Source of the DNA: Styela clava
Taxonomy: Eukaryota
Direction: 5' to 3'
DNA length: 64,000 bases
Assembly (NCBI RefSeq): GCF_964204865.1
Contig: NC_135260.1
Coordinates: 14,012,001-14,076,000 of the forward strand
How positions within the stretch are numbered: the stretch's first letter is position 1; each line of letters begins with the position of its first letter. The position numbers and the translations under genes were made by a program. The notes beneath the pieces are model-generated. The model saw only the letters and a list, made by a program, of their open reading frames with translations. It ran no database searches and was not told the DNA's origin. This document shows positions 1-64,000 of this stretch, piece by piece.

Positions 1-622
1 GATATTTCTCCATATCGTCTTGAAATTCGATCCGATATTTGATCAAAAACTCCCATTGTAATTATTGTGATTTTTTGCTTTTGTCAGATGCAGATTTAAA
101 AGTGAAAAAAGTATAAAAATAAATCTAAAGAATAGAATATATGAGATTACAAATTTAGACATGAAATGTTGATATGTTTCATTCACGTTGAAGTCCTGAA
201 TAAATTTATGAGAATTGATATCCCAAAGTGCTATCCAGTCAAATAATAATAAGCATGCTACAGAATAATACAGAAATCAAATAACATCAAAATTTTGAAA
301 TGAATATATCTCAAAACAAAGTTTATTTCAGTGTCCGACAACCATATCATCTTCAATTCTCTCTCAGTATAACATCTGACTTTCCACAAACATTCATTCA
401 TTTCATGTAAAATTACCAATGCAATTTTACATGACAAAATCTATTATTGTCTAAAAGCAATTGACCGACTAACTCAACAGCAAACACTTAACATTAACTA
501 GTTGTAAAAATAAATCAAAAGGCATTGAAATAATACAAAAATCTAAATTTACAGCACAAACCGTTTATGGCGTATATTCGGCGCAAAACTGAACTGATTT
601 CAAGATATATATTCTACATTTA

Positions 623-1048
623 TTATGCACCGATTTGATTAAATTGAACCGTCGTGGAATCAGTCGCCAGCAAATTAAAAGCACGCCTTCCAGCTGCTAT
701 TCCCCAAAGTTTACAGGCAAATCTGCAACACTTCTTCCGGGCCTTAGATAGTGATCAACTGCTAGATTCGAGATCAGTCGCAAAATTCAGAAATAAAGTG
801 GAGAAAAAATCAATGTTTACTTCTCTCACATTTGCCTTAGTTTCTCTCTTCTATTGCTTTCGTTGGACACGGAGATAGTGAAGTAAACTGGCAGCCAAAG
901 TTATTATGGCATATAAATGGGCAGTATTTTTCTTCTCTGGCAACTCTGTCAACTCGTCATCCAATCTTTTTAAAACATCACGATCATTTCCAAAAATGTA
1001 CTTTAACTGAACTCAACAAACATCTGTGAATGTGGTACATTTTAGCAT
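623..1048 (-). pseudogene. Decayed single-exon coding remnant (142 codons, 3 in-frame stops); weak Bcl-2-like helical pattern
   Basis: Manual translation gives one continuous frame from ATG(1048) to TAA(623): MLKCTTFTDVC*VQLKYIFGNDRDVLKRLDDELTELPEKKNTAHLYAIITLAASLLHYLRVQRKQ*KRETKANVREVNIDFFSTLFLNFATDLESSS*SLSKARKKCCRFACKLWGIAAGRRAFNLLATDSTTVQFNQIGA*. Composition is protein-like; the family assignment is uncertain. Confidence 0.35.
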
Positions 1049-4000
1049 GCATTTTATTTTCGACGATTTATTCATTATTCAGCGCGGACAATCAAAAGTT
1101 CGTCCTCTATAAATCTACATAATTTTTCATATCAGGCATGTATTTTCTTCATATATTATTTTGTCATTCTATCTACAATCTAACTTAATGCTCTAAGATC
1201 ATCGCTATGTGAGTATGGCTATACTAAACTATTCCAATTCCTCTCTGTTCACGATATATTATATCTCAAGCAACTACCATAGCTTCTTAATCTAATTCTT
1301 CCTAAACTACATGTTTTGGAATGATGTAGCTTAATCATCAACATAACAACCTCTCTAATAAACTGTAAGATTTGTCTTATTAGACCATAGAGAATCAGAA
1401 AATCAATGACTGTAATAAAGCATTCCCGTACATCGAAAAGAATCTCTAATTAGAAGCGATATTTCGCGTTCCGTCTCAAATATTGATTTAGTCGTAAATT
1501 TGCTAGGGATTTTTGAGAAATCGTTTATTGTAAATTTATAACGAAAAGTATGGCGACCCGCGAAATCGAATTTATACAAGCGAATCATTCGCCAAACACT
1601 TTCTTAAGACTCTTTCTCACTTCCACCGTATGGTATTATTCCTGAAGCAATCCAGCACCCACATGCAATCATTTACAGATCATGAGCTACGGCTGAACTA
1701 AACAGCATTTTTAACAGACAAATACTGCCTCAGTATACATAACATGACTCTCGTGTTGATCCATTTACTGCAAGAGCAAGGGCAAAACCAATATTTTTTA
1801 TTTTAGAAAAGGTAATGTAATGTTCGACTCCCTGGGGGCCTATAACAGGTGATGTGCTGCCAGATACGCTTCGCTTTATTGGGCATGAAATCTGATGTCT
1901 TTACCACGTCCATGGATGAAAAGTTCTTTTTCTGTTTATCATAAGCATGGCCTAACCCTGGAACAGTGAACAGGGGCACAAATCGATTTCGGAATCTTAT
2001 CGGAAAAGAGAAAAATAATTTTTAACAAAATACAAAATAGAAAACGGAGTCTTGCTCTGGCAAAACAGGGCGAGCAAACTTCGAATTATCTTCATAAATA
2101 AATTGCTTGTTAGTATTTACATTTTTATGTACATTTCACATATGGTCCAGTATATGCGACGAAACAAAGGAAAAATTAATAAGTTCTGTGCACGTCGAAC
2201 AATAAATACCTCGATAATAATAAATATAACTAAAACCGATTTCGAAGCGATTTTTCACATGCAAGCTCAAGATTGAAAACGTTTAAAGGATTTTAAAACC
2301 TGTGATCGTACCAGTATTGACAAAAATGTAAGATCTTTCATAATGAGCGTGTTATAGACACTATTACACTTTGTATACTATGTGACCCTCAGGAGAATAA
2401 TTCCGTACCTTCCGACATATGGAATATTACACCTGGTATATTATATATGCATGGAATAATTTTACCTCTACGTCTCAGTAGACCAAATAATTAAAACATG
2501 CGCCGTCTTGTCTCTGCGCCGAAATTGAAAATTGATTTCTATTAGACTTATCGATTTTCTACAACGAACAATTAACGGTTTCACCAGAAGGGCAAGAAGG
2601 TTCAATTCACTTGTATTATAAATCTTAGCTATGTTCTTCTTGAGGCGTCAATGATGAATTATAAAATGATACGCCACTGTTTCGATAAAAATAAGATTAT
2701 TGTTGGATAACTCTGTTCAAAACGTGTTTCCATACCATCATTTTCTGCAACAGTGCATTCAGGTGTGAAATCTCCATATTCGTTGATCTCTCATACCAAA
2801 TAAAAATTTACCCTTTTATGTCACTGAATAATATATCTAAGAAGACCGCCTGGGTGGCAGCTCGTAGAGATCGGGCATGGTTTTGTATGTGTTGCCACTT
2901 AATATAAAAAAAAAATCCAAGACAAGTCGACGAAACTTTTGGCTTTCATCTTCCGATAAGATACATTAAAATGACAGCACACAGGGAGGTAATGGGTGAT
3001 TTATAACAAACCAGTCCTGATCCAACTCAATTACACGATTTAACCTTTTTACCAGATCCTGATATCCAGAGTTTTGCTTGTTTTATTATCAAGTTTTTCA
3101 ATGGAGAAATTTTTGAATGTAAATATTAATTTGTATTTTGATTATTTTATCATACCTCCAAATCCGACCACGGTAAACAGAAAAAATACAAACATCAATC
3201 GACCTACGTAGCGGCACAAAGTCCGATCCACAATAATTGAATTAAGTCTGCTGGCCATCTGCTACAAAGCAACACCGCCACATTACAAGTCGTTAAACGT
3301 AACGTTTTTCCCATTTTTTGTTGCGCGTTTGGAAACCCTTTTACCTTTGTAGAAGGAAATCACCGACAAAAACATTTACTTTGATGTAATACAAGATATA
3401 AGTTAATTTACAAACACCGTAAACCATGTTTGCCACCCTGGTATTGATCGCAATTACCTCAAGCATAACTTGATTATATGGGTTATTGAAACCATGATTA
3501 AACAAAATAAGACGATTAGGTTGATCAAATACAAGTACTACACTGGTGGTCGTTCGATGCGTTACAATAAAGAGCTTGATGTGGTTAAATATTCCGTATT
3601 TTCGTAAAAACTGCTCAAATATGGGGATTTTTGTTGTGATAATAGGATATTTTAAGCGGTATACTTCAAAATGGTATTGCATAAAGTTAAACATAATTAT
3701 TCATAACGAGGAAGGATTTTTTGTGGTACTAGGCTCGTGAATACTGAGAAAATGCTTGCCACATTTAAAGATTAACTTATCGCAACATAAGCATGGGTGC
3801 TAGCTTTAACAGGGGGGGGTGTAAAGTTCATAACTAGGTGTACTTTTAATCGAGAAACCCACCTTAAACCTCGAACTACATGTTCGTATATTCAAGCTGT
3901 GAAGAAATTAGAAAGCCGAAATAATTCCTTCAAATTTTCTACTAACTATAAAGCTCATTGTGCTATTCAAATAAACGATTTATTTACCGGTACACGTTCC

Positions 4001-7000
4001 ATTGCAATCACTAACACACACACAAATAAAATTAGATTACCAGTTCAGCCAATCATGTGTACATAGGAATACACTACTTGACAATCGGGTACAACAGCAC
4101 AACATAAACAAACAGAACAATATAAACAATAGAATTAGTTTACATGGAAATAATGTTAATGTGACACACAAATGTTTTGTTTATGAATCAGGAGATGTTA
4201 CAAGGTAAGTAGGTCATTTAGTCTAAAATCGAGAAAATGTTGAACAACTTCGTTGATAAACTTCAAAAGTGGACAGGCATTGAGTCGGGCATTAATTAAA
4301 TGACCCATGTAGTGTCCATCCTGGGCAATATTGTGATTATGGAAAAAAGTTGTTTAGGATTCAAAATTGCCAATAATACAAAGAAATACCCGAACTACTG
4401 CGTAAGATAATGATAAAGTTTGGTTTAAAAACGCAATAGCAATATCAATTTAATTTTAATATCAAAATCTTGAGATTTCATCGATAAATCTGAAAACAAT
4501 TAACAAGGAATAGTTACGTAAAATATGTGCCATGTATTGTACAGTTTTCATACATCAGATTTTTATCAATTTTTAATATTTGTCGTTTTTATGGTTATAT
4601 AATACTAACAATGAGACGAATGCGGATATTACGGATTAGATCATTTAATATGTTTTTAATTAGAAGGACAGAGAATATTTATGTGGTGTAATTTTGCGTG
4701 TATAGCTCTCGTCTTTGTTTCACATAATGAGTTATATAATTAGCGATGAAAAAATAAACAGCGTCCGGGTTAGCGACCAATTTTTCAATGCGTACGAGCG
4801 GATCGTTTGGAGAGGAATTACAAGTTTAAAAAGTACTTTTTGAATTGCGTTATTTCCGTACGTCCGTATATTATAAAAATAACAAATAAAGTATTGAGGG
4901 ATCAGCATACAATCTTTTATGTGCCATGTACAAGGTGGTTTGCGAGCGAATGTTTTTGTATCACTAATGTATCTTATTGTAATGTATATATATAACGTTC
5001 ATTTGATTGCATTATATTAATTGGCCAGAAAAATTTCGTGTCACCTCGAAAATTTATGAGGTTGCGCGGTCAAGTATTTTTATGGCGGCAATAACCACGT
5101 AAAAGAAGTAAGATGTTTCTCAAAGTAATTGACCGTCATTCGTTTAAGTGTCAAGTTATTCAATTGATCTATCAGTAATGACCGGACGTACCAACATTAA
5201 TACAATACAATGAGTTATAAGTTTCTGTTAAACTAAAATGATGGCAAAGTTGACAACAGAACAAAGAAAAACCCCTTTTATAAACTGAATAAAAAAATGA
5301 AAAATAGAGAATAAAAAAATATGATTATAATATTTTTGATGAAAACCATTTTCATAAATAAAATATTCACATTTGCGTGATGCGGATACGTTTGACTTCT
5401 AAATTAACCTATGTTTGATCCTGTATCATTACATTAAACAACCTGTAATACAACACTGAAATTTTATAAAAGTGAACTTCAAAATCTGTTCTAAGCTTGT
5501 TAAAATCTAGATTCTCTGGAATATCTTTTTAGGTACTTTCTATGGTCCCTGTTTATTAAACTTTTTTTTCACAATTTAACTTACCCAAAACAAAATCGTG
5601 CGGTGGCCATACTCGTTAACTTGTAATTAAAGCAAAATATTACAATCCGTCTTTATATTACATATATTTCCATAACATATCGTCACAAGATTTCGTTATT
5701 CTTTCATTCAATATTTCACTTTTGTATTGCTCACAGCTAGACTAGACTTAATGAACGAATAATAACTAGATAGCGCACTATACGCACCTGTGATCATTAA
5801 ATTGATTTTACGAAGAATAAGTGACAACGAGTTTATAATCTCTTCGAGAAGCTGATAATTATATTCATTTCAACTCTCGGACAAGTTTGATTAATCAAGT
5901 CAAGAATATCACAGGACCATCCATGAAAACTGTCTTTGGTATGAAATTTGTATACATGCTATATAATATACTCTTGCTACCTAGAATACTACACAGTGAG
6001 TGAATTTGTTACTCACCTCACCTCAAATACCTCACGATACCTATAAAAAGTTTTAAGTATATATTCTATAAGTTTTGTACTTGTTTGCCACAAGATCCTA
6101 ATATCTGCAATATCTGAAAATGTTGGTTGCAAATAACTTAATCTGCCAGCAACATTATTTTTATGATATCAAAGATTGTTTCCTTGATACAGAGTAATCA
6201 TATTAAGCAATCGGATGAACCTGAATAGTGAGTTCGATACAACACAATGAAGCATTTCAAAACTGTCTTGAAATGTTTTCTTCTGAGTACAACAACAGCC
6301 TAATTTGCAATATTGTGGGCACTGCGATTGTGCGATGAACTAACTCTGTCCAGCGTTTCTGAGAAATAAAAACGGCAATATCTAGATTGCATATTTTCAT
6401 CCCAGCTTGATTGCAGACTCTTTTATCTATCTCGGCGTGTGCCGTTGCAAGTCTTAATTTCCCGCTGTTTATCAGTTCGCGTCAACGGGAAATACAGTAG
6501 CCTATCACAGATTTCATCGTTCTATATCACCAACGTCTACTACGCAATTTATTGGCGATGAAGAGAGACACCTGTTTGGTAGCAAAAGCGATTATACTGT
6601 CAATTTGATTGTGACCGACGGAAGTGATTGTTATTTGACCAATTATAATTACCTCCCGCCAACTTGTTTCGATATTGTGACAAATATACATTGTAGAAAT
6701 TGACTCACTATTCAATATGAATTGTACCCGTCCTTTTTATTCTAGTAATACAAGATCATGTGAATATTTTATTCTATTCCGTCAAAAAAATACATGACAA
6801 CTTGCAAGCTTGTGATTTTACCATCAATAGTTTTATCAAATAGGACTTGAAAATATTTACATTCTTGCATGATATACCAACGCATTAACATGAATTTTGA
6901 AAAAAATATGTGCGCAGGGATAGATTATAATAATTTTATATTTATTCTTTCAATTGAAATGCCAAGAGTGAGTCTCAATAATATGGCGAACGACGTCTTT

Positions 7001-9788
7001 TAGCTACCACATGGCCATCTTGGAGAAACAGGCAATATTAATTCATGCATTATTTTTTAACGAGACGAGTTGAATCGCCCTGGCCAACTTGCCTATTTCG
7101 AAACCTCGAATCTCTCGTCTTCGTGATCTGTCTCTCTCTTGGAATGTCAAAATTATTTTATCTGACTATATCCTGGCTATATATCATTCAATATTATCTC
7201 CCCCGACGCTTCAACTTTTAATCCTATTAGGTAAATGGGTTTAGTGAATCGCTTATATTTTAGCGTTTGATGATTTTATTTGCAATTTGAAATGGTCAGT
7301 GGATTAGCAAGCTGCATGGCCTACATAAGAGATGAAAGAGAACTAACTTTATAATAGTTGACAATAAAACCTTGCAACTCCTTAACATCAGTGTTGTATT
7401 GTACATTTTAATTAAAAATATCTCGGCCTCGGGTCAATCGCGTTCATGACGATCATTTATTCGATCGAACTTGAATAAAAAAGTATTACTTATATGTTTG
7501 CTACCATTTGAGTTTGTAGGTTTATTATTAGTTGCAAAATGCTACTGATGCTGAAAATATGGAACGGAATTTTTCATTTTCTCGCAAGATACAAATATCG
7601 AGAATGTTGCAATATTTTGATTGCATTTGGTACTATAGATGGACGCTTTCAGCATTAGCAATATTTTTTGTAAATTAACATAGAGCTCTATTGTATTAGA
7701 ACTTTTACATCTTCGGACTTCAGCTTTGCTTGACTGTATTGGTCGGACCAAAACAAAAGTAAATATTAGTCAACCTTTTAATAGCTATTCTGTTGTTTAG
7801 AAGACATTCCCGTATAAAACTGAAATATTTCTGTAAGTTTTTAACCAAACCGTAAAATCCTAGTTAAAATTAAATAATTATCATTGGCTAGTACTGACAC
7901 AGGAATGGGTACTATTAAGAACTTTATACAAAGAAATCGCAATCCCCAAATTAATGAAAATTCATCGATGACAATGTCAGATGAGATATGGTAAATGAAC
8001 AAAACGTTTCATCTGCCCGATTTCAACCTTACGATGCGGAAAGTCACTCAAGGTTGAAGTAGCAGACAGTTTGTCTAAGCTATACTGATGAAAAATAATA
8101 TGTTTTCAAAATACTGTGGCTTTGTTGCACGTACTACAAGCCGCGACAAACAAACTGTTTTGTTGAAAACACGTAGCTTAGCTCTGCACGCAACTAGAAT
8201 GAAGATTGGGTTTTCTACTTGCAAATATAGGGTGTTCCCTACATGTACAAAATCTGAATGAAAACTTTTTAGATGGCTACCTAGAACCGATATCATCAAG
8301 ATCAAGCTCTCGAGGAACATTTTTCTACTTAGAATTGAAAATGAAATCGAAATGATGAAGTGACCCAATGTCCAAACCAGCAGGTTGCTCTTATAATGAT
8401 ATGTTTCCAAAATCACGCGTTTCATTGTTCGTTCATGGGTGTGATTAACTGGCTTTTGTCGGGAGTAAGGATGGGGATATTTTGGGCTCAATTTTACTCA
8501 ACAGGACTGATGTTGTGAATTTGAGTCGGTCAACTATGGGAAATTAAAATTTTGACTGAAAATGCACTATTTTTCACTGGTTCTTGGCTGAAGAAGGACA
8601 AATCAAGCAGCAGTGGATTTCAGATCTTATAAGAACATCGCGTGCCTCAAATTTGTTTGCGAAGACGAAAATAAATTGACAGCAAGAAAACAAACGACAG
8701 ATCAAATTGGAAGTTTCGCAAATTTTTTTTTTCGTATTTTTGATTGAAAACTCACACATATATCGAATCCATTACTTTTAAAATTAATCATCAGTAAAAA
8801 TGTCACTCAGTTTCGTTGTCTACGTCTACGTCACTTGTAAATTTGAAAACAAGTATACTCGGGTATACAGAAGATGACTTTTTCAATTGTTTTCAGATAA
8901 CTTTACTACACACTGTGTTTCACCGCGTATTGTTAAGGTTTGGGTTGATAAAGTAATAGGTGTTTGGTTATTCTCTAGATACCGGATGTGGTAACTTCTC
9001 AATTAACTGATAATTATCCAACTGCAGCGTGTTATTACGAACATCTCATCAGATCGCAAGTCAGTCTGATTGATGTTTGCTTCACATGAGAACTTGGAAC
9101 ACTTCTAGAAATACATCGCACCTATCCTATGTGTATTTGCTACAGTATTATACAAGCTACTACAAAAAGAAAACGGCATCGAATTTCCTCTGTTTTTGAA
9201 TTAAAATTTTATAAAATATGACATATTTTTGAGTGACATTAATAAAATGACATATTCACACACATTTCTCATTTTATAAGTTATAAGATGCGGCAGCGCT
9301 TAAGTCGTGATAAAAATCTGAATACAGATTAAAGTTACGCTTGAATTAAGTTTAACTTTGTTCATCTTATTTCATCTGGAATGTTATATCTGTTTGCGGT
9401 TTCGCGTGAGATGATATCTCGACCCGAATTAACTTCCGTAAATACGCATACACGCCTTCGAATCACGCAAAACCACCAACAAAACACCTGCTACGAATCA
9501 TTGAGAAAATATATTTTATTTATTTATTATCTTTCCTTACTAATTTGCGTGACGCAAAATTTAAAAACGTTTATATATTTTTTGAAAATACATATTTATT
9601 ATAAATGTTTTATTGTTCCATATTTTAAATACTGTGTTTATTAATCAATGAATTCATTTTACCTTTCTATGTCGTTTACTTTTCGTTGCTTGGTATCTGC
9701 CTCTATTGTTACGTAATTGTTACGTAGCGATAGAGGTAGACACTAATTTCTGCAATTTTGTGAGTTGCAGTTTCTTTGTCTGCTAAAG

Positions 9789-10448
9789 GGCCCGCCATCC
9801 CAAACACGCGGCCCGCCAGCCAATTTTTTGCGGCCCGCGTCATGGTTGGGATTTTTCCACAAAAAAACTAAAATAGTACGATGTCAACTATTAGTAGGTT
9901 TTATTGTGTCATTTATCATCAAAAGTCCGGTCCAACAAATTGTAAAAAGTGAAGCAAAATTCCCCCCTGTTGTCCACGTTCATGTTTTATTTTATTGTTA
10001 TAATGCAATTTTAAATGCGATAATTTCATTTCGCATGTTCATTGTAACGAAATAGACGAGTTTCGGTCAGTCAATTGTGCCCAAAGAAAGGTTTGCAAAG
10101 CTAATTGCACATACCTGTGATTTTTGACAGTTCTTATATTTGCGAGCAGTTTTTTCGACTATGAAAGTTAGCAAATCAGCCCTCCGCACACGACTAACGG
10201 ACGAGCGTAATTATGCATGTTGTCTTAAGACCAGTACACCAACGCAAAATAAGGCCAAACATCGAGACCACATATCCAGCACAAGTGAATGAATATGCTT
10301 CATGTCTCGTTTGCTGTAAGATTCAAGTGTAATTTCAACACAATACATTCAGATACCCATTTTTGCACTTAATTTCTTGGTTTGCGGCCCGCGTGGTCAA
10401 TAAATTTCAAAAAGTGACCCGCGACATGTTTTGAGTTGGAGACCCCAG
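9789..10448 (+). mobile_element. Internally deleted hAT (Charlie/SPIN/GTF2IRD2-like) DNA transposon
   Basis: GCGGCCCGC subterminal motifs at both ends; 3' end GAGTTGGAGACCCCAG; near-identical 8-bp flanks TGCTAAAG (9781-9788) and TGCTAAAC (10449-10456); residual hAT dimerisation-domain peptide of about IFDSSYICEQ(F)FSTMKVSKSALRTRLTDE at ~10119-10205 (needs a frameshift). Confidence 0.75.
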
Positions 10449-10456
10449 TGCTAAAC

Positions 10457-10706
10457 CGAGTTTAGCAAACATGGGTAATTTTTTTAGAATTTTGAAGAAA
10501 AAAATCAGGCAAAGATGAGCAAGAAGAGTTGACATTGCCTTCACTATTTAGGCCTACATGTTTACAAACTTTAATAAAGTATAAAGGACACATTAACGAC
10601 CACAAAAAGAGTTTTATTCAATTAAAAGCAGCATTTTTTGTGCAAGTGCGCCGTGAGTATTTTTCTGATAATTGGCGCCGCACGAAGAAAAGTCTGGGAA
10701 CCGCTG
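10457..10706. mobile_element. hAT-type MITE remnant
   Basis: 3' terminus AAAAGTCTGGGAACCGCTG is typical of Charlie-type hAT TIRs; the 5' end is degraded. Confidence 0.4.
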
Positions 10707-11155
10707 ACATCGAAAATAACTGGTGTAAGCCAAACGATGTATATATCTTGTACACGAATATACTTGGTAGCAATCATGCACTTTATATAGATGCTAAGTT
10801 TTTTAATTTAATTGGTAATAGTAGTGAAAATCTGTCAAGTAATTTTGTTATTGATTTGAGCGAGAGGCCATGTTTTTTTTGGCTCGGTTGGATGAATATA
10901 CAAAGGATATCACGCACCCACTTCCACCTTCTTCTTTAAACACAAACACTCCTTCACATCACGCACATGTGCTGCCATTGAGGCATGAAGTCCCACAAAA
11001 TATTCCAAAATTCCAAACCTGAATTTTCATGAATATAGTGGGCTGAATTAAATATAGAACATTTCTAGTTAATTAAATAGATAATCGCAGCTCATCAAAA
11101 TTGATTTAATCCGTCGTTTCAATTTTGAACCGGTTCCAGAATTTCAGATGCATTT

Positions 11156-11400
11156 CTATACTATGGATTGTTGGGTGCCATGAGTGCGAATTCTGAAAGA
11201 TAATTGTGTCGGTTTTATGCAGAGACATTCTACTTGTCGGGCAGTAGAGATTGTAGTTTGGGTACAATGTATAAATAACCGCACAAGTAGAGTAAATGCT
11301 TCGTATAGAATTCCAGACATAACATACCGCTCGATCGACATCGCTATTATGAAGCGCGAAAAGTATGAGAAATGCAAACAACTGTGCTCTGCTCGGCTGA
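11156..11400 (-). pseudogene. Possible rhodopsin-class GPCR fragment (TM3 E/DRY region)
   Basis: Minus-strand frame reads HSCLHFSYFSRFIIAMSIERYV, matching the class A TM3 pattern (...AMSIERY). No intact flanking TM segments could be assembled. Confidence 0.3.
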
Positions 11401-12023
11401 CTGAAATGTGTTCATGTATGAATCAGCCAACTTAACCGGTGTTACGGCTAATTGAATGCGTAAGGGGGCTATGACGTATAACGGTAAACTGTCCTTACGA
11501 TATTATTCTGTGACAATATGTTATTTATTTCAAGACTGAACGCTCATTCTGATTTGAATGTCTTTTCTTTCCCACGTATGTTTCATCCATGCTATGACAG
11601 GAATTTCGCTCATTTATTAATGCTATCAACCGTGTTGACCATTCAAGCATTGCTTGGATCGCATGTTGTAATATAGAACTGTCAAAACTATTTTGGGTCC
11701 AAATGAATCACGGCATATTAGTCACTGCGAAAGATAATAGTATGGTGGCCTTACAATAGAGGCGACGTTCCGGGTTATCCAAGCACATTGTAGCGCTGAA
11801 GATACATTAAAATTATAGTACGTTTTCCCCAGGTAATACAATTTTTTATTGCTACTTCACCTTTTACTTGAACATGTCAAAAATGATTATTATGAACATT
11901 TTGAAGTCGAGATACTTCTTGAGACATTTTTTGCAGTCGCGGTTTGAATATCCAGTAGCACATGAATTTGCTTCGTGATTTCTATACACACCAAAGAAAT
12001 AAAACGTATCGGTGGGAAAAGAC

Positions 12024-12610
12024 TATAGCATAAATAATTGGTAAATGAATGTGAGGTTACCGTATATTGCTAATTTGTAGATTGTCTCTGACTTGCAAGT
12101 CACCCGTTCACCCTTCAGCTTCAACGCCCACGTAAATGAAGATGCGTTAAAAATCTCTATATGTTTTTATTCGTAAATTTCCACAACACACAGAATATAA
12201 ATCTTATAACATTTATCCACACTAGCTTTAAATGGTTTACATCGTCTTCCCCCACATCGTCCTCTCCCTCGAAAGATATCGGAGTCGTATTTATACGTTG
12301 ATCATAAATCCAATTAAATGCTGTAAACGTGAGCTCGTGATTCACGTTATAAACAGAAACTCCTATTATCTCAATAAGGGTAATTATGTACATCGTACGG
12401 ATGGGAACTTAGAGATAAATATTTCAATCAGTGCCAAAGGTCTTGAGAATATCAATTTTAATTTGATAATGACTGGGTGGAACATGTAATGTTCCTAAAA
12501 CTGGTGTAATTTGATTCCTACGAAAGTCTTTGTTCGAATTTTGGGGAAAATTAACTTTGTTTTCATATTTTTAACATGAAATGGGGTACATTTGGGGGTT
12601 AGTTGCTATA
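12024..12610 (-). repeat. 3' LTR of the non-autonomous LTR element
   Basis: Matches 13990-14576 except 4 mismatches in the first 21 bp; minus-strand TATAAAT (~12295) and AATAAA (~12170). Confidence 0.9.
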
Positions 12611-13989
12611 TTATCTCCCCATCTTACTAACTGGAAGTTTAAAAATTTGGCACCCTCTAATAAATTGAAAATATATAGAAAAATACAATACACAATGCTA
12701 AAATTAATGATATATATAGGTCAAAAAAATATTTACATGTATATGATCTACAATGAGACAAGAAATTGAAGTAAAGAAAGTTTATAGAAAGGGTAAAGGT
12801 TGTAAAGTAGAATTACAGAAGGATGGCGTATTTTTATTTTAAAAATTTTGGTTTGAACGGTTAAAACATATTTTCAATTCAATGTATTTCGCTAAGTTAA
12901 AATACTTATACTCGCTTTATCGCATTGTTACGATTTTGTCGACCTAGTTGGTCAATATATGCTTTTCCCATGTCGGGAAGAAAAAACGTGTTGCGACCTA
13001 GTTGGTCTATATATTTGTCCCATGTCGGGATGAAAAAAACGCATTTTCAAGTTTATGCCATCTCAGGGCTTTTTTGAAAAAATAACGCTTTTGATACAAT
13101 TTTTGTTTAACGAGCTTATTATTTCACCGTTCTATATGACGGCTTTGTAAATAATTAAAAGTATGACTCGCTCGAATCTACTTTTAGAGAGCATTTTAAT
13201 AATAACGAAATCTATTTAATCGAAAAGGAATGCTAACCACAAATATTCAATAATATAAATTTCTTTAAAGGTATTTGAAATTAGAATATTCAAAGTTTTA
13301 CCATTAATTAATTTATAAAAATTGAAAGTCGAATGAAACGCCATGTATATATAAGAAGAAAAAGAAGTACTTTACCTTAGTATTAGTGGAAGAATGAAAA
13401 ATATCTGTCTCAATGAGGAGAAAAACCTGCAAATCATGAAACAAATTGTAGATTTACATCCTCCTGATCTGTATATCGATTGGGTACGCGCGACAATTCC
13501 TCTCTCTATTATTCGGAATAGAGCGCGTAATTTACCGTAAAACAGTCCATATAGTTCATTGTTTTCAACAGTTCGTTTTTTGCTTAGTTTTTTCACCCCG
13601 AACATAATATATCATGTTCTAAAAGAGTTCATTTCGATCGATGTTCAATACAGTCCATATTCATGATTTTAACGTTTCCAGAGTCCGTCACTATAGTTTA
13701 ACAGTTTTCAATTGAGTTTATTGTCTTTTCAAAATGTTTCTGATCATATCGGCTTGTCAACAATTTGCTACTTCAATCGTTGTTCCAGGCAATTTGAATC
13801 TCCCCGACGTTCGTAAGTTGGTCGAATTTGATTTTCGCACGTTTTGTATAGACGGTTTCTCGGCACTCATTGAAAGCTTTCGCTTGGTCAGCTTTTTGGT
13901 TGATTCCGTCCAATTGTTGCCAGTCCTGATTGTTGTCCGTTGATCTGGTCCGTTTCAGAAGGTTAATTCAAGTCGGTTTTGTCACCATT

Positions 13990-14576
13990 TATAGCATATG
14001 TGATTGGTAGATGAATGTGAGGTTACCGTATATTGCTAATTTGTAGATTGTCTCTGACTTGCAAGTCACCCGTTCACCCTTCAGCTTCAACGCCCACGTA
14101 AATGAAGATGCGTTAAAAATCTCTATATGTTTTTATTCGTAAATTTCCACAACACACAGAATATAAATCTTATAACATTTATCCACACTAGCTTTAAATG
14201 GTTTACATCGTCTTCCCCCACATCGTCCTCTCCCTCGAAAGATATCGGAGTCGTATTTATACGTTGATCATAAATCCAATTAAATGCTGTAAACGTGAGC
14301 TCGTGATTCACGTTATAAACAGAAACTCCTATTATCTCAATAAGGGTAATTATGTACATCGTACGGATGGGAACTTAGAGATAAATATTTCAATCAGTGC
14401 CAAAGGTCTTGAGAATATCAATTTTAATTTGATAATGACTGGGTGGAACATGTAATGTTCCTAAAACTGGTGTAATTTGATTCCTACGAAAGTCTTTGTT
14501 CGAATTTTGGGGAAAATTAACTTTGTTTTCATATTTTTAACATGAAATGGGGTACATTTGGGGGTTAGTTGCTATA
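13990..14576 (-). repeat. 5' LTR of the non-autonomous LTR element
   Basis: Direct repeat of 12024-12610 at an offset of 1966 bp (the same spurious ORFs appear twice in the ORF track); followed on the minus strand by a TGG-starting PBS. Confidence 0.9.
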
Positions 14577-17423
14577 AGACCACCGATAATTTCGCGATGT
14601 ACAGCATTTATGTATGGAACAAATCAATTAAATTTTAGTGGCTCAAAATTGTCTTGAACCTATAACATTTAATATAATTTTTAGTAAAAACAGCATAGCA
14701 ATATAGTCTACTTAACGTTAGGCTCTGGTGTGCGTTATCAACAAAAACTTAGGAAACCGAATAAGCCTTCCATCGGAGCTTTGAAGATTTTGTGAGAAAT
14801 TCATCAAAATTAGTTGTAACCACATGTAAGAAAATTTAACTTCCAGGGACTATCTTCACTGACAGGCGTGGTAGAATGTAAGCGGTTATGATTGAGATAG
14901 ATTGGCGCGATAATAATAACTTCACACACTCAAGGGATGAGTCCGACATGTTTCAAGAAATCAACACTGTTGGTTTTAACGATTGCTTTACTAGTACATG
15001 TACAAGGTTTGAACATAGACAAATTCTGTAGCAGTTTTACACATTCGGAATCACATCCTTTTTTTTCGGCCACTTGGCGATTTCACTCATATCCCATGTG
15101 AAAAATTACTATAAGTTTACAATTTCGTACTTACATGTTTTCTTAGTTCATATACACAGCGTTAGGTGCGAGAAATCGTTCGATAATTATCAAAGTTAAA
15201 CCAGCTGAGTCAATAAATAAACTTCCGCATCGTTCCAGATCAAACACACGTCCACGGTGGGAATATGGGTAAATTAAAGTGTGGGAACATTCAACTTTTT
15301 ATCGAATTTAAATTATGAAATCTAGTAAAACATATATTTTAAATAAAAAATGATTTAAAAAATTGCAATTGTTGTGGGGTAACGTAAAATGTATTTAAGT
15401 AACTAGCCTATTGCCGGTCTCTGTACGAAAGGGATTGCTCGGGACTCGGTCTTTGGTAAAGACAAGGATAATAACTCAAAATGAGACAAAATTTTTAATT
15501 TTTTAAAACTTCACTTTACGAGCCTTCCGTGTGTCGAATCATGCAGGATATCATTAAAATTATATTTTCGTCGTAGGTCAACTCATTGGAAAGAATTTTC
15601 AAGCACGGAGCCCACGGCAACCACATCGGTTGCAGTGGCCTAAATCAGGCCCTGTCTTATAATGAAATCTGTCTTAACATAATTTCTTAGTAACGAGAAA
15701 CTGGACTATTTTCATCATGATATATATCGTACCGCAAATACAGGTTGTTGTATATTATAGATTTTGCATAAAATATGGCTGATAAATATTTGAATTAAAT
15801 GAGAAAAATTTGTTCGAAAATATTCTAATTTATTATTAATTTATTATTTTGTTATAAATCTGTTATTGAGCTGAGTACTTATCAAGGGCTTTATTTCAGC
15901 CATTGATGGGTAGGCGTCAGAAAAATGAACTCAAGAGCTGAGTGATGTCGTGGGGAGCTATATCAGAATTAACCAGATGACTTAATTGGAACTAACTTGT
16001 AAATATGTGGACTGTCAAAATGTAATTCAACTGTCTTTCACTAATATATTGCTCAAACAACGCAATATAACAATCTTATCGGATTGATATACGCTTTCGG
16101 TATAACCAGCGGGCTCCGTAAATAACGAGGTCCTTGCTTTAATTACTGGCTGGTATAGTCAGTAATAGCCTTTAAACTGTTACATATTTGGAATGAAATG
16201 ACCGTGACTAAAATACGTCGAATGGTTGATTTACTATTGCATTAAACTTTCCATTTATAATACCGGAACACAGCGTTTCAGTCGTGATTACGCCATCACA
16301 GCCAAAAAGAGGAGGGTTTTTCAAAATCTTATTGAATTTCTAGAATAATTGCGTTTGCATTGTAATTCCCTGATAAAACAACAGCTTAAAATGCCTATAA
16401 ATTGTCGCTACGTGATCCATAATCCTAGACTACATGTTATAGTTGTTCTATTTAGTAGAACAAAATCTCTGTTGGATTATTATCTTTACAACCCATTGTT
16501 TACAAATAGTAAGAGTAAACTAGGGCGCACCAAATAAAAAAGGTGTCATTCGCAAATACAGGTAATATAACTCAGCGGGAACGAATATACGTCGAACTTT
16601 TTCTCCGTGGCGACATGGGAATATAACAACACGCACTGACGCTGTAGTCGCTCAGTCGAAAAGCGAGAGACAGGGAGTGCGAGCCCGATTTGTCTGTCTA
16701 GTCATTGGTGTCTGTATCGGCAACTTTGAAAAAATTCGTATATATAATGTCGTATATCATATTCATTCCTCAAACCACAGAAGTTGAGAAATTCATTAGT
16801 GCAATGAGGGCACATAAAAGTTAGAAATAGCAAAATTAATATACAGAAAAGACGAAGAGACTAAATATGCCGTTACAACTGATTTCTTTAAGTAAGATTC
16901 CTATGAAGTAATATTCTTTTAGTTATTGTTAGGATTACGAAGAGGTATTTTTTATTGTTCGTCACTTTTTAGGCGTAATGCTACTCATTTATTAACGAAA
17001 GTTTATCATACAATTCTATACAAATTTTACAAATAATGTATAGCCGAATGTAAATCTCATAAATTAAGTTAATCTTATATATAAGAATTTGTTGTGAATG
17101 CAGGTTTGGGTCAAGTTGATTGTTTTTGTCAACTTGTGCAATACAATTAACTGTTTTGCACTCCAGACAAATTTAAAATTGATGCCATCAAAATCTTTTC
17201 ATGCGGTTATTTTCTATGAAAGTTCGGCGTTGAATACAATTTTTAATTTGTTGGACAGGTGCTAAACTAGAATTAAAAAAATGAAAACAAACAGCTTGAG
17301 TTATTTTTATTTTATTTAATGTGTTTAAATTGATATTTTCTCATTCAGTGTTTATTATTTTTCCAGTCTTTTCCATTGTAAATTACTTAACAATACGTTT
17401 GAATACAATCAGCAACCAAAATA

Positions 17424-18577
17424 ATGAAAATATTTGGTTCGAGTCTCTTTCAAAGGCGAAGCGGGGAGACGTCAGCTTTGGGAGAATTCAATTTCCAGGT
17501 CACGCCGAGAAAAGATACGAGGCCCGCCCAACTTGAAGTTGATTGTTTCAAAAAGAAGAGAGAATTTTATGAAGAAAATTCATTTTCTAGAAAATCCATT
17601 CACAAAGTGAGACAAAATTTTAACGGAAACTTCAAAAATCTGAAATATGAAAATGATTCCGATTACGGTTCAATGCCAAGAGAGCAAGAAAACGAAGTGA
17701 GTTACGACCCCGAAAAGTTACTATTTCATAAACCAGAGCAAATTTTTGATCTTATTCCCCTTAATCGTGACGTCACTCAGTACGAAGAAGACTTTTCTAT
17801 TTTCCGCAATTATGAACGGGTCAAAGTTCAACTACACCCAGAAGAGGAATGGGCAAGAAATGCAAAGACGGTTTGGTGGACAATCAAATTTAGCAGGTAA
17901 TGTATAATAACAATAATTATTTTCATTTTCTTCATTCAACATTCTTCAATATATATCAGCAAATTTAACTGCTCAATCGTTGAGGGACCATATATCACAA
18001 TACAGAATGTATAAACGGAATAATCGGAACGCAATGTTTGAGCGATTATTAATCAATTTCATTTTTGAAATAGCATCCAACAAGTCAAATATATGTTAAA
18101 CAAATTTTAGTAAAATATTTATTTTCGTAAATTCGATACTACTATTGAATGTCCTCATTGGAATTTGAATCACATCATGCGTTCGTATCAATATAATTTT
18201 TTTCATTTTGTTTCACCGAAATTATCGACAAATAATTTAATAATTTACTCATTAAAAACTAGTGATTAAAATATTTTTTAATTTTTTTCAGGCTTTGGAA
18301 AAACATATGCATCGTTACCGAGAGCAGCATAGGAGGATCATTAGTATTTTCTACAGAAGCAAAATTATCATTTTGTCAGGATGACAACGTTAAAATAACA
18401 GGAACATTTAATCGGATAAAAAGTCCTGATTTCGAACTGACATTAACATCAAAACTGAGCGAAAATGATAATCGGCGGGGTTATGTTATGATTGGAAGTC
18501 TAAAGCAAGGGCTTGCAAAAGATGGAAAGCTGGAAACGACGCATTATGCTACGGTTATGAAAAACGATTTGACATAA
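17424..18577 (+). CDS. Uncharacterised 252-aa protein, 2 coding exons (17424-17896, 18292-18577)
   Basis: The 158-aa ORF ends at AG|GTAATG. A phase-2 splice to the TTTTTTTCAG| acceptor continues in an open frame: RLWKNICIVTESSIGGSLVFSTEAKLSFCQDDNVKITGTFNRIKSPDFELTLTSKLSENDNRRGYVMIGSLKQGLAKDGKLETTHYATVMKNDLT*. A possible 5' UTR exon and promoter lie at ~16570-16891. Confidence 0.8.
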
Positions 18578-19789
18578 AGAAGAGAATTATATAAATCAAT
18601 AATAACCATATTTATTGAACTCTTATTCTACACATCCAATTAGGACAAGTTGTACTTAACTGCACCATGTCAACATTTTAAATATTATCAATGAATGCCG
18701 TGACAAATTTCAAGTTATGTTAAGAATGTAGGACATTATATTTTCGCCCAAATTATTTTCTCTAATTTACTTCACTTTGTTTAGTTTTTTTTATTTATTC
18801 CAGTTTACTTTTTATTATTCAAATATAAGTTCCTGATTTATTTGATATATTTTTCAAGTACAATGTCAGAAGATTTTTATTGATTTATGAAATAGCAAAA
18901 GGGGCTTGCGTATACATCAACTAATCTAACCTCACAAAAACTAAAAAAATTTTTTATGAGCATTACTCCCGGCTTTAACCAACATTGACTTAAGTCGGAC
19001 AAAAAAGAAAAGCAACGAAAGAAGCTGATGGGTAGAAAGCGAGAAGAGCCAGATAGCGCAATGCTTAGAATAATTGGTTGAATATAGCGCAATAAGAGAA
19101 TAGAGCAAGTAAGACAATTAATTAAGCCCTAATTCTGTTATATGAGGTGAATCCCCAGATACACAAATCGGTTCATGGATATAGAAAGGAGCATAGGGAT
19201 GCCCACAGAAATAAATAGATTTTAATAGTGATTGATTCATCATGATAATAAATAAGTATGCAGCGGCAAAAGTAAGTAGTCATTATTGATTTATATTGAG
19301 GAGTAGTTAAATAATTGTTCGCAACTATTTCAGCGTACGTTTTTGCTGAAGGCCAATAACGAACATGGGAATTGTATATAAACTTTGTCATCTGCCTTAT
19401 TCAAAAGATTTCTAGAATATTACGCAGTTTCGAAGCGATATCATCATCAATTAGTAAACAATATGGGCAATGAATCAAGGCTATATATGTTTAGTATTTT
19501 TAGTACAAGTAAAATTTAAAAAAATAATTCAGTTTTTTGAAAGAAAAAAAAAACATTAAAGCCCGAATGTTCTATTCACATTACAAAATAGTAGACGTAG
19601 TGGTATTTCACGGTTTATTAGACAACAATAGAAATAAAACAAATAATAATAAAAAGAGCTAGTGTCAAATATATGGTCCCACAGGCTAAAACAATATATT
19701 TTACCCACAATTCCCATCAAATTCAGACAGAGTTGGTACTGTGGAGCACCGTAACTTACTGGTACCGGTGCCCGCACTGGTCCTAGCTT

Positions 19790-20470
19790 TACGGGGAATG
19801 CGGGTGACTTGAGCCACGAGGTGACTTGTTTCACCGCCGGGAATTAGCAACATGCTTTGGTGATAGGAGGCTCGCGCGCCATCTGTTAGTAGGTTGTGTC
19901 ATAACTTGCTTGCAGTCAATAAAAAAATTGGAATCGCAGCAAAAAGTGGATTTAGTGGTTGGAGGTCAAATGTTTTCTCTTACCCATATTCAATCCCGTA
20001 AAGTGATATGGCATTAGTTGAAGGGGCAGCAAAAGCGGCTATAAGAAGGCTGCAGTATTCGAGCCGCGGCGAGAGTATGTGATGTGGACCGGATGACACT
20101 CAAGCGATACATCGATAAAAAAAAAAACACGACCCACATAGGACACGCGGATACAAGAATGGCAAGTTGTAGAATATGATATTCGGTCCATAAATGGAAA
20201 CTGAACTGGCTAGTCACATTAAAACACTATCGGAAAACTACCATGGACTATCCAAAGATAAATGCCGATGTTTGGTATACGAGTTTGCAGAGAGAAACGG
20301 TATTGTTGTACCAGAAAATTCAAAAACCTACAAAAAAAGCTGTTCGGGGGTTATGGCTTTGAATGAAAGCTCGCAATAACCTCGCGATTCGATGTCCATA
20401 AGCTACTGCGTTGGCCGGAGAAACGACGTTTAGTCATCAGACAGTGGGACGGTTTCACAAAAAACCTTGT
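19790..20470 (+). mobile_element. 5' fragment of a pogo/Tigger-type (Tc1/mariner superfamily) transposon, decayed transposase
   Basis: TIR-like TACGGGGAATGCGGGTGACTTGAGCCACGAGGTGACTTG; HTH_psq-like peptide EGCSIRAAARVCDVDRMTLKRYIDKK (~20044-20125); CENP-B-type HTH METELASHIKTLSENYHGLSKDKCRCLVYEFAERNGIVVPEN (20194-); then RNNLAIRCP*ATALA...; truncated before the DDE domain. Confidence 0.8.
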
Positions 20471-21137
20471 CAAAGAAATTCTTAGTTCATAAATCCAAAT
20501 TAACAATGCTGATTACTACCATTCTACTCATCCCAACAAGATTTGTTTCATCTATCGTTTCATTACATTGCGAATGTCAAAATTTCATAGTTTGTGATGT
20601 TAATGTCTAACAATATCGAATAATTGCCGTATTTGTTGAGTTGAGCAGTTGTGAATTGAAAAAATGGCCAAATTCTGTTCGATATCAAATTGCCCACCAT
20701 CAAACAACGTACAATAAGATACAAAATATAATGAGGATTTTGATGCAAGTATGATATCCTCATCTTTTAGTCTTACAATAACGAAAATGACCTGTTAGTC
20801 CCAAAACGAACGCTATCTATGCCTGCTTTATATTCTCACAAGTTTTTTATTTTCAGATAAGTATGAACAAAAGGCTGTTTGATAAAATTAACTTAAACCA
20901 GTTGAAAATTTGCTAGTATTGAGATAGGTTATCAGACCGAAGCAAAATTAACTATGGTCGGCAATTTACTATAAAAGTTCGAACTATCTTTCAATTTAAA
21001 CAAGATATTCAATTTACGTTATCTTATCTTGATCGTATGGACTTAAATAAATATAACTTGCTGGGCCTAACATAATCATTTAATTATATTTTGTTATAAT
21101 ACATTCTACACAATCCGAAGAGAGGAACTATTAAAGT

Positions 21138-21704
21138 ATGTGCAGCAAAATCAACTCAAATCAATCCACAGAAGATCTTTTACCTTTGGTAAGCATCATT
21201 ATGCATGAGACATTTTATAGCCTAATTGAGGCAATTGCTCTTTCAACAAATATTTTTTTACAACGTAACTAATAACCAATATTTTTCTTTACAAAGTTTA
21301 GAAATATTATTGATTTTGAACGAGAATGTCAGTCCAAGACAGTACAAGTTGATTATTCCAAGAATTAAGGATATCTCACACAAGTTGGTATTAATATTTC
21401 ACGCAATTTTAGGAAAAACATTCCAAACAAAGAGTGCTCAATGATCCAAGAAATATACCGTTCAGAAATTGATGCAAATGCGGATGAAATAGAATCTAAA
21501 ATATATTACAACAAAACACACACAAAAAACTTTTCACATTACACTTGAGCTCAACTTAATATTATACCACAAAGTAATAGATCAACCCGAAAAGAAAGAA
21601 GAGATTTAGCAAGTCCACTTTCAAGAACAGGTCGATCACTAAGAAGTAATGTTCTACGGAAACAACACAGAATCAGATGTCGAAGCATGCTTTTAAAGTT
21701 GTGA
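21138..21704 (+). pseudogene. Array copy 1 of the candidate orphan gene, disrupted
   Basis: Exon-1 equivalent 21138-21188 with GTAAGC donor; acceptor mutated (TTTACAA instead of TTTACAG); 1-nt deletion near 21365 relative to the other copies. Confidence 0.4.
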
Positions 21705-23575
21705 TTTCTCGAAAATAATTGAAATATCGAAAAACTGGTATTTTTCAAGCCATTCTTTACATTGCAAGTGCAATAAGTTTATATTTTCAATATAATTTTT
21801 CCTTTAAATTTGAAATACGAATTATTTCTCCATTTATATTATTAATCAAATGTTCAACGTTTATTCTATTTTCTTGCTTGCTTATTCAGCCAATAGCTGG
21901 ATTTCATTCCATTAGAACAATAAAATTTCTTTAAGCCTAATTAGGTTATTTATTTGTATCTTATATTAAATACTTCAACAAAACAGGTTGTACAGGTATG
22001 CAATCTGTCACAGAAGACTACCGCCACACGGTGCGTAATTTCTATTTTGAATGACGTCATCTACATAAAAAAAAAAGAATCACATATAGCACACAGACAT
22101 TTTTGAAATATATAAAAGTAATAGCCTTCTAGCGGAAAATACAATCTCAAAGCACTGAAAATCAGAAAGCAATTGATCTAGTAGGAAATGAATAAAGCGA
22201 TATTTCATTAACAGAAATTAATAAACAAGAAAAGGAAAATGACATAAACTACAACAACAAAAACATCTTATTAACAAAGGAAGCTATATGTACACTTCGG
22301 ATCCAATATAGAATGAACAAAATCATTTAAAAATTTAAAAATATACATAAATGTGTTAGTGTTTTCACATAGCTGCATTCTTATGTTCAGTCAGTAAATA
22401 TAAGACGGTCGACCCTTTTTATTGCAATTCAAAAAATACAAATCTATTCTTTGATGAAAAATATATTACGTGATCTTTAGAGCAGTTAATATATATGGAA
22501 AATCCACTGATTGCAGGAAATCGGAACTGTAAATGAATGAATATATTAGGATTTAAGAATGTAACATCGATCAACTCGATTCTCTCGTGATTTTATTAGT
22601 TTCACATTTATGTATCAGAGCGGATGTCGAGTTTTGTACATGAGAAAAGTTTATATTTCATAAAGTTCACCAAAATCTTTTAAAAAATTAAAGACATAAA
22701 TTATTCCAGTATTACAGCACTTTTTACCTTGTATAAAAATTTATTTTGCACATAATGCGTTGTTATTGGGATGAAAAGGTCCATGTCAAAAAAAAAAACG
22801 AAAGATGAATTAGACCCAGTCGGACCTACGAACTGCATGGCACGCTTTCAACTCCTTCCCAAATAGCAATGCTACCATTCTTTTCATCCAATGAACCAAA
22901 AATAAGATTTGTTTCATCCATCGTTTCATTACATTGCTAATGTCAAAATTTGATAGTTTGTGATGTTAATATCTAACAATATCGCATAATTGGTGAATTT
23001 ATTGAGTTCAGCAGTTGTGAATTAAAAAATTGCCAAATTCTGTTCGATATTAAATTGCTCGCCATCAAACCTCGTACAATGTTTTGAAGGATACAAAATA
23101 TAATGGAACGTTCTCCGTTAAACCAAAAGAAACTACCGGTAGATATTATTCTTCATCGACAGAGGGATTTCGGTGCAAGAGTGATATCCTCATCTTTATG
23201 ATAACGGAAATGTCATGTTAGTTCTAAAACGAACGTTATCTATGCCTGTGTTATATTCTCACAAGTTCGGTATTTTCATAAGTAAGAACAAAAGGCTGTT
23301 TGATAAAATTTACATAAACTAATCGAAAATTTGATAGTATTAAGATATGTTATCAGTCTAAAGAAAACTTAATTATGGTCGGCAATTCACTATAAAAGTT
23401 CGAATTATCTATCTTTCAATTTAAGGATTCAATTCAATTAAGGATATTCAATAGCGTTATCTTATCTTGATCGTATAGACTTGCATAAATATAACTTGCT
23501 GGGCCTAACATAATCATTCAACTATATTTTGTCATACCACCTTCGACACAATCCAAAGAGAGGAATTAGTAAAGT

Positions 23576-24149
23576 ATGTGCAGCAAAATCAATTCAAATC
23601 AATCCACAGAAAATCTATTATCTATGGTAAGCTTCATTATGCATGAGACATTTTATATTCTAATTGAAGCAATCACCTTTTCAACAAATATTTATTCACA
23701 ACGTAACTAATAACCATTATTTATATTTCTCTTTACAGAGTTTAAAAGAATTATTGATTTTGAATGAGCATGCCAGTCCAAGACAAAACAAGTTGAATAT
23801 TCCAAGAAATAAAAGATATCTCACACAAATTGATATTACTATTTCACGCAATTTTAGGAAAAGCGTTCAAAACAAAGAGTGCTCAATGATCCAAGAAATA
23901 TACCGTTCAGGATCTGATCCAAAAGCGGATGAAATAAAATCTAAAGTAAATTACAACAAAACACAAACGAAAAACTTTTCACAATACACTGGAGCTCAAT
24001 TTAATATTATACCACAAAGTAATAGATCAAACCGAAAAAGAAGAAGAGATTTGGCAAGTCCACTTTCAACAACAGGTCGATCACTAAGAAGTAATGTTCT
24101 ACGGAAACAACACGGAATCAGATGTCGAAGCATGCTTTTAAAGTTGTGA
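23576..24149 (+). CDS. Candidate 153-aa basic orphan protein, array copy 2 (exons 23576-23626, 23739-24149)
   Basis: MCSKINSNQSTENLLSM|GTAAGC, 112-nt intron with ACTAAT branch-like motif and TTTCTCTTTACAG| acceptor, then in-frame SLKELLILNEH...KRRRDLASPLSTTGRSLRSNVLRKQHGIRCRSMLLKL*; AATAAA ~25 nt downstream. No recognised homolog. Confidence 0.45.
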
Positions 24150-24417
24150 TTTCTCGCAAATAATTGAAATATTAATAAAATCGTATTTTTCAAGTCATTC
24201 TTTACATGGCAAGTGCAATAAGTTTATATTTTCAATATAATTTTTACTCTAAATTTGAAACACAAATTATTTCTCTATTTATACTATTAATCTAATGTTC
24301 AAGGTTTATTCTATTTTCTTGCTTATTCAGCAAATAGCTGGATTTCATTCCATTAGAACAATACAATTTCTATAAGCTCAATTACTTTATTTATTTGTAT
24401 CATTTATAAAATTCTTC

Positions 24418-24784
24418 AACAAGAAATCGATGCATAAATATATGGACTCGAAGGCCGAAACGAGGTTTTACGGGTATGAAATCTGTCACCGAAGACTACC
24501 GCCACAAGGTGCGCAATTTTTATTTTTGATGACATCATCTACGTCGAAAAAAAGAATCGCATATAGCACACATACATTTTTGAGATATATAAAAGTATTA
24601 GCTTTCCAGCAAAAAATACAATTTTAAAGCACTGAAAATTAGAAAGCATTTGATCCAGAAGGTAATGAGTAAATCGATATTTCATAAAAAGAAATATACT
24701 AACAAGAAAGAAACATGACAGGCACTACGAAAACAAAAACATCTTAATAACAGAAGAAGCTATGTGTACACTTCGGGTCCAATA
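24418..24784 (-). mobile_element. Helentron-associated (DINE-1/HINE-like) non-autonomous element; one copy per array unit
   Basis: Ends AACAAGAAATCGATGCATAAATATATGGAC ... TATGTGTACACTTCGGGTCCAATA and body (CACAAGGTG, CACTGAAAATT, ACTAACAAGAA) align by eye with the free-standing element at 60033-60316. Confidence 0.65.
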
Positions 24785-26029
24785 TAGAATAAACAAAATC
24801 ATTCCAAAATTTATAAATATACATAAATGTGTTATTGTTTACACATAACTGCACTCTTATGCTCAGTCAGTAAATATAGTACGGTCGACCCTTTTTATCG
24901 CAATTCAAAAATTACAAATCTATTCTTTGCTGAATAATATATCACGTGATCTTTAGAGCAGTTTATGTATACGGAAAATCCACTGATTTCAGAAAGTCGG
25001 AACGGTAAATGAATTGATATATTAGGCTTTAAGAATGTAACATCGATTAACTCTTTTCTTTTGTGCCTTTATTAGTTTCACATTTATGTATCGAAACGGA
25101 TTTTCGAGTTTTTGTACATGAGAAAAGTTTATATTTCATGAAGTTCACCAAAATCTTTTCAAAAGATAATGACATAATTTATTCCAGTATTACAGCACTT
25201 TTTACCTTGTATAAAAATTTATTTTGCACATAATGCGTTGTTATTGGGATGAAAAGGTCCATGTCAAAAAAAAACGAAAGATGAATTAGACCCAGTCGGA
25301 TCTACGAACTGCATGGCACGCTTTTAACTCCTTCCCAAATAGCAATGCTACCATTCTTTTCATCCAATGAACCAAAAATAAGATTTGTTTCATCCATCGT
25401 TTTATTACATTGCTAATGTCAAAATTTGATAGTTTGTGATGTTAATATCTAACAATATCGAAGAATTGCCGAATTTATTGAGTTCAGCAGTTGTGAATTA
25501 AAAAATTGCCAAATTCTGTTCAATATTAAATTGCCCACCAACAAACCTCGTACAATGTTTTGAAGGATACAAAATATAATGGAACGTTCTCCGTTAAACC
25601 AAAAGAAACTAGATATTATTCTTCATCGACAGAGGGATTTCGGTGCAAGAGTGATATCCTCATCTTTATGATAACGGAAATGTCATGTTAGTTCTAAAAC
25701 GAACGCTATCTATGCCTGAGTTATATTCTCACAAGTTCGGTATTTTCAGATAAGTAAGAATAAAAGGCTGTTTGATAAAATTTACATAAACTAATCAAAA
25801 ATTTGATAGTATTAAGATATGTTATCAGTCTAAAGAAAACTTAATTATGGTCGGCAATTCACTATAAAAGTTCGAACTATCTTTCAATTTAAGCAAGATA
25901 TTCAATAGCGTTATCTTATCTTGATCGTATAGACTTGCATAAATATAACTTGCTGGGCCTAACATAATCATTCAACTATATTTTGTCATACCACCTTCTA
26001 CACAATCCAAAGAGAGGAATTAGTAAAGT

Positions 26030-26453
26030 ATGTGCAGCAAAATCAACTCAAATCAATCCACAGAAGATCTGTTATCTATGGTACGCTTCATTATGCATGA
26101 GACATTTTATATCCTAATTGAAGCAATCACCTTTTCAACAAATATTTATTCACAACGTAACTAATAACCATTATTTATATTTCTCTTTACAGAGTTTAAA
26201 AGAATTATTGATTTTGAACGAGCATGTCAGTCCAAGACAAAACAAGTTGAATATTCCAAGAAATAAAAGATATCTCACACAAATTGATATTACTATTTCA
26301 CGCAATTTTAGGAAAAGCGTTCCAAACAAAGAGTGCTCAATGATCCAAGAAATATACCGTTCAGGATCTGATCCAAAAGCGGATGAAATAAAATCTAAAG
26401 TAAATTACAACAAAACACAAACGAAAAACTTTTCACAATACACTGGAGCTTAA
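26030..26453 (+). pseudogene. Array copy 3 of the candidate orphan gene with premature stop
   Basis: Exons 26030-26080 and 26193-; CAA->TAA at 26451-26453 removes the basic C-terminus. Confidence 0.4.
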
Positions 26454-28329
26454 TTTAATATTATACCACAAAGTAATAGATCAAACCGAAAAAGAAGAAG
26501 AGATTTGGCAAGTCCACTTTCAACAACAGGTCGATCACTAAGAAGTAATGTTCTACGGAAACAACACGGAATCAGATGTCGAAGCATGCTTTTAAAGTTG
26601 TGATTTCTCGCAAATAATTGAAATATTAATAAAATCGTATTTTTCAAGTCATTCTTTACATGGCAAGTGCAATAAGTTTATATTTTCAGTATAATTTTTA
26701 CTTTAAATTTGAAATACGAATTATTTCTCTATTTATACTATTAATCTAATGTTCAACGTTTATTCTATTTTCTTGCTTATTCAGCAAATAGCTATATTTC
26801 ATTCCATTAGAACAATACAATTTCTATAAGCTCAATTACTTTATTTATTTGTATCATTTATAAAATACTTCAACATGTAATCGATGCATAAATATATGGA
26901 ATCGAAGGCCGAAACGAGGTTTTACGGGTATGAAATATGTCACAGAAGACTACCGCCACAAGGTGCGCAATTTCTATTTTTGATGACGTCAACTACGTCG
27001 AAAAAAAAATCGCATATAGCACACATACATTTTGGAGATATATAAAAGTATTAGCTTTCCAGCAAAAAATACAATTTCAAAGCACTGAAAATTAGAAAGC
27101 ATTTGATGCAGTAGGTAATGAGTAAATCGATATTTCATAAAAAGAAATATACTAACAAGAAAGAAACATGACATGAACTACAAAAACAAAAACATCTTAA
27201 TATCAGAAGAAGGTATGTGTACAACTATGAATAATATATCACGTGAACTTTAGAGCAGTTAATATATACGGAAAATCCACTGATTGCAGAAAATCGGAAC
27301 GGTAAATGAATTGATATATCAGGGTTTAAGAATGTAACATCGATTAACTCCTTTCTTTTGTGCCTTTATTAGTTTCACATTTTAGTATCGAAACGGATTT
27401 TCGAGTTTTTGTATATGAGAAAAGTTTATACTTCATGAAGTTCACCAAAATCTTTTCAAAAGATAATGACATAATTTATTCCAGTATTACAGCACTTTTT
27501 ACCTTGTATAAAAATTAATTTTGCACATAACGCGTTGTTATTGGGATGAAAAGGTCCATGTCAAAAAAAAAAAACGAAAGATGAATTAGACCCAGTCGGA
27601 CCTACGAACTGCATGGCACGCTTTCAATTCCTTCCCAAATAGCAATGCTACCATTCTTTTCATCCAATGAACCAAAAATTAGATTTGTTTCATCTATCGT
27701 TTCCTTACATTGCTAATGTCAAAATTTGATAGCTTGTGATGTTAATATCTAACAATATCGAAGAATTGCCGAATTTATTGAGTTCAGCAGTTGTGAATTA
27801 AAAAATTGCCAAATTCTGTTCAATATTAAATTGCCCACCAACAAACCTCGTACAATGTTTTGAAGGATACAAAATATAATGGAACGTTCTCCGTTAAACC
27901 AAAAGAAACTAGATATTATTCTTCATCGACAGAGGGATTTCGGTGCAAGAGTGATATCCTCATCTTTATGATAACGGAAATGTCATGTTAGTTCTAAAAC
28001 GAACGCTATCTATGCCTGAGTTATATTCTCACAAGTTCGGTATTTTCAGATAAGTAAGAACAAAAGGCTGTTTGATAAAATTTACATAAACTAATCAAAA
28101 ATTTGATAGTATTAAGATATGTTATCAGTCTAAAGAAAACTTAATTATGGTAGACAATTCACTAATAAAGTTCGAACTATCTTTCAATTTAAGCAGGATA
28201 TTCAATAGCGTTATCTTATCTTAATCGTATAGACTTGCATAAATATAACTTGCTGGGCCTAACATAATCATTCAACTATATTTTGTCATACCACCTTCTA
28301 CACAATCCGAAGAGAGGAATTAGTAAAGT

Positions 28330-28903
28330 ATGTGCAGCAAAATCAACTCAAATCAATCCACAGAAGATCTGTTATCTATGGTACGCTTCATTATGCATGA
28401 GACATTTTATATCCTAATTGAAGCAATCACCGTTTCAACAAATATTTATTCACAACGTAACTAATAACCATTATTTATATTTCTCTTTACAGAGTTTAAA
28501 AGAATTATTGATTTTGAACGAGCATGTCAGTCCAAGACAAAACAAGTTGAATATTCCAAGAAACAAAAGATATCTCACACAAATTGATATTACTATTTCA
28601 CGCAATTTTAGGAAAAGCGTTCCAAACAAAGAGTGCTCAATGATCCAAGAAATATACCGTTCAGGATCTGATCCAAAAGCGGATGAAATAAAATCTAAAG
28701 TAAATTACAACAAAACACAAACGAAAAACTTTTCACAATACACTGGAGCTCAATTTAATATTATACCACAAAGTAATAGATCAAACCGAAAAAGAAGAAG
28801 AGATTTGGCAAGTCCACTTTCAACAACAGGTCGATCACTAAGAAGTAATGTTCTACGGAAACAACACGGAATCAGATGTCGAAGCATGCTTTTAAAGTTG
28901 TGA
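28330..28903 (+). CDS. Candidate 153-aa orphan protein, array copy 4 (exons 28330-28380, 28493-28903)
   Basis: Same spliced frame as copy 2 and open; GTACGC donor, TTTACAG acceptor. Confidence 0.42.
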
Positions 28904-30631
28904 TTTCTCGCAAATAATTGAAATATTAATAAGATCGTATTTTTCAAGTCATTCTTTACATGGCAAGTGCAATAAGTTTATATTTTCAGTATAATTTTTA
29001 CTTTAAATTTGAAATACGAATTATTTCTCTATTTATACTATTAATCTAATGTTCAACGTTTATTCTATTTTCTTGCTCATTCTGCAAATAGCTGGATTTC
29101 ATTCCATTAGAACAATACAATTTCTATAAGCTCAATTACTTTATTTATTTGTATCATTTATAAAATACTTCAACATGTAATCGATGCATAAATATATGGA
29201 CTCGAAGGCCGAAACGAGGTTTTACGGGTATGAAATATGTCACAGAAGACTACCGCCACAAGGTGCGCAATTTCTATTTTTGATGACGTCAACTACGTCG
29301 AAAAAAAAAAATTGCATATAGCACACATACATTTTGGAGATATATAAAAGTATTAGCTTTCCAGCAAAAAATACAATTTTAAAGCACTGAAAATTAGAAA
29401 GCATTTGATGCAGTAGGTAATGAGTAAATCGATACTTCATAAAAAGAAATATACTAACAAGAAAGAAACATGACAGGAACTACAAAAACAAAAACATCTT
29501 AATATCAGAAGAAGCTATGTGTACAACTATGAATAATATATCACGTGATCTTTAGAGCAGTTAATATATACGGAAAATCCACTGATTGCAGAAAATCGGA
29601 ACGGTAAATGAATTGATATATTAGGCTTTAAGAATGTAACATCGATTAACTCTTTTCTTTTGTGCCTTTATTAGTTTCACATTTTAGTATCGAAACGGAT
29701 TTTCGAGTTTTTGTATATGAGAAAAGTTTATACTTCATGAAGTTCACCAAAATCTTTTCAAAAGATAATGACATAATTTATTCCAGTATTACAGCACTTT
29801 TTACCTTGTATAAAAATTAATTTTGCACATAACGCGTTGTTATTGGGATGAAAAGGTCCATGTCAAAAAAAAAAAACGAAAGATGAATTAGACCCAGTCG
29901 GACCTACGAACTGCATGGCACGCTTTCATTTCCTTCCCAAATAGCAATGCTACCATTCTTTTCATCCAATGAACCAAAAATAAGATTTGTTTCATCTATC
30001 GTTTCATTACATTGCTAATGTCAAAATTTGATAGTTTGTGATGTTAATATCTAACAATATCGAATAATTGTCGAATTTATTGAGTTCAGCAGTTGTGAAT
30101 TAAAAAATTGTCAAATTCTGTTCAATATTAAATTGCTCACCATCAAACCTCGTACAATGTTTTGAAGGATACAAAATATAATGGAACGTTCTCCGTTAAA
30201 CCAAAAGAAACTAGATATTATTCTTCATCGACAGAGGGATTTCGGTGCAAGAGTGATATCCTCATCTTTATGATAACGGAAATGTCATGTTAGTTGTAAA
30301 ACGAACGCTATCTATGCCTGTGTTATATTCTCACAAGTTCGGTATTTTCAGATAAGTAAGAACAAAAGGCTGTTTGATAAAATTTACATAAACTAATCGA
30401 AAATTTGATAGTATTAAGATATGTTATCAGTCTAAAGAAAACTTAATTATGGTCGGCAATTCACTATAAAAGTTAAAACTATCTTTCAATTTATGCAGGA
30501 TATTTAATAGCGTTATCTTATCTTGATCGTATAGACTTGCATAAATATAACTTGCTGGGCCTAACATAATCATTCAACTATATTTTGTCATACCACCTTC
30601 TACACAATCCAAAGAGAGGAATTAGAAAAGT

Positions 30632-31205
30632 ATGTGCAGCAAAATCAACTCAAATCAATCCACAGAATATCTATTATCTATGGTAAGCTTCATTATGCAT
30701 GAGACATTTTATATCCTAATTGAAGCAATCACCTTTTCAACAAATATTTATTCACAACGTAACTAATAACCATTATTTATATTTCTCTTTACAGAGTTTA
30801 AAAGAATTATTGATTTTGAACGAGCATGTCAGTCCAAGACAAAACAAGTTGAATATTCCAAGAAACAAAAGATATCTCACACAAATTGATATTACTATTT
30901 CACGCAATTTTAGGAAAAGCGTTCCAAACAAAGAGTGCTCAATGATCCAAGAAATATACCGTTCAGGATCTGATCCAAAAGCGGATGAAATAAAATCTAA
31001 AGTAAATTACAACAAAACACAAACGAAAAACTTTTCACAATACACTGGAGCTCAATTTAATATTATACCACAAAGTAATAGATCAAACCGAAAAAGAAGA
31101 AGAGATTTGGCAAGTCCACTTTCAACAACAGGTCGATCACTAAGAAGTAATGTTCTACGGAAACAACACGGAATCAGATGTCGAAGCATGCTTTTAAAGT
31201 TGTGA
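30632..31205 (+). CDS. Candidate 153-aa orphan protein, array copy 5 (exons 30632-30682, 30795-31205)
   Basis: Same spliced frame and open; GTAAGC donor, TTTACAG acceptor. Confidence 0.45.
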
Positions 31206-32933
31206 TTTCTCGCAAATAATTGAAATATTAATAAGATCGTATTTTTCAAGTCATTCTTTACATGGCAAGTGCAATAAGTTTATATTTTCAGTATAATTTT
31301 TACTTTAAATTTGAAATACGAATTATTTCTCTATTTATACTATTAATCTAATGTTCAACGTTTATTCTATTTTCTTGCTTATTCAGCAAATAGCTGGATT
31401 TCATTCCATTAGAACAATACAATTTCTATAAGCTCAATTACTTTATTTATTTGTATTATTTATAAAATACTTCAACATGTAATCGATGCATAAATATATG
31501 GACTCGAAGGCCGAAACGAGGTTTTACGGGTATGAAATATGTCACAGAAGACTACCGCCACAAGGTGCGCAATTTCTATTTTTGATGACGTCAACTACGT
31601 CGAAAAAAAAAAATTGCATATAGCACACATACATTTTGGAGATATATAAAAGTATTAGCTTTCCAGCAAAAAATACAATTTTAAAGCACTGAAAATTAGA
31701 AAGCATTTGATGCAGTAGGTAATGAGTAAATCGATACTTCATAAAAAGAAATATACTAACAAGAAAGAAACATGACAGGAACTACAAAAACAAAAACATC
31801 TTAATATCAGAAGAAGCTATGTGTACAACTATGAATAATATATCACGTGATCTTTAGAGCAGTTAATATATACGGAAAATCCACTGATTGCAGAAAATCG
31901 GAACGGTAAATGAATTGATATATTAGGCTTTAAGAATGTAACATCGATTAACTCTTTTCTTTTGTGCCTTTATTAGTTTCACATTTATGTATCGAAACGG
32001 ATTTTCGAGTTTTTGTACATGAGAAAAGTTTATATTTCATGAAGTTCACCAAATTCTTTTCAAAAGATAATGACATCATTTATTCCAGTATTACAGCACT
32101 TTTTACCTTGTATAAAAATTTATTTTGCACATAATGCGTTGTTATTGGGATGAAAAGGTCCATGTCAAAAAAAAAACGAAAGATGAATTAGATCCAGTCG
32201 GACCTACGAACTGCATGGCACGCTTTCAACTCCTTCCCAAATAGCAATGCTACCATTCTTTACATCCAATGAACCAAAAATAAGATTTGTTTCATCCATC
32301 GTTTCATTACATTGCTAATGTCAAAATTGATAGCTTGTGATGTTAATATCTAACAATATCGAATAATTGCCGAATTTATTGAGTTCAGCAGTTGTGAATT
32401 AAAAAATTGCCAAATTCTGTACAATATTGAATTGCTCACCGTCAAACCTCGTACAATGTTTTGAAGGATACAAAATATAATGGAACGTTCTCCGTTAAAC
32501 CAAAAGAAACTAGATATTATTCTTCATCGACAGAGGGATTTCGGTGCAAGAGTGATATCCTCATCTTTATGATAACGGAAATGTCATGTTAGTTGTAAAA
32601 CGAACACTATCTATGCCTGTGTTATATTCTCACAAGTTCGGTATTTTCAGATAAGTAAGAACAAAAGGCTGTTTGATAAAATTTACATAAACTAATCGAA
32701 AATTTGATAGTATTAAGATATGTTATCAGTCTAAAGAAAACTTTATTATGGTCGGCAATTCACTATAAAAGTTCGAACTATCTTTCAATTTAAGCAGGAT
32801 ATTCAATAGCGTTATCTTATCTTGATCGTATAGACTTGCATAAATATAACTTGCTGGGCCTAACATAATCATTCAACTATATTTTGTCATACCACCTTCT
32901 TCTATACAATCCAAAGAGAGGAATTAGTAAAGT

Positions 32934-33525
32934 ATGTGCAGCAAAATCAACTCAAATCAATCCACAGAGGATCTATTATCTATGGTAAGCTTCATTATGC
33001 ATGAGACATTTTATATCCTAATTGAAGCAATCACCTTTTCAACAAATATTTATTCACAACGAAACTAATACACATTATTTATATTTCTCTTTACAGAGTT
33101 TAAAAGAATTATTAATGTTGAACGAGCATGTCAGTCCAAGACAAAACAAGTTGAATATTCCAAGAAATAAAAGATATCTCACACAAATTGATATTAATAT
33201 TTCACGCAATTTTAGGAAAAGCATTCCAAACGAAGAGTGCTTAATGATCCAAGGAAAATACCGTTCAGGATTTGATCCAAATGCGGATGAAATAGAATCT
33301 AAAGTTTATTACAACAAAACACAAACTAATAACTTTTCACAATACCCTGGAGCTCAACTTAGTATTCGACCACAAAGTAATAGATCAACCCGAAAAGGAA
33401 GAAGAGATTTAGCAAGTCCACTTTCAACAACAGGTCGATCACTAAGAAGTAATGTTCTACGGAAACAACACGGAATCAGATGTCGAAGCATGCTTTTAAA
33501 GTTGGGATTTCTCACAAATAATTGA
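32934..33525 (+). CDS. Candidate 159-aa orphan protein, array copy 6 (exons 32934-32984, 33097-33525)
   Basis: Open spliced frame despite many substitutions; stop TGA->GGA extends the C-terminus by GFLTNN. Confidence 0.45.
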
Positions 33526-35383
33526 AATATTAATAAAATCGTATTTTTCAAGTCATTCTTTACATGGCAAGTGCAATAAGTTTATATTTTCAATATAATT
33601 TTTACTTTAAATTTGAAATACGAATTCTTTCTCTATTTATACTATTAATCTAATGTTCAACGTTTATTCTATTTTCTTGCTTATTCAGCAAATAGCTGGA
33701 TTTCATTCCATTAGAACAATACATTTTCTATAAGCTCAATTACTTTATTTATTTGTATCATTTATAAAATACTTCCACAAGAAATCGATGCATAAATATA
33801 TGGACTCGAAGGCCGAAACGAGGTTTTACGGGTATGGAATATGTCACAGAAGACTACCGCCACAAGGTGCGCAATTTCTATTTTTGATGACGTCATCTAC
33901 GTCGAAAAAAAGAATTGCATATAGCACACATACATTTTTGAGATATATAAAAGTATTAGCTTTCTAGCAAAAATACAATTTTGAAGCACTGAAAATTAGA
34001 AAGCATTTGATCCAGTAGGTAATGGGTAAATCGATATTTCATAAAAAGAAATATACTAACAAGAAAGAAACATGATAGGAACTACAAAAACAAAAAACAT
34101 CTTAATAACAGAAGAAGCTATGTGTACACTTCGGGTCCAGTATAGAATAAACAAAATCATTCCAAAATTTATAAATATACATAAATGTGTTATTGTTTTC
34201 ACATAGCTGCACTCTTATGCTCAGTCAGCAAATATAGTACGGTCGCCCTTTTTTTATCGCAATTCAAAAATTACAAATCTATTCATTGCTGAATAATATA
34301 TCTCGTGATCTGTAGAGCAGTTAATATATACGGGAAATCTACTGATTGCAGAAAATCAGAACTGTAAATGAATTGATATAATAGGCTTTAAGAATGTAAC
34401 ATCGATTTACTCGATTCTCTCGTGCTTTTATTAGTTTCACGTTTATGTATCAAAGTGGATTTTGATTTTTGTACACGAAAAAAAAATATATTTCATAAAG
34501 TTCACCAAAATCTTTTCAAAAGATAATGACATAAATTATTCCAGTATTACAACACTTGTTACCTTATATAAAAAATCGTTTTGCACAAAATGCGTTATTA
34601 TTGGGATGAAAAGGTCTATGTCAAAAATAAAAAAAAGATGAATTAGGCCGATTCGGGACTTACAAACTGTAAGGGACGCTTTCAACTTCTTTCCAAATAG
34701 CAATGCTAATTACTATCATTGTACTCATCCCTTCAACCAAAAACAAGATTTCTTTCATCTATTGTTTCATTACATTGCGAACGTCAAAATTTGATAGTTT
34801 GTGATTTTATTAACTAACAATATCGAATAAATGCCGAATTTGTTGAGTTCCGCAGTTGTGAATCAAAAAACTGCAAACTGCAAAATCACCAGCAAATCTC
34901 GTACAATGTTTTGAAAAATACAAAATGCAATGGAACGTTCTCCTTTAGGCCAAAAGAAACTAGGTATTATTCTTTATCGGCAGAAGGATTTTGATGCACG
35001 AATGATATCCTCATCTTTTATTAAGTCTTTATGATAACGGAAATATCATGTTAGTCCCAAAGCGAACGCTATCTATGCATGTGTTATATTCTCACAAGTT
35101 CGGTATTTTCAGATAAGTATGAACAAAAGGCTGTTTGATAAAATTTACATAAACTAATCGAAAATTTGCTAGTATTAAGATAAGTTATCAGTCAAAAGAA
35201 AAGGTAATTATGGTCGGCAATTCACTATAAAAGTTCGAATTATCTTTCAAGATATTCAATAGCGTTATCTTATCTTGATCGTATGGACTTGCATAAATAT
35301 AACTTGCTGGGCCTAACATAATCATTTAACTATATTTTGTCATAACACTTTCTACACAATCCAAAGAGAGGAATTATTGAAGT

Positions 35384-35942
35384 ATGTGCAGCAAAATCAA
35401 CTCATATCAAACCACAGAAGATCTTTTATCTATTGTAAGCTTCATTATGCATGAGACATTTTACAGTATAATTAAAGGAAACACCTTTTCATCAAATATG
35501 TTTTCACAACGTAACTAATAACTATTAATTTTCTTTACAGAGTTTAAAAGAATTATTGATTTTGAACGAACATGTCAGTCCAAGACAAAACAAGTTGATT
35601 ATTCCAAGAAATAAAAGGTATATCAGACAAATTGATATTAATATTCCACGCAAGTTCAAGAAATGCATTCCAAACAAAGAGTGCTCAATGATCCAAGAAA
35701 TATACCGTTCAGGATCTGATTCAAAAGCGGATGAAATAAAATCTAAAGTAAATTACAACAAAACACAAACGAAAAACTTTTCACAATACACTGGAGCTCA
35801 ACTTAATATTATACCACAAAGTAATAGATCAAACCGAAAAAGAAGAAGAGATTTGGCAAGTCCACTTTCAACAACAGGTCGATCACTAAGAAGTAATGTT
35901 CTACGGAAACAACACGGAATCAGATGTCGAAGCATGCTCTAA
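35384..35942 (+). CDS. Candidate 150-aa orphan protein, array copy 7 (exons 35384-35434, 35541-35942)
   Basis: MCSKINSYQTTEDLLSI|GTAAGC ... TTCTTTACAG|SLKELLILNEH...RCRSML*; frame stays open in a diverged copy. Confidence 0.42.
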
Positions 35943-38388
35943 AGTTGTGATTTCTCGCAAATAATTGAAATATTAATAAAATCGTATATTTCAAGTCATT
36001 CTTTACATGGCAAGTTCAATAAGTTTATATTTTGAATATAATTTTTACTTTAAATTTGAAATACGAATTATTTCTCTATTTATACTATTAATCTAATGTT
36101 CAACGTTTATTCTATTTCCTTGCTTATTCAGCTAATAGCTGGATTTCATTCCATTAGAACAATACAATTTCTATAAGCTCAATTACTTAAATTAATTTGT
36201 ATCATTTATAAAATACTTCAACAAGAAATCGATGCATAAATATATGGACTCGAAGGCCGAAACGAGGTTTTACGGGTATGAAATATGTCACAGAAGACTA
36301 CCGCCACAAGGTGCGCAATTTCTATTTTTGATGACGTCATCTACATCGAAAAAAAGAATCGCATATAGCACACATACATTTTGAGATATATAAAAGTATT
36401 AGCTTTCTAGCAAAAATACAATTTTAAAGCACTGAAAATTAGAAAGCATTTGATCCAGTAGGTAATGAGTAAATCGATATTTCATGAAAAGAAATATACT
36501 AACAAGAAAGAAACATGACAGGAACTACAAAAACAAAAACATCTTAATAAGAGAAGAAGCTCTGTGTACACTTCGGGTCCAATATAGAATAAACAAAATC
36601 ATTCCAAAATTCATAAATATACATAAATGTGTTATTGTTTTCACATAGCTGCACTCTTATGCTCAGTCAGTGAATATAGTACGGCCGACCCTTTTTATCG
36701 CAATTCAAAAATTACAAATCTATTCATTGCTAAATAATATATCTCGTGATCTGTAGAGCAGTTAATATATACGGGAAATCTACTGATAGCAGAAAATCGG
36801 AACTGTAAATGAATTGATATATTAGGTTTTAAGAATGTAACATCGAATAACTCGATTCTCTCGTGCTTTTATTAGTTTCACATTTATGTATCAAAGTGGA
36901 TTTCGACATTTGTACACGAAAAAAGTTTATATTTCATAAAGTTCACCAAAATCTTTTCAAAAGATAATGACATAAATTATTCCAGTATTACAACACTTGT
37001 TACGTTATATGTAAATTCGTTTTGCACATAATACGTTATTATTGGGATGAAAAGGTCTTTGTCAAAAATAACGAAAGATGAATTAGACCGAGTCAGACTT
37101 ACAAACTGCATGGGACGCTTTCAACTTCTTCCCAAATAGCAATGCTAATTACTACCATTCTACTCATCCCATCAACCAAAAACAAGATTTGTTTCAACTA
37201 TCATTTTCTTACCTTGCGAATGTCAATATTTGATAGTTTGTGATGTTAATAACTGACAATATCGATATTTGCAATCGATATTTGCAATCCATTCAAGTGC
37301 AATAAGTTTATATTTTCATTATGATTTTTACTTTAAATTTGAAATACGAATTGTTTCTTAAATTATACTATTAATCTAATGTTTCAACGTTTATTCTATT
37401 TTCTTGCTTGTTCAACCAATAGCTCGATTTCATTCCATTAGATTGATTAGAACAATAAAATTTCTGTAAGCTCAATTAGTTTATTTATTTATATCTTATA
37501 TTAAATACTTCAACAAGAAATCGATGCTCAAATATATGGACTCGAAGGCCGAAACGAGGTTGTACGGGTATGCAATCTGTCACAGTAGACTACCGCCACA
37601 AGGGGCGCAATTTTCTATTTTTGATGACGTCATCCACATCGAAAAGAAAGAATTGCATATAGCATACAGACATTTTCGAAATATATAAAAGTAATAGCTT
37701 TCTAGCAAAAAATACAATTTTGATACTATAACACAAAAAGGAACACGACATGTACTACAACAACAAAAACATCTCATTAACAGAAGAAGATATATGTACA
37801 CTTCGGGTCCAATATAGATGAATAAAATCATTTCAAAATTTAAAAATATCCATAAATGTGTTATTGTTTTCACATAGCTGCATTCTAATGCTCAGTCATT
37901 GAATACAGTACGGTCGTCCCTTTTTATCGCAATTCGAAAGATACAAATCTATCTTTTGCTAAATAACATATCACGTGATCTTTAGAGCAGTTAATTAATA
38001 TACAAGGAAGATCCACTGATTGCAGAAAATCGGGACTGTAAATGAATTGATATATTAAACTTCAAGAATATAACATTGATTAATTCGATTCTCTTGTGCT
38101 TTTATTAGTTTCACATTTATGTATCCAAGCGTATTTTTGAGTTTGTTAACAAGAAAAAATTTTCTATCCCATAAAGTTCACCAAAATCTTTTTAAAAGAT
38201 AATGACATAATTTATTCAGTTATACAACACTTGTTACCTTATATAAAAATTAGTTTTGCACATAATGTGGTATTATTGGAATGAATAGTCTATGTCAAAA
38301 TAACGATAGATGAATTAGTCCAAGTCGGACTTACAAACTGCATAGCACGTATTCTACTTCTCTCCCAAACAGCAATGCTAATACTACT

Positions 38389-40262
38389 GTAATTCGTATG
38401 AATGTTGTGCCTTGTCCTCTAACACGGAGAGGTATTTTTTCAATGGTAAGTCAGGTATTTGACCCATTAGGATTTGTCCAGTCATTCATTTTGCCGGCAA
38501 AACTTACTCTTCGCTAGTCGTGCGATAAAGGTTATGGGGACAATCAGCTGTTGGAAAGATTTTAGGAGAGTGTATAAAATGCCGAGAAAGATCTTCTCGT
38601 ACAGGTGAGCGGTGGATGGCAGACCTTCCCAGTTGTAGATTTGTTCCTGGAAAGAAACCGTTCGAATTTACATTCGTTGACTACTTTTGCCCAATCAAGG
38701 TCAAGTTTGGTCAAAATGAATACAAGAGTTATGGATGCCGTATTAATTGCATGGTCACACGTGCTGTACATATTGAAGTTGAGAGTCTCTTGATCTTCAA
38801 GCGTTTTCCGATTCACAGACAGACGCTCGCGACCTATTCACATATTTTCGGATAATGGTACAAATTTTATAGGCGGAGAGAAGGAGTTGAGAGATGGAAT
38901 TAGAAACTGGAATCAACATGTAATAGACGAATCGTTATCACAAAAAGGAATTCAATGGCACTTCTCACCTCCATTGGCCAGTCATCAATCAGGTGTCGTG
39001 GAGAGATTAGTTCGAGAAGTCAAGAAAACATTACGTGCTATCACTGATAGTCGATCATTTACAGATTATTCATTGTGGTCCTTCTTAACTGGCGTTAGAG
39101 AAATATTAAACGATGGACCATTCACACCACTAAGTGATGATCCTACGGACTTAAATGTTTTGACACCAAATTCAATTCTAATTGCCAAACTTGATCCATC
39201 ACTGCCTTCAGACAAATTTATGAAGACCGATGAATATAGAACAACATGGCGATATTCACAAAGGCTTCTAGGTTTATTCTGGGATAGATGGAGGAAAGAA
39301 CATTTGCCTCTGCTACAAGAACTACAAAAATGGCACTCTACACAAAGAAATCTGCAAGTTGGCGATTTGGTGTTGATGATTGATGATAGTTCCCCTCGCA
39401 ATCATTGGCCGAAAGCTATTGTTGATGAGAAATACCCTGACAAGCATGGTATTGTTCGAAGGTCCGTACTGCAAATAGTGAAATGCACATACACACATAT
39501 TGTACGAAATGCACCTATTTACAACACACATAGAATTTGACGCATTGTATATAACACGGAAAGAATTAATCTTGCACCACATTCCTAACTTTTTTCTTAG
39601 GGATTCTCGTTTACCATATTTACGAGGATCCAATGGTGCTCATTCTTTCAGATTAGGTATTTCTGATTATTTTTTGCGTGTTCCACACATTGTGTTGTTT
39701 GAACATTTCACTTTGAAAATTACACAAAATGCTTTTTATTTTCTCTAATTTTGGCCCGGTATGTAAGAAATGTTTCCCCGTTAATTATGAGCACTCGGTT
39801 GTGTCCCAGAAAAGTGTTTCGCAATATCTATTTTTTGCAATCCTGCCATTCTTGCGATAATCGTTCAATTTAATAGGTGTAGTACATTCATATTCGGTTA
39901 AATAAAGTGATTAATATCCAAAATTTGATATTAATAATTAATTCCATGTATTATTCCCAATGGTTAATACATGAGGAGTCCCAAACATATATTTTATTGA
40001 GCCAATTTGGTTGTATATTCTGACCAATAATTTGGCATTTGTAAATTCTCGCCGATTTCTTCTTTTTGTGGTTTTAGTGAGCGAACCTCTGTTCCTTAAG
40101 CTCCGGAATCTGTCAATTTGTAAGTCGTATTTTTCATGTTTGTTTTATTTATTTAGCTAGGAGTGATGATCATAAATTAGATTAAATTGTGTGTAATACT
40201 GGAATAAACTGACTCACTGATGTTCATTACTACTGCGATAATGCAATAAAGTTAAAGCAACA
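38389..40262 (+). mobile_element. 5'-truncated, internally deleted BEL/Pao LTR retrotransposon (RNase H/A17 fragment, integrase, 3' LTR)
   Basis: PLTRRGIFSMVSQVFDPLGFVQSFILPAKL (~38415-38510); C-x2-C plus MADLP...PFEFTFVDYFCP...VTRAVHIEV; SDNGTNF, WHFSPPLASHQSGVVERLVREVK, LTPNSIL, FWDRWRKE, LQVGDLVL...PRNHWP, all typical of BEL/Pao pol. PPT-like TTGGCCCGGTA is followed by TGT at 39762 (LTR start); the LTR right end is approximate. Confidence 0.88.
38887..39540 (+). pseudogene. BEL/Pao integrase core and C-terminal domain fragment
   Basis: 217-aa ORF with integrase catalytic E region (GVVERLVREVK) and the C-terminal GDLVL/WP motif; upstream part lies in another frame (38616-38855). Confidence 0.85.
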
Positions 40263-40487
40263 AATGTTAGATGCACTATTTGGGATCGGTCTTTTTCAGT
40301 ATTTCTGGTGTTACTCGCACATTGGATCACACGATATCACTCCACATCATAGTTCGGTGATAGCACCGTTAATTACCTACACCGAGGGTTCGACGGTGAT
40401 GCCAAAAGGTCGCGTGAAGCCAAGATGGTAATTTCAAATAGAGAAAAGAGTACAACTAACTTTGTGTTCAATCTCAGTGTCTATGGA

Positions 40488-40934
40488 AGAGTTCCCAAAC
40501 TGGGGTCCGTGATGACTGCAACGATAATAAAAAGTTTGTAACATACATTTTAACGTATATTCACTGTAACATCATATAGACGTTATGTAAACGTGATAAG
40601 TTCACGCGATCGTAATTGTTACAAAAACTTAACAATAGGAGTGAAAAAGTTGTTTTAAAACGATCCTTGCTCTAGAATCGTAACAGTATAGAATCGTTGC
40701 CGTAGAGTCAGATCTACGAGTTTGCTTGTCACAAATTGCTCTGAGAGTTGATAAATTGTGTAGTGAAAAGCAAACTCATCCATTACATTTATGTAGTTTG
40801 TGATATGGGTGAAGCATAATTTTTCCTCGTTTGTTAGGCACAGAAATTGATACGGAATAGGATGGGGTTCGTAAAAAATAGTACTCACAAACAACAGAAC
40901 AGGGGTCCGCGCCCGAAGCGTTTGAGAAACTTCG
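40488..40934. mobile_element. hAT (Charlie-like) MITE
   Basis: Imperfect TIRs AGAGTTCCCAAACTGGGGTCCG ... GGGGTCCGCGCCCGAAGCGTTTGAGAAACTTCG; flanks GTCTATGG and CTCTACAG resemble the NTCTANAN-type target. Confidence 0.55.
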
Positions 40935-41148
40935 CTCTACAGTATATTTACCAGTGGCAAATGTATATCATGGCCACGCGAAATTTTCGCGATTTGACTG
41001 ATCCAGATAGCAATTTTCACTGGTCGCGGGACATATAGAACAAAATCGATGGCAAAACAAAATCTCTCGTTTTTTATTTTAGTCTTATTTAAACATTCTC
41101 CTGCATTCAATGGATCGCAGGCCTATATGTTAACTGCTCTAAAATAAT

Positions 41149-42772
41149 CTCTTCATGTACCAGGTCTGTTACAGACATCGGCGATCATGGCCTTCCATTC
41201 CAATCTGTTGTTAGTTCTCCTGATGAGTTCATTGTTGGAGGATTCTTTCTTCGTTACGTAATTATTCAGACTGTCGGTGTGTTTTGTGCGTTGTCTTCCC
41301 CTACTTTTGGTACCACAAATCTTTCCACACAGTATTTGCTTTTTTATCCCATTTGCTCTGTTTATGTGCCCAAAAAATTGTAGTTGTCTTTTCCTGATGG
41401 TTTGAATTAGGGATCTTTTGTACCCGGCCATTTCCATTACTTCTTCGTTTGACTTTTTTTCCATCCACGATATTCTCATAATTCGTCTGATATACCACAT
41501 TTCTGCTGCTTCAAGTCTTCTTTTGAGGTCTTTTGTCAGCGTCCAACATTCACATCCGTACAGAAGAATGAACCATATGTAGGCTTTTAGAGTCTTGGTT
41601 TTGATACTTAGTTTTATATTTCTGTTGATGAAGATGGGTTTCATCTTGTTGAATGTGTCTTTTGACATAGCGATTCTCTTCTGGATTTCAGTCTTGCATC
41701 GGGCATCCGGAGTTATTGTGAATCCCAAATATTGGAAGGTGCTAACTTGTTTAATTTTTTCCTTTTGCATAATATGTTACATACAGGCATGTCTGGTTGT
41801 TTTGAGATTACCATGCACTCGGTCTTCTTTGCATTCGGTTGGAGTCCTTTGTTTTCACTCTCGATTGTTACTGTTGTGAGGATATTTTGTAGTTTTTTTT
41901 CCGAGTCGGCAATTAGCACTGTGTCATCCGCGTATCTGAGGTTGTTTATGTTGCGACCACCTACTTTAACACCTTCAAGATGCTCTATGTTCCGTAGGGT
42001 CATTTCGCTGTAGATATTGAAGAGGTCTGGAGAGAAAACGCAGCCCTGTCTCACTCCTCTACAAATCGGTCTATACTCACTGTAGTCGTTATCGACCCTT
42101 ATTGCAGCTTCTTGTTCCCAGTACAAGTTTCTGATCACTCTAAGGTCTTTTCCATCGCAGTTATGTCTTAGTAAAATGTCAAACAGGTCGGAGTGTCTTA
42201 CTTTGTCGAATGCCTTGGAGTAGTCAATGAAACAGAGGTACAAGTCTTTTTGTACCTCAATCGTCCTTTCCATGAGGGTCCTCAAGGCAAAGATAGCATT
42301 TCTGGTACCTTTATTTGCTATAAATCCAAATTGGGTTTCAGATATTTCAGGAAGGATTTTATTTCTCATTCTGTTCATCAGCACGCGCAACATGACTTTT
42401 GTGAGATGGCTCATGAGGTTAATTGTGCGGTGTTGGTCGCATTCGGCTGTGCCTCTTTTTTGGGGTATTGGAATATATACAGACTTTTTGAGGTCTCTTG
42501 GGATTTCACCTGTAGCGTGGATAGTGTTGAGAAGTTTTGTTACTTCTTCGATTCCAAACTCACCTAGAGCTGTTATCATTTCGAGTGGAATGTCATCGGG
42601 TCCTGTAGCCTTTCCCTTTTTCATCTTTTTGAGGGCTTTGTGGACTTCCTCCTCCTATGTGGGCCTTCATCATCATTACTGATGGTGGGTGGTGGCCCTC
42701 TATCATCGTGATACAACTCTGTGATGTATTCTGACACCTGTTAAGGATGTCTTCCTTTTCCATAAGAATATA
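41149..42772 (-). mobile_element. 5'-truncated RTE-clade LINE retrotransposon (reverse transcriptase, frameshifted)
   Basis: ORFs 42624-41713 and 41770-41153 give KATGPDDIP, QFGF, FIDYSKAFDKV, GVRQGCVFSP, YADD, FQYLG, LLYGCECW, RSRGRQR-like tail; very short 3' end TGAAGAG; 8-bp TSD AAAATAAT (41141-41148, 42773-42780). Confidence 0.93.
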
Positions 42773-44367
42773 AAAATAATATAATCACGTAAAATATTGT
42801 TATAAATACCATTGTTCATTATTGTCAGTCATCGACTCCGAGCGAGCAAAAGTATAATTTATCCTCTATAGATACAAAAATCATATTTCCCGTCACCTGA
42901 TTGTATTTACATTGGAAACTAAAATTCAAAAGCAACCACATATAACAAAATACGTACGGTAATATTCACCGGAGAAATACAATTCATAAATTACATTTAT
43001 AAGCAAATGAAAGGAGGCCATAATGAATGAGTTTTTGTAATCTTTTTCTTAGATTGAAAATACTGGATGGTAGGTATTTATTTGAAAATTATTTTTTTGC
43101 CCGTTAATCGTTCTTGGGCTTACACAAGAATGAAATGGAATGATGGAATGATGGAATTTTTCAAGTAACTTTCATTTCTTCTATGACAACTATTTGAAAT
43201 ATTTAATATTGAGCGCATTTAGTTTAAAATAAATGAATGTGGAGTATTGAAAACCTGTGCAATATGCCAATGTATCTACGCCTATTTACTTGCTTGACAG
43301 ATGCCTTTATTTGACGTTTCATATTGTGTGTCATTGTCCAGAACAAGATCATAATCCTATTTTGTGACGTCCCACTTTACTCGTAGATTGCGCTCGATTG
43401 CTCTTAAGGAGATGACTCACCTAGTTATGGGATACTGAAGGTCAGTAAAATCGATATAGATGTTCGAGTGTCCGCGGTATTATCAAAATTATTGTGGATG
43501 TTACGTGGTTCGTCATTCGTGGATTACTGTCGAAGCGAACATTGAAAATTATCCTTCATATATACGTCATTCGTAAGCAAAATAGGAGGAATTAATTCGG
43601 GTATTCCAGGTTGACTCAGTAAAAAAAATTCTGAGGTTTTTGGTAATTAACCTTTAGTGGATAAACTATCATTTTTTTAAACTCTTTTCCATTGAATTGT
43701 AGCATTGAATTGAAATGTAATTTTGACCAATAATGTTTGTCTTTACCTGATAAATTGTGACTATTTTCCGTTAATCAGTAACCTGAGTGTTATTTTCATC
43801 AAATATTTAATTGATCAAATATATAATTAGAATGACATCGTGCCAAAAACTGCTTAATGTTATCATTCGGTTATTGCTTCATAGAGTAGAGTAAATCATT
43901 CTGTAACATCTTCTTCTGCAACATTCTTTTCTTATTTTTATTGATTTTTTTATGACCTCATAGTGATCATAAAATGATGTTGACGACCGAGAGTTATACC
44001 GATACACAAGTTATTTTTTCTCATCATTTTAATATATTAAACGTTGTAAAAATTAAGCATTTAAAACAAGAAATAAAAAATAATATTCAACACGACCGAC
44101 TGCTTTCAAAGAAAACTTTCTGTTCAATTGTATTGTGTCATACAATTTCTGTTCCAGCGAAATGATGTAATACATTACTTAGACATAACGATAAATTAAT
44201 GAGAGAAAAACAATGCAAATGCTTCAGATCGCATTAGGCTTATAGGATTAACAAAAAATACCATACTCGTTTCACTTTGGTATACAGAATTGGCACCGTA
44301 GCATTAAGTTGAGGTGATTTGTTTGAACCAAAGATTTGATTTTTGTATTAAATTCGTGGAATATATG

Positions 44368-44575
44368 TAGGGTGTTCATAAAGTTTTCAAATTTTATTTA
44401 AAATTTCAAAGGGAATTGATCGATATCATATATTGTTTTGGCACTCACAGATGCATTAAATGAAATTAAAATGCCTAAACAATTACGGATTATAAAGTAA
44501 CAAGCCTGGTTAAGATGAATTGAAAACTGCCCTCATTACGAAATTCAAATTGCAAGCTACTTTATGCACACCCTG
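44368..44575. mobile_element. Tc1/mariner-type MITE (~208 bp)
   Basis: TIRs (T)AGGGTGTTCATAAAGT ... ACTTTATGCACACCCTG, followed by TA. Confidence 0.7.
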
Positions 44576-44670
44576 TATATATACATAATATATTCGTATT
44601 TACGATGTTGAACTCAAACATTGCATTTTGAACTTAACCCACAACTATAACTGAATAAATTTTTACAGCT

Positions 44671-47469
44671 TCAAGATGACAAAATGATTTTCATATCTTT
44701 ATATAAATAATACCATGGGCATATTCTTGCTCTCCAATCTTTATAGCAAGCCAACATACATAGGAGATTGACAATCACGTTTGCGTTGTAAGCCAGTGAT
44801 GTCACTAAAGATTCTGTCACGCCTGAATGAATGTTGGCAAGTTCTTCGTGATAATGGAACTGCGCAAAAAAGCTGATCAAAAACGCTATAACATCAGATA
44901 CTGAGCATATTATGGATACACACAAACATCTTACGACGTATGCCCGGAGATGTGCTCTCGCCCGCCTGTTTCGACGTTCCATGAGTGTACGTACTGTCGT
45001 GCGTCTTCGCAATTCCTTGAAACGCACGCTTCCAAATTTAGCCGAAATTTTTCTAACGCTCTTTGATGTTGAGTTTTTAGCTTGTGTAATTGATAGATGC
45101 CGCTTGCTGGAATTTGAAGTAACTTCATTTGAGCACGCATTTTGAGGACGATCTCTAAATGTAGAATCGCGATTTTCATCATTTCGTACATTTAAATTTG
45201 CTCGATGTGATTCCATTCCACATTCGTCTTCTACTTTTAAAATTTCACATTTAAGTTTGTCTCCACATGTATCTGATTTGTTCAAAATGTTTCCGTTGTT
45301 ATCAGAAGACGAGACTTGAACACTGAAACTGTGCCGGGTTTGTTGCGAAATATCGTCCCCTTCCTCAAATCTACATATCTTCATTGACAACCCGGAAGTG
45401 GCATCATCATCAAAAACGGAGCTCTCGCATTTGTCGTCCGTGGGTAACCCTAACCCAGATCCGGATGAAAGACGAACTACCACTGATTCTTCACCTTCTA
45501 CTGTTGTATCGTAAGTACTGCCTGATTTTCTGCTACGTCCGAACGAGTAGTTGCTAGAGCAATCATCCCTTAATGATAAATTGGAACTTGGAGTCTTGTG
45601 AAGTCGATCTTGCTTTTGCCTTTGCTTAAATATAGGATAAGCAAATAGAATTTGAAGAGAAATCTGAAAATAAGTATTAACATTTACATACAAATTTGAT
45701 CTAAAAATTATATTGTTTAATTTTAAAATTCGGTTTTTTCATAATATATTTTCTAAGTATAAACATTCATTTTCAAAGTGTATAATTGTATTTTGTTTTA
45801 TTTAGGACGCGGCAGTCTTGAGAGACTAAAAACTTCACTCTCAAGTACAATTACATCATTATTCGAGTACTGAGGGCAGATTCAAAAACAACAATGAGGT
45901 GCTTAAGGGTACTTAGGGATAAAATATATAGCCGTTGTTTTTACCTCTGAGCAAGAAAACGCTGACAAGAAGTGTTCTTTCTTTTGTGTCACTGAAGTTT
46001 AGGTAGAAAATTTATGATTTTTTTTGTTATATTGCTAACCACTAAAAATTGATGCTGACAAGTTCACGATTTTGCCTTATAATTTAGTGAATTTAAACGT
46101 CGATGAAAGACAAGTGTGGCCCTATCTACTATTGACCTCCGATTAATTGGTTTCCATTTTATGAGCACTTTAGCAGATACAAACCTGAAAGTATAAAAAT
46201 CCCATGGTAACAGCTAAATGAAGGCCCAGATAAACATCTTTTCTTTGAAAGCCGCATTCGAGAGGAACAATTCCATAAGCTGCGTAATCAATCTCGTAGC
46301 TGTCTAAAGTAATCGTCTGAAATACAGACGATTTTCAGATTGTCAATTTTTAATGATAAAATAGCACCGAGAATCAATTTTTGTACAATCGCACAGCATT
46401 GATATTTAATACGAGGAAGTTACAGTATTATTTATCTAAAAAAAATTTCAATATTATTGGGTGAAAGGAATTTGATTACCATGGCTAAAAAAATTACATT
46501 CGCAATCGAATACAGTGATGTAAAGCGGGCTTTGTTTGTTCGAAAACACTGGAGATAGCGGCAGTGAAGGTATTCTTTAGTCAACAGATTGTTACGTCCA
46601 CGAGTTTTCTTCGAAACCTGATAAATCAGTGATTATCTGTGATTCCACGAACTACCCTCATTTTAAGTATAATGTAGGCTCTGGATTTTGAGGATTCCGG
46701 GGGTGTAAGGAGAACATTTTTGGCTGGATTTTGGTATTCAAAGGATTACATTCGGATCAGCCATTTGTCAATTTAAAATATTGAAAATGAAATGTTTACT
46801 TACCGAATTATCTAAAGAATACATCCTATGTATCTTTTGAATTTGAGGCAAAAAAAATAATACTGTAATTGAAAATACTGCAAATATGATTGTCGCCAGG
46901 ACTGACCAACTAAATCTGATCAGACACGGTTTTGCCAAATGTTTCAGGACTGGATGTGCGTAAAATGCTCGTTGGCGTATCCATAAAAATCCATATAAGC
47001 AAAACGCACTAATGATGTAAAATAAACCACTGACGATGTGTCGAACACACTGCACATAAGCAGATGTAGTGTTATTATCCGAATACGCCCAAAGATCCAT
47101 GGTTACGTGGATAAGCACCATTGAGCTCATTAAAACTGTCAATGACGTCATCGCCACACGAGCATACATTTGATATCGGTGTCGATGCAGGCTACCAGTT
47201 TTACGACAATTTGACATTTTATCTTCGTAAGACGTTGTGCTCGGCTCGTCTGGGGCTCGTTGAGCAGACATTTTTGGTGGTTCCCTGCATATCTTAAACA
47301 TAGTCAGATATGGTCGCAAAAGAAAGAATGCGAACGAAACAAAGATATATATTGCAAAAACGACATATATGCTCTCGATTATTCTGTAGGTTCCTGGTAG
47401 TATGGTGAGAACTTTAATGTTGGATGTTCCATTCTTGATTTTAATTGCAAAATCCATGACAACATTCAT
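44671..47469 (-). CDS. Orphan seven-transmembrane (GPCR-like) protein, 598 aa, 3 coding exons (47469-46804, 46617-46480, 45663-44671)
   Basis: Two long ORFs joined by a 138-nt exon (VSKKTRG...SIANVIFLAM) with canonical phase-0 GT-AG introns; seven hydrophobic segments; Cys at the start of TM3 and in ECL2; LWIRQRAFYAHP after TM3; LFAYP at TM5; >200-aa Ser/acidic third intracellular loop. A possible non-coding 5' exon has its donor near 51980. Confidence 0.88.
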
Positions 47470-48899
47470 CCACCCTAATTAAATATATTTATTATATTCT
47501 AAACATCTAATGACAATTATTTGAAAAAAAAAATACATCGTATGTATAAAAGAAAGTAGTTTATCGAACAGAAAATATAATACATTTATTAACTTTTTTG
47601 AAAATACGTACGAAATAAAACGTTCACAATTTTATGAAATTTTATCATATTTTAAACTGATGCACACTGTGCCTATATTGGTCTGTAGATGAGATGTCTC
47701 TGCCGATACGAGGACCAGCTAGGAGTTAGATACAACGAGCATGGTATAGTAACATCTCAATAAGTCTTCATGATGCTGCCATTTGTGATCATCCATAGTC
47801 GTTTTAATAAATAGAAATATTTCGAAACCTTCAAAAACTATAGTGTAAAGATAACTTTTAATTACTTTTTGTTGCATTGAATTCGTTTTTAACTCGAGGC
47901 ACGAGGAGTACGAGGGGCATTGAAATTTGGTTCATTTTTGCTTTTCACACCATAAATATACTGCACGGACATTTGAAGAGTCCTGATTACGCTAGTGTAA
48001 CAAAAACCTCAGTCTACTTTCATGCACTATATGTCCTAATAAACGTCTCAAATCATATAAAACCATTCTCATAATTAGGCGTTACCACAATATTGTAGTA
48101 AAAATTCCAGCAATTGTCCCAAATTATTTAGGATTTATACACAATCGAATACAATCAAACATTTTATAATTAAATTAAAATACCAAGAGATCTTGGTAGT
48201 GGCAATCATGCAGTGTTGAAACAGCTTTATCCGACTTAATTTCTGAATATGAATTTAACCGCATTTTCTAACAGTACTTCTACAGAGTATACGATCAGAG
48301 ACGTGTGACAGCTGTTCGATCTTGCAAATTATTTCTACAAATATTAATTTTTCCAGATCATTTACGCTACTAATCCATGATGTGAAAGGAATTCCTAGGT
48401 CAAAGCAAGGCGGAAAATGTTAACTTCCATAAATCCAGCTGCTGAGTGTGGGCCAATGATTTATTGTGAATGAGTGATTTCATCTGTGGCTTCCATTTTG
48501 CAAAACAACTTACCACAACGATACCACACTATTTCACTTAGATTTTTTCTAGTATTACGCCAAGGATATGATTACACAAATAGTTGACAAATTATACAAA
48601 ATAAGGACCTGTTATATTTACTAAGCAGTAAAGTTCAAGAGCTATCGTATACGATATTTAATTGAATGGTTTGGCTGTTTGAGAGCAATTTCATACGCAT
48701 TGTTCTCATGTGTACTAAAATGAATCGAAATATTTGATAATACACTTCATTGTTTCTGATTGTTCTCTAATTATAAAAAGATATACTAGCTGGAATTTAC
48801 ACTAATCAACTGAGGCGTACTCTTACTAAAAACCTTTTCCATTTTCCAAATATTAGTCCATATGCTTCGCCAAATAAAAGGTGTTTGCGCCGCAATGAA

Positions 48900-49200
48900 A
48901 ATTCTATATCTCGTCGTTTAAGCTTCTCTATATTTACCCAGGCGTATAGAGCAATCTTTTGCCAGCCTTTAAACACTCTTGGAACTCGTTAACTCGCCAA
49001 TGCTACGATAAAAAATGGCACTTTAACGATCGGGGCTTCCGTATATGAATCTCGTCGTAAAAATTTAAAAATTAATACGCAGACTTTCAGACGAGATAAT
49101 ATTTATAGCCATAGAATTATAGATCCTTATTGATATATAGAATCGCCAACAAGACTCCCATAACTCAAATTCATATTAGAAATACCGCAAGTACGCAAAT
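48900..49200 (+). mobile_element. Possible highly decayed CR1/L2 LINE 3' fragment
   Basis: Peptide remnants YESRRKNLK and ...YSHRIIDP resemble CR1 ORF2 C-terminal motifs; heavily degraded. Confidence 0.25.
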
Positions 49201-50667
49201 ATTCAAATCAACCAACAATATTGATTGAAACAAATAAAAAAATTTTAAGACAGTGGCTAAAATTATAGCATTTTAGATTGGTCGCTTCGTCCAAGCGCAC
49301 ACCATCATATTAGACCCTATACTAGTATGCTTGGAGACAACTTGCACTAAATCGATAAAAATCTATAATTGCCTTTTCCCACCGCGTAATCAAATTAACG
49401 CTATACATTTTTCATAACATTTCAAACGAGAATAGCTCACTACACAACCCATATACAGACATAGACCACGAACCTGATATGCTGCTACCGATAAAATCTA
49501 TTGACTAACTAATGAGGAATACCAAGCCAAGCCTAAACTACCTGTTTACGATTAAAATGCTAAAATCCGAAACTATTTCAATGTAACTGTTCATTGAAAG
49601 CATTCCACCGCCACTAATTTGGAGCATGTACGTACTTCTTCTGTATCCGTATTTAACAATCCATAAATCACAGATTTAAAAATTCATAAAGCACTGTCTC
49701 GTTCAGATTGCACTTGCATTTCATTACGCATTATTTCTGTACCACATATAAAATATTAAACCATGAAACAGCAGTAGTTTTGAACTGCATTCACCCGATA
49801 TTGTCTAATCGCATCGCAATAAAATGCGTCAGATTCACTTTTTGGCAGCTGACTCTGACTGTGATTTTTTATTTAGTAATACTTCACTGATCGGTATAAA
49901 CATCGTATGACAGATTTCAAACTGTACAACGCTTTTAACTCGACGATGTGGGGTGTAAAAGATTGTTGAAGATTTCATCCCATATATGTTATAAAACGGA
50001 AATATGTCGGACTGTCAATGAGCATTTTAAATTACGGGAAACATAAGTGTTTACAGTTAAGCGGTTATGTAAATACGAGGATATTATATATGTAAAACAA
50101 CGGATGACTAAACGAACGAATTTCCGATCAATAAATCCTACATAATATTGCAACTGTATTTAAAATTTAATGACTGTTCTTAAATCTAGCCTTTCCTTTG
50201 ATATAAATTGTACTAAAAATACGCTTTGTCGTGATATTCATAGGATTTTGTTTCTTATCAATTCTAAAAAACTACCTGTTAAAACAAATATTTCTGTATT
50301 ATTTGTATTTTTATTGGAATACCCCTTGAATCGCCGTGAAACTATGCCAAAATGTTGCGTTTTGGCAGCTACGCATGGTGCAGGAAAATACTTTCAGAAA
50401 AAAGGTGAGAAAAAAAAATTTGCTTCGACATCCACTCTTATCGCTCAGCTTTATTGCCAAGTTAGTACCTAAACCAAAGTCATAAAATTTAGATAGGAAT
50501 GTTTATCCGAGATATCAGAGAGACAATTTGAATAAAAAAAGGCAAAAAGTCATGAAACATTGATTACGGGCCTACAACAGTCCAAAAGAAGTTGGGCGGC
50601 GAGGGGGGGGGGGGGGGGGGACTGCTTACCGCCTACATTCGGCAACACAATTGCGTTATAACACAAT

Positions 50668-51250
50668 AATGGAGAACATATCTAAATCGGCAGCAATCTA
50701 ACAAGGTTCGAATCAGGGCCGGATTTATACGATAAGACACTCCAGGCAATGCTAATTGTGAGTGTCCCCTTTGTAACAATGGCGTCACAGCTAATTGACG
50801 TCTTACGGATTTCGAGATTATGTATTATAACATCACAAGTACATTTTAAAAACGAGGGGGAATTACAAAATGTTAGCTATCAGGCATAATATATATACAA
50901 GTGTTTCAAAGTTACAAAAATTCACTTATTCGGACGTATCAAAATTCTTCATTCTTTTAAACGGTAAATATTTGGAACAAGAGTTTGTTAACTTGAACAA
51001 AAAATATGAGATTTTTAAAGTTTTAAACTGCATTACACTGCAAACTAAGCATTATTCCGAAACACGCCTTTACAATTAAAAACTAACTAAAATGGATATT
51101 AACTTGAAATTGATTGTAATTGTCTACGACGTTTGAGGCCCTTGGCCTTTGGAATACCTTGACTTATGGTTTATCCGTTCCTGGTTCGAATCCCATGAGA
51201 GATGTGACAATGTGCAAGAGGATTGCTGCTACAGCTACAGCTTGAGAAGG
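50668..51250 (+). mobile_element. Probable tRNA-derived SINE remnant interrupted by the hAT element
   Basis: Removing the hAT insert restores a Pol III B-box GGTTCGAATCCC followed by a non-tRNA body; no clear A-box or cloverleaf. Confidence 0.35.
50714..51183. mobile_element. hAT-type non-autonomous element (470 bp) with 8-bp TSD
   Basis: Imperfect TIRs CAGGGCCGGATTTA ... TTTATCCGTTCCTG; perfect TSD GTTCGAAT at 50706-50713 and 51184-51191. Confidence 0.8.
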
Positions 51251-52918
51251 AGACTATACAATAAAATCAAACAACACAGCCATTTTAAACAAAACAGGCA
51301 AAAAATTTGATTTAAAACATTCGTTTTAAAACAATTCTTTTTAAACAAATTCCTAGCATATTCGTAATTCTATTTTGTTCATACTACCTTTCATTTTTTG
51401 AATATTACTGAAATTCTTTTTCGCGTATGTTACAAAAACATTTTGTTCAAATTGTGTGTTATCCAATGCCTCAAACTCGAATATTCTAATCTAACGTATT
51501 CGTGGTTGATTGAACAAGCAATTTATTTGTCGCATATCTAACTTATATTATTTTTGCTTTCTCTGTTACTCATAAGGCGCGTAAATGTTAAATTGAAGAT
51601 AAACATCGAAAAGACAAATTACTCATTGGGTTTCTAATTTGAATCTAATATTAAGTTACGATGATGCCCTGAACTTGACTCATCAACAAAAAACATTGCT
51701 CTTATGTTGTATACATTTGTATTGATATAAAATTCAATAATGAGAAACTCTTTTGTTTACAAAAAATCTGAAAATGGCAATGTTATCGTAATTCAAATTT
51801 AAAAAAAAATCACGTGAAATGCATAGCAAACAAGTTTGTCACAACCAACAACAAAATTTAATCACATCGGAATTATGTGTAATTAACTAAAAGGTTAGGT
51901 AAAATTCACATTTTTGTCATCGAAATCATGACATTCCATGCAAATCGAAAATCTCCTTTAAAAACGTTCCAACTCTTTACCTGAAGAGCTACAAAATTTC
52001 CAGAAAATCTTCAAAATTTGATTGTCTGCTCGTCGTCGGATTTGCTTTGGGAAAGCATCGTATAAATATTATAGCGGCTAGCTATGCCATCTGGATATAT
52101 AATGATGTTTACAAACTAAAGGCCGAGTAAAATAGTTCTTGTAAATCGTAACCCTGCCAGCGCAACAACAACGATATCGACTAACAGCTGATGCAGTATC
52201 AAGATATTTCAATGGGCGATGCAGCTTTTTCTGTTTGCTGATCTATAAGTTGCTACGTTATTTCAGTTATATAAGGTAAATTACATCAATAAAACCTAGT
52301 CATCTTTGACAAGATAAAATTTGTTTCTCACTAATATCATACATATATAATTTATGGATATCAGCACTGATTTTTCAAATTGTCTGTAAAAACTGTCATA
52401 TCAGACTTGCTTTTATTTACTCTAAAATTATATTTCTATTCTACCAGCTCATGTATGTCGCAACAAAGTAGAATTTACATCAAGTTTTTAAAGAAATTAT
52501 CAATTGTTGTTGTTCCACATTTAGATTTTACATAATAAGCCTTATCGAAAATAAAACTCAATCAATCTATATACAAAATGTCAGTTTTCGTCATTTTTGC
52601 GGATTCATCTACCGTTGTAGCAAACTCAATATGCAATGTTTGTTGGAAGTTCATGAAAAAAAGTAACCGGGAAATTGTATAACCAAGAAAGAAAAAGGTG
52701 TCAAATTTAATATTCAGTCTAAAACGTCCTATTACGTCACCACGCAATTGCTCAGGAATAAAAATGCAAATGCAAGAGGAAATAATAAAATTAGGGGCTA
52801 ATAAGATAATACTTGGAGGTCATTTCTGTAAAATATTGAATCACCATTGATATTCTCAATCCAACAGAAATAAAAAGATTAGAAATAAAACAGATAAAAG
52901 CTCTGAGCAATATTAATA

Positions 52919-54571
52919 CAACAAGAGAGCAATGTTTAATTCTATGGACACGAAATTCGCGCATTGGTACCAGTAAGCCTCAGTTGGTAAACAAGTTTGC
53001 TAAAAATATCCACGGACAGGCGGGTGGAAATAAATTGTTTTGATGAAATAAAATAAAAGGTAAATTATTTGATAAAATATCGGACCCTATAGGATTCAAG
53101 TGACACATAAAAAGCCAGGCACCACTGGAGCGACAGTAGACGACCAAGTGGTTTGCGCAGATAGAAAGTCACCGATGTTACTATTTTTTGGCTTGCATAT
53201 CCCCCACATGGATACCCATGGCTTATTTGCATCTCAATTTCTCATCTTTTCATATTTAAATTATATTGTCAGACGAAGCCTGACTTTGGCAGGACGAAAC
53301 GTTAGGAAAAAATTGACTAAATGTGCAGCAACGCTATTAAATTACCTCCAATAGCGCGCGTTATATTGATGAAATATATATTTTAAACATAAAAAAATAA
53401 TGTTATTAAAACAGATAATCCGTTTTGGGTTTAGATACTGTAAATTTGCGCATTTTGGGTATTAGCGTGCCAATATAGTCAAATTTACTGGGTTTGCTTG
53501 AAAATAAGTTTCTACATAAAATTCGTTGTGGCACCACAAAAGTTTTATGCAAAAATAGTCATTGAGAACTTATGACACAATATAATTTGATATTGATTTT
53601 TTTCTTTCTATAAAGATTCAATATGCTCTTTTGTATTTAATATCACGTCTTACCAACATAATTTGTGCGCAAATTTATATATCTTTTGTATAATCAGTTT
53701 TCTGCAACTACGCTGTTTTTAAGTGTGATGGCTTAAACTAAACTTGGGATCGATGTTGATGGCGTTTAGCATTCCATGACACCCTGCCACTCTTGGTATA
53801 GATCTTGGGCGTCACTCTGGATTTCACTATTATTTAATTTCATGGTCTTTTGCGCAATTATGCAAGTGCAATCTGAAATATTCATGAGATTTTGGTGACA
53901 ACGACTTGGCAATTTTAAGCGGAATCATGAATATTTAGGTTTATTTTGGCATCCAGTTACTTCATCCTCAATATCGACCGTTTCGACTCCCAAATCTTTT
54001 ACTAATCAGATTGACAAAACCTCAAAAGCGTTATCAAATCCCATTAAAACGGTAGTGGTGCAAGAAATTGAAACAAGTTATCATAGATCTTACGAATTAT
54101 TGTCAGCATCATCATTTCGCGCGTTGATTAATCAGCGAACAAATTAATAAACTATTTTATATGAAATTCCGAAAATTTTACTAATTGTCCTCAGCCATCT
54201 TTAAGTGCCACACTTCAAAAACAATGCCACCAGTAAATCACATGCCATTCGAAGAATGGGAAATTAAATATAATAATAATAAATATATAATTAGTACCGC
54301 TTCAAAAACTTTCGCCTGCCCGCTGACATGCCGTCGCGAAACCGTTACAAGTAATTGTTATTTTTTATTTTGTTGACGTCACCACACAAAACGTCAAAGG
54401 GAAAAACAAATCCCACGAAGCTCACAGAAATTTGGAAAATATAAATATCAAAGTGATAGCCCCCTAGCGACAACAACAATATTTAACCGCTGAACATTTC
54501 AACGCGATTGGTCCAGCAGTTGACGAGAAAACAACAATACGATTATGCATCGGTTCACTTCTTGTCCAATT
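52919..54571 (-). mobile_element. Helentron-associated (HINE-like) element ends enclosing ~1.4 kb of other repeats
   Basis: End motif ACAAGAGAGCAATGTTTAATTCTATGGACACG at ~52921; body and other end (CACAGAAATTTGGAAA...GATTGGTCCAG...TTCACTTCTTGTCCAATTA) at ~54375-54571, homologous to 60033-60316. Whether this is one element or two fragments is uncertain. Confidence 0.45.
53265..53310 (+). ncRNA. Degenerate hammerhead-ribozyme-like motif (Penelope pLTR relic)
   Basis: CAGACGAAG-CCTG-ACTTTGG-CAGG-A-CGAAACGTT has the same layout as 57375-57430 but core CUGA->CAGA. Confidence 0.45.
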
Positions 54572-55899
54572 ACCACGGTAATATTACTGCTATTTTGTTA
54601 CTTACGCTCGTACTGTCGCAAATAATGTCTCATTGATAGTGGGCCGATGCGTTGGCGACAGATACAGGCACCATGATCAGAGAAACATGATTATGCATTT
54701 AAATGTAAATTGGTCTCTTATGATGTTCGTGTATGTAATCAAGTGATAACTTTAACATAGATTGCAAATGAATTTGAGATGACTTGCCACGCATGACGAT
54801 AGTTTTTAACCACATATTTATCCAATGTTACGTGAGATAGAAACATTCGAGGAGTGAAATTTTAGGCAGGCTCAGTCAAATACAAATTGTTTGATACCTG
54901 ATATAATCAACATCAAAACCGTGCTGTATTCCATTGGCGACTATGGAAGCAAAAGGGTGATTGACATAACTTAAAACTTTTGGCCTCGTCTCATCACTGT
55001 ATAAGTACACAAATCATTACTCCCTGATCAGTGTAGCCGCATGAACTTTCAAACACGAAGACAATATTTGCATAGTCGGAGTGTGGTTAGTCTTGTATTC
55101 GACTGATTCCGGACATATAATACAAGCAGTCAACATATATTTTATCCCTAACGCCAGAGGTATCTGTCATAGTAGGGTTGCAAATTACGATTTTCTCCAA
55201 TCTATGTTATAGAATGAATAAAACAACCAATTTGAGAATTGGCTTTTAATTTGTTCCTCTTCTTCCGTGTCCATTTCCCGATGATATTTTAAATATCGGA
55301 AAAATGCAAAATTCAATTTTAAAATGCATCCTTTCTGAATTTAGGCTTTGTCGTTAAAGTGAATGTTGCCACCAGAATCTATATTTTGATAAAAATCATT
55401 TTGATTAGAGAACATACCGAATAGAAGATTCGCACATAATATAAAGTATATATTTATATATGTAGCCTATGTCTGTAGATAATCTCATTTTTACAAATCA
55501 TTTCTCTCTCGGATCGGTCGTGTTATATGCTGAATAATTTTAAATTCACATGTAGTGCTATTTGGATATTCTTATCAGATATCACCTTGATCGATTTCTG
55601 TCATGTATTTATTTCCAAAATTTTTGTGGGCTCTATAGGATTCGTGTTTTGTGTGTGATAACGTCATAAAAATTGATAACTGCGCATCTTATTGTGGTTC
55701 CGCGTTCACGATCCGTGCGATTATGGGGATCAGTCGAAGTCTGAAAGACTGCGGTAGCGTATCGTACAGTACGGTACCGGTACTATAAAAAATCAATTAC
55801 CCGTACTGATTCGTTCAATATATTTGAGCATTGCTCTCATGTTTTAACGTAGCAATTCTATCATAAATCAACAATAAAAATGATTATAATCTATGTGAA

Positions 55900-57470
55900 A
55901 CATCGTCCGTTCACGAACTCAAACAACAATATTTTCATGGCCGATATGGAATTCAATTTATTAGAGAAAACCTCTTTCAAACCGAAGTATTATTGCCGCT
56001 TTATTGACAACTGTTTCATGATTTGGACGCATGGTAAAGAAAAACTTTTAGAATTTGTTACCCTGGCAGATTCATTACATCCGACCATCGAGTTTACTTC
56101 CGAATACTCACCAAATAGTATCACGTTTTTGAATGTCAAAGGTCACATCAATAAAGACAAATTAGAGACTGAAATTTTTAGCAAAGACACAGATTCACAT
56201 CAAAACCTTTCCCCAACTTCGTGTCATCCTAATCATAATACAAAAAATATTCCCAAAAGCCATTTCATCAGAAGAAGAAGAGCTTGTTCAACTAACGAAT
56301 TTTTCGACAAGCATGCTAAAAGAATGCAGCGATATCTTATGAAGAGAAATTATAAAGAAAAATTAATTGACAATGCTATCCAGTTTGTAAAAGAATTAGA
56401 CAGACAACTACTTTTAACTCCCAACACGGAAAGTAAAAATGAAACATTGCTCCCTTTTATTACAGCCTATCACCCAACCTTACCAAATGTTCGGAAAATC
56501 TGTTCCGATTATCAGTACATTTTAATTAAACAATAACGAGAGATTGAAAGAAATTTTTCCAAATCCACCCAAATTAGCTCACCGAAAATGACCTACACTC
56601 AGAGATAGGTTAGTCAGAGCCAAATTCACCTGTCAGCAACAATCCAGTTTTTTTTTTCAAATGTGGAAGACAGTCATGCAGTACCTGCGAACATTCTGAA
56701 GAAACTAAGGTAGCGACAAACAAACACAAAACTATTCAACTAAAAATTAATCAAAAAATAACTGGATACGAAAAACGTCGTCTTGTGGCAGTACATTGGC
56801 GAATGCAGTACATTGGCGAAACAGTGAGGCATCTGAAATATCGGATCTCGGAACATATTAGAAGTATAAAATCGAAAAAAACAGAACGTGGTCGTCGGTG
56901 CTCGTTTTAACCAACCTGGACCTTGACTTAGAGACTTCAATGCAATTGGAATTGAAAAACTATTTCAAGACCACATTTACCGAAAAACTAAATAATCGTT
57001 TTTCATTCACCTACTTGGAACGCATAAACCATTGGGAATAAACATTAAAGAAGTTTAGGGCATTTTGGAATATTTTATACACTGTTTTTTTTTATGTATT
57101 TCATTTTTAAATTTAGTGCAGTAAATTAATTATACAATCACCAATTTCATTGATTTTTCAAATCCCATTGTTGTGATTTTGTTATGTTGCCATGGCACCC
57201 ATTGTATAAATGTGCATGAAATTTTCATGTTTTCAATTTTTTAACTTAATGCTGTTTATTGATTTTACAATCACTTGCATGAATTCGTTAACTCACATTG
57301 TTATGATCTTGTTTTGTTGTCATGGCACCCATTGTATAAATGTGCTTGCAATTTCTATTCTTGCTTTAGTTGAAATATGTTTGTCTGAGGAAGTTTGAAC
57401 TTGGTCAGACGAAACGTTGCAAAAATATATTTGTGTTGGTCTGCAGCAAAACTATTTATTGGATTACTCA
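55900..57470 (+). mobile_element. Penelope-like element: 5'-truncated RT, thumb, GIY-YIG endonuclease remnant and pseudo-LTR
   Basis: ORF 55880-56536 NIFMADME...YCRFIDNCFMIW...HPTIEFTSE...ITFLNV...SCHP...KNIPKS...PFITAYHP; downstream QYIGETVRHLKYRISEHIRSIK (56806-) and HLLGTHKPLGIN (57008-); stops and frameshifts; hammerhead in the 3' region. Confidence 0.9.
57375..57430 (+). ncRNA. Minimal type I hammerhead ribozyme in the Penelope pseudo-LTR
   Basis: Core CTGAGGA(A), stem II GTTTGA/TCAGAC, GAAAC, palindromic AACGTT stem III, stem I ATATGTTTGT/GCAAAAATAT. Confidence 0.75.
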
Positions 57471-58867
57471 ACAATTATAATATTAATAATAACAACGATA
57501 ACATCGATAATTGTTGACGCAGAGCAATAATTTAATTTTATTATATGCAGAGAATTTCTCGTGGAATCAAATCAAATATCGTCAGGCTAATAACCGAATT
57601 GCGCAAGTTTTTTTGTACAATAGTTATTTATGAAATGCTGCGCACCCGGCCGTTAATTCAGATTTTATCTCAAGGATTTCGAAACGTAAAAAAATGGAGA
57701 TTTATGTGACATGCACAATATTGCAATTGTTCAGTCATAATAATTTCCACGAGACCATTGCGACATCACGAAAGCAAAATAACATCGGCGAAGTATTTTC
57801 CTAGTTTTTGCATCATAGATTATAGCTTAATGTTTATGAATTTGAATTTACATTACGGTATAGAAAAATGGGCACTTGTAATATTCACTTTCTGAGTCCA
57901 ATTCATGTTGGTTGGCTTTTATTTAAGAATTCATTGACTTTTTATATTATTTTTTGTATTTACTATGTATGGAAAGCCTTATTTTTGGTGGGTCTGCAGA
58001 GCGCGTTATAATGATTAAATATATATTTTAAACATAAAAATATAAGGTTATTAAACCAGATTAGACTGTTTGTTTGGACATCGTATAAATAATCTAAATT
58101 GCTTACGTTTTTTGAATGATGGATATAATCAAGTTGCAAAATTGCGTATGTCTCTAAGTCATAAGCACATTTCTGCGTTAGTACCAGCGCCATAATTACC
58201 TCACATACATACATCATGCAAATTAATTTAACATTCGGATACAACTAAAAAATTAAACTATGGGAAATTATTTTCTTTCAATGGCATAACATTAAGAAGT
58301 TTTTCTACGTTTATCTCAGAATTGCTAAATATGACTTACGTAATTCGGTAATTAACGTGAAGGTATGTCAAATTTCACAGTGTTTTCTCGAAAATAAATT
58401 CCTATATAAAAAGTTTTATGCAAAAATAGTCATTGAGAACTTATGACACATTATATTTGATATTGATTTTTTTCTTCCTATACATATTTAATATACTTAG
58501 CATTTTACATATACCTCATTTTTAATGATTATTTTAATATAATTTACTTTCGGCGACGGCGTTTTTAATGTTCAAGTCTTTCATGTTCTTGTGGATGAAC
58601 AAGATAAAAAAATGTACCTCGGGCTAGCGTGCTAGATCTTAGCGCTGTGATACACAGGTGACAACTGATTTTTTATGCGTAAATACACAATTATGGAGGC
58701 CGTGACTAGCACGATGCTATCGAATTTGCGGTAGCCAAACTCAACCGTCCACTCTGATAAATTCTATATCAATCAATTGCACAAATTTTTCATTAAATCA
58801 GGTACTCGCGTCGATGTCTGTATAAAGTAGCTATTTTTACATCCCACGAAATAGACAAAATATTAGA

Positions 58868-61800
58868 ATGGAAAGGAACAGAAATGAAACTGAAGCATCC
58901 GTCGTACGTAATCATTTCTTCGGATATTTACTTGGAGTGTTTTTGAGATATTCATCATACAGTGCAATATTGAATCTACAGTCGAGTATTAATATAGAAG
59001 ATGGATTAGGTGAGATTGTAATTGTGTAATTTAGTATTAGTGCTATAACTATCTTAATAGTTTATAAATGAAAAAAAAATCTGTTTCATGGCGAGATTCA
59101 ATGTCAGTTTCAAGCGTATTGCATATCATGTATCATTGAACGTACGCCCAACGTGGGAATCCTGCAAGTAAAAAGATTTTTTAATGTTTTTGCAACCCTT
59201 AATAATGCAAAATGAAAAAGAGAGAATAGTAAGTAGGAAATACAAGGCAGACTTGTTGATTAGATTTTCCTATTAAATGCCCCCCAACCCCGGGTGGGTC
59301 ACTGCGAAACAGTTTGCAATAAAACTAATATCAGTCCTTGAATTATTGTTATCGACATATTGGAAAGGCAAATATATTTGACACACAATTCGCAACCGCC
59401 CCCTTCCGGATATATCACAAATCGATCATTTTCGCTTTAATACCCTATAAAAACTGTTTCGGAACACTTTTACGGGTATAACGTTTCTGGACCGCTTTTC
59501 CTTAACCTTTGCGTCATAGCTATTCACATGATACATATCTGCTTGGTCTGACAAAAAATACTTAATCACTCTCCAAATGTTTACAATCGATAATTGACGT
59601 ATATATACGATATTTACTAACCAATTTTTTTTAGCTAGTATTTCATTATTTCATCGTCAAATGGAATGAAATTTAAATTTGTAATCAATATAATTGATTT
59701 ATTCAACATAGCCAATTGAACATGCGTTTACTTTTTTACCCGATTCGTTTTTATTTATAAAGAAATGACCATTTCAAATCGGAGCATATCTATCGAAATT
59801 AATTATTATTAGGTTATTGAACACGTAGTGGACATAGCGATCGTTTCAGTATTATGTTGTTGTTCTTTGTGTCCGACCGTACTGCTTCGCGGACACCATT
59901 TTGTGTCCGACTGTACTGCTTCGCTTAGTGTGAATATATTTGTAGACTGTGATCTAACGGTACGGTGAACTGTACTGTACTGCGAACAGACGTGTCCATA
60001 TATTTGGGCGTAGCTCTCTTGTTTTCATACAAAACAAGAGAGCGGTGCTCAAATATATGTATACGTCACAAGGTGTCGCTATTTTTTATTCTGACACATA
60101 AAAAACAAATCTCTTGAAGTCCACAGAAATTTTTGAAATAAGTAAAAATAATAGCCTTCTGGCAAAAAAATCAATCTCTGACCACTGAAAATTTCAAAGC
60201 AATTGGTCCAGTATTCGAAGAGAAAAGCGATTTCATCATGACGAAAGAGAAGAAGACTAACAAGAACAACAACTTAATATTGAAACGATCGTTATGTACA
60301 CTGACGTGTCCAATAAAGTCTTAGAGAATTTTTTATAAACAATTTTTGCATTTATAAAGTGCACAATCAGTATAACGCTGCAGTAGACCAATTAGGTAAC
60401 CAACTGTTTATTAAACATAGTTTAATAACGGTTTTTCAGGTACGGTTTCTTTGTCTGCCTCATACATATCCTGCAATATATTTCTTGTATTTTTTACCAC
60501 AATACTTTTGAGAAAATTTGGAGCGAAGAAATGTTTAATAGCAAGTGAAGTCACCTACATAATTTACATTCTTGCTAATCTCTATCCCGGTAAGTGTATT
60601 ATGTCATTGCATTTATAAGTTCTGAAGTCTTTTTTAGTTGGCATTAATCATAACGATTCGAAGCAATTTGATTCTAATCCTTTTATTGTGCTACTAATTT
60701 TACTCCGACTTTTGCTGTCGACTTTTTGGATCCATTGGTGTGGTATTATGGAAGGTGGTGCAGAGGTGATTGTTTTCTTTTTTATTATTCTTATCACTGC
60801 TAGTTCCCGCTGCACGCAGCAATATTTGAAAGCAAAGAGTTGTTTTGATGCCTTCACATTTGACTAGACATAAAATAAGTACGCCGTAACCTGATGTTTG
60901 TATAGCATATAAATACAATTATTTTTAAAAATCCGGATGGATAAATTAAAGATTTTTGGAACATGCTCGGATAAATTTTATGATATAGTGTTTTCATTTG
61001 AACTTTAAGAATTTTACACACTGATACCAGCAGCAATTCTAGTTGGAGCTGGCGAAGCAACAATATGGTCATCGATGACATTAATCAATTTCTATTTTGC
61101 CACAAAATATGCGACTCTAAAAAAACACGAATATAAAGAAAACGATTTTTTCGTCAATCTTTACTCGGGATACTTTTTCACCTGTATTCAGTTTTGCCAG
61201 GTAACTAGATATAAGTGAGATGTGAATAAAATCATTAAATTACGACAAAAAGCATTATGCCTTCAACGCTATTTCACATTTTCAGATATTTGGCAACCTC
61301 GTTGTCTATGCGGTGCTCTACGCATTCAGTGATTCTAAGGCAAACACCACACAAAACACTGAAAACAATTTCACAACTACTCAATCGTATTCGGATGCCG
61401 ACAAAATGATGTTTTGTGGATCCAATGATTGCCAAGATAGCACGGCGATCGACGAGTCTTTGAGACAATACGTTCCCACAAGAAATGTTTCTTCAATCAT
61501 ACTCATAACCATTTTATTATTTATGTGTTCCACATCTATGATTTGCCACTGGTATTTTATATCTGAAGATGTTACTGTTGTAATTATAAGCAAAGTTACA
61601 GGTAATGAAATATCCGAAACTACTGAAAATTATGTAAATTTGGCCTTCGAAGTGCAGGCGGATGAAATACACAAAGATTCAAGTGAACCGAAGGATAGTG
61701 ATGTGGACATTGATAATAATAAAAAAAGGTCCAATGTCCCCGAATCTAACTCAAACTCTTGTGCCAAAGACACAAACAAGGAAGAAATATTCTTAGAGGT

Positions 61801-64000
61801 TTATATCGTACTTTCTAACTTAATATTTAGGCAAAATGCAGTAGCATAGCATCAACTTCTTTAAAATGGTCTCAATGAGATTTTATTTTATTATTTTCAA
61901 TTTTATAAGGTGCAGACTTTGCATGTAATGAAACGCAGACTGATGCCACTCTAAGCCTGAAAAATAACTTAGTCGTCCTTTCATCTATCTTAGCTTAAAT
62001 CAGTTTCAAATTCTCTAGAAAGACTCCGGAAATTATGGTAGGTCGTATTCACTGTTCGAAAATTTCAACCTAAATTTCCTGTTAGCTTTTGTCATGTACA
62101 TTGTGAAAATTACCTTAATTATTTTCAATTTTGGTTTTGGGTAAACGGGGTAGGTAGAGGAATTCCCCAAAATCGATTTTCTTATTATAAAATCATAAAA
62201 TTATAACGCAGTCTGGTGCTACTCTTTAGTACTTTTGATATTCCAGAGATGTGCTTCATGCATTCTATTTATATGAAACTTTGAAGATATTAATACAAAC
62301 CCATTTTTATTAACTTTTTAGCGAATAAAAATATTTAAATTAATAAAAAAAAAAATTTCCTAAATTTTTAACTATAGTCCAAGTTGATTCCACGAATAGG
62401 CCCACATATGTAGCCACCCATTGTTGAGTCATTGTAATGTCATTAGTAAAGGACGTTTACAATTCAATTATGCCTCGATTTTATGTAAAAAAGGCAAATT
62501 TCAAATGTAACATGGACATCAATATTTTGCGGGGAGGAGTTGATGAGTCCCATTTAATGACGCCCGTACCGCTGAAAAGTTCAATCACCAAGTAACGAAA
62601 AAGGCGTCAAAATGAACTTTACTTTCCAGAAAGAATGAACTTATTCAGGCCATTTTTGTCAATTTTGGGGTTTAACCAATTAGAAAATAATAATTAAGAG
62701 CGCGTAACAAGAATTGTGTTACACAGTTTACTGACTGGCACAATTTGAACTTTTTAATAAGTTCCATTAGGTTTTAACAAGTTTAGTGATTTTAATGAGT
62801 ATAAATACCGTAATGATGAGATGATTGGAACTGGATAATCACAAAAGTAACAGTCATATTTGCATCTTTGCAACATTTACGTGTTCCCTGTTTCCAGTCA
62901 TCAACTTTCCTCATTTGTGCAATATTAATAAACAAAGTATTGTCTCTTTATTTAGGAAACAGAGGAAACATTTGGAGGTGCTTATTTGAAGTCTTTGAAG
63001 GATTTGGGAAAACACACGATAAAGGCCACGCAGTTGTTATTGATACCGATAACATTGTACTTGGGTCTGTTGGAGGTATACGTTTTTTCAGAGTTAACGA
63101 GGGCATTTTCTTCGTGCGTTGTTGGTGTAGAAATGGTACGTTTATATATAGTTCTTCACGATAAGCAAGTACATCATTTTACGTTAACAATTTGACACTC
63201 TCTTTCACAGGTAGGAATACATATGGCAACTTACGGGTTTTCTGATGCCGTTTTATCTTACGTCGTTGGGAAAGTCAGGATGAAAATTGGTCGAATTCCA
63301 TTTATTGTATTTTCAATGGTTGTTGACTTTGGGAGTTATGCATACTGTCTTTGGTGGGACCCAAATCTCGAATCAGCATGGTCAATCTTCATAATATATT
63401 TTGCTTTCGGAGTAACGGATGGAATATGGCAAACATTGACAAATGGTATGTCGTACGCGATAACGTTTTATATGTGAAAAATTATCTAATTGGGGATACA
63501 GTTAACTGCATTTATCAAATTTATTTGGATATAGCCTGGTTATTTCTAGAAACTTGACTTTTGAGGAGTGTTTATTGATGTTCATATATTATCAAATACC
63601 TTCATATTACAACCAATGCTAATTCAATCAGCCAAAGCTCAGGTTATCACTTTGAGATTTTGTTTCATGATATTTACGACGTAACAGTATTATCAAGGTA
63701 AGACGAATCATCTGAATTTGAATATTCCCTAATATATACAAGAGAAACAATAGCAATGTGGATAATACCTGATTTGATGTTGGATGTATTTTTGACACCA
63801 GTGAAAATATATGGAATTTTACTTTTGACATTTTTGTTGTTTCAGTACTGTACCTGGAATATTTCGAAGGAAATCACGATGTTGCAGTTACAAGCTGGGT
63901 TTTATGGTCAACCTTGGGCTATGCTTTACAATATGGATGGAGTACGAAGCTCTGTGTATACGTTAAAATTTATATCCAGGTCGGAACGCTTATTTTAGGA
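58868..64000 (+). CDS. UNC93A: UNC93A-like major-facilitator membrane protein, 3'-incomplete; exons 58868-59009, 60440-60589, 61010-61200, 61286-61798, 62956-63135, 63211-63445, 63846->64000
   Basis: Spliced translation contains UNC-93 family motifs NLQSSINIEDGLGTVSL, ILANLYP-EFYTLIPAAILVGAGEATIW, QIFGNL, FCGSNDC, QLLLIPITLY...TRAFSSCVVG, FGVTDGIWQTLTN, LCVYVKIYI; all introns are GT-AG with consistent phases. Orthology to UNC93A versus a lineage paralog is not established. Confidence 0.9.
59814..60023 (+). mobile_element. Helentron-associated (DINE-1/HINE-like) element
   Basis: Starts TTATTGAACACGTAGTGGACATA; internal tandem duplicate TTTGTGTCCGACYGTACTGCTTCGC x2 and TACTG/TACGG microrepeats; ends with subTIR GTGTCCAT, stem-loop GGGC-GTA-GCTC and TCTTGTT. 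Confidence 0.7.
60033..60316 (-). mobile_element. Helentron-associated (DINE-1/HINE-like) element, inverted relative to its neighbour
   Basis: AACAAGA + GAGC-GGT-GCTC stem-loop + AAATATATG at one end; imperfect hairpin TGTACAC-TGAC-GTGTCCA-ATAA at the other. Confidence 0.7.

What the first reader, a model, noticed from the sequence alone, without database searches (positions are those of the whole stretch)
20504..38388. 17.9-kb tandem array amplifying a candidate spliced orphan gene together with a Helentron-type element
Seen: eight head-to-tail units. Each full unit has a conserved ATG exon, a GT donor, a branch-like ACTAAT, a pyrimidine-rich CAG acceptor (lost in copy 1), a ~135-codon second exon and a DINE-1/HINE-like element. 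The spliced frame is open in 5 of 7 copies, including the diverged copies 6 and 7. The product is a Lys/Arg/Ser/Asn-rich ~153-aa protein with an NRKRRR NLS-like motif and no family I recognise. Inference: a young lineage-specific multicopy gene (for example a germline or chromatin-binding basic protein), or a captured gene fragment amplified as a macrosatellite. The reading frame is not certain.
Basis: partly seen in the sequence, partly recalled or inferred. Interest (0 to 1): 0.8.

Follow-up and report, generated by a model that had tools for sequence, protein, structure and literature searches.

The report
Tandem array of a small sea-squirt gene
A 17.9-kb head-to-tail array in the sea squirt Styela clava repeats a small, spliced, expressed gene for a basic, mostly disordered protein found almost only in this species. 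Each unit also carries a dead rolling-circle transposon; the genes are already in RefSeq as "uncharacterized", so this is a tidy but fairly ordinary case.

Summary
Window 20494-38387 is one array with a 2.30-2.45 kb period: seven gene-bearing units plus a leading partial unit and a final exon-less one. Outside its ~365-bp transposon, the unit occurs nowhere else in the 377-Mb genome.

- A likely-RNA run has a contig joining 28380 to 28493 (GT..AG, 112 nt skipped) with no coverage in the intron. A DNA run lacks this joint.
- Five open copies equal RefSeq Styela clava proteins LOC120347665, -725, -541, -542 and -685 (150-159 aa).
- A 39%-identical paralogue (LOC120347680) 56 kb upstream keeps the same two-exon structure.

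An exhaustive HMM search found only one further relative, on an unnamed ENA contig.

Among array copies, codons 1-100 of exon 2 evolve neutrally (syn 10, nonsyn 43, stop 3). The last ~30 residues are nearly invariant and are shared with the paralogue. They form the only confidently predicted helix.

The repeat in each unit is a genuine non-autonomous Helentron (HINE). It shares both termini with 10-kb Rep-helicase-endonuclease elements in the same genome. It is a passenger, because the array junction lies elsewhere.

Function is unknown. Interest is modest.

The parts
20494..38387 (+). Whole tandem array. It holds 8 phase-to-phase units of ~2.3-2.45 kb and begins and ends with the same ~25-bp stretch.
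21138..21704 (+). Unit u1 gene copy, dead. Exon 1 is 21138-21188. The acceptor CAG has become CAA, there is a 1-nt deletion, and TGA/TAA stops lie in exon 2 (from 21295).
   Evidence: A u1-like spliced contig that uses the AG 2 nt downstream is seen.
23576..23626 (+). u2 exon 1 (17 codons, MCSKINSNQSTENLLSM), followed by donor GTAAGC.
   Evidence: Equals residues 1-17 of P0001 (LOC120347665).
23739..24149 (+). u2 exon 2 (136 codons plus stop). Together with exon 1 it corresponds to RefSeq LOC120347665 (153 aa).
26030..26603 (+). u3 gene copy, dead. Exon 1 is 26030-26080 and exon 2 starts at 26193. CAA has become TAA at codon 87 (26451-26453).
28330..28903 (+). u4 gene (LOC120347725). Exon 1 is 28330-28380, the intron 28381-28492 and exon 2 28493-28903. 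High RNA-type coverage continues to about 29082-29104 (3' UTR).
   Evidence: joint 28380/28493, GT..AG, depth 222.6, intron bin depth 0. Also.
30632..31205 (+). u5 gene (LOC120347541). Exon 1 is 30632-30682 and exon 2 30795-31205.
32934..33525 (+). u6 gene (LOC120347542, 159 aa). Exon 1 is 32934-32984 and exon 2 33097-33525. The stop TGA has become GGA, which adds 6 residues.
35384..35942 (+). u7 gene (LOC120347685, 150 aa). Exon 1 is 35384-35434 and exon 2 35541-35942. A 1-nt deletion near the end shortens the tail.
24420..24782 (-). Non-autonomous Helentron (HINE) in u2, on the opposite strand to the gene and ~270 nt after the stop codon. The same insertion sits at the equivalent place in every unit: about 21979-22306, 26874-27222, 29174-29524, 31476-31826, 33778-34140, 36222-36582 and within 37500-37820. 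In u3-u5 its 5' tip is removed by a shared ~150-bp deletion.
37261..37289 (.). 13-bp repeat x2.2 at the joint where u7 (cut at unit offset 2021) meets the last partial unit.
37294..38387 (+). Last partial unit (unit offsets 770-1910). It holds 3'-flank sequence plus the HINE but no exons.
19990..20479 (.). Left-flank dispersed repeat. At least 15 genomic copies of ~80% identity all end at the same point, 14 nt before the array.
38388..39540 (+). Right-flank retrotransposon relic. A 147-bp repeat segment is followed by an integrase/DUF5641 ORF at 38887-39540. It abuts the array directly.

Best explanation
This is a single-locus tandem gene array on Styela clava chromosome-scale contig C14. One 2.45-kb ancestral segment was duplicated head to tail. 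That segment held a complete two-exon gene, its flanks and an already inserted non-autonomous Helentron. The array then expanded and was partly homogenised by unequal crossing-over and gene conversion. The newest units (u3-u5) sit in the centre and the older, more diverged units at the edges (inferred).

The gene is transcribed and spliced exactly as predicted (shown). It encodes a ~153-aa basic (pI 10.7), Ser/Asn/Arg/Lys-rich, largely disordered protein.

Two short modules are under protein-level constraint. One is the LKELL.L(N/D)E start of exon 2. The other is a C-terminal block, R(R/K).RR..(A/S)SPL(S/T)...SLR..V.R(K/R)QHG.(R/K)C, which forms a basic amphipathic helix. The ~100 residues between them drift neutrally. 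Individual copies die at the neutral rate; two of the seven are dead.

The most likely working model (inferred, not shown) is as follows. The conserved C-terminal basic helix and the adjacent Arg-cluster/SP site act as a docking or targeting module, with a nuclear or nucleic-acid/partner-binding role. The array serves dosage in the stages or tissues where it is strongly expressed.
For: Array and uniqueness:
- Searches show the array. Searches show that both halves of the unit match only this locus. One search shows that only a ~300-bp part is dispersed.

Splicing and expression:
- In run X5 one contig at depth 222.6 skips 112 nt with GT..AG, exactly 28380/28493.
- The intron bin has depth 0, while exon 2 plus ~190 nt downstream has depth 234-907 and the rest of the unit 5-50.
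- X7 shows the same profile. DNA run X1 has no such joint, and the assembly holds no intron-less copy.
- Four runs of one study hold the transcript, and four runs from two other studies hold none of its words.

Annotation:
- Searches show that the five open copies equal RefSeq XP_ models of 150-159 aa.

Coding status:
- The paralogue LOC120347680 is 39% identical, has an open 155-codon exon 2 and a homologous exon 1 ending ..LLAM|gtaag, and has the acceptor at the same place.
- Between paralogues the C-block has pN 0.25 against pS 0.44, and the N-block pN 0.21 with saturated pS. These include Ser AGT/TCA and Leu TTG/CTT switches.
- Within the array the substitution rate is 0.187 per site in codons 1-100 against 0.056 in codons 101-136 (p=9e-4).
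- Among 12 annotated protein variants, 35 of 85 middle positions vary against 2 of 29 in the C-block (p=4.5e-4).

Structure:
- AlphaFold gives mean pLDDT 53.6. The only segment above 70 is helix 133-152.
Against: - In codons 1-100 the changes among copies (syn 10, nonsyn 43, stop 3) match the neutral expectation for the whole exon (14.6 / 43.7 / 3.7).
- Exon 2 is no better conserved than the intron, UTR or HINE. Most of the protein therefore shows no selection inside the array.
- Two of the seven copies are dead.
- A relative's contig (organism B) carries a 4-nt deletion inside the ORF.
- X5 and X7 are only guessed to be RNA by the tool. Their tissue or stage is unknown.
- There is no protein-level evidence (proteomics or ribosome profiling).
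- There is no recognisable domain (Pfam, PDB), so the functional model is inference from motifs alone.
Confidence: 0.72

Rival explanations
1. The array is a decaying, selectively neutral macrosatellite. It amplified a gene copy by chance, its transcripts are non-functional or act only as RNA, and any protein function rests with the single-copy paralogue LOC120347680.
For: - Syn/nonsyn/stop counts are neutral over most of exon 2.
- The coding region is no more conserved than its flanks.
- Two of the seven copies are dead.
- A u1-like dead copy is still transcribed and spliced to a shifted AG.
- The array composition differs between the two RefSeq releases.
Against: - The C-terminal ~30 codons are significantly conserved in all open copies and in 12 protein variants.
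- Contig depth in the likely-RNA runs is 10-100 times higher over the exons than over the rest of the unit.
- Five copies keep the ATG, donor, acceptor and frame at up to 15% unit divergence.
Confidence: 0.18
2. The array was made by the Helentron itself. In this reading a rolling-circle element captured the gene, and read-through replication produced tandem copies, as in the Helentron-borne satellite arrays of oysters and Drosophila.
For: - Every unit carries one HINE.
- The genome has at least 17 Helitron-like Rep matches lying in open frames of ~600 to 2579 aa, so the family may be active.
- Helentrons are known to carry tandem repeats (PMC4067079, PMC7492417).
Against: - Both HINE termini lie inside the unit (u2 24420-24782), whereas the unit-to-unit junction phase is at offset ~1910. 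That is about 570 nt from the nearest HINE end.
- The HINE lies on the opposite strand to the gene.
- The gene-bearing remainder of the unit exists nowhere else in the genome.
- No Rep ORF lies in the window.
Confidence: 0.05
3. The array is an assembly artefact, that is, an over-expansion of one or two real copies.
For: Long near-identical tandem repeats are prone to mis-assembly. The earlier RefSeq release had different sequences under the same LOC numbers.
Against: - Units differ by 1.5-15% and have private indels, stops and a shared 150-bp deletion.
- An independent DNA run has contigs that cross the unit-to-unit joint (goes back 2301).
- An ENA contig of 8.2 kb carries three such ORFs.
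Confidence: 0.03

Closest known systems
Gene-bearing macrosatellites and tandem multicopy gene arrays, such as human D4Z4/DUX4, RS447/USP17L and CT47, or Drosophila Stellate/Su(Ste). This comparison comes from general knowledge and was not tested here.
   Same: Kilobase-scale head-to-tail units each hold a complete transcription unit. Central units are homogenised and edge units diverged. Live and dead copies are mixed, and array content apparently varies between assemblies.
   Different: This array is small (8 units). It sits in an ascidian, and the encoded protein has no known domain. The gene is spliced within each unit. Copy-number polymorphism and any epigenetic behaviour were not tested.
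Helentron and its non-autonomous derivatives, HINE/DINE-1 (Thomas et al. 2014, PMC4067079).
   Same: The ~365-bp element in each unit shares ~290 nt at its 5' end and ~45 nt at its 3' end with ~10.3-kb elements encoding Rep, PIF1 helicase and a C-terminal AP-type endonuclease. It has subterminal inverted repeats (GGACACGAAG / CTTCGTGTCC), a 3' palindrome (GAGCnnnGCTC) a few nt from the end, and T-rich boundaries.
   Different: It has no sequence relation to Drosophila DINE-1 itself. The autonomous partner here also carries an N-terminal UCH ubiquitin-hydrolase domain. The 3' subTIR lies about 25-35 nt from the end, against 38-60 in the mite families. The element did not generate the array.
RefSeq Styela clava 'uncharacterized protein' models LOC120347665, -725, -541, -542, -685 and the paralogue LOC120347680.
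   Same: They are identical to the products of u2, u4, u5, u6 and u7 and of the upstream paralogue. The gene models therefore already exist.
   Different: No name, function or paper is attached to them. The array structure, the selection pattern, the conserved C-terminal module and the HINE passenger are not described anywhere I could search.

Membership tests
Helentron-associated interspersed element (HINE) | Termini shared with an autonomous element encoding Rep, helicase and an AP-type endonuclease. | tested here: met
   The profile of the element hits upstream of, and in opposite orientation to, three autonomous copies and downstream of one. The 2549-aa ORF has Helitron_like_N, PIF1 and, in its last 270 aa, Exo_endo_phos (E=7e-7, 29.6 bits against a cut-off of 24.5).
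Helentron-associated interspersed element (HINE) | Subterminal inverted repeats, with the 5' one 2-4 nt from the end, plus a short palindrome near the 3' end (PMC4067079). | tested here: met
   The element runs 5' TT-GGACACGAAG ... CTTCGTGTCC-ATATATTT-GAGCnnnGCTC-TCTTG 3'. The 3' subTIR lies somewhat closer to the end than in the mite families.
Helentron-associated interspersed element (HINE) | Insertion into T-rich or TT targets, with T runs at the boundaries. | tested here: inconclusive
   The flanks of 9-11 copies are T-rich on both sides. No empty sites were examined.
Drosophila DINE-1 proper | Sequence membership in the DINE-1 core family of drosophilids. | not tested
   The host is an ascidian, so only the architecture is comparable. 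No DINE-1 sequence was compared.
Gene-bearing tandem array (macrosatellite) | At least 5 head-to-tail units of more than 1 kb at one locus, each with a complete transcription unit. | tested here: met
Gene-bearing tandem array (macrosatellite) | Units are transcribed. | tested here: met
   One search shows a spliced contig and an exon-restricted depth profile in X5 and X7. The tool only guesses that these runs are RNA. The missing intron and the absence of the joint from the DNA run and the assembly support RNA.
Gene-bearing tandem array (macrosatellite) | Copy number or content is polymorphic between individuals. | tested here: inconclusive
   The two RefSeq releases and an ENA contig give mosaic variants that are not present in this window. 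No read-depth or long-read population data were used.
Taxonomically restricted (orphan) protein-coding gene | No detectable homologue outside a narrow lineage. | tested here: met
   HMM profile search of 1.84 billion representatives gave 3 clusters: the array, LOC120347680 and an unnamed 124-aa ENA protein. Word searches are. Pfam gave nothing, PDB nothing and JGI metagenomes nothing. Other tunicate genomes could not be searched directly.
Taxonomically restricted (orphan) protein-coding gene | Evidence that the ORF is truly coding. | tested here: met
   The two-exon ORF is conserved in a 39%-identical paralogue, with synonymous-biased change in the two conserved blocks. The C-block is constrained within the array.
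   K+R is about 20%, and there is no Pfam domain. The tissue of expression could not be tested.

The most novel reading that the evidence does not exclude
The invariant C-terminal module (Arg cluster, SPLS, then a basic amphipathic helix ending QHG.(R/K)C) may define a new styelid-restricted family of small disordered proteins. In that reading the array is maintained for dosage in a particular stage or tissue, and the free-running middle region reflects conflict-type or relaxed evolution, as in multicopy germline genes of other animals.
Probability: 0.3. Interest if true: 0.5.

Novelty: new member of a known kind. Interest (0 to 1): 0.3.

Why it matters
This is a clean, fully resolved example of how a lineage-restricted gene becomes multicopy in a chordate relative. 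It shows one founding duplication with matching end phases, later central homogenisation, copy death at the neutral rate, and constraint confined to a short C-terminal module. It also supplies a testable motif for six 'uncharacterized' RefSeq genes.

As a by-product, it shows that Styela clava harbours apparently intact Helentrons and hundreds of HINE derivatives. The published genome paper does not mention these.

None of this overturns current understanding.

Tried and rejected
- **Wrong frame at first.** I started exon 2 one base late. That frame gave pN/pS 0.47 but is full of stops. The corrected frame gives neutral counts.
- **Unit as a transposon interior: rejected.** Apart from the HINE, the unit matches only this locus.
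- **Known RNA families or tRNAs in the array:** none.
- **TRF missed the array**, because its period exceeds 500.
- **No database matches.** Pfam, PDB sequence profile and the JGI metagenome scan found nothing. No paper names the LOC identifiers.
- **Fold search not run.** The model is mostly below pLDDT 50, so any matches would be meaningless.
- **Spliced product handled exon by exon.** I searched exon 2 alone and did not join the exons myself. Exon 1 (17 aa) is too short to search alone. The full-length forms I used (P0001 and others) are database proteins returned by the searches.
- **Rolling-circle origin of the array: rejected** on junction phase.


Full report
**Observation**

The window is contig C14:14012001-14076000 of a 377-Mb assembly. 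The assembly proved to be Styela clava: the array's products are identical to RefSeq S. clava proteins.

Direct-repeat analysis and a MAFFT alignment of the units show seven full units. They start at 21003, 23441, 25895, 28195, 30497, 32799 and 35249, with periods of 2300-2454 bp. TRF missed the array because its period limit is 500. Central units u2-u5 are 97-98.5% identical. u1 is ~91%, u6 ~92% and u7 ~85% identical to them.

BLAST against a doubled reference unit places the left edge at unit offset ~1910-1937 and the right edge at offset ~1910. A local alignment shows the same ~25-bp stretch at both ends, at 20494-20518 and 38363-38387. The array is therefore eight phase-to-phase units.

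The last unit is broken. u7 stops at offset 2021 (37265), a 13-bp x2.2 repeat follows, and the sequence resumes at offset 770 (37294). The eighth unit therefore has no exons.

**Uniqueness**

With the whole unit as query, only a ~300-bp part (u4 ~29165-29493) matched elsewhere in the genome, with more than 700 first-look candidates. The gene-bearing 906 bp and the distal 977 bp matched only this array. The unit is therefore not a transposon interior.

**Gene model**

All seven copies keep a 51-nt ATG exon and a GT donor. u2-u7 keep ACTAAT and the TTTACAG acceptor, while u1 has TTTACAA.

Exon 2 has 136 codons. Its state in each copy is as follows:
- u2, u4 and u5 are open.
- u6 is open but has lost its stop, which adds 6 aa.
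- u7 is open but a 1-nt deletion ends it 3 residues short (133 codons).
- u1 is broken by a 1-nt deletion and stops.
- u3 is broken by TAA at codon 87.

A 161-codon stop-free stretch arose in 1 of 2000 shuffles of the unit.

**Transcripts**

Contigs of four public runs were laid on one unit, 27950-30250. X5 and X7 each hold ~60 M letters of contigs and are guessed by the tool to be RNA.

- In X5 one contig at depth 222.6 skips 112 nt with GT..AG ends. Given the stated +1 ambiguity, the joint is 28380/28493, which is the predicted junction translated into u4 coordinates.
- The intron bin has depth 0. Exon 2 plus ~190 nt downstream has depth 234-907, and the rest of the unit 5-50.
- X7 shows the same profile.
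- The DNA run X1, about the size of the genome, has no such joint. The assembly has no intron-less copy. I therefore take the joined form to be RNA.
- A second X5 contig has a u1-like exon 1 end joined 2 nt further downstream. That is what the u1 acceptor mutation predicts, so a dead copy is also transcribed.
- Four runs of one 2020 study hold the transcript, and four runs of two other studies hold none of its words. This suggests condition-specific expression. Samples are coded, so the tissue is unknown.

**Annotation and relatives**

I searched exon 2 alone and did not join the exons myself. Exon 1, at 17 aa, is too short to search. The word search returned three clusters of 153-aa S. clava 'uncharacterized proteins'.

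Their members map onto the window as follows:

| Protein | RefSeq locus | Unit |
|---|---|---|
| P0001 | LOC120347665 | u2 |
| P0004 | LOC120347725 | u4 |
| P0005 | LOC120347541 | u5 |
| P0014 | LOC120347542 (159 aa) | u6 |
| P0006 | LOC120347685 (150 aa) | u7 |

A six-frame search of the genome itself found two more relatives upstream on C14:
- A 39%-identical open frame lies at C14:13976581-13976988, 56 kb upstream.
- A broken copy lies at C14:13988401.

The first is RefSeq LOC120347680 (176 aa). Its exon 1 ends ..LLAM|gtaaga and its acceptor is ttgcag|AGC, at positions homologous to those in the array. The second shares only exon 2 and downstream sequence with it, at 88% identity and with frameshifts.

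HMMER with a family profile against 1.84 billion cluster representatives found only the array, LOC120347680 and one unnamed 124-aa ENA protein, P0017. Pfam, PDB and JGI metagenomes gave nothing. No paper names the loci.

**Selection**

Distinct changes from the array consensus in the true frame are syn 12, nonsyn 47 and stop 3. The neutral expectation under the observed mutation spectrum is 14.6 / 43.7 / 3.7. Exon 2 is not better conserved than the intron, UTR or HINE. Most of the protein therefore drifts.

Codons 101-136 behave differently:
- They change at 0.056 per site against 0.187 for codons 1-100 (p=9e-4).
- Among 12 annotated protein variants from two RefSeq releases, 35 of 85 middle positions vary against 2 of 29 in residues 118-146 (p=4.5e-4).
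- Against the paralogue, DNA similarity survives only at the start of exon 2 and in this C-block.
- There pN is 0.21-0.25 while pS is 0.44 or higher, with synonymous family switches such as AGT/TCA Ser and TTG/CTT Leu.
- P0017 shares the same block.

AlphaFold2 on the family alignment gives mean pLDDT 53.6. The only confident element is a helix at residues 133-152.

**The interspersed element**

Alignment of dispersed copies defines a ~365-390-bp element. The genome has at least 17 Helitron-like Rep matches lying in open frames of ~600 to 2579 aa.

In three autonomous copies, the element's profile positions ~86-370 match about 1 kb upstream of the ORF and in the opposite orientation. In one copy its first ~45 positions match 1.5 kb downstream of the ORF. 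In the ORF's orientation the ~10.3-kb element and the short element therefore share a 5' end and a 3' end:
- The 5' end reads TTGGACACGAAG...
- The 3' end reads ...CTTCGTGTCCATATATTTGAGCnnnGCTCTCTTG.

The 2549-aa ORF carries UCH, DUF6570, Helitron_like_N and PIF1. Scanned on its own, its last 270 aa match Exo_endo_phos (E=7e-7, above the cut-off).

SubTIRs, a 3' palindrome, T-rich boundaries and an endonuclease-encoding partner are the features by which Thomas et al. define Helentrons and HINEs (PMC4067079).

In the array the element lies on the minus strand, ~270 nt after the stop codon, at the same site in all units. Both of its ends are internal to the unit, and the nearer one is ~570 nt from the junction phase. 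It was therefore inserted before the first duplication and was copied passively.

**How the array arose and behaves (inferred)**

One duplication of a 2.45-kb segment created the junction. Unequal exchange then expanded the array.

- u3-u5 share a ~150-bp deletion and are 97.8-98.5% identical, so they are the youngest.
- Divergence is mosaic. For example, u1 against u4 is 2.4% in one region and 9-17% elsewhere.
- Annotated variants from another assembly are recombinants of u4-like and u6-like segments.
- Both patterns indicate gene conversion.

On the left, a dispersed repeat ends at 20479, 14 nt before the array, and all of its genomic copies end at the same point. On the right, retrotransposon-derived sequence starts at 38388.

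**Verdict**

The observation and most of the interpretation are correct. The thing is a lineage-restricted, expressed, spliced multicopy gene with a short constrained C-terminal module and a HINE passenger.

The gene models are already in RefSeq without a name. The kind of structure, a tandem gene array or gene-bearing macrosatellite, is well known. The function remains unknown. My preferred model, a docking or targeting helix on a disordered basic protein amplified for dosage, is inference.

**Limits**

- The RNA status of X5 and X7 is inferred, and their tissue is unknown.
- Other tunicate genomes could not be searched.
- An earlier scan note on the same stretch (s1-807513) described the equal end phase. 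I confirmed that. I could only partly confirm its 'two truncated transposons'.

Noticed in passing
G000:C8:1957526-1965172 (L056); also C2:22672788-22683100, C4:10546000 region, C10:22708000 region: Apparently intact ~10.3-kb Helentrons, each with a single 2429-2579-aa ORF. The ORF carries an N-terminal UCH ubiquitin hydrolase, DUF6570, Rep, PIF1 helicase and a C-terminal AP endonuclease. Copies are 93-99% identical to each other, so the family may be recently active. The S. clava genome paper does not mention Helitrons.
   Followed up: partly
G000:C14:13976204-13976968 (L037 1124-1968) and C14:13988115-13988520 (L038): An older two-exon paralogue (LOC120347680, 176 aa) lies 56 kb upstream of the array. 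There is also a partial, frameshifted duplicate of its exon 2 that lacks exon 1.
   Followed up: yes
window 38388-39540: A retrotransposon relic abuts the array. A 147-bp segment here (38389-38535) is tandemly repeated at 799-bp spacing in other copies on C13. It is joined directly to an integrase/DUF5641 part that lies 1-3 kb away in other copies, so this copy has an internal deletion.
   Followed up: partly
window 41153-42624 (-): Two overlapping ORFs of a reverse-transcriptase element (RVT_1, E=2e-33). A ~165-bp piece of the unit's HINE-like sequence also matches near window 60100-60266.
   Followed up: no
window 28760 (u4 coordinates), run X6: Runs labelled as a different organism (B) hold the unit at 90-99% identity. 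One contig has a 4-nt deletion inside exon 2. This is either a close relative with a broken copy or another haplotype.
   Followed up: no
window 44671-45693 (-), 46768-47469 (-), 17424-17900 (+), 61313-61849 (+): Long ORFs with no Pfam match. The one at 46768-47469 looks multi-pass hydrophobic. They are possibly exons of neighbouring genes.
   Followed up: no
window 19990-20479: A dispersed ~490-bp repeat. At least 15 copies of ~80% identity all end at the same base, 14 nt before the array starts.
   Followed up: partly
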